This document shows, piece after piece, positions 1 through 32,000 of a stretch of 32,000 nt of DNA. Source of the stretch: Rhodoferax potami (lineage in GTDB: Bacteria; Pseudomonadota; Gammaproteobacteria; Burkholderiales; Burkholderiaceae_C); contig NZ_JAVBIK010000001.1 in assembly GCF_032193805.1 (NCBI RefSeq), forward strand, positions 1,070,033 through 1,102,032, in the 5' to 3' direction. The position numbers and the translations under genes were made by a program. The first letter of the stretch is position 1. Every line of letters starts with the position of its first letter. Under the pieces are notes generated by a model. It did no database searches. It saw only the letters and a list, made by a program, of their open reading frames with translations, and was not told where the DNA came from.

Positions 1-135
1 GACAGCAGCCAACCTGTGTTGCGGCCAGCACCCATCATCAATCACCGCGATTCGGAGTTGATCTTGCTGGAAGAAACCGTGGGCCGGCAGCCCCCATTCG
101 TGCAAAAGCAGGCCCAGGAAAACAGCAGCTACTGA
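1..135 (+). CDS. 3' end of an unidentified CDS entering from the left edge (partial)
   Basis: Frame +1 is open from base 1 to TGA at 133-135 (...ILLEETVGRQPPFVQKQAQENSSY*). No recognisable motif. Confidence 0.25.
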   Translation, partial: DSSQPVLRPAPIINHRDSELILLEETVGRQPPFVQKQAQENSSY

Positions 136-313
136 TTGGTGCGTTGCCGCAGGCCGCCACGGAGTAGCGGCAAATGCCCGCAAAAGTTCACATATCGGCG
201 GTTTTTTGCGTCAGATTGTCCAGAGGACAACAATTGACGGCCCCTGACGACCAGGAAAAACCTTATCGTTGGCTCCATCCAAAGCAGGGAGCCCCGCCAG
301 AGGGCACAAAACC

Positions 314-721
314 ATGTCCGCCCCACTCAAAACCGCCGCATCACCCCACCAACTTGCCTTTCGCCGCGCCGCGAGAACGTTGATTGCAGCCACCTTGGCT
401 GAATGGGTGCTCGAGGAAGAGGACTGGCTGGGCGCTTGCCGCAAGCGGATCAAAGACCGCATGTCAGATGCCAAACACATGGTGTTTAACAACCAGCGCA
501 AAATCGGCCTGATGCTGCTGGGAAGGACCGACGAGATTCCGGCACTGGAAGACAAAAACCGTCAACTCGAACACGCGGCTCTGGTCTGCGAATATGCCCT
601 CGATATTCTGGACGAGATGGTCTCAGCCCAGACACCGGCTGCACCCGTGTCCCCGCAGCACCGGGCGCTGCCCGCACGCACAGCGCAACCTGCGTACCGA
701 GAAACGGCTGCCAGCCCCTGA
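314..721 (+). CDS. hypothetical protein
   Basis: ORF 269-721 begins with TTG; the first ATG is at 314 (MSAPLKT...). Third-codon positions are mostly G/C in this frame by hand check, unlike the antisense 211-555 ORF. No family recognised; the C-terminus is Pro/Ala-rich and low-complexity. Confidence 0.5.
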   Translation: MSAPLKTAASPHQLAFRRAARTLIAATLAEWVLEEEDWLGACRKRIKDRMSDAKHMVFNNQRKIGLMLLGRTDEIPALEDKNRQLEHAALVCEYALDILDEMVSAQTPAAPVSPQHRALPARTAQPAYRETAASP

Positions 722-750
722 ACCGCGCCCGGGCCTCAGGCCCCCTACGT

Positions 751-1557
751 TTAGCTGGTTGTGCCGAAGCGGAAGCTGGACGCCGTCACGCCGCCAAACA
801 CCGCTTCGTCGTGGTACACGCACTCTGCAGCGTCGTCGTAGGCAGCGCCCACGGCCACCATCAGCGGCAACAAATGTTCTTCACGCGGATGGCAGATCCG
901 GGCGGCCGGCGCGGACTCCCAGTTCACCAGTGCTTCTGCCCGCACCGCAGGTGCAGCGGCCATGACGTCTTGCAACCAGACGTCAAAAGCCTTGGACGGA
1001 GCCCGCCCGCCCGCACCAAAATTGCGCAGGTTGTGATAGCTCAGGCCACTGCCCACGATCAACACATCTTCATCCCGCAATGGTGCCAGTGCACGACCCA
1101 AGGCGATGTGCTCAGCCGGGTCCAGCCCCGCGCGCAAGGACATTTGCAACACCGGCACTTGTGCATCCGGGTACATCACGGCCAAGGGCACAAAAGTGCC
1201 GTGGTCGTAGCCACGCTCGGAGTCGAGCGCCACGGGCAGACCCGCCTCTTGCAGCAGACCCTGTACCCTCGTAGCCAGTTCAGGGGCACCCGGTGCGGGG
1301 TACACCACCGAGTAGGTGTGTGCCGGGAAACCACCGTAGTCGTAGACCATGCCGGGTGCCGGACTGGAGCCCAGGGTAAAAGCACGCTCTTCCCAGTGCG
1401 CAGTGATGATCAGAACAGCCTTGGGTGTGCGGCCGATCTGGCGCGGCATATCGGCCAGAGCCGTATCCAAGCTGGCCAGCATCTCGCGCATATCTGCCAT
1501 CCAAGGCCAAGGGCCACCGCCGTGGGACACAAAGTAGGTAGGCAGTCGGGAAGTCAT
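751..1557 (-). CDS. ygiD: class III extradiol ring-cleavage dioxygenase, YgiD / 4,5-DOPA-dioxygenase-like
   Basis: 268 aa. N-terminus PTYFVSHGGGPW, then ITAHWE and VGSGLSYHNL, motifs typical of the LigB/YgiD family. GGAG sits upstream of the ATG at 1557. Confidence 0.8.
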   Translation of the reverse strand: MTSRLPTYFVSHGGGPWPWMADMREMLASLDTALADMPRQIGRTPKAVLIITAHWEERAFTLGSSPAPGMVYDYGGFPAHTYSVVYPAPGAPELATRVQGLLQEAGLPVALDSERGYDHGTFVPLAVMYPDAQVPVLQMSLRAGLDPAEHIALGRALAPLRDEDVLIVGSGLSYHNLRNFGAGGRAPSKAFDVWLQDVMAAAPAVRAEALVNWESAPAARICHPREEHLLPLMVAVGAAYDDAAECVYHDEAVFGGVTASSFRFGTTS

Positions 1558-1594
1558 AGGGTTCTCCTAGTCAAAAGGACGAAATTCAATGGTC

Positions 1595-2239
1595 TCAATC
1601 GCCCAAATCGATGGTGGCGGCGAGTGGCACCCCGGCAGGCGCTTCATAGTCTGCCAATACCCAGGCGCGCGAACTGTGTGCCGCCGCATCCTGCAGCAGC
1701 TCGGTGATGGTGCGTATGGAAGCACGGTCCAAGGCGGCGAAGGGCTCATCCAAGCAGGTGAGCTCCGCACCACTAGCGCAGGCCGCCGTAATCCAAACCT
1801 TGCGCTTGGAGCCGGTGGATAGCATGTACATCGGTTTCGCAAGGTGCTCGTCCAGCCCCAAGGCGGACGCCAGCTCGCGGCAGATTTCCGCACTCCACAG
1901 GGGCCAGAGGCGCTTGCCCTGCTCCCAAAACTGCAAGGGAGAAGACTGGTCCCAGGCACTGGTGCGTGGGTCCATCCAAAAGGCTTTTTTGCGGTACTTG
2001 GCAGGGTCGGTCTGCAGGCCGGTGCCGGCCAGCTGCAGATTGCTCCCCGGCACCACGAGGTCACCAGCCAGCATGCGCAGCAAACTCGATTTGCCCCGCC
2101 CTTCCCCGCCGGTCACCCAGGTCACGCCGGCCGACAGCTGCACATCCAGCGGGCCCCACAAACGGTGCGGGCCTGCGCTGCAGCGCAAAGCACGGGCGAT
2201 CAACACGGCAGAAGAGGCGGGCGATTCAGAAGCGGACAT
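1595..2239 (-). CDS. ABC transporter ATP-binding protein (no permease partner in the window)
   Basis: 214 aa. Walker A-like GGEGRGKSSLL, ABC signature LSTGSKRK, Walker B LTCLDEPFAALD. Confidence 0.8.
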   Translation of the reverse strand: MSASESPASSAVLIARALRCSAGPHRLWGPLDVQLSAGVTWVTGGEGRGKSSLLRMLAGDLVVPGSNLQLAGTGLQTDPAKYRKKAFWMDPRTSAWDQSSPLQFWEQGKRLWPLWSAEICRELASALGLDEHLAKPMYMLSTGSKRKVWITAACASGAELTCLDEPFAALDRASIRTITELLQDAAAHSSRAWVLADYEAPAGVPLAATIDLGD

Positions 2240-2322
2240 AGAGGTACAAGCGGATGACTGGTTGCTATGAAAAATATAGCTTACTGCGCAGATAATTCGT
2301 GCGCTAGAGGCTGATTTTGCAT

Positions 2323-2351
2323 AAAAAAAGGCCAGCCTTGCGGCGGGCCTT
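2323..2351 (-). terminator. rho-independent terminator candidate downstream of the YceI operon
   Basis: On the minus strand: AAGGCCCGCC-GCAA-GGCTGGCCTT (9 of 10 bp stem) followed by a T7 run. It lies about 36 nt after the stop of the 2387-2959 CDS. Confidence 0.6.
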
Positions 2352-2386
2352 CAGATCAGTCCGCGGGAGCGCGGTCTGGTGGCAGA

Positions 2387-2959
2387 TTACTGCTTGATCG
2401 CTTCGATAGCGATGGTGATGGTCACGTCGTCGCCCACTGCAGGCGCGAACTTGCCAGCGCCGAATTCGCTGCGCTTGACGGTGGTAGTGGCGTTGGCGCC
2501 GATAACGTCTTTCTTGTTCATCGGGTGAGAGGTAGACACGAAGTTGGTCAACTTCAGGGTCACAGGCTTGGTGATGCCCTTGATGGTCAGGTTGCCTTCG
2601 ACAGCTGCTGGCTTGTCGCCTTCAAACACCACTTTGGTGGACTTGAAAGTCGCGGTAGGGAACTTGGTGGTGTCCAGGAAGTCTTCGCCCTGGATGTGGC
2701 CGTTGAAAGCGGACGAACCGGTTTCCACGGTCTTCATGTCGATCACGACATCCACTGCGCCTGTCTTGCCGGCCTTGTCATAGGTCACGGTGCCGGTGGT
2801 GGTGTTGAAACGGCTTTGCTGGTTGGACAAACCAAAGTGGTTGTACGAAAAGCTGGAGAAAGTGTGGGAAGAGTCAATCGCGTAAGTCGCGGATTGGGCG
2901 CTGGCAGCACCGGCGAAAGCGGACAGTGCCAAAGCGGCAGCGATGAGGGAAGTACGCAT
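2387..2959 (-). CDS. YceI-family periplasmic (polyisoprenoid-binding) protein
   Basis: 190 aa. Signal peptide ending AASAQS, then YAIDSSHTFSSFSYNHFGLS... and KGITKPVTL, a typical YceI lipocalin-like signature. GGAG RBS present. Confidence 0.85.
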   Translation of the reverse strand: MRTSLIAAALALSAFAGAASAQSATYAIDSSHTFSSFSYNHFGLSNQQSRFNTTTGTVTYDKAGKTGAVDVVIDMKTVETGSSAFNGHIQGEDFLDTTKFPTATFKSTKVVFEGDKPAAVEGNLTIKGITKPVTLKLTNFVSTSHPMNKKDVIGANATTTVKRSEFGAGKFAPAVGDDVTITIAIEAIKQ

Positions 2960-3004
2960 AAAAACTCCTGATTTACGGGTTGGTTAAAAAAGAACTGGAA
3001 AAAC

Positions 3005-3577
3005 TTACATCTTGCCCACGCCGGTCAGCGCGAGCTTGAACTTGACTTGCACGTCGTCAGCGACCATGGAGGTGTCTGCCCACTCGTTCTCGCCGATCTT
3101 GAAAGCCAGGCGCTTGAGCGGGAAGGTACCGGTCACGGTGGTGGTGGCGCCGCTCTGAACAAGGGCCACGGGCACGACCACATCACGGCTATTGCCCTTG
3201 ATGGCCAGCTTGCCACTCACTTCAAACTTGCCACCACCCAAGCCTTTGACGGCGGTGGACTGGAAGGTCGCTTGCGGGAACTTGGCGGTGTTGAACCAGT
3301 TGGGGCGGGGCAACTCGGCATCGGTCTCGGGCACACCCAGGGTGGCACTGGCGATGTCGACGGTGAACGCGATCTTGCTGGCGTCAGGCTTGGCGGGGTC
3401 GAAGGCGATTTGCGCATCGAACTTCTTGAAGCGGCCTTCCACCGGCACACCCATCTGCTTGCTCACGAACACGATCTCGCTTTGGGCGGGCACCAGCTTT
3501 TGCTGGGCAAAGGCAGATGTGCCGAGGAGTGCAGACGCTGCAATCGCGGTGGACAGAATTACGCGGGAAACCATCAT
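3005..3577 (-). CDS. YceI-family periplasmic protein (second copy)
   Basis: 190 aa. Signal peptide (..TSAFAQQ), then SEIVFVSKQMGVPVEGRFKKF and GNSRDVVVPV. Paralogous to the neighbouring gene. Confidence 0.85.
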   Translation of the reverse strand: MMVSRVILSTAIAASALLGTSAFAQQKLVPAQSEIVFVSKQMGVPVEGRFKKFDAQIAFDPAKPDASKIAFTVDIASATLGVPETDAELPRPNWFNTAKFPQATFQSTAVKGLGGGKFEVSGKLAIKGNSRDVVVPVALVQSGATTTVTGTFPLKRLAFKIGENEWADTSMVADDVQVKFKLALTGVGKM

Positions 3578-3601
3578 GTCAAATCCAATCAGTTAAAGAG
3601 T

Positions 3602-4180
3602 TCAGTCGCGGCCGGGCAACATGCGGTTGATCAGGCCGTCGCGGTCGATCCACTGGTGCTTGAGTGCAGCGGCAATGTGCAGACCGGCCAGTCCGATCAA
3701 GGCAAACGCAGTTAGTTCATGGAAAGGCTTGATCATTTCTGCCAAGGCCTTGTCGACCGGCACAAAGTCTGGCAAAGGCAACACGCCGAACACCACGATC
3801 GGGAAACCGGATGCCGAGCTATACGCCCAGCCGATCAGCGGGACCAGGAAAAACAAGGCGTACAGCGTGTGGTGGGTGCCGTGGTGGGCCCAGTGCTGCC
3901 ATGCGGGCATGGCTTTGGAAATATTGCCGGGCAATGCGGGCGGGCGGTGTGTCAGGCGCCACAGCAAACGCAAGGCAGACAGCACCAGAATCGTCACACC
4001 CGCCCATTTGTGCCAGTTGTAGAGCTTCAAGCGGGTGGGCGAAAACGGCAAATCGGTCATGTACAGACCGACCGCAAAAATGCCCAGAAGTGCAGCGCCC
4101 AGCACCCAATGCAACACGATGGCCGTGAGGCTATAGCGCTTGGTGCCAGCGTCAAAAGAGGAAGTGTGGTTGGATGCCAT
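3602..4180 (-). CDS. cytochrome b561 family protein (CybB-like)
   Basis: 192 aa with 4 predicted TM helices. Conserved His positions (LHWVLG.., NWHKWAG, HHTLYALF, LKHQWIDRD). Classic b561-YceI operon context. Confidence 0.85.
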   Translation of the reverse strand: MASNHTSSFDAGTKRYSLTAIVLHWVLGAALLGIFAVGLYMTDLPFSPTRLKLYNWHKWAGVTILVLSALRLLWRLTHRPPALPGNISKAMPAWQHWAHHGTHHTLYALFFLVPLIGWAYSSASGFPIVVFGVLPLPDFVPVDKALAEMIKPFHELTAFALIGLAGLHIAAALKHQWIDRDGLINRMLPGRD

Positions 4181-4212
4181 GCCCCGAAGTCTAGGGGGGC
4201 ATGAATTGCTGA

Positions 4213-4245
4213 TTTTTGAATCTAATTGATGACTTGATTCAAAAA
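4213..4245. promoter_or_regulatory. perfect 10-bp inverted repeat, operator candidate upstream of the b561-YceI operon
   Basis: TTTTTGAATC (4213-4222) N13 GATTCAAAAA (4236-4245), 33-65 nt upstream of the b561 start codon (4180, minus strand). Confidence 0.3.
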
Positions 4246-4309
4246 ATATGAACAGTCAAGTTCCCTGCACTCGTTAAAAAGGTGCGGCGGGCGCGACAAA
4301 CGGCGCGGC

Positions 4310-4573
4310 TTAGCGCCCTGAACGGCGTAATTCGCGCAGCATGAACAGGTACAGCCCTTCGACCTTGTCACGTGCCCAAGGAGTTTTACGCAAAAACTTG
4401 AGGCTGGAGCCCACGCTGGGCTCAAACGTAAAGCAGCGTACCGGGATGCGCTCCCCTAACCCATCCCAGCCATAGTAGTCCGACAGTTCGGTCACGATGG
4501 CTTCCAGGGTCTTGCCATGCAAGGGGTTGTTGGCTTGCTTGGGCGGGGCGGGTGGAGATGCATCGGTGCTCAT
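4310..4573 (-). CDS. DUF2132 / VF530-family small DNA-binding-like protein
   Basis: 87 aa. [33 protein letters not shown]...[13 protein letters not shown] matches my memory of the DUF2132 family. It starts 18 nt after the upstream flavocytochrome gene. Confidence 0.65.
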
Positions 4574-4591
4574 GCGGTGATTGTCGCAGCC

Positions 4592-5926
4592 TCACCGCAT
4601 CTCGAACAGTTCCTGGTGAAAGTCCGCAGTCGGCAATCCCTGTGCCACCAGCGCTGCTTTCAGGGCCCGGCCAAAGGCGGGCGGGCCACAGAACCAGACA
4701 TCGGCCTCACGCCAGTCGGGCACGGCTGCACACAGGCGTGCAGCGTCAAGCCGGCCGTCGCGCGCGTCGTGCAGCACATGCAAGCGCACGCCGGCGGAGG
4801 CTGCGTCATCCTCCATCTTGTCGATGGCGCGCGGGTCCAGCACGGTAGTGGAGTGAAACAGGTCGATCTGCTTGCCGTCCGGGGCACCGGCCAGCGTTTT
4901 CATGCGGGCCACAAACGGGGTAATGCCAATGCCCGCCCCCACCCAAATCTGGCGCCGCTTGGGGCCCTGGAAGGTGAACTGACCGTAGGGGCCTTCGATT
5001 TCTGCGGCATGCCCCACCGCCAGATAATCCGGCAAAGTGCGGGTGTAGTCGCCCAGCTCTTTGATGAGGAAGGTGATGTGTCCATCGCCCTGCCACGCGG
5101 AGCTGATGGTGAAGGGGTGAGCGCCCTCTTTGGCATCAAAATTCACAAACGCAAACTGCCCCGCTTGGTGACCGGGCCAGCGCCCGTCCAAGCGCAGCGC
5201 CACGTAGAGCACTTGCAACGCATCAAAACGCTCCACCGTCTCAATCACCCCCGCCACCTTGCGGTGCTCACCCACTTTGCGGAACAGCACCACCACCGCC
5301 GACACCGCACCCGCCAGCATGAGGACGGCCATGAACGGCGCCAGGCCCTGCGCCCAATAACTGAAGTTCATCAGCACCACCGCATGGAACACCAGCACCA
5401 GGTAGGTGACAGCCAACACCCGGTGGGTTTGGAAAAACCACTTGTAAGGGAAACGTTTGATAAGGGCCAAGGCAATCATCAGCACCGTCGCATAAAAGGC
5501 CCACTCGCCCACGCCTTCCGCCAGACCGCGCCAGCTCTGAAAGAGTTTAAAAAGCTCCACGGTTTGCTCCACCCGTGGCGGGCGCCCACTAGTGGGCTGC
5601 GCCATGAGCCCGGACCCGATCAACCACTTCGGTGCGTTGGAGCATAACCAGTGCAAGATGGACACCACCAAGCCGCCAATACCCAGCCATTTGTGCAGGC
5701 GGTACATCTTGTCCAGCCCGCCCAGGTAAGGCTCAAACCACACCGGTCGCACCGCCAGCACCATGCCCACACTCATCATGGCCATGCCCAGCAAGCCGGT
5801 GTAATTGACCAGCGAATTGCGCACCGCAAAAAAGCCTAGCGGGGTGCTCAGCAGCGGGTCTGCCCACAGCCACCACGCGGTCAGCCCCAGCAGCAAACCC
5901 CACAACACGTACTTGATTTTTTGCAT
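4592..5926 (-). CDS. ferric-reductase/NADPH-oxidase-like membrane flavocytochrome (FRD TM domain + FAD + NAD(P)H domains)
   Basis: 444 aa. TM region with heme-ligand-type His residues (HKWLGIGG..ILHW). FAD motif HPFTISS, then GPYG, NAD motif GAGIGITPF, and C-terminal FCGPP. Confidence 0.85.
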   Translation of the reverse strand: MQKIKYVLWGLLLGLTAWWLWADPLLSTPLGFFAVRNSLVNYTGLLGMAMMSVGMVLAVRPVWFEPYLGGLDKMYRLHKWLGIGGLVVSILHWLCSNAPKWLIGSGLMAQPTSGRPPRVEQTVELFKLFQSWRGLAEGVGEWAFYATVLMIALALIKRFPYKWFFQTHRVLAVTYLVLVFHAVVLMNFSYWAQGLAPFMAVLMLAGAVSAVVVLFRKVGEHRKVAGVIETVERFDALQVLYVALRLDGRWPGHQAGQFAFVNFDAKEGAHPFTISSAWQGDGHITFLIKELGDYTRTLPDYLAVGHAAEIEGPYGQFTFQGPKRRQIWVGAGIGITPFVARMKTLAGAPDGKQIDLFHSTTVLDPRAIDKMEDDAASAGVRLHVLHDARDGRLDAARLCAAVPDWREADVWFCGPPAFGRALKAALVAQGLPTADFHQELFEMR

Positions 5927-6044
5927 CCCTTGATCCTTGCTTATCTGAACCAGGCCACTTTACAAACCCCACGTAAAGCGGAGGTAAGCGACAGATGGCC
6001 TCAAGGCAAACAGGATTGCGCCAGGTCAAACAATCGTCAGTGCG

Positions 6045-7055
6045 TTAGCCCTCGAACTGGGGATGCAGCTGCCGGATGCGGCTCATGGCCATGCCTGCAG
6101 CGGCGGTGCGGGTTTCCACACCGAGCTTCACGAACACGCGCTCGAGGTGCTTTTTGACGGTCATCGGGCTGCTGCCCAAAATGTCGCCAATGTCTTTGTT
6201 GGTTTTGCCTTTGACCACCCAGTACAAGACCTCCGCCTCTTTGGCGGTGAGCTTGAAAGACAGGCTCATGGCCTCGATCACCGCGGTGTCAGACACCTCC
6301 CGCATCACGATGAGCCAGTCGCCGCCGGCATCGCTATCGCCGATCTGCTGATGCAGACGAAAAGTCAGCCGCTTGGGACCGCGCTCCAGACTCAGCTTGG
6401 CCGGCTCGTCACCCCGGGCCACAGTTTGCAGGCAGGCCTGCAACCAGGCCAGCACTTCGGGCGGTGTGATCGGGGCCTGAGTGCCACAGTAGCGCTCCAG
6501 CAGCTCGCGCGCCAACGGCGTTTGCCACATCAGGCAGCCATCCGCGGCACGCACGGTAATGGTGGCGTAGCCGAAGGCATCGAGCGCATTGCGGGTCTGG
6601 CGTCGCTCGCGCGCGCCGGCCAGATGCACCCCCATACGGGCCAGCACCTCTTTGGGCTTGATCGGCTTGGTCACATAGTCCACCCCGCCACTCTCCAACG
6701 CAGCCACCAAGTATTCGGTCTCGGTGAGGCCAGTCATAAAGATGATGGGGATATGCGTGGTTTGCGGCGCCGCCTTGAGCCGGCGTGCCACCTCAAAACC
6801 ATCCATGCCGGGCATCATGGCGTCCAGCAAAATCACGTCGGGCAGTGCCTGTATGGCGCGCATCAGGGCAGCCTCACCGGAGGTGGCAATCAAGACCGTG
6901 TAGCCCGACTCGTCAAGAGCATCGTGCAAAACGGCCAAATTGTCAGGCACATCGTCCACGATAAGGACCACATCGCTGTTGGCACGGTCCAGCGTGCCGT
7001 CCAGGCGGGCTGTATCCGGCAGGGTGTCAGCGGGGTTCATCAGCGGAGCAGGCAT
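6045..7055 (-). CDS. response regulator: REC domain, unknown middle domain and LuxR/FixJ-type HTH
   Basis: 336 aa. VLIVDDVPDN...ILLDAMMPGMDGFEV (REC). C-terminal LTAKEAEVLYWVVKGKTNKDIGDILGSSPMTVKKHLERVF (LuxR HTH). Overlaps the kinase stop (7027) by 29 nt, or by 14 nt if Met-6 at 7040 is the start. Confidence 0.85.
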   Translation of the reverse strand: MPAPLMNPADTLPDTARLDGTLDRANSDVVLIVDDVPDNLAVLHDALDESGYTVLIATSGEAALMRAIQALPDVILLDAMMPGMDGFEVARRLKAAPQTTHIPIIFMTGLTETEYLVAALESGGVDYVTKPIKPKEVLARMGVHLAGARERRQTRNALDAFGYATITVRAADGCLMWQTPLARELLERYCGTQAPITPPEVLAWLQACLQTVARGDEPAKLSLERGPKRLTFRLHQQIGDSDAGGDWLIVMREVSDTAVIEAMSLSFKLTAKEAEVLYWVVKGKTNKDIGDILGSSPMTVKKHLERVFVKLGVETRTAAAGMAMSRIRQLHPQFEG

Positions 7056-10000
7056 CGAGCACCTTTTGCAATTGGTCAGACATCATTTCAAACTGGTACT
7101 GGCGGGCCAAGGCCTCCTGCTGTTGCAGGAAGGTGGCACTCGCCGGATAGCGGGTCTGCAGTGACTGCAGCAAATTCATCACGCCGCGGTAGTAGCCCAG
7201 CTGGGCTACCTCCAGCAAAGCTCGGGCAGCCTCGGCCGGCAGCGCGGGCGTGGACACCACAGCGGCAACTGCCACCGGCACATCCATCACCGCCGTGGCG
7301 GCTGCAGGCGCGGGCTTATCGATCCACACCAACTCAAGCCGCCGCTCCAGCCAATCCAACAGCTCGCTGTGGCGCACCGGCTTCACAATGAAATCCTCGG
7401 GCGGCAAGCCCAGGCCGTTGTCGAGCCCGCGATCAAACGCATTGGCCGACACGATGGCCACCTGCGGCTGGCTGCCACCCAGCGCCGGGTTGGAGCGGAT
7501 GCGGCGCAAAGTCTCCCAGCCATCAATGCCGGGCATGGCCAGATCGAGTAACACCACATCGGGCTGCAGTCCGGCCGCCATAAGGTCCAGTCCGTCGTGG
7601 CCGCTGGCAGCGGTACGCACATCAAAACCCAAAGGCTGCAGCAGGCTCACCAAGAGCTCGCGGTCGGCCTCTTCGTTGTCGACCACCAGCACCTTGCGCC
7701 GGGCGCCGGCATAAGCCAGCCGGGTTTTGCTGGCGCGGGCTGCCGGGCGGGTTGCGCTGGCTGGCATGTGCAGCTCCGGCAAAAACAAGCGCACTTTGAA
7801 GACACTGCCCTGACCGGGCACGCTGCTGGCGGTGAGCTCGCCCCCCATCAGGTCGGTCAGCATCTTGGCAATCGTGAGCCCCAGGCCTGAGCCGCCGGAC
7901 GCAACCGCTACCCCGGATGCCGCGGTGGAGCCCCGGGTGAAGGGCTCAAAAATCCGATCCAACTCTTCGGTGCGCATCCCGGGGCCGGTGTCATGGATCT
8001 CTATGTGCGCCATCTCGCGGGCATAGCGCAGCACCAGGCGTACGCTGCCGGCAGCGGTGAACTTGATGGCATTGCCCAGCAGGTTGATACAGATCTGGCG
8101 CAGGCGCTTCTCGTCGGCCCGCACCCACTCGGGCACATTGCCCACCACCTCGAAGTGAAACTGCAGCCCCTTGCCGGCAGCCTGTAACTCAAACATGCCA
8201 GCCAGCTCTGCCATTCCGTTGGCAAACTGCATCGGCTTTACATTCAGGGTGAGCTTGCCGCTCTCGATGTGGGCCATATCCAGCGTGCCCTCGATCAGCG
8301 AAAGCAGGTGCTCACCGCCGCGCTTGATCACACTCACCGCCTGCTTGCGGTGGGGTGGAATGGCCGCATCCTCCCCCATCAACTGGGCATAGCCCAGGAT
8401 GCTGTTGAGCGGCGTGCGCAGCTCGTGGCTAATGGCGCTTATATAGCGGCTCTTGGCCTGGTTGGCAGCCTCCGCGGCGAGGCGCGCCTGTTCGGCCACC
8501 CGCTTGGCTTCTTGCAGGGCAATATCCGTCTGGCGGTGCGACTCGATCTCTTGCAGCAACAAATGACTTTGGCGGTTGGACTCTTCTTGCGCCACTTGGC
8601 GGCTCTTGTGCGCCAGCACCAGCCACCACGCCACGATGCACGACATCAACAAAAGCGCCGCAAAGGTTTTGCTGAAACCCGCGCGCAGCGCGACTGCCAC
8701 GCTGTCGCGGTGCTCAGCCCAGACCGCGAGGTTGCCCATCTCTTGCTGGTAGAACATGGCAAACACAGTGGCCAAGATCGGCAAGATCACTAGCATCAAC
8801 AACAAAAAGTGCCCGAGCCCTGTATCCAGAAAAGGCCACACACGGCGCGGCAACAGCCAGCGCAAAGTCGCAGACCACTGGGTCGCCAAGTTGGCGTGTG
8901 GTTTGCACATATCGCCACAGCGCGCATCCAGCGTGCAGCAGAGCGAGCAAATCGCGCCCTGATAGGCAGGGCAATGGGCCATGTCGGGGCCTTCATACTC
9001 ACGCTCGCAAATGACGCAACGCTGCACTTGGGGTGTCCATCCGGGCGCTGGAGTTTGGGTGCCAATGCGTTTTGCGGAGGTCACGGAGGAGCCTGCGCAG
9101 CAGGCGGGGGACACAGAGCAAAGCGCGTTGCCATCCAAACTTCCGTCGCTTGCGCGCGCAAGGTAGTACTTGCCTTTGGTCCACCACGCAATCAAGGGCG
9201 AAGTCACCATGGCCGTGACCAATGCCACTACCGCCGAAAACGCCTTGGCCAGTTCCCCGAAAAGGCCCAGGTAAGCCAAAATGGACAGCAAAGACGCCAT
9301 GGCCATGGCGCCCACGCCCACGGGGTTGATGTCGTACAGATGCGCTCGCTTGAACTCAATGCCTTTGGGCGAGAGGCCAAGGGGCTTGTTGATCACCAGG
9401 TCTGCTACCACGGCCATGATCCAGGCGATGGCGATGTTGGAATACAGGCCCAGCACCTGGCCCAGCGCCTGGAACACATTCATCTCCATCAGCATGAACG
9501 CGATCACACTGTTGAACAGCACCCACACCACCCGCCCGGGGTGGCTGTGCGTGAGGCGGGAGAAGAAGTTGCTCCACGCCAACGAGCCGGCATAAGCGTT
9601 GGTGACATTGATTTTGAGCTGTGAGATCACCACGAACACCGCCGTCGCCGCGACCGCCCAGCCCAAGGTCGGGAAGACGTATTCGTAGGCCGCGAGGTAC
9701 ATCTGGTTCGGGTCTACCGCACGATCGGTCGGGACACTTGCTCGAATGGCCAGGTAAGCCAAAAAAGCCCCGCCCAGCATTTTGACCACGCCGAGCACCA
9801 CCCAGCCCGGCCCGCCTACCAACACACCAGCCCACCAGGAGACCCGGTTGGCTGCGGTGCGCTGGGGCATGAAACGCAGGTAGTCGGCCTGCTCGCCCAT
9901 CTGGGTCATAAGGGCGATGCCCACCGTGAGCGCGGCACCAAACAGGTGCAAGTCAAAGCCGCCAGCCGGGCCTTTCTCACCAGCGTAGTGCGTGATGCCC

Positions 10001-10638
10001 GCAAAAGCCTGTGGGTCGCGCACCAAAACAAAGCCGAACGGCACGATCAGCATGATCAGCCACAGAGGCTGCGTCCAGATTTGCAGCCGGCTGATGGCGG
10101 ACACCCCGTGGGTAACCAGCGGAATCACTACCACCGCACAAATCAGGTAGCCCCAGGTGGGCGGTATGTCCAGGGCCAGCTCCAGCGCATAGGCCATGAC
10201 GGCCGCCTCCAGCGCGAAGAAGATAAAGGTAAACGAGGCGTAGATCAACGAAGTGAGCGTGGAACCGATGTAGCCAAAGCCCGCGCCGCGGGTCAGCAAA
10301 TCCATGTCCACCCCGTAGCGTGCGGCGTACACGCTGATAGGCAAGCCGGCCAGAAAAATCACCAGCCCCGTCATCAGAATCGCCCAGAAGGCGTTCACAA
10401 AGCCGTATTGCACCAAGAGGGTGGCGCCCACCGCTTCAAGAATCAGAAAAGAGGCCGCACCGAAGGCCGTGTTGGCAACCCGCCACTCCGACCACTTGCG
10501 AAAGCGCTGCGGTGTGAAGCGCAGGGCGTAATCCTCCATGGTCTCGCTGGCCACCCAGTTGTTGTAGTCGCGGCGAATTTTGACCACCCGCTGGGCGGGC
10601 GCTTCGGGCGGCGGTGGGGGTGGGAGGTCGATGGGCAC
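7027..10638 (-). CDS. hybrid sensor histidine kinase with an N-terminal NCS1 (purine/cytosine permease-like) transporter domain, a Cys-rich cluster, HisKA, HATPase and REC
   Basis: 1203 aa with a GTG start at 10638. Residues ~20-490 are a 12-TM permease-like region ([17 protein letters not shown]...). C541-C578 form a Cys cluster, followed by 2 further TM helices. H-box [12 protein letters not shown]-box [11 protein letters not shown], then REC (VLVVDNEE...[13 protein letters not shown]). Confidence 0.85.
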
Positions 10639-10700
10639 AGCTGGCAGGGTGCAGTTTCCATGCCACCGGCATGCGACCTTTGGCGTATGGCACCACCACA

Positions 10701-10716
10701 GGGCACGGGGCTTGCT
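10701..10716 (+). promoter_or_regulatory. sigma54 (-24/-12) promoter candidate for the urease operon
   Basis: GGGCACG-GGGC-TTGCT compared with the consensus TGGCACG-N4-TTGCW. The GC of the -12 element lies ~37 nt upstream of the ureA ATG (10752). Confidence 0.45.
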
Positions 10717-10751
10717 TAGGATGCACCATCTGCAGACATACCGGACCGACC

Positions 10752-11054
10752 ATGGAACTGACCCCTCGTGAAAAAGACAAGCTCATGCTGTTTACCGCCG
10801 GATTGCTGGCGGAACGCCGCAAAGCCCGTGGCCTCAAACTCAATTACCCCGAGGCAGTCGCCCTGATCAGCTGCGCCGTGATGGAAGGCGCGCGCGACGG
10901 CAAAACCGTGGCCCAACTGATGAGCGAAGGCCGCGCCGTGTTGACCCGCGCCGATGTGATGGACGGCATTGCAGAAATGATCCCCGACATCCAGATCGAA
11001 GCCACCTTCCCCGACGGCACCAAGCTCGTGACCGTGCACCAGCCGATCGTCTGA
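10752..11054 (+). CDS. ureA: urease subunit gamma
   Basis: 100 aa. [40 protein letters not shown]... is the canonical UreA sequence. ATG at 10752 lies inside the longer ORF 10614-11054. Confidence 0.95.
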
Positions 11055-11074
11055 GCCCCTATCCGGAGAATGCC

Positions 11075-11677
11075 ATGTCCAAAATCCTGAAATCCGCTCT
11101 TCTTTTAATAGCTGCCAGCGCAATATCTACCAGCGCTAGCGCCCATATTGGCACTGAATTGCACCACCACAGCAGCTTCATGACCGGCCTGCTGCACCCC
11201 TTGGGTGGCTTGGACCACTTGCTGGCCATGCTGGCTGTGGGCATCTGGAGCGCCGTGTCGGCCCGTCGCGCCGGGCCCGCCTTGCTGTGGGGGCCGCTGG
11301 CGTTTGCCAACATGCTGGTGCTGGGCGCTCTGCTGGGCCTCCAAGGCATGGGCGGCGCCGTGGTGGAGCCCATGGTGGCTGCGTCCGTGCTGGCGCTGGG
11401 TCTACTGGTACTCACACGCCAAGGCATGAATGCCGCAGCCTCCATGGTGTTGGTGGGTGGCTTTGCTGTGTTCCACGGACTGGCCCACGGTGCGGAGTTG
11501 GCAGCTACGGGTGACGCGGTTGCGGCAGTGGCCGGCATGTTTGTCACCACCATCGCGCTGCATCTTTCCGGCGTGGCACTGGGCTGGTCCTTGCGTGCTG
11601 CCAATGTGTGGGCAACACGCGCCACCGGCGCTGCTGTGGCGGCTTCGGGCATGGCCTTGTTGATGCAATTGGCGTGA
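11075..11677 (+). CDS. ureJ: HupE/UreJ family nickel transporter
   Basis: 200 aa. Signal peptide, then [31 protein letters not shown], the hallmark HupE/UreJ motif. GGAGA RBS present. Confidence 0.9.
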
Positions 11678-11688
11678 AGGACGGCACC

Positions 11689-11994
11689 ATGATCCCCGGC
11701 GAACTCATTCTTGACGACGGCGAACATCTGCTCAACACAGGCCGCCGTACCGTGACGGTGGTGGTGCAGAACCAGTCGGACCGGCCTATCCAGGTGGGTT
11801 CCCACTACCACTTTGCAGAGACCAATGGCGCGCTCGGCTTTGACCGTGCGGTGGCGCAAGGCATGCGCCTGAACATCGCATCCGGCTCAGCCGTGCGATT
11901 CGAGCCCGGCCAACAACGCACTGTGGAGCTGGTGGAGATTGCCGGCGACCGGATGATTTATGGCTTTCGCGGCCTGACCCAAGGGAGTCTTTGA
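11689..11994 (+). CDS. ureB: urease subunit beta
   Basis: 101 aa. [46 protein letters not shown]... is canonical UreB. Confidence 0.95.
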
Positions 11995-11996
11995 AC

Positions 11997-13715
11997 ATGG
12001 CAACCATCGGACGCCGCGCCTACGCGGAAATCTTCGGCCCCACCACTGGCGACCGCGTGCGCCTGGCAGATACCGGCCTGATCATTGAGGTCGAAAAAGA
12101 CTACACCCTGGCTGCGGGCAGCTATGGCGAAGAGGTCAAGTTCGGCGGCGGCAAAACCATCCGCGACGGCATGGCGCAAAGCCAGCGCACCCGCACAGAA
12201 GGTGCCGTGGACTGCGTGCTGACCAACGCCCTCATCCTGGACCACTGGGGCATCGTCAAGGCGGACATCGGACTCAAAGACGGGCGCATTGCGGCCATCG
12301 GCAAAGCAGGCAACCCTGACACGCAGCCGGGTGTGGACATCATCATCGGACCGGGTACCGAAATTATCAGCTGCGAGGGCAACATCGTCACCGCGGGCGG
12401 CATTGACTGCCATATTCACTTCATCTGCCCGCAGCAGATTGAAGAAGCACTCTCCAGCGGCGTGACCACCATGATGGGTGGCGGCACGGGTCCGGCCACC
12501 GGCACCTTGGCCACCACTTGCACGCCAGGCCCCTGGAACATCGAGCGCATGCTGCAAGCGGCTGACGCCTTCCCCATGAACCTCGGCTTTTTTGGTAAGG
12601 GCAACGCCAGCCTGCCCGGCGCACTGCATGAGCTAATCAACGCCGGTGTGATTGGCCTCAAGCTGCATGAGGACTGGGGCAGCACGCCCGCTGCCATCAG
12701 CAACTGTCTGGATGTGGCTGACGAAACTGAGATTCAAGTGGCCCTGCACTCGGACACGCTCAACGAATCCGGCTTTGTGGAAAACACCATCGAAGCCACC
12801 AAGGGCCGTGGCCTGTGCGCCTTCCACACCGAAGGCGCAGGCGGCGGCCACGCCCCCGACATCTTGAAGGTGGTGGGCCAGGCGAACTTTTTGCCCAGCT
12901 CCACCAACCCCACCATGCCCTACACCCAGAACACTCTGGACGAGCATGTGGACATGCTGATGGTCTGCCACCACCTGGACGCGGGCATTGCCGAAGACCT
13001 GGCCTTTGCCGAAAGCCGCATCCGCAAGGAAACCATTGCGGCCGAAGACATCCTGCACGACATGGGCGCGATTTCCATGATGAGCAGCGACAGCCAGGCC
13101 ATGGGCCGTGTGGGCGAAGTCATCATCCGCACCTGGCAGACGGCCGACAAGATGAAGTCGCAACGGGGCTCGCTCCCAGAGGATTCGTCAAGGAACGACA
13201 ACTTCCGCGCCAAGCGCTATGTCGCCAAGTACACCATCAACCCTGCGATTTCGCACGGCATCAGCCACGAAGTGGGCAGCATCGAAGTCGGCAAGTGGGC
13301 CGACCTGGTGATCTACAAACCCGCTTTCTTTGGTGTGAAACCCGCGCTGATTTTGAAGGGCGGATTCATTGCCCACGCCGCCATGGGCGACCCGAATGCG
13401 TCCATCCCCACACCGCAGCCGGTGCACTACCGCCCCATGTTCGGCAGCTTCGGTGGCGCGCTGCATCGCGGCTCGCTGACCTTTGTGTCGCAATCGGGTT
13501 TGAACGCCGGCATCAAGGAACGCTTTGGTCTCGCCAAAAACGTGGCCGCGGTCAAAAACATCCGCGGCATACGCAAGCAGCACATGGTCCACAACAGCTA
13601 CCTGCCCACCATGGAAATCGACGCGCAAACCTACAGCGTGCGCGCCGACGGCCAGCTGCTGACCTGCGAGCCGGCGCTTAAGCTGCCCATGGCACAGCGC
13701 TACTTTTTGTTTTGA
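11997..13715 (+). CDS. ureC: urease subunit alpha
   Basis: About 572 aa from the ATG at 11997 (the ORF track starts at TTG 11991). Motifs [30 protein letters not shown] and active-site flap [15 protein letters not shown]. Confidence 0.97.
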
Positions 13716-13720
13716 GCGCC

Positions 13721-14179
13721 ATGCAGATCATGGCGGGTGGCCTAGAGCACCCTCAGGTGCAAGCACTACTGGAGGCCCACCTGCGCTCCAGCCAGTCGCA
13801 CTCGCCCCCCGGCAGCGTGCACGCACTGAATTTGGACGCCCTGCGGCACCCCTCCATCCGCTTCTGGGCTGCATGGAATGGCGAGGATTTGATGGGCTGT
13901 GGTGCCCTCAAGACCTTGACACCCACGCTCGGCGAACTGAAGTCCATGCGCACCGCGGACGTCCACCTGCGTAAGGGCGTTGCGCGGGCCATGCTGCAGC
14001 ACATTGAAGCCCATGCCCGAGCTTGCGGCATGCACCACATCAGCCTCGAGACCGGCTCACACGCCCCGTTTGCAGCGGCCAGAGAGCTCTATGCCAGCGA
14101 GGGTTTTGTCGAATGCGGCCCCTTTGCCGACTACGCGCTGGACCCTTACAGCTTTTTCATGACCAAGCAACTGACATGA
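13721..14179 (+). CDS. GNAT-family N-acetyltransferase inserted between ureC and ureE
   Basis: About 152 aa (ATG 13721; TTG 13712 is also possible). GELKSMRTADVHLRKGVARAMLQHIEAHARACG... and ELYASEGFVECGPF are typical GNAT acetyl-CoA motif A/B regions. Confidence 0.75.
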   Translation: MQIMAGGLEHPQVQALLEAHLRSSQSHSPPGSVHALNLDALRHPSIRFWAAWNGEDLMGCGALKTLTPTLGELKSMRTADVHLRKGVARAMLQHIEAHARACGMHHISLETGSHAPFAAARELYASEGFVECGPFADYALDPYSFFMTKQLT

Positions 14180-14235
14180 GTGGGCCCTCTGCAGCTGGGC
14201 CACAATGCCTGCAACCCTTGTTCACCCGAATATTT

Positions 14236-14910
14236 ATGCTCCAAGTCTCCAAATGCATCCCGCAAGGCCAAGGCCTGGCACCGGTTCTCGTCAAGCGCGC
14301 CGCCACCGTCGAGCTGGACTGGGACGTGCGCCAGAAAAGCCGTTTTGATGCGACCGACAGCCAAGGCCGCCAGATCGGCGTATTTCTGCCCCGTGGCACC
14401 GTGGTGCGCGGTGGCGATGTGCTGGTGGCTGAAGACGGCTCGCTCATCGTCGCCAAAGCTGCGCCGCAAGCGGTGCTGAAAATCACCCATTGCCGCAATC
14501 ACGGCACACCTTTCGACCTGATCCGCGCCGCCTACCACCTGGGCAACCGCCATGTGCCCATCGAGTTGCAGCCCGACCACCTGAAGATTGAGCCCGACCA
14601 CGTGTTGGCCGACATGCTGCGCGCCATGCACCTGATCGTGAATGCGGTGGACGAGGCTTTCGAGCCCGAAAACGGCGCTTACGCCACCGGTGGACACCAC
14701 GGCGGCCATCACCATGGACACGATCACGATCATGGACATGGCCATGACCACGGGCATTCCCACTCCGGCCACAACCATGACCATGCGCCCAAGCCGGCGG
14801 CTACCTTGCGCGGCATCCCGGTGGCAGTACAAGCCAAACCCCATGTGCATGGCCCGGACTGCAAGCACGGTCACGACCATAGCCATGATCACCACCACGG
14901 CGACCAATAG
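14236..14910 (+). CDS. ureE: urease accessory protein UreE with a very long His-rich tail
   Basis: ATG at 14236 inside ORF 14023-14910. The core DLIRAAYHLGNRHVPIEL is the UreE signature. The C-terminal ~75 residues contain roughly 25 His by my count. Confidence 0.9.
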   Translation: MLQVSKCIPQGQGLAPVLVKRAATVELDWDVRQKSRFDATDSQGRQIGVFLPRGTVVRGGDVLVAEDGSLIVAKAAPQAVLKITHCRNHGTPFDLIRAAYHLGNRHVPIELQPDHLKIEPDHVLADMLRAMHLIVNAVDEAFEPENGAYATGGHHGGHHHGHDHDHGHGHDHGHSHSGHNHDHAPKPAATLRGIPVAVQAKPHVHGPDCKHGHDHSHDHHHGDQ

Positions 14911-14922
14911 ACAAGCAACACC

Positions 14923-15600
14923 ATGCTCGACAGCAGCCTGATGCAGCTCATGTGGCTGGCCTCCCCGGCCTTGCCGATTGGCGGATTTTCATACTCCGAA
15001 TGCCTGGAAGCCGCCGTAGATACTGCGCGAGCCGCTACAGAAAGTGAAGCATCCGTCTGGCTGGTCGATCAACTGCACATGACGCTGGCCCGCTCGGAGC
15101 TGCCTGCGGTGGCCCAGGCCATTGCCGCCTGGCGCGCAGACGACCAGCCCCGCATTGCCGAGCTCAATGCCTGGGTGCTGCAAACCCGCGAAAGCGCCGA
15201 GTTGCGCGCGCAAACCGAACAAATGGGCAAAAGCCTGCTGGAATGGTTGAAGAACCACACCACGGCCACGCCCGCACAAATCGCCCTGCTCGCTGCGCAG
15301 GAGCCCACCTATCCCATCGCATTCGCGCTGGCCGCAAGCGCCACACAAGCGCCTGTGCGCGAATGCCTGCTGGCCTTCTCCTTCGGCTGGGCCGAGAACA
15401 TGATGCAAGCCGCCATCAAGGCCGTGCCGCTGGGCCAGAGTGCGGGGCAACGCATCCTGTCCGCGCTGACCGCCGAGATTCCTTCCGCTGTCGATTACGC
15501 CCTGAGCGTGAGCGACGACACCCGCCAAGCCTTCAGCCCCATGCTGGCCATACTGAGTAGCCAGCATGAAGTGCAGTATTCAAGGCTTTTCCGCTCCTAG
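14923..15600 (+). CDS. ureF: urease accessory protein UreF
   Basis: 225 aa. [24 protein letters not shown] is the UreF N-terminal signature. Position between ureE and ureG. Confidence 0.9.
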
Positions 15601-15647
15601 CGCTCGTTGATATTGCGCGCGCAGCTCACTTTTTGATAGTAAACACC

Positions 15648-16307
15648 ATGTCCGCACTTCACCACATTGCCAATCGCACCAAGACCCTGCCCCCTTTGCG
15701 CGTGGGCATAGGCGGCCCTGTTGGCTCCGGCAAAACCACCTTGCTGGAAATGCTGTGCAAGGCCATGCGCGACCAGTACGACCTGGTCGCCATCACCAAC
15801 GACATTTACACCAAGGAAGACCAGCGCCTGCTCACCGTGAGCGGCGCGCTGCCCGCCGAGCGCATCATGGGCGTAGAAACCGGCGGCTGCCCGCACACCG
15901 CCATCCGCGAAGACTGCTCCATCAACCTGGAAGCCATCGACCGCATGCTGATGGACTTTCCCGATGCTGACATCGTGTTTGTGGAAAGCGGCGGCGACAA
16001 CCTGGCCGCCACCTTCAGCCCCGAGCTGAGTGACCTGACCATCTACGTGATCGATGTGGCTGCCGGCGAAAAAATCCCTCGCAAAGGCGGCCCCGGCATC
16101 ACCAAAAGCGACCTGTTCGTCATCAACAAAACCGACCTGGCCCCCCACGTGGGCGCCAACCTCGACGTCATGCGCGCCGACACCGAGCGCATGCGCAACA
16201 CCCCCAAGGGCATGAAGCCGTTTGCCATGACCAACCTCAAGGACCAAAGCGGCCTGCAAGAGGTGATTGCGTTCATCGAAACCAAAGGCATGTTGAAGCC
16301 GCGCTAG
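15648..16307 (+). CDS. ureG: urease accessory GTPase UreG
   Basis: P-loop [11 protein letters not shown], then [24 protein letters not shown] and [11 protein letters not shown] at 15648 (the ORF track starts at TTG 15633). Confidence 0.95.
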
Positions 16308-16320
16308 AATACGCAGCTCT

Positions 16321-16410
16321 GGAAGCTTGGCCGAGCGGTTTAAGGCACCGGTCTTGAAAACCGGCGAGGGTTTATCCCCTCCGTGAGTTCGAATCTCACA
16401 GCTTCCGCCA
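16321..16410 (+). tRNA. tRNA-Ser (anticodon UGA), with CCA encoded
   Basis: Hand-folded cloverleaf. Acceptor GGAAGCT/AGCTTCC, D arm GCC/GGC, anticodon stem CCGGT/ACCGG with loop CTTGAAA. Long variable arm (GAGGG..CCCTC), T arm GTGAG-TTCGAAT-CTCAC, discriminator G and CCA. Confidence 0.93.
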
Positions 16411-16659
16411 TTCTGGCTTTGCAGCGCAAAGCCTGTCTATCAACAGCGCTTCGCGCTCGTTCTCCATCATCGCCGCAATCATCCATTGCGTCGGGTCCTC
16501 TCCTAATTCAATAGCAAAGTTTCCAGCAATGGCGGGGCTTAGTTTGCCTTTCGTCCTTGCGTTCGTGATCGTGCTTGGCACGATATTGAACAGTCGCGCC
16601 CATTCAGATGCGCTCTTGATGGCAAGCGCTTTATTCAGTAATTCGATGGTTTTGGGCAT
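16396..16659 (-). CDS. phage repressor-like small HTH protein
   Basis: 87 aa from the ATG at 16659 (GGAG 7 nt upstream): MPKTIELLNKALAIKSASEWARLFNIVPSTITNARTKGKLSP... has an HTH-like pattern. It runs opposite to the phage structural genes and sits next to att, as I recall for phiRSM3 ORF15. Its last 4 codons and stop lie inside the tRNA gene. Confidence 0.6.
   Translation of the reverse strand: MPKTIELLNKALAIKSASEWARLFNIVPSTITNARTKGKLSPAIAGNFAIELGEDPTQWMIAAMMENEREALLIDRLCAAKPEWRKL
16398..16410 (+). repeat. attL core: 13-bp direct repeat ACAGCTTCCGCCA (the 3' end of tRNA-Ser)
   Basis: Identical 13-mer at 27184-27196. The 11 bp to the left match 6/11 (GTTCGAATCTC vs GTCCGAAAGCG). Confidence 0.75.
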
Positions 16660-16688
16660 GTCTGGCTCCTTCGGTTCGGGAAATTTTC

Positions 16689-16758
16689 GCACCAAACGTG
16701 AAAAAAAGCTTGCACCAAACGTGAACTGGCCTCTACATTTCATTTCACTAAACGTGAA
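16689..16758. promoter_or_regulatory. three direct repeats CAC(C/T)AAACGTGAA, operator or iteron candidates in the repressor/Rep divergent control region
   Basis: GCACCAAACGTGAA at 16689-16702 and 16712-16725 (23-bp period), and CACTAAACGTGAA at 16746-16758 (33 bp further on). The third copy sits in the palindrome TTTCAC-N5-GTGAAA. A weak rightward TTGCAC-N18-TACATT (16710-16739) overlaps repeat 2. Confidence 0.45.
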
Positions 16759-17232
16759 AAGAAATTTAAGCGGCCATGCAAAAACACCTCAACGATTTAC
16801 GGAACCCTGTGCAGTCATCCCCTGCGCAGGTTGGCTTGGCCGCTTCCCCTGCGCAATCTGAACAGGGTTCCACCACTTCCGGTCTGTTTACCTTATCAAC
16901 AGCCACAAAGCGATTCCAAGGACCGTCGCAGCAAAAACGTATCGGCTCATTCCCCTTTTCGAGTTTGTCTGCCGTTTCTTTTTCACGGTCTTTGCTGGTG
17001 GAGCTAACCAAGCCGGCTCTGTCGGTAGCCATGGCCGGCGGCCGCGCGCTTCTTCTTCCGTCATCTGCACTTACCTCCCCTTTCTGCCTTTGCATTATCG
17101 GCACCCCTTTGGCTGCTTCATGCCAAGCTAAAGCGCTGGAAGGGGCCCCGCTTGCGGGGAAGGCATCCGGCGCGATAGCGCAAGAGCTGCCCCCCGTTGG
17201 TAACACGGGGGGATCATTCCGGAGCGTGCCAA

Positions 17233-18510
17233 ATGTCTAAGACAAACCCCATAGTTGTCGAAGGCGATCAGATCAAGCTCCGCCTTCAGGCCGAACGCAC
17301 AGCCCACAACACCCCTATCCATGTCGATTGGGTCCGCTTCACCTGCTTACTGCGCAGTGTTACCCCTGACTTCTTGACCCGTCGCGGTCCAGTCCTTCCC
17401 ACTCGGGATATGTTGGCTAAACGCTCCGTGGCGTCGGTCGGTCGAATGGTCGTTCATAAGCCCCGTTACAACGACGAGCTGAGCGAGTCCGAGCAAGATC
17501 GCGTTCACCGGCTTATTCGCTGCACTCTTGAAGCCTACGAAGCCGAACACCAAACCCCCGCTTTTCAGTGGGCATCCGGTCAAGCTCTCGAACTCGCAAA
17601 AGAGATCGTGGAAGCCTTGGGTGAAGAGTTTGAAGTCTCTCCAGAGATCAAGGGCGGTAAAGACTTCTACAAGTACTCATTCATCATCGAACGCAAGGGC
17701 CACCCCTGCGGCTGGGTGGGGTTCATGGCTGGTTCAAACAGCCACAGCGCACAAGCGCAAAACCAGACCATTCACGCCAACATTGAAGGCCACGCTTGTA
17801 CGTTTGCCTCTGCCGGTTGGACTGACCGCATAGCTGACCTGATCGACAAGCACGAAGCAAAGATTACCCGTGCTGACTTGGCCCTAGATCTCTTCGATGG
17901 TGGCCTTGATATGGACGGTCTCAAAGACTTGTATCTCTCTGGTGGCTTCGACGTTCGCGGACGTAGGCCGCAAACAGACGTCAAGGGCGATTGGGTCAAT
18001 GGTCGTGAACGCTCCTTCTACGTTGGCTCTCGTAAGAACGGGAAAGAAACCAACATCTACGAAAAAGGCGACCAACTTTTCGGGCGTGAAGCAAACAGCC
18101 CATGGGTCCGCATTGAGCTGCGTTACGGCGATCAAAACCGCGTCTTGCCTTCCGACATTTTCCGCCGCCCTGCCGACTTCTTTGCAGGCGCTTCCGACTG
18201 GCATCAGCTCCAGCTCGTGAAGCACGAAGCCCCCGCAATCCCTCAAAAGATTTCAGTTCACAAAGCTTTGCCCTTGCAGACGGTCAAGGCTGAGATTTCC
18301 AGAAACCTCCGCTGGGCCTTCACGTCTGCTGCTCCCACGATTGCCGCCGCTTTCAAGTACCTGAGTGAGTCCGAATTCTTGGAGCTGTGCGACTGGCGCA
18401 AACACAAATTGCCAGGGCGACTCCGCAAGTTTTCAGAGTCCGATTTGCTCGGCGCATTTTCAGTAACCAACAGCGGCGGGGGTGCTGGCCACACCTTATT
18501 AGCCGCTTAA
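17233..18510 (+). CDS. rolling-circle replication initiation protein (Rep_trans / pII-RstA-like)
   Basis: About 425 aa from the ATG at 17233. Motifs IHVDWVRFTC, RADLALDLFDG, SFYVGSRKNGKETNIYEKG and WVRIELRYG are typical of the phage replication-initiation-factor family. Confidence 0.85.
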   Translation: MSKTNPIVVEGDQIKLRLQAERTAHNTPIHVDWVRFTCLLRSVTPDFLTRRGPVLPTRDMLAKRSVASVGRMVVHKPRYNDELSESEQDRVHRLIRCTLEAYEAEHQTPAFQWASGQALELAKEIVEALGEEFEVSPEIKGGKDFYKYSFIIERKGHPCGWVGFMAGSNSHSAQAQNQTIHANIEGHACTFASAGWTDRIADLIDKHEAKITRADLALDLFDGGLDMDGLKDLYLSGGFDVRGRRPQTDVKGDWVNGRERSFYVGSRKNGKETNIYEKGDQLFGREANSPWVRIELRYGDQNRVLPSDIFRRPADFFAGASDWHQLQLVKHEAPAIPQKISVHKALPLQTVKAEISRNLRWAFTSAAPTIAAAFKYLSESEFLELCDWRKHKLPGRLRKFSESDLLGAFSVTNSGGGAGHTLLAA

Positions 18511-18536
18511 CAAAACCGGCCACGAAAGACAAAACC

Positions 18537-18872
18537 ATGCGTATGAAAGCACAGCAAACCCTCTTCGGTATCAAGGCAAGTGAAGGCCAAGTTGAAGACA
18601 ACAAATTCAGCTCTACAACCTTCTACCTGCCAGCCGACTTAGCAGCAAACGCCAGTTCAAAAACACTCGGCATCGTCACAGTCCCCTACAAGTTTGGAGA
18701 CGCCTCCGAGTTCTCCAAGTGGGCGCACCTTGAGAAATCATGGCCTGCTGCCGGTGTTCCTGTTGACGTCGAATTCGACATCGTTGCCGGTAAGGATGCC
18801 CAAGGCCGTGACGCCGCCAAGGTCGTGTTGGTAGGTATCCAAATTCGCCGCGCTGCGGGCGCTCAGGCCTAA
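18537..18872 (+). CDS. probable ssDNA-binding protein (pV-like), assigned by position
   Basis: 111 aa with the ATG at 18537, immediately after Rep and of typical size. No motif recognised, so the function rests on synteny only. Confidence 0.5.
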   Translation: MRMKAQQTLFGIKASEGQVEDNKFSSTTFYLPADLAANASSKTLGIVTVPYKFGDASEFSKWAHLEKSWPAAGVPVDVEFDIVAGKDAQGRDAAKVVLVGIQIRRAAGAQA

Positions 18873-18874
18873 AC

Positions 18875-19096
18875 ATGCCCCGATACATCGTCCAGTCGAA
18901 AAGCACGGGCCGCCTTCTCGTTCCTTCGTCGGACGATGGTCAACCCGAATGGACCCTCGACCTCAAAAAAGCAGGCGTTGGCGTTGTCCCTGAAATCGAT
19001 CGTGCTGTGCAGCTCGTCGAAGACTGGTGCGATGTTGACGACCTCCCCCAAATCATCGATCTCGACCGATTGGGAACGCAGGACGACTACCAGTGA
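18875..19096 (+). CDS. hypothetical small acidic phage protein
   Basis: 73 aa. Starts 2 nt after the preceding stop. Acidic C-terminus. Confidence 0.55.
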   Translation: MPRYIVQSKSTGRLLVPSSDDGQPEWTLDLKKAGVGVVPEIDRAVQLVEDWCDVDDLPQIIDLDRLGTQDDYQ

Positions 19097-19212
19097 AAGC
19101 ACTCCGCAACATCCCCGCCGCTTGGGTCTACATCGCCCAGGCATTCACCACCAGCGCCGAACTCTTCCGCATGGGATGGCAAGACGCAAAACGAACCTTA
19201 AAGGCCCCCTGA
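19093..19212 (+). CDS. hypothetical 39-aa phage ORF (GTG start)
   Basis: GTGA overlap with the previous stop and TGATG-type overlap with the next start. Sequence VKALRNIPAAWVYIAQAFTTSAELFRMGWQDAKRTLKAP. Found by hand; below the ORF-track length cut-off. Confidence 0.35.
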   Translation: MKALRNIPAAWVYIAQAFTTSAELFRMGWQDAKRTLKAP

Positions 19213-19334
19213 TGGAGTACCAATGCACAAACCCCGAATGTGGATGGACTGGCGACAACCCAGACGAATCCAACGACGGCGAAGGCAGCCCCGTTTGCCC
19301 TGAATGTGACCACCCTTGTGAGTACGAGGACTGA
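19212..19334 (+). CDS. 40-aa zinc-ribbon-like phage protein
   Basis: MEYQCTNPECGWTGDNPDESNDGEGSPVCPECDHPCEYED has CxxC...CxxC. Start and stop overlap the neighbouring ORFs by 1 nt. Confidence 0.45.
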   Translation: MEYQCTNPECGWTGDNPDESNDGEGSPVCPECDHPCEYED

Positions 19335-19468
19335 TGGACTACGCATCGTTAGGCGTCACCCCTGAAGCTGTCGGTTACGCATGGGCTTTCGGCTTCGGCT
19401 CCGTCGTCCTCTGCTACCTGTTCGGCTACTCCATCGGGGTTATCAAAACCGCCATTAACAAGATTTGA
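19334..19468 (+). CDS. 44-aa hydrophobic protein (pVII/pIX-like minor coat candidate)
   Basis: MDYASLGVTPEAVGYAWAFGFGSVVLCYLFGYSIGVIKTAINKI has a single TM helix. ATGA overlap with the preceding ORF. Confidence 0.45.
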   Translation: MDYASLGVTPEAVGYAWAFGFGSVVLCYLFGYSIGVIKTAINKI

Positions 19469-19483
19469 AACCGCAACGTTAAG

Positions 19484-19497
19484 CACTGCGCGCAGTG
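19484..19497. promoter_or_regulatory. 14-bp perfect palindrome upstream of the major coat gene
   Basis: CACTGCG|CGCAGTG followed by TTT, located 56 nt before the coat ATG. Hairpin or attenuator candidate. Confidence 0.3.
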
Positions 19498-19552
19498 TTT
19501 AGCGGTGTCGATTTCCGGCATCAATCAACCAACTTTTCTAAGGAAAACTGAA

Positions 19553-19777
19553 ATGAACTTCAAGCAAAAAATGGCTCGTCTGTCTGCAATCGCTTTGGCT
19601 ACTGGTGCAGGTGTTTCCGCACACGCTGCCGGTACTGATCCTGTGTCCACCCTCTTGGGCGGAATCGACCTGACTGCCGTTGCAGCTGCCGTGCTCGTCA
19701 TCGGCGCTCTGGTCGTTGGCATCACCATGTCCTTCAAGGGCGTGGACGTGTCCAAGCGCGCTATCAAGAAGGTCTAA
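19553..19777 (+). CDS. major coat protein (pVIII-like)
   Basis: 74 aa. Signal peptide ...GVSAHA|AGTDP, an acidic N-terminus in the mature part, a hydrophobic core AVAAAVLVIGALVVGI and a basic C-terminus KRAIKKV. AAGGA RBS present. Confidence 0.8.
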   Translation: MNFKQKMARLSAIALATGAGVSAHAAGTDPVSTLLGGIDLTAVAAAVLVIGALVVGITMSFKGVDVSKRAIKKV

Positions 19778-19783
19778 GCACCT

Positions 19784-19885
19784 ATGTCAGACGCTGCCGC
19801 CGTTTCCCTGTTATGGGGCTTAATCGTCGCCGTTGGCGCCCTCGGCGGCATTGCGTTTGTCATCGGCATGAGGTCAACACCATGA
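19784..19885 (+). CDS. 33-aa hydrophobic protein (minor coat candidate)
   Basis: MSDAAAVSLLWGLIVAVGALGGIAFVIGMRSTP. ATGA overlap with the pIII-like start. Confidence 0.4.
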   Translation: MSDAAAVSLLWGLIVAVGALGGIAFVIGMRSTP

Positions 19886-21207
19886 GAAAAAATCTTTTTC
19901 GCTTGGCGTTGGCCTTGTGTCTGTCTTTGCCGGTAGTTGTCCAGGCTAACCCCGTCTTTCCCGCCACCACATCAGGCAACACCACCAGTTACGGCGAAGG
20001 CACCTATTCAAACGCTACCTATGCCGCCGCTGCTGTTGCCACCACTGCGGCCGGTGCCATCGCAGTTGAATACCGCACCCAAATCGCTACCGCTGCCGGT
20101 GCCGTTTTCCCGATCGTTACTCGCGCATTGCCTTCTACTGCTGCGATTGCCGGTGCCGCGCGGTACTGCCTTGCAAACGTCGCCTGTTACGGCACTGCCG
20201 CTGCTGCTGCCGCTATCGGCGTCATTGCTTCCCATTACGGCTACGACTACGAAAACACGCCCACCGGCCCTGTAATCACTCGAAATGACCCCAACTCGTG
20301 CACCTCGTACCCGTGCACGCAGTTCGCATATGCCCCTGATAGCCGCTTGCCAACTCCCTCATGGTTCACCACCACCGAAAAGGCTTGCAAAGCCTTTGTT
20401 TCCGCTTGGAATGCCTACGGGGGCCTAGCTCGCCGTGAGTTTTACTACGTCGAAGGTCTTACTTGCATGATGCGCCAAGATAACGGCGGCTGGTGGGGTG
20501 TTGCAGGTAACGACCTCCAGCGCAGAACCATTGAATCCGGAACACCTAGCAAGCTACCCGCAACCCCTGCGGAGCTTGCATCCGACATTGAAGCCAGCGC
20601 TAAGCCCGACACCGCGCAGTCAACTGACGCCAAGAAAACCGTTCTCACAGAGTCCGCTAAATCAGGGTACGAAGTACCCTTGAGTCGCCCTACCTCTATC
20701 GACGTTCCGAAGCCTGTAGTTACTCAAAACCCAACACACACCGATTTAGGTGGCGGCAAGACAAAGACCACTACAAAACGCACGTCTGTCACCTGTACGC
20801 CTCCTGATTGCGTAGCAATCGAAACCACCATCGAACAGGTCAAGGATCTTGGTGTTGGAACCACCACAACCACCACCACCGAAACCCCCGCTGATGTTGT
20901 CCAGGACGTGCCGCTCTCAGATGTCCCCAAGCTTTACAAACGTAAGTATGAAAGCGGGATAGTCGGCGTTTGGACTGAAAAGAAGGCACAGCTCTCAAGC
21001 TCCGGTCTCGGCTCCCTCCTTCAGGCCATGATGCCCAATATTGGCAGTTCAGGCGGTTGCCCTGTCTTCTCCATCCCCGCCAAAATCGGCCCCCTTTCGT
21101 TCGGGTCCGGCTTCTCTGGTCCCCCTTGCTACATCTGGGAATTTTGCAAAGTTGTCGTTCTGCTCGGCGCTGCTTTCCTCGCCCGAGCTCTTGTCTTTGG
21201 AGGTTAA
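19882..21207 (+). CDS. adsorption / minor coat protein (pIII-like)
   Basis: 441 aa from the ATG at 19882. Signal peptide LCLSLPVVVQA, Thr-rich linkers (GTTTTTTTETP) and a C-terminal membrane anchor VVVLLGAAFLARALVFGG. Position before the pVI/pI genes. Confidence 0.7.
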   Translation: MRKNLFRLALALCLSLPVVVQANPVFPATTSGNTTSYGEGTYSNATYAAAAVATTAAGAIAVEYRTQIATAAGAVFPIVTRALPSTAAIAGAARYCLANVACYGTAAAAAAIGVIASHYGYDYENTPTGPVITRNDPNSCTSYPCTQFAYAPDSRLPTPSWFTTTEKACKAFVSAWNAYGGLARREFYYVEGLTCMMRQDNGGWWGVAGNDLQRRTIESGTPSKLPATPAELASDIEASAKPDTAQSTDAKKTVLTESAKSGYEVPLSRPTSIDVPKPVVTQNPTHTDLGGGKTKTTTKRTSVTCTPPDCVAIETTIEQVKDLGVGTTTTTTTETPADVVQDVPLSDVPKLYKRKYESGIVGVWTEKKAQLSSSGLGSLLQAMMPNIGSSGGCPVFSIPAKIGPLSFGSGFSGPPCYIWEFCKVVVLLGAAFLARALVFGG

Positions 21208-21210
21208 AAA

Positions 21211-21546
21211 ATGGCAGGTCTAATCGCCGCGATTTATGGCAAAGTCGCCGCCCTCATTGCATGGTTTGGAAACCTCTTTGTCGCCGTGTTTGTGGCCCTC
21301 TGGGACATATCCCGCGACCTCTTTGCATGGGTGTTTGAACAGGTGCTAACCGTTGCCGTTTCTGGTGTTAGTGCCGTCGATGTTTCGGGCCTCACAAACA
21401 ACCTGCAAGGGGCCTTCGTCATCCCTCAAAAAATCCTTGAGGTCGCCTCTGCCATTGGCCTCGGTCAAGCCCTCGCAATCATTGCAACAGCCATAACAAT
21501 CCGCCTTGGTTTGCAGTTGATTCCGTTCACCCGTCTGGGGTCCTAA
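21211..21546 (+). CDS. pVI-like minor coat / membrane protein
   Basis: 111 aa with multiple hydrophobic helices. Located directly between the pIII-like and Zot-like genes. Confidence 0.65.
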   Translation: MAGLIAAIYGKVAALIAWFGNLFVAVFVALWDISRDLFAWVFEQVLTVAVSGVSAVDVSGLTNNLQGAFVIPQKILEVASAIGLGQALAIIATAITIRLGLQLIPFTRLGS

Positions 21547-22767
21547 ATGCTGAATGGACTCCAAGGCATACCGGGCTCTGGCAAGAGCTACGAAGCCACC
21601 GTTTATCACGTCCTGGCAGCGCTTAAGCGTGGGCGCAAGGTCATTACAAACCTACCTCTAAACATAGAGCAGTTCTCTGCCATCGACCCTGCTTATGCCG
21701 ACCTGATAGAAGTTCGTCGCCGCCCTGCAAAGGTCTTGGGCACATGGGACGCAAACAGGGTGGACGACAAGGGCAACGGCCTAGCGTTTGAGGTAATAGA
21801 GGGCTACGAAGACAAGCGCCATTCCATAGAGGCCGTAGAGACCACGCACGGCTTCAGAGGTAACCTCTCTGCCCCTGTCGCGGTCTTTGGCAACGTCTGG
21901 GACTACTACACCGAATGGAAGCACCCAGAGACCGGCCAAGGCCCCTTATTTGTTGTCGATGAATGCCACGTTCCTATGCCTCGCACGGGTACAAGCGTTT
22001 GGGTTATCGAGTGGTACAAGCTGCACCGACATTTCAACGTTGACGTGTTGTTGATGACCCAGAATTTCAGGCACATGAATGGAGACATTGCCGACCTGTT
22101 GGCCATGCTCATCAAGGTTCGTAAGGCCGACATTCTGGGCAAGAAAAACGAATACATCAGGCGGGTGCATGGCGGCTTTCGCGGTGCTGTCATCAGCGAA
22201 GAGGTCCGACCCTACAAGCCCGAATTTTTCCAGCTCTACAAGAGCCACACGCAAGGCAACAGCGTTAGCGAAAGCAGCGCCGACGATGTGACCCCCGCTA
22301 TCGTCAAATTCAAGCGTTACACCCGCATTCTTTGGGTGTGCATCCTGCTCGGGGCTGTTTTCGTCGGATATCGCATCTTTGCCCCCAAGTCCAAAACAGT
22401 CACAACCGTTACGGTGGAAAAAATTGATACTCCAACTGCTGCCGCTGCTCCAGCTGGTGCCGCTTCTGGTTTGCCGGTTGTTGTCCAGGGCGAAACCTCC
22501 ACAATCCCCGAACCCTACGAAAACCAGTCAATCCACATGACAGGCCGAATCAAGATGGGCGACAAGGAAACCTACACATTCACCCTCGCCCAAAATGGTC
22601 TAGTCGTGAATCACATCACAGATACAGAGCTGCGCAAGGCTGGCTATAAATTCACCGGCACAAGCGATTGCACGGGCTTCATAGAGTGGGACAAGAAGGC
22701 TCGCGCCGTCTCCTGCAACTTCCCGTCCCAACAAATGGCTGCTGAAGGTATCCAGAAAAAAGGCTGA
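21547..22767 (+). CDS. zot: Zot-like / pI assembly ATPase
   Basis: 406 aa. N-terminal Walker A GIPGSGKSYEA, Walker B-like LFVVDECH, and a central TM helix (ILWVCILLGAVFVGYRIF). Confidence 0.88.
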   Translation: MLNGLQGIPGSGKSYEATVYHVLAALKRGRKVITNLPLNIEQFSAIDPAYADLIEVRRRPAKVLGTWDANRVDDKGNGLAFEVIEGYEDKRHSIEAVETTHGFRGNLSAPVAVFGNVWDYYTEWKHPETGQGPLFVVDECHVPMPRTGTSVWVIEWYKLHRHFNVDVLLMTQNFRHMNGDIADLLAMLIKVRKADILGKKNEYIRRVHGGFRGAVISEEVRPYKPEFFQLYKSHTQGNSVSESSADDVTPAIVKFKRYTRILWVCILLGAVFVGYRIFAPKSKTVTTVTVEKIDTPTAAAAPAGAASGLPVVVQGETSTIPEPYENQSIHMTGRIKMGDKETYTFTLAQNGLVVNHITDTELRKAGYKFTGTSDCTGFIEWDKKARAVSCNFPSQQMAAEGIQKKG

Positions 22768-22837
22768 GATCTGAGTGCATACAACGTCCTGAATACCAAC
22801 TCACGGCCGATACAATTCAGAAAAATTGGGAGCGGCC

Positions 22838-23134
22838 ATGCACAAAACGGTTTTAGCCTTTGCATTTCTGTCGATTTTTCAGACAGCATCGGCATCAGAC
22901 ATATTCACTCAAAAGCCCACCATATCTGCCGGTGGCGTTAGCACCGTGCCTCAGACCCAGAGACAAGCGGCGGCGGCTGGTCAAGAAAACTGCGCTGCCT
23001 TGGTCCAAGAACGCCGAGCTATCGAACACATAGACCAAAAGCAAATTTGGGTGCCGATTGAGCAGCAGAATGCCAACTATCACCGCATGCGAGCTATCAA
23101 GACCGAGATGGGTGCTCGTGGCTGTGGCTACTGA
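22838..23134 (+). CDS. small secreted protein, unknown function
   Basis: 98 aa from the ATG at 22838. Signal peptide AFAFLSIFQTASA|SD, and 2 Cys in the mature part. Confidence 0.5.
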   Translation: MHKTVLAFAFLSIFQTASASDIFTQKPTISAGGVSTVPQTQRQAAAAGQENCAALVQERRAIEHIDQKQIWVPIEQQNANYHRMRAIKTEMGARGCGY

Positions 23135-23268
23135 TCCGACCTCACGTCCAGCCATCGCGTTCATTTCCAATTACGCTTTTCGCGAGTTTGTTTGCATTCG
23201 TCTGAATATCCATCAGATTCTGCATCGCAAATTACTTACATCCCTCAATCACTACCCTGGAAACACTC

Positions 23269-23892
23269 ATGCAGCAGGCAACAATTGATATTTCAAAAGC
23301 CGATAGCGGCTCACCATCGTTTTCCCGTCTGGTTGTATCTCTATTGAATTTGGTTGCATACCAACGGTGCAACACCTCTATTGGTTATCCAGGGCTACCG
23401 AATGTAAAGGTCGAAATGGAACTCGGCGATACGATGCTTTATGAAACGACTCAGGACGGGATACTAGAAGTTCGACTCACTGCGATTTACGGCTCTGCTG
23501 CTAAGTTTACAGTTAGCCAAGTTGCACCTGGGTTTGGTCTGGGAGCTGCTATGACGGCAAGTGATCCCAACAACCTTCCTTTCAGTGAGCACGAACGCAC
23601 CCAGATTGCGGAGAGTATCGAAGCTACTAAGAGGGAGTTGGTAAATTCGGGACATCACACGACAGAACAGCTTTCACTAATTTTTCAAAGACTGGATGAA
23701 ACTTATAACGCTTCATCCAAATTGGGAAAAAAGGATTGGCAGAATTATGTCAATAACACACTTACTGCTTTGTGCATCTCAGCAGCCTTTTCTACTGAAG
23801 TCAGAGAAGCATTTTTTGTGACTGTCAACTCAGCTTTTTCTTGGTTGTTTACAAATACGGCCGTTCTGCTTCAATACTCGACCTCTCCCTAA
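23269..23892 (+). CDS. cargo ORF A, hypothetical 207-aa protein
   Basis: A long ORF in AT-rich DNA, where chance ORFs are short. Helical middle region and a hydrophobic C-terminal ~45 aa. No family recognised and no clear SD. Confidence 0.55.
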   Translation: MQQATIDISKADSGSPSFSRLVVSLLNLVAYQRCNTSIGYPGLPNVKVEMELGDTMLYETTQDGILEVRLTAIYGSAAKFTVSQVAPGFGLGAAMTASDPNNLPFSEHERTQIAESIEATKRELVNSGHHTTEQLSLIFQRLDETYNASSKLGKKDWQNYVNNTLTALCISAAFSTEVREAFFVTVNSAFSWLFTNTAVLLQYSTSP

Positions 23893-23964
23893 CGCTCTCG
23901 GGCAAAGGTGTCTGCATTCGTGCTTTATCTGCTGGAGAAATTAACGTGTCCTTTACAGCGAATT

Positions 23965-23986
23965 GATAGACGGTCCTCCGTCTATC
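23965..23986 (+). terminator. stem-loop downstream of cargo ORF A
   Basis: GATAGACGG-TCCT-CCGTCTATC, a perfect 9-bp stem, 73 nt after the stop. It is followed by GCTTCTT only, with no strong U-tract. Confidence 0.35.
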
Positions 23987-24259
23987 GCTTCTTGGGGCTA
24001 GAAGCGTCGCTAGCTCTTTGAGCACTTCCCAAAAAAGCGGATTTTCACATGTCGACACGGACGCAATCATCAATAGCACTATCCCTTAAAGCAAAATCTT
24101 GCGGATCATTACAGTACTTACATATGCGCAAACGCACATAAATATATTAATAAAAATACTTCTTGTGCCTTCTGCAATTATTTAATTGTAATTTATCTCG
24201 AATCAGAGAAAATTTTTTCACATACCTCTCGGCACCCTTAAACTTGCTCAAATATCATT

Positions 24260-24766
24260 ATGGACATAATAAAAACCATTACAGACTGGCCCGTAATTGT
24301 TCAGGGCGCGCTTGGCTCAGCTTTGTTTTGGGTCATTCTAGAGACGGGTCAGCGTCTACTGAAGCAAGCAACATCTAGATTTTCAAGTGACCAAATGGCT
24401 GCAAATTATTTTGCATTGGCAGCGCATGAGGCTGAAGGAAAATTTGGAGAAAAAGCACGTTTCATGTGTCTGTATGCTGCTCTTCACTACTGCTCGAAAG
24501 CCGCAATCGTAATTGTTCTTTCTCTCGTATTGGGGCAGGTATTTGGGATATTCGCGACTGTCGGTTATCTCTTGGCTGTATTTTTCCTTTTTCGAGCTTT
24601 AGCGTTTGTTCCCCACACAGCTAGCTGGGGCACAACTGTGCAAAGAGAAAGCAAGTTCAAAGACGTTGTGACAGCCATACGATCAGACAAGAGCACTCCT
24701 CCGCGAGATACTAACAAGGTATCTGAGTCAAATCCGCCTGTGCCATCAATTAAGCGGGAAACCTAA
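24260..24766 (+). CDS. cargo ORF B, predicted membrane protein (about 3 TM helices)
   Basis: 168 aa. Hydrophobic segments WPVIVQGALGSALFWVILE and AAIVIVLSLVLGQVFGIFATVGYLLAVFFLF, with a hydrophilic tail. Preceded by ~360 nt of ~32% G+C DNA. Confidence 0.55.
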   Translation: MDIIKTITDWPVIVQGALGSALFWVILETGQRLLKQATSRFSSDQMAANYFALAAHEAEGKFGEKARFMCLYAALHYCSKAAIVIVLSLVLGQVFGIFATVGYLLAVFFLFRALAFVPHTASWGTTVQRESKFKDVVTAIRSDKSTPPRDTNKVSESNPPVPSIKRET

Positions 24767-25045
24767 TTTTGCTCGCTAAATTAAATGAAATAATTGCAAT
24801 GCAATGTTGTATTTTGAATTTCAGTTTTTTTAATTTCGGGTTTCACGCAGATTAAAATTACTCCAGCTCTACCCTCAATAACTATTTTTATCTTTTTTAA
24901 TTTGCCTCGGCATTCGCAAATTTGCTTTAGATCCGAGCAATCAGACAGATAGATCCGTTATCTTTTAATGGTGATTTAATTTTAAAATACTTAACACCAA
25001 CCTACACAGGGAGCATCTGCACCTTATTTATATTATTAATTTTCC

Positions 25046-25621
25046 ATGGAAAATAAGTATATAAAATCGTTAAAATTGGCAGTTAATAACTCTCGGGATT
25101 TGGAGCTTTTGCAATCTGACAGAGATCCAGATTTCACCTTAGCTACAATTTCCAAAGAAGTCATATTGGCTATCCTCAATGACTTCGTGCCACACCTCTA
25201 CAGGCTAGGTCTATCCAGTTCAAGCTTGCTGAACGGAAACTGCATACAAGTCCATGATCAATTGCAGAGCTTTCTCTTACTTCGCGGAATCAGCTCTTAT
25301 ATGACCATTGGAAGTATGCATGGAGGCGATTGGTCCTACTGCCAAACTTCGATAGAAAAGCTCAAAAATGATTTGGTGAGGGCTAGTAGAGATGAAGCGA
25401 TAAGAGTCCACACGTGGCTGACGCTTGGCGATGCATCAATCATCGACTGGACAGGCGGGGCTTGGCATGACGTTCAGTCTCAGTTGGATCAGCCAGCTGA
25501 AAAGTGCCTGACTTATTTCCCCCAAGGGGCACAAGACGCGGACTACTACCACCTTCCGTATCTTTTAGGTCGTGATTTTTTGATCAAAACAAATTGTATA
25601 TGTCATGTGAGGCGGACTTAG
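25046..25621 (+). CDS. cargo ORF C, possible transglutaminase-like / papain-fold Cys-His-Asp protein
   Basis: 191 aa. GNC66IQVHDQLQSFLLLRGISSYMTIG, then VH122TWLTLGDASIID134WT. This resembles the G-x-C...H-x-W...D-x-T spacing of transglutaminase-like cysteine peptidases. Motif-level evidence only. Confidence 0.55.
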   Translation: MENKYIKSLKLAVNNSRDLELLQSDRDPDFTLATISKEVILAILNDFVPHLYRLGLSSSSLLNGNCIQVHDQLQSFLLLRGISSYMTIGSMHGGDWSYCQTSIEKLKNDLVRASRDEAIRVHTWLTLGDASIIDWTGGAWHDVQSQLDQPAEKCLTYFPQGAQDADYYHLPYLLGRDFLIKTNCICHVRRT

Positions 25622-25752
25622 ATGCCTTCCATCCGAATGTCATTTCACACATCACAATAGTTTGGAAGTGGGAATCTGTCCATTTAACTTGGATTCATGT
25701 GCTTTACAAATTGAGCCCTCCGCATCCACCGTTATGGTCACAGATTCATTTT

Positions 25753-26121
25753 TTAAAAGTCTCTGAAATATGCATCGTCTTGAACGATGCTTTCCCAGCT
25801 CCTCCCACTATCAACAAGCCCTTGAAAAAATGGGGTGAGTTTGTATCCTTCCCAAACATATCCCCTGATCGACAAACGGTTGGTCTTTTCAGCCACCGCC
25901 CGCCCTAAAAAGTTCACGCTGATTTGGGCGCTCTTCCATGCCTGGACAAGTTGGCGCGCTTTCCGCGCTAAGTCCTTTGCCCACTGCGGTGTAGTCGGAG
26001 CAAAGTTAAAAACACACTCCATCAAACGCATGATGCGCGGGGAATTCTTGAAGCCGTTATGAAACAACTCGCGTTGAAAACGCAGTGCTTCTGGGTGCTT
26101 CAAGTAGTTCTTTGCAATCAT
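25753..26121 (-). CDS. cargo ORF D, hypothetical 122-aa protein
   Basis: ORF in ~45% G+C DNA, convergent with ORF C. AAGG lies ~10 nt upstream of the ATG. No family recognised. Confidence 0.45.
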   Translation of the reverse strand: MIAKNYLKHPEALRFQRELFHNGFKNSPRIMRLMECVFNFAPTTPQWAKDLARKARQLVQAWKSAQISVNFLGRAVAEKTNRLSIRGYVWEGYKLTPFFQGLVDSGRSWESIVQDDAYFRDF

Positions 26122-26150
26122 GGTCTTGGCCTTTCAAGTTACCGGATTCC

Positions 26151-26447
26151 CTAGATTCCGAGCTGGTCCCCTTTAGGTTTCCAAGCTGCCATCGTTTGGG
26201 CTTGTCCGTTACCGTCTTTCCCTGAGTTCGTCGCTGTAACGAAATGGCGCATAGGGTGGGCTTGGATGTGCGGGGAAGCTTTGTAAAGCGAAGCTTTATG
26301 AATACCCCGCGCAGCCACGACCAAGCGCAGCGGCCCTATGCAGAGTGGAGTGAAGGCGACTAACTCAGAGAATGCCAGGACAAAGCAAAGACGGTGGCGC
26401 GGAATGCGATAGGGATCGTCACCCGAATGGGCCATGACCTTAGGCAT
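26151..26447 (-). CDS. cargo ORF E, doubtful 98-aa ORF
   Basis: An open frame ending 29 nt upstream of ORF D. No SD, odd composition, no recognisable motif. Confidence 0.2.
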   Translation of the reverse strand: MPKVMAHSGDDPYRIPRHRLCFVLAFSELVAFTPLCIGPLRLVVAARGIHKASLYKASPHIQAHPMRHFVTATNSGKDGNGQAQTMAAWKPKGDQLGI

Positions 26448-26532
26448 GGTTGCGAAGCAATAGAGCCCGGGCCTTTAGGCATCGCCCTGCCTTAAATACT
26501 TACGCAAATGATAATCAATACGTTAAAATTTA

Positions 26533-26551
26533 TGCTATTAAAACAATAGCA
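26533..26551. promoter_or_regulatory. inverted repeat TGCTATT-N5-AATAGCA upstream of the recombinase gene
   Basis: Perfect 7-bp arms, 25 nt before the ATG at 26576, in an AT-rich stretch. Confidence 0.25.
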
Positions 26552-26575
26552 AAGCGGCCAGAATTCGGGCGATAA

Positions 26576-27151
26576 ATGATTTTTGGATATGCGCGGGTTT
26601 CAACCACTGAGCAAGATACAGCCCTACAAATTACCGCCCTGAAGCTTGCTGGGGCAAAAACCATTTATCAGGAAAAAACGTCATCCGTTGGTGCTCGTCC
26701 TGAACTTCGGAAAATGCTCGGGTGCCTTACAAAAGACGATTGCGTCATTGTTTACAAGCTCGATCGACTGGCACGAAGCCTAAAGGATTTGCTACAAATT
26801 TTGGAACAAGTAGAAACAACCGGTGCGAAGTTTCGAAGCCTTACAGAGCCAATCGACACAGTTACTCCAGCTGGAAAACTCATGCTCAACATCTTGGGGA
26901 GCTTTGCTGAATTTGAACGTTCACTCATTCGTGAACGGGCAATGGCAGGGCAAAAAGAAGCAATGAAAGCGGGCAAACATTGCGGACGACCTCGAACCCT
27001 TACCGACGAACAAGAAAACGATATAAATCGTTTATACAACCAAGGCTTTTACAGCTTGGCCAACCTCGCTCAGATTTTTAGCTGCTCTCCAAGCGTCATA
27101 AAACGCACTGTGTATCGCGTTCAAAAACCTTCGTCCTCTTCTCTCCGTTAA
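26576..27151 (+). CDS. small serine recombinase (resolvase/invertase family), presumed prophage integrase
   Basis: 191 aa. MIFGYARVSTTEQDTALQ (catalytic Ser motif), VYKLDRLARS, SFAEFERSLIRERAMAG and a C-terminal HTH. The stop lies 32 nt before the attR core. Confidence 0.92.
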   Translation: MIFGYARVSTTEQDTALQITALKLAGAKTIYQEKTSSVGARPELRKMLGCLTKDDCVIVYKLDRLARSLKDLLQILEQVETTGAKFRSLTEPIDTVTPAGKLMLNILGSFAEFERSLIRERAMAGQKEAMKAGKHCGRPRTLTDEQENDINRLYNQGFYSLANLAQIFSCSPSVIKRTVYRVQKPSSSSLR

Positions 27152-27183
27152 ACTTTGGCCTCTGCGGTTGTTGTCCGAAAGCG

Positions 27184-27196
27184 ACAGCTTCCGCCA
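27184..27196 (+). repeat. attR core: ACAGCTTCCGCCA
   Basis: Exact copy of tRNA-Ser positions 16398-16410. Confidence 0.75.
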
Positions 27197-27239
27197 AACA
27201 CTTCTTTGGCGCAGTGCTCAGGCGTCACAACGCCGCCAC

Positions 27240-28478
27240 ATGACCACCGACGCATCCCTTCCCCCACTCTCGACGCTGTTCAAGCACCAGGCTTTCGTCC
27301 GCTATTGGTTTGCCCGGATTGCCGGCATCATGGGCAACCAGATGCTCATGGTGGCGGTGGCTTGGCATATGTATGACCTGACCTCCAGCGCCTGGGACCT
27401 CGGGCTCGTGGGGCTGTTTCAGTTTGTGCCAGCACTAGTGATGACGCTGCCCGCCGGGCATGTGGCCGACCGCCTGCACCGTGGCCGTATCTTTGCCGCC
27501 TGCATGGCCCTACAGGCTGGCGTGGCGCTCACGCTGCTGAGTGCCACTATGGGGAACTATGCATCCCGCGAACTCATCCTGCTCATCTCCGTCGTGTTGG
27601 GCCTAGCCCGCGCCTTCCAGATGCCGGCCCAACAAGCTCTGGTGGCACTGCTGGTGCCCACTAACTTGCTCGGGCGCGCCGTGGCGCTCAGCTCCACCGG
27701 CATGGAGATCGCGGTCATCAGTGGGCCGGCGCTGGGTGGGCTGCTCTACGCGCTCGGGCCTACCAATGTGTACATCTGCTGCACCGTGCTGATGCTGCTC
27801 GCAACCGGCCTGATTCTGGCCGTGCATTACCGGCACAAACCTTCCAACCTGGCCGCCAGTTGGTCCACCCTGTTTGCCGGCGTGCGCTTTGTGTGGGAAC
27901 GCAAACTGCTGCTGGGTGCCAGCTCACTAGACTTGTTTGCAGTGTTGCTGGGGGGCGCCACTGCCTTGCTGCCGATTTATGCGCGCGACATCCTGCACAC
28001 CGGGCCTACGGGCCTGGGCTTTTTGCGGGCGGCTCCTGCGGTAGGCGCGCTCGCCATGTCGCTGGTAATCACCCGCTGGCCCTTGCGCCGGCATGTGGGC
28101 AAGCGGCTGCTGAGCGCCGTGGCGGTGTTCGGGCTGGCCACCGTGCTGTTCGGCCTATCCGAATCCTTCTGGTTGTCCCTGTTCGCGCTCACCGTGACCG
28201 GTGCGGCGGACTGCATCAGCGTGGTCACCCGCAATACCCTGGTTCAGCTGGAAACACCAGACGAGATGCGCGGGCGCGTGGCCGCAGTCAACTCCATCTT
28301 CATCGGCGCCTCCAACCAGTTGGGCGAATTCGAGTCCGGCGCCACGGCTGCCATGTGGGGCCCGGTGGGCTCAGTGGTGGTGGGCGGCATCGGCACCATG
28401 CTGGTGGCAGGCTTGTGGTTCAAGCTGTTCCCGGCTTTGGCTCACCGCGATCACATGGAACCCCAAGGCAAGCGGTAA
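27240..28478 (+). CDS. MFS transporter (MFS_3 / enterobactin-exporter-like)
   Basis: About 412 aa from the ATG at 27240. FVRYWFARIAGIMGNQMLMVAVAWHMYDLT... with about 12 TM helices. The ORF-track start at 27168 would span attR and is rejected. Confidence 0.85.
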   Translation: MTTDASLPPLSTLFKHQAFVRYWFARIAGIMGNQMLMVAVAWHMYDLTSSAWDLGLVGLFQFVPALVMTLPAGHVADRLHRGRIFAACMALQAGVALTLLSATMGNYASRELILLISVVLGLARAFQMPAQQALVALLVPTNLLGRAVALSSTGMEIAVISGPALGGLLYALGPTNVYICCTVLMLLATGLILAVHYRHKPSNLAASWSTLFAGVRFVWERKLLLGASSLDLFAVLLGGATALLPIYARDILHTGPTGLGFLRAAPAVGALAMSLVITRWPLRRHVGKRLLSAVAVFGLATVLFGLSESFWLSLFALTVTGAADCISVVTRNTLVQLETPDEMRGRVAAVNSIFIGASNQLGEFESGATAAMWGPVGSVVVGGIGTMLVAGLWFKLFPALAHRDHMEPQGKR

Positions 28479-28493
28479 ACGGCTACCGAGCGC

Positions 28494-29195
28494 TCAAGTC
28501 CACAAGTCCAGCGGCGGGTCGGCCACCACGGCCCGCAAGATGTCGGAACGGGACACAAAGCCCCGCACCGCGCCCTCCTCATCCACCACCGGCAAACCGG
28601 GCAAGCCGGTATCCAGCAGCACGCGCGCAAGCCGGCGGATGTCGGTATCGGCGGCCACGCTGGGCACCGGCGTCCACATCACCTCCTGCACGCTTTGGGC
28701 CAGAAAAGCGCGCCATACCAGCGCATGGGCATCGGCCTGGGGCAGATGCTCTGCGCGGGTCAACTCCGCACGGGTGAGCAGCCCCACCAAAACACCCTCT
28801 GCAGACACCACGGGGGCCTGCGCGATGCCATGCTGGTTGAGCAGCGCCCAAGCGTCTTCGATGGTGTAGGTGTCCGATACCGTCACCACCTCCAAGCTCA
28901 TGATGTCGGCCACCCGGGTCAATGGCTGGCGAGTCTGCGCAGGTTTGCGAACCTCGCCATAGGCTGCCAGTGCCGTCCGGTGCGCGATGTCGGTCGCGGG
29001 CGCCTCATAGGCAGGAGTGTTCAGCGCATCAGCAAAGCGTCGGGTGTTGTGATCTTGGGCGTCCACGCCCAGCGCTTCGATGCGGCGGGTGCGTGCGGCG
29101 CGGCGTATGCCGCTTACTTTGCCCAGTTCTTCGAGCGAGCCCCGGAATATCTGCCCGGCTGTACCGTACACCGAAAACATGGCGTCCCCCTCCAT
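28494..29195 (-). CDS. CBS-pair domain protein
   Basis: 233 aa (alternative ATG at 29180). Two CBS repeats: IMSLEVVTVSDTYTIEDAW..APVVSAEGVLVGLLTRAEL and VMWTPVPSVAADTDIRR...LPVVDEEGAVRGFVSRSDIL. Confidence 0.8.
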   Translation of the reverse strand: MEGDAMFSVYGTAGQIFRGSLEELGKVSGIRRAARTRRIEALGVDAQDHNTRRFADALNTPAYEAPATDIAHRTALAAYGEVRKPAQTRQPLTRVADIMSLEVVTVSDTYTIEDAWALLNQHGIAQAPVVSAEGVLVGLLTRAELTRAEHLPQADAHALVWRAFLAQSVQEVMWTPVPSVAADTDIRRLARVLLDTGLPGLPVVDEEGAVRGFVSRSDILRAVVADPPLDLWT

Positions 29196-29222
29196 GGCCG
29201 GATGGGCCGCGGCGCAGCCTCT

Positions 29223-30458
29223 TCAGTCCGGATTGGACAGGAAAATTTCCTGCAAGTCACTCAAAAAGTCGAAACCTTTGACCGTGGGGCGCACCCGAGC
29301 AAAGTCCCGCTCGATCAGGCCTTTGCGCTCAGCCTCCTCCAGCCCCTTTTGGATGGCGGTAATGGCCAGACCGGTGCGCTCGGTAAAGTCGCGCAGCCCG
29401 AAACCATTGCGCAGGCGCAAGGCGTTGAGCATGTATTCAAACGGCAAATCGGCCCGAGCCACTTCTTCGTCTTGCGCCACTGCATGGCCGGCCAGCGCCT
29501 GCTCCATGTAGCGGGCCGGGTCCCGAAAGCGCACCTGCCGCACCACCCGGTGGGCAAAGCTGAGCTTGCTGTGCGCGCCGGCACCTATGCCCAGATAGTC
29601 GCCAAACTGCCAGTAGTTGACGTTGTGAAAGCAGCGGTGTCCTTGGCGTGCATAGGCAGACACCTCGTACCGGTCCATCCCGGCCGCAGCGGTGGCCTCG
29701 GTGATGCGGTCCAACATCGCGTAGGCCGTATCGTCTTCCGGAATCTGCGGCGGGAACTTGGCGAAGTAGGTGTTGGGCTCGATGGTCAGGTGGTAGATCG
29801 AGATGTGCGGCGGCTGGAACTGCAGCGCGGTGGCCAGGTCTTGATCGAGCTGCGCCTGCGTCTGCCCCGGCAGGGCGTACATGATGTCAAGGTTGAAGGT
29901 GTCGAACGAGGCAGCCGCCTCTTCGACTGCCGCCAGCGCCTGCGCACGGTCATGCACCCGGCCCAGGGCTTTCAGGTGGGTATCGTTAAAGCTTTGCACC
30001 CCGATGGACAGCCGCGTCACGCCAGCGCCCCGGAAAGCCTTGAAACGGTCTTTCTCAAAGGTGCCAGGGTTGGCCTCCATGGTGATTTCGCAGTCCGCCT
30101 CCAGCCGTAGCCGGGCACGGATGTCGCCCAACAGCCGGTCAATAGACTCGGGCGAAAACAGGCTGGGCGTGCCGCCGCCGATGAAGATGCTGTGGATGTT
30201 GCGCCCCCAGATCAGAGGCAGCGCGGCCTCGAGGTCAGCGATTACTGCGTCGATATAGCGCTGCTCTTGCACGCCATCTTTGGCCTGCTCGTGGGAATTG
30301 AAGTCGCAATAAGGGCACTTCTTGATGCACCAGGGCAGATGGACATACAAAGACAAAGGCGGCAGCGCACTGAACTGCAAGCTGCCAGGGCGCATGTAGT
30401 GCTGGATGTCGCGCTGCACCGCGGCAGCGCCCTCGGCAATGGGCGTGATCGGAATCAT
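29223..30458 (-). CDS. hemW: radical-SAM heme chaperone HemW (HemN-like, YggW)
   Basis: ATG at 30458, 5 nt after the rdgB stop. YVHLPWCIKKCPYCDFNS carries the CxxxCxxC motif, followed by a HemN_C-like tail. Conserved rdgB-hemW synteny. Confidence 0.9.
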   Translation of the reverse strand: MIPITPIAEGAAAVQRDIQHYMRPGSLQFSALPPLSLYVHLPWCIKKCPYCDFNSHEQAKDGVQEQRYIDAVIADLEAALPLIWGRNIHSIFIGGGTPSLFSPESIDRLLGDIRARLRLEADCEITMEANPGTFEKDRFKAFRGAGVTRLSIGVQSFNDTHLKALGRVHDRAQALAAVEEAAASFDTFNLDIMYALPGQTQAQLDQDLATALQFQPPHISIYHLTIEPNTYFAKFPPQIPEDDTAYAMLDRITEATAAAGMDRYEVSAYARQGHRCFHNVNYWQFGDYLGIGAGAHSKLSFAHRVVRQVRFRDPARYMEQALAGHAVAQDEEVARADLPFEYMLNALRLRNGFGLRDFTERTGLAITAIQKGLEEAERKGLIERDFARVRPTVKGFDFLSDLQEIFLSNPD

Positions 30459-30463
30459 GCTGC

Positions 30464-31069
30464 TCAGGCTCCGAGCCAGTTCGTGCGGATCAATCCAGCC
30501 ATCGCAGCTGCTGCACGGCCACGGTGGCTGTGGGCGTTTTTGACTTCCACTGGCAGCTGGGCAAAGGTCTGGCCGAACTCGGGGATCCACATCACCGGGT
30601 CGAAGCCAAAGCCGTTGCTGCCCACCGGCTCAGGCGCAATCTGCCCGACTACACGGCCCACGGCAATCAGCGGCTCGGGGTCGTCCACACTGCGCACTGC
30701 CACCAAGGTGCTCACCAGCGCAGCGCGGCGGTTGGTCACGCCCTTCATTTGCTCCAGCAAGGCGGTGACGTTGTTGTCATCCCCTTTGGCGTAGCCGAAC
30801 TGGGTGGCGTAGTAGGCCGTATCCACGCCCGGCAATCCGCCAAAGGCGTCCACACACAAACCGGCGTCATCGGCCAGCGCGGGCAAGCCAGTGTGCTGGG
30901 CCGCGTTGCGCGCTTTGGCCAGCGCATTTTCAATAAAGGTACGAAACGGCTCGGGCGACTCGGGCACGCCCAGGTCGCCCTGGCGCACCAGCTCACAGCC
31001 CAACGGGGCGAACATGGCATTGAGCTCGGCGAGCTTGCCCTGGTTATTGGATGCAAGAACAATCTTCAT
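30464..31069 (-). CDS. rdgB: non-canonical purine NTP pyrophosphatase (RdgB/HAM1)
   Basis: 201 aa. MKIVLASNNQGKLAEL..., FIENALAKAR, ADDAGLCVDALGG-type motif and GFGFDPV. Confidence 0.92.
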   Translation of the reverse strand: MKIVLASNNQGKLAELNAMFAPLGCELVRQGDLGVPESPEPFRTFIENALAKARNAAQHTGLPALADDAGLCVDAFGGLPGVDTAYYATQFGYAKGDDNNVTALLEQMKGVTNRRAALVSTLVAVRSVDDPEPLIAVGRVVGQIAPEPVGSNGFGFDPVMWIPEFGQTFAQLPVEVKNAHSHRGRAAAAMAGLIRTNWLGA

Positions 31070-31113
31070 AAGAAATAGGCCTCTGGCGCCCGCAGAATAT
31101 GCGCGAGCAGCTA

Positions 31114-31842
31114 TTATTTTGATAGTGCCTGCTGCTGCAACAGCATGAGTTCGCCCACACCTTTTTCAGCCAGCGTCAGCAGTTGGTCCATCTCGGCTCT
31201 GGTAAAGGCCACGCCTTCGGCCGTGCCCTGCACTTCTACAAAGTGCCCGGCGCCGGTCATCACCACATTCATGTCGGTGTCGCAGGCCGAATCTTCGGTG
31301 TATTCCAGGTCCAACAAGGGCCTACCGTCCACAATGCCGACGCTGATGGCCGCCACGGCCGCAGTGATGGGCGTCTCGGTGATCTTGCCGGCCGCCAGCA
31401 AACCATTGACCGCGTCTTGCGCCGCCACAAACGCGCCGGTGATGGCTGCGGTGCGGGTGCCGCCGTCGGCCTGGATCACATCGCAATCGAGCTGGATGGT
31501 GCGCTCACCTAGTTTCTTGAGGTCAAACACTGCGCGCAGCGAGCGGCCAATCAGCCGCTGAATCTCTTGGGTGCGGCCGGTTTGCTTGCCGCGGGCGGCC
31601 TCGCGGTCGCTGCGGCTGTGGGTGGCGCGGGGCAGCATGCCGTATTCGGCAGTGACCCAACCTTCACCACTGCCCCGCTTGTGCGGTGGCACTTTTTCTT
31701 CAACAGACGCAGTGCACAGCACCTTGGTGTTGCCAAACTCAATCAACACCGAGCCCTCAGCGTGCATGGTGTAGTGGCGGGTGATGCGCACCGGGCGCAA
31801 TGCATCGGCGGCGCGGCTAGCGCTGCGAACCATGGTGTTCAT
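31114..31842 (-). CDS. rph: ribonuclease PH
   Basis: 242 aa. [49 protein letters not shown] and [21 protein letters not shown] upstream of the ATG at 31842. Confidence 0.95.
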
Positions 31843-31879
31843 GGAATGATCCTCAAAAATCCGGCAGAGCCGGAACTAC

Positions 31880-32000
31880 TCAAAGCTTGCGGGCTGCGGA
31901 GCGGCGAATCGCTTCATTGATCTCGGAAATCGAGCGCTCAATGGCCTCGTCGTCCAGGTCGTCCACCTCGGAGTCCGCCCACGCTGCCTGCACCGTCGAG
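31880..32000 (-). CDS. 3' end of an unidentified CDS (partial, continues beyond the right edge)
   Basis: The minus-strand frame is open from the window edge to TGA (31880-31882): ...EVDDLDDEAIERSISEINEAIRRSAARKL*. A short CCGGC/GCCGG hairpin plus a T-run follows. Confidence 0.3.
   Translation of the reverse strand, partial: STVQAAWADSEVDDLDDEAIERSISEINEAIRRSAARKL

Follow-up and report, generated by a model that had tools for sequence, protein, structure and literature searches.

Prophage organization and integration

The window, that is, the whole 32,000-nt stretch of DNA analysed, contains a filamentous prophage of Rhodoferax sp. TBRC 17660 that spans 10.8 kb (16398-27196). Its features, from left to right, are the following.

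16398..16410, plus strand: attL core ACAGCTTCCGCCA, the left prophage end, forming the 3' end of tRNA-Ser(UGA) at 16321-16410
17197..22767, plus strand: inovirus core genes
17197-18510, plus strand: Rep_trans replication protein (Pfam Rep_trans, 5e-22)
19505-19777, plus strand: coat, inovirus core gene
19813-21207, plus strand: pIII-like, inovirus core gene
21211-21546, plus strand: pVI-like, inovirus core gene
21547-22767, plus strand: Zot/pI (Pfam Zot, 4e-22)
22826..23134, plus strand: small secreted ORF, 102 aa, with a signal-like segment at the N-terminus; a conserved gene of the phage that borders the cargo slot on the left
23135..25798, plus strand: AT-rich cargo block, 2.66 kb, 42.5% G+C, between two convergent phage genes
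23269..23892, plus strand: ORF A, 207 aa; classed as independent single-gene cargo from homologues, model and dN/dS
23893..24259: A-B spacer, 367 nt, its distal 179 nt with 31% G+C
24260..24766, plus strand: ORF B, 168-aa membrane protein; classed as independent single-gene cargo from homologues, hydropathy and dN/dS
24767..25045: B-C spacer, 279 nt, 31% G+C
25046..25621, plus strand: ORF C, 191-aa soluble protein; classed as independent single-gene cargo from homologues, model and dN/dS
25753..26121, minus strand: ORF D, 122 aa; classed with the phage core and not with the cargo
26122..26575: conserved structured non-coding element, ~450 nt, containing “ORF E” and a palindrome
26151-26447, minus strand: “ORF E”, 98 aa; judged not coding, part of the structured element
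26533-26551: palindrome TGCTATT-N5-AATAGCA, inside the structured element
26576..27151, plus strand: small serine recombinase (resolvase/invertase type), the prophage integrase (Pfam Resolvase, 4e-41, and HTH_7)
27184..27196, plus strand: attR core ACAGCTTCCGCCA, the right prophage end, a 13-bp exact copy of 16398-16410

The tRNA gene was detected by both ARAGORN and Rfam. Core genes were assigned through Pfam, PHROG (PHROG 197 was matched at 6e-60) and synteny with three inovirus loci (L016, L017 and L074). The recombinase is 99.5% identical to that of a sister prophage (L014).

The mode of integration is as in phiRSM. Like the Ralstonia inoviruses phiRSM1 and phiRSM3, the prophage has an integrase that is a serine recombinase of the resolvase/invertase type. 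In both cases the att core is 13 bp long and situated at the 3' end of a tRNA-Ser, attP lies between recombinase and repressor, and an extra gene adjoins the recombinase. For phiRSM, the 13-bp att is placed at the 3' end of tRNA-Ser in Table 1 and at the 5' end in the running text of the same paper (PMC4471427). In contrast, sequence relatedness to the phiRSM type is remote: Rep is about 30% identical to cultured inoviruses, and its matches are phiSHP2 and RSS-type phages. ORFs A, B, C and D gave no tblastn match in 50,697 GenBank phage records, so they are not phiRSM core genes.

An AT-rich block in a variable cargo slot

The initial annotation had located ORFs A to E, the end of zot (22767), the start of the resolvase (26576) and the two spacers of 367 and 279 nt, and all of these positions and lengths agree with ours. 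The unexplained stretch that it described is present, with its start corrected to about 23135, because the conserved secreted ORF that follows zot had been overlooked. Homologues of this ORF (44-55% identity) also come after zot in four related loci (L016, L017, L073 and L083).

The cargo slot lies between the stop codons of the small secreted ORF and ORF D, which are convergent. These two genes abut in 11 of 13 related inoviruses, while here 2.66 kb (~23135-25798) separates them; the distance from the ORF D start to the zot stop is 3354 bp, against ~440-790 bp in the same 11. In two relatives (L016 and L017) the order is zot, small ORF, D and resolvase, with an empty interval between small ORF and D, and DNA homology to them stops at 23090. 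Homology to the sister prophage (L014/L015) begins at 25799, and beyond that break a different gene is found there. Other relatives, including this sister prophage at the same chromosomal site, have the slot filled by unrelated genes, such as a 237-aa gene plus DUF922 (L088) or a ParB_N gene (L095). The locus comparison thus bears out that the block, which separates the modules for morphogenesis and integration, consists of accessory DNA missing from related phages. Since the slot is empty or otherwise filled in sister phages, it is an ordinary cargo slot of uncharacterised genes and not one new multi-gene system.

In terms of composition, the cargo compares with 54.8% G+C in the phage core and 61.5-63.4% in the host chromosome, the latter below the 65-70% given earlier. 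The spacers have 31% G+C, and each of the genes A, B and C has an AT-rich spacer 5' of it. The sharp drop noted from a hand count (~32%) is real, as 24081-24259 measures 31.3%. The A-B spacer region contains a 76-aa minus-strand ORF (23849-24079), for which no homologue was found in any fetched locus and which is probably a chance or decaying frame. Promoter and terminator scans of the block gave no more sites than shuffled controls, so a separate transcription of each gene is putative.

Homologues of A, B and C in other genomes are also mostly lower in G+C than their surroundings, most clearly in high-G+C hosts, and relatives of B were found in the same bacterial family. The recent acquisition from a very different donor, suggested earlier, is therefore not needed.

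Three separate conserved families

A, B and C each form their own conserved family under purifying selection (dN/dS 0.17-0.28), with full-length homologues that have the same starts and ends. None of the three matched Pfam, PHROGs, NCBIfam or PADLOC, and the PADLOC models matched none of their families either. With the fold searches of PDB and BFVD, this upholds the view that they are real conserved genes outside the assigned families of these libraries. Chance or decaying frames in AT-rich junk DNA would also account for unassigned ORFs with no clear Shine-Dalgarno sequences and promoter scans at chance level. Given the full-length homologues, the dN/dS values and the confident models (pLDDT 91 for A, 83 for C), this explanation is hardly credible, and its validity is restricted to ORF E and, probably, the minus-strand ORF of 76 aa. 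That long ORFs exceed chance expectation is accordingly true of A, B, C and D, which have full-length homologues and dN/dS support, and fails for ORF E, whose frame is not conserved.

ORF A has two domains, a beta domain at the N-terminus (1-86) and a four-helix domain at the C-terminus (107-189), the latter with the motif LGRKDW. Its homologues, of ~200 aa each, fall in 262 representative clusters at E<=1e-3, and dN/dS is 0.18 with dS near saturation. The AlphaFold2 model had no fold match in PDB at E<=0.001. A hydrophobic C-terminus had been proposed, and no segment reaches transmembrane-type hydropathy (maximum Kyte-Doolittle 1.28 over 19 aa). The 54 ORF A genome loci come from many phyla and have no conserved neighbour in common, nor do the 16 full-length ones; one homologue adjoins a TIR-domain gene.

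As for ORF B, 53 homologues were found and dN/dS is 0.28. Its N-terminal segment WPVIVQGALGSALFW is invariant, and residues 68-122 form a hydrophobic hairpin. Of the roughly three transmembrane helices first counted, two are clear hydrophobic helices and the third, N-terminal, is borderline. In four unrelated neighbourhoods (L008, L009-L011, L012 and L100/L101), of which L008-L012 are chromosomal, ORF B occurs by itself; one further locus (L013) is too short for judging the neighbourhood. Homology to the nearest relative is limited to the ORF itself.

In the case of ORF C, there are five homologues (47-63% identity) and within-family dN/dS is 0.17. The Cys-His-Asp pattern that had been noticed is sound, with Cys66, His122 and Asp134 invariant in the family. 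In the predicted structure (pTM 0.82), Cys66 is at the start of a helix, and two consecutive strands bear His122 and Asp134. This order and the invariant Cys at a predicted helix start resemble papain-like and transglutaminase-like hydrolases. Unlike these, ORF C had no significant Foldseek match (best E 0.47 in PDB and 0.11 in BFVD), its family matched nothing in Pfam even at E 10, a profile search against PDB found no match, and hhalign against one Transglut_core protein was negative. The label “thiol peptidase” was based solely on the invariant residues, and the profile and fold searches do not support it. Some homologues are in tailed prophages, with a giant PBECR1 protein on one side and a KilA-N/AntA and Arc module on the other, or else the gene is in a third context. 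The accessory regions that they border carry YefM/YoeB; GmrSD with HEPN and a methylase; or a reverse transcriptase with an ATPase.

According to the initial annotation, A, B and C, possibly joined by D, could make up a single novel phage-borne system of several genes in which, for instance, a membrane protein works with a thiol peptidase and further partners. The genes are adjacent, on the same strand in the case of A to C, share a low G+C and are all unassigned. However, among 54 loci of A, 8 of B and 12 of C, not one carried a second member of the A, B or C families, an outcome named beforehand as speaking against a system. When all loci were searched by tblastn with A, B, C and D, each locus showed only the query's own family, similarity to the nearest relatives ends at the ORF ends, and neighbours are heterogeneous. 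The gaps of 279-367 nt are not operon-packed, and D belongs to the ordinary core of this phage group, as it is present in relatives without A, B and C; this, too, had been named beforehand as an outcome against the proposal. A single system is thus very improbable. As A, B and C never co-occur elsewhere, they are better read as three independent single-gene morons.

ORF D and the adjacent structured element

ORF D belongs to the phage core and to a modular DNA-binding family. Relatives have an H-NS-type domain at the C-terminus, which is degenerate in this copy. It combines a highly conserved 70-aa N-terminal domain with a degenerate H-NS-like C-terminus, and its last 15 codons are beyond the recombination junction at 25799. 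There are at least 145 homologues, many with PF00816 and its motif, and the family profile matches the Ler DNA-binding domain (2lev, E 1e-3). ORF D itself did not match PF00816 in the Pfam scan; it has GYVWEG-YK where PF00816-bearing relatives have G(E/Q)(T/S)W(S/T/N)G(R/K)G, so the RG core is missing. Also unlike the H-NS/Ler family, the N-terminal 70 residues are a distinct conserved domain, with no Pfam match in ORF D or in the five relatives scanned. The C-terminus is swapped for HHH_5 or other segments in some relatives. ORF D adjoins the resolvase in most related inovirus loci, and its dN/dS is 0.09-0.11.

The region 26122-26575 is the best-conserved DNA of the phage. By its pattern of substitutions, “ORF E” is not a gene, as the reading frame is not conserved. 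Across the three codon positions, the frame differs from L014 at 4/0/1 sites, with an in-frame stop in L014, and from L073 at 8/8/5 sites with 8 gap columns; the corresponding counts are 8/4/28 for ORF D and 0/1/30 for the resolvase. The element has 82-84 predicted pairs, 20-22 of them with compensatory changes, against ~10 in shuffles (0/500 reach the observed value) and 1-7 in slid controls. No Rfam family was matched.

As is known from Ff phages, filamentous phages all require an intergenic region with secondary structure, and the element would most likely be that of this phage, acting as single-strand origin or packaging signal. Similar to the Ff-type region, with its packaging hairpin and complementary-strand origin, it is non-coding, strongly base-paired and more conserved than the flanking genes. 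It differs in having no sequence similarity or Rfam model and in lying between ORF D and the recombinase, not beside the replication gene. Alternatively, it may be a large structured RNA, such as a leader of ORF D or a non-coding RNA controlling ORF D or lysogeny. The element is directly 5' of every fetched ORF D homologue with upstream DNA on its contig (27/27 loci), even where the resolvase is elsewhere, and several invariant G-U pairs are on the ORF D sense strand. On the other hand, the opposite strand, presumed to be the virion strand, folds at least equally (-73.6 vs -68.6 kcal/mol) and has 22 covarying pairs against 20, no other intergenic-region candidate was seen in the phage, and Rfam gave no family. 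We regard the RNA as possible but doubtful.

Possible roles of the cargo genes

Morons were defined for lambdoid phages as extra genes that separate two genes neighbouring each other in related phages, and dedicated promoters and terminators are part of the classical definition. As in phage morons and prophage cargo hotspots, the block lies between genes contiguous in related phages, its base composition is unlike that of the phage, the filling varies by relative, and A, B and C each move separately. Differences from classical morons are the carrier, a single-stranded-DNA filamentous phage, the stacking of three morons in one slot, and promoter- and terminator-like sites at the level of shuffled controls. 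A, B and C have the same orientation as the morphogenesis operon and could be transcribed by read-through from it. Unlike type II toxin-antitoxin genes, they are unpaired, spaced apart and have no conserved partner.

The cargo might instead serve the chronic cycle of the phage or host physiology (envelope, pili, biofilm or phage secretion), as lysogenic conversion unrelated to other phages. The three genes come directly after the morphogenesis operon, in the position that ctxAB has directly after zot in CTXphi, and in the membrane protein B conservation is highest in a transmembrane helix. In addition, phiRSM-type phages alter twitching motility and virulence of the host (PMC4471427). Such a role seems rather unlikely, however, as most related phages have none of the three genes, and the fetched homologues of A and B are on bacterial genome or metagenome contigs with no inovirus genes nearby, clearly chromosomal in L008-L012; any role therefore cannot be inovirus-specific.

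For A, B and C, we infer that superinfection exclusion or defence against phages is the likeliest role. The genes would be expressed from the prophage, to the benefit of the lysogen or the resident phage, and would most likely exclude or abort other phages. B may work in the inner membrane by means of its invariant N-terminal helix, C may be a cytoplasmic Cys-His-Asp hydrolase-like enzyme, and A a two-domain protein with beta domain and helical bundle. Since the models of A and C match no known fold, these activities are conjecture. The context of some homologues is in favour: those of C are at accessory regions with toxin-antitoxin-, GmrSD- or reverse-transcriptase-type genes, and a TIR gene is beside one A homologue. 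Neighbours of A and B homologues are mostly housekeeping, not defence, genes.

Toxin-antitoxin modules are known from inoviruses, as are superinfection-exclusion genes that have been verified by experiment (PMC6813254). Like ctxAB of CTXphi, the accessory modules of Pf phages and the genes of Roux et al. 2019 (PMC6813254), A, B and C are accessory to an integrated inovirus and lie apart from its modules for replication and morphogenesis, but have no sequence or fold similarity to them. Overall, the AT-rich block is probably the filling of a cargo slot, with three separate single-gene morons that would most likely exclude other phages, next to the core gene D and a non-coding element that contains ORF E.

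Integration and gene content of the prophage

The last 13 bases of the tRNA-Ser(UGA) gene, ACAGCTTCCGCCA, lie at 16398-16410, and an exact second copy is found at 27184-27196. Between these att repeats are the genes of a filamentous phage, ending with a serine recombinase. The features discussed here are:

16321-16410, tRNA-Ser(UGA)
16396-16743, minus strand, repressor-like gene, between the att repeats
Also between the att repeats: Rep_trans replication gene, coat, pIII-like, pVI-like and Zot/pI genes
22826-23134, 102-aa ORF
23269-23892, plus strand, ORF A
24260-24766, plus strand, ORF B (RAE19_05235)
25046-25621, plus strand, ORF C (RAE19_05240)
25753-26121, minus strand, ORF D
26122-26575, conserved non-coding element
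26151-26447, minus strand, 'ORF E'
26576-27151, resolvase-type serine recombinase with Resolvase and HTH_7 domains
27168-28478, MFS transporter ORF

The integration mode is that described for phiRSM phages, which have a resolvase/invertase integrase and an attP between integrase and repressor (PMC4471427). Their att is 13 bp long and corresponds to the tRNA-Ser 3' end according to Table 1 of that paper, and to the 5' end according to its running text (PMC4471427). The window prophage has the same combination of a small serine recombinase and a short att core equal to the tRNA-Ser 3' end, present at both prophage ends. Its Rep is ~30% identical to those of phiSHP2 and RSS-type phages. The phage is otherwise remote from cultured inoviruses, with no DNA match.

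At 16689-16758, GCACCAAACGTGAA occurs three times in direct orientation, in two exact copies and one with 86% identity, at spacings of 23 and 33 nt. The copies cover the 5' end of the repressor-like gene, whose start is at 16743, together with the adjacent upstream DNA, and look like candidate operator or iteron sites. At the other end, the MFS transporter ORF is listed from a TTG start at 27168, upstream of the attR core (27184-27196), so its first codons would be phage-derived. The homologue in the sister prophage locus L014 was called as 412 aa, compared with 436 aa in the window, and the true start is therefore probably further downstream than 27168.

A variable slot between zot and ORF D

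ORF D has at least 145 homologues, many on 6-10-kb contigs, which is inovirus size. We compared its contexts in two related inovirus loci, L016 (a 10-kb contig) and L017 (a Curvibacter prophage), and in IMG/VR and JGI metagenome loci. The order in these relatives is Rep, coat, pIII, pVI, Zot, a small ORF, a convergent D homologue, a conserved non-coding stretch and the resolvase. The small ORF corresponds to the one at 22826-23134, which directly follows zot, has a signal-peptide-like N-terminus, shows 44-55% identity in related inoviruses and is without family assignment.

In L016 and L017 the small ORF and D abut. Among the 13 distinct relatives with both D and zot on the contig, the distance from the D start to the zot stop is ~440-790 bp in 11, compared with 3354 bp in the window. 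DNA similarity between the window and L016/L017 stops at 23090 and restarts at about 25908-25932. The sister prophage, represented by L014 and L015, sits at the same chromosomal site and has a 99.5% identical resolvase. It aligns to the window at 92.6% DNA identity from 25799 to the window end and not before; past this junction, which lies 15 codons before the ORF D stop, L014 codes for an unrelated protein. Elsewhere the same position is filled by a 237-aa gene and a DUF922 protein (the L088 group) or by a ParB_N protein (L095). These homology breaks and slot contents place the cargo at about 23135-25798. The slot is usually empty and variably filled.

In terms of base composition, G+C is 61.5% in the left host flank and 63.4% in the right one, lower than the 65-70% that the initial annotation had given for the chromosome. 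Its ORFs, coordinates and spacers were all correct on re-check; the 102-aa secreted ORF was absent from its list. The cargo, at 42.5% G+C (~31% in the two long spacers), differs from the phage core at 54.8%, and GC3 is 0.40-0.48 in A, B and C against 0.58-0.64 in rep, pIII and zot. Such a foreign composition is a feature of phage moron or cargo hotspots. So are the position of the insert between two genes adjacent in related phages and the presence of different genes in one slot, as in L014, L088 and L095.

An integron-cassette or IS-type insertion was considered and rejected, as the flanks of the cargo have no direct or inverted repeats of note. Morons are also expected to have a promoter and terminator per unit and to be expressed from the prophage. 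A consensus scan of the cargo for promoters and terminators stayed at chance level, with 7 promoter-like sites (5.9 expected) and 4 terminator-like sites (4.0 expected).

The slot gene of the sister prophage (L014 7156-7542; L015 687-1034) is a different one, whose product contains YKHRSCFIHRGE. This product has an R-x4-H pattern like that of HEPN nucleases and no Pfam match, and the contig ends inside the gene.

A second arrangement, in L081, L097, L098, L096 and L099, has the resolvase immediately after zot. Beyond the resolvase lies a gene whose similarity to ORF D is limited to the N-terminal 39-47 residues. It lies ~3-4 kb from the resolvase in L081, L097 and L098, and a few hundred bp from it in L096 and L099. 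A piece of the structured element precedes it at least in L081, L097 and L098.

Three separate gene families in the cargo

The initial annotation had proposed that the block might encode a multi-gene system. Searching every fetched locus with A, B, C and D by tblastn, we found that the sole match was always the family used for fetching that locus. A second cargo-family member was absent from all 54 A, 8 B and 12 C loci. Similarity to the nearest relatives of B and C ends at the ORF ends. Since the families never co-localise, the block reads as three stacked, independent single-gene morons and not as one system.

The expectation that the genes are conserved and under selection was borne out. 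All three have homologues. dN/dS is 0.17 in the C family and 0.28 for B; the value for A, 0.18, is a rough ratio, since the dS of the pair (2.66) is near saturation.

A type II toxin-antitoxin module was rejected, given that the genes are 279-367 nt apart, have no conserved partners and have no toxin or antitoxin Pfam match. A 76-aa minus-strand ORF at 23849-24079 was also set aside, with no homologue in any fetched locus.

Database searches placed none of the cargo in a described group. Scans of A-E and the 76-aa ORF with Pfam, PHROGs, PADLOC and NCBIfam gave no usable match. Extending the Pfam and PADLOC scans to the families of A, B and C gave none either, and PDB profile searches with these three found none. 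Against PADLOC-DB v2, A-E had no match at E<=1, the 23 B-family members had none, and the 40 A-family members had only isolated matches (E 0.003-0.01), each to another model. In GenBank phages, DNA and protein searches returned nothing for the block or for A-D, and tblastn with A, B, C and D in 50,697 phage records found no match. The profile and structure searches proposed at the outset leave A, B and C without a family by profile, A without a PDB fold match, and C without one in PDB or BFVD.

ORF A. Searched exhaustively with HMMER, 1.84 billion representatives yielded 262 clusters at E<=1e-3, and ~80 of these are full-length proteins of ~200 aa. The family conserves G39, R69, F105, an LGRKDW loop and W192. 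The AlphaFold2 model (pLDDT 91) predicts a beta domain of eight strands (1-86) and a domain of four helices (107-189), and Foldseek matches nothing in PDB at E<=0.001. A second group, of 220-250-aa proteins, has only the helical domain in common with ORF A and contains no Pfam domain.

The 54 fetched loci come from Syntrophaceae, Betaproteobacteria, Nitrospirales, Paceibacterota, Desulfosarcina, Massilia, Lysobacter, Xanthomonas, Gallionella, Acidobacteriota, Brocadiaceae, Pseudomonas and others. No neighbour gene is conserved across the 16 full-length loci; those sampled encode a TIR protein, a radical SAM enzyme, an ion channel, an ATP-grasp enzyme and PBP1. In the seven high-G+C hosts among these loci (L026-L028, L030-L032 and L020) the homologue is 7-16 G+C points below its locus, and in low-G+C loci it is similar or higher. 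No relative was found in IMG/VR, and nothing in the plasmid collection. The family is patchy across many phyla. With this spread, no Pfam entry and a confident predicted fold without a PDB match, ORF A would be the most interesting candidate in the cargo for a single-gene determinant of phage exclusion or abortive infection.

ORF B. Of the 53 homologues of this gene, most are in Burkholderiales (Rhodoferax, Giesbergeria, Limnobacter) and Moraxellaceae. Near the N-terminus the segment WPVIVQGALGSALFW is invariant, and residues 68-122 make up a hydrophobic hairpin. The homologues stand alone in each of four different neighbourhoods; one further 1.4-kb contig is too short to judge.

ORF C. Only five homologues were found, at 47-63% identity, with 62 invariant columns. 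Cys66, His122 and Asp134 are invariant in the six sequences. In the AlphaFold2 model (pLDDT 83, pTM 0.82) a helix begins at Cys66, and His122 and Asp134 are on successive strands (120-127 and 132-134). The conserved Cys-His-Asp, in the canonical order and in this predicted secondary-structure setting, is what papain-like and transglutaminase-like cysteine hydrolases would present.

The invariant residues and their order are the basis for reading C as a putative thiol peptidase; profile and fold similarity do not back it. Pfam searches at E<=10 gave nothing relevant to the papain-like and transglutaminase-like superfamily, and neither did the PDB profile search. The model had no Foldseek match in PDB or BFVD at E<=0.001, and comparing the C family with a Transglut_core protein by hhalign gave a probability of 0.4%, a negative result. 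We keep the transglutaminase idea, which comes from reading the motif, as a lead only.

In seven loci a C homologue lies in podovirus-like prophages with an SU10-type adaptor; its position is fixed in L001-L007 and L082. There it directly follows the gene for a 2269-2333-aa PBECR1 protein and precedes a convergent KilA-N or AntA gene with Arc-type repressors; in L001, L002 and L006 it lies at 10001-10576. Beyond the KilA-N/AntA and Arc module the content is variable, with YefM/YoeB, or GmrSD, HEPN and a methylase, or a reverse transcriptase and an ATPase. In P22, sieA has this location, next to the immI region. Another three loci have the C homologue in a third context, and only one relative was found in IMG/VR.

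ORF D, a core gene with H-NS-type relatives

ORF D belongs to the phage core. Its N-terminal 70 residues are almost invariant in the family (25 invariant columns in 20 sequences), and the C-terminus is modular, with PF00816 in many members, HHH_5 in one and unassigned segments in others. The PF00816 matches are confined to C-terminal residues (85-118), and the members bearing them have the core motif G(E/Q)(T/S)W(S/T/N)G(R/K)G. The family profile matches the Ler DNA-binding domain (2lev, E 1e-3).

ORF D itself differs from H-NS in having no PF00816 match at E<=1 and no W-x-G-R-G core, whereas its relatives P0216 and P0226 have the domain (1e-10 and 1e-9). Its motif reads GYVWEG-YK; ORF D and its closest relatives keep the domain spacing, have GYVWEG-(D/Y)K instead and do not match PF00816. 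A second difference concerns the N-terminal coiled-coil oligomerisation domain of H-NS, homology to which finds no support in ORF D or its relatives. The 70-aa N-terminal domain, common to ORF D and homologues P0210-P0329, has no Pfam or PDB match in ORF D and the scanned relatives, five of which were scanned against Pfam.

The ORF D family is related to xenogeneic silencers, is carried by phages and is located beside an AT-rich cargo slot.

A structured non-coding element 5' of ORF D

The initial annotation had listed a doubtful 98-aa ORF E. Compared with L014, its frame has 4/0/1 differences at codon positions 1/2/3 and an in-frame stop; compared with L073, it has 8/8/5, eight gap columns and no equivalent start. 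The same count gives 8/4/28 for D and 0/1/30 for the resolvase. In L017, L077 and L080 the tblastn matches jump frame. With a frame neither kept in relatives nor biased to third positions, 'ORF E' is not a gene.

The stretch that it overlaps, 26122-26575, is the best-conserved DNA of the phage, 98.7% identical to L014 and 84-87% to L073 and L083. It is still 72-75% identical to phages whose proteins are 45-60% identical. We found it directly 5' of every fetched D homologue for which the contig includes upstream DNA (27 loci), also where the resolvase lies in another place.

Copies of the conserved element
Window, 26122-26575
L014, 6329-6782
L073, 699-1154
L016, 2364-2865
L017, 9485-10000
22 further loci

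For nine sequences, RNAalifold gives 84 predicted pairs on the strand of ORF D, 20 of them kept through changes on both sides, and 82 on the other strand, with 22 kept in this way. Shuffled partners give ~10 such pairs, with 0 of 500 reaching the observed number, and partners slid by 1-3 columns give 1-7. The compensatory pairs of this ~450-nt element include long-range helices. Rfam covariance models, run over 16000-27500 at E<=1, find the tRNA only, leaving the element without a family.

Both strands fold and covary equally well. The element is probably the phage intergenic region, that is, a single-strand origin or packaging signal. The constant position 5' of ORF D also bears on another reading, in which the element is no DNA origin and is instead a structured leader RNA of ORF D, or a new large regulatory RNA of serine-recombinase inoviruses. 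We consider this rather unlikely.

A palindrome, TGCTATT-N5-AATAGCA, lies at 26533-26551, just upstream of the resolvase start. Its GCTA/TAGC core is invariant in nine related phages, and candidate roles for the palindrome are operator, recombinase site and origin site.

Possible function and significance

Neither cargo slots nor morons are new in themselves, and inoviruses often carry genes without an assignment. New here are the exact slot, three families lacking annotation (that of A being large), the modular family of ORF D with its H-NS-type relatives, and an undescribed ~450-nt element that covaries. The predicted folds of A and C are without a PDB match, and that of C is also without a viral-structure match.

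A variable slot between two convergent genes holds three independently mobile, selected genes, and its right border consists of a core DNA-binding gene (D) and a structured non-coding element. We are highly confident of the architectural conclusions on slot and cargo. The cargo genes would be expressed in the lysogen, each acting separately, most likely against other phages. This assignment is tentative. It draws on the accessory and defence regions that C accompanies in tailed prophages, and on the way A, B and C are distributed, patchily, at low G+C and as single genes, which is usual for such functions. It also draws on the verified superinfection-exclusion genes and many toxin-antitoxin pairs of inoviruses (PMC6813254). 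A role of the cargo genes in phage or host physiology instead seems unlikely to us. That at least one of them is a new single-gene phage-exclusion or abortive-infection determinant is conceivable, if doubtful.

The comparison fixes the slot precisely, from the stop of the secreted ORF after zot to that of ORF D, in a widespread, uncultured group of tRNA-Ser-integrating inoviruses. Annotations change accordingly, with ORF D becoming a phage core gene with H-NS-type relatives and 'ORF E' a structured non-coding element. Comparing this slot across genomes is a cheap way to collect the genes that filamentous prophages carry for their hosts. The three conserved, unannotated families, two with confident models, are open to one-gene-at-a-time testing. 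Should one of them prove to block phage infection, a further single-gene defence family would be gained. Such a result would also mean that small ssDNA prophages trade such genes with tailed prophages, as ORF C is common to this prophage and podovirus-like ones.
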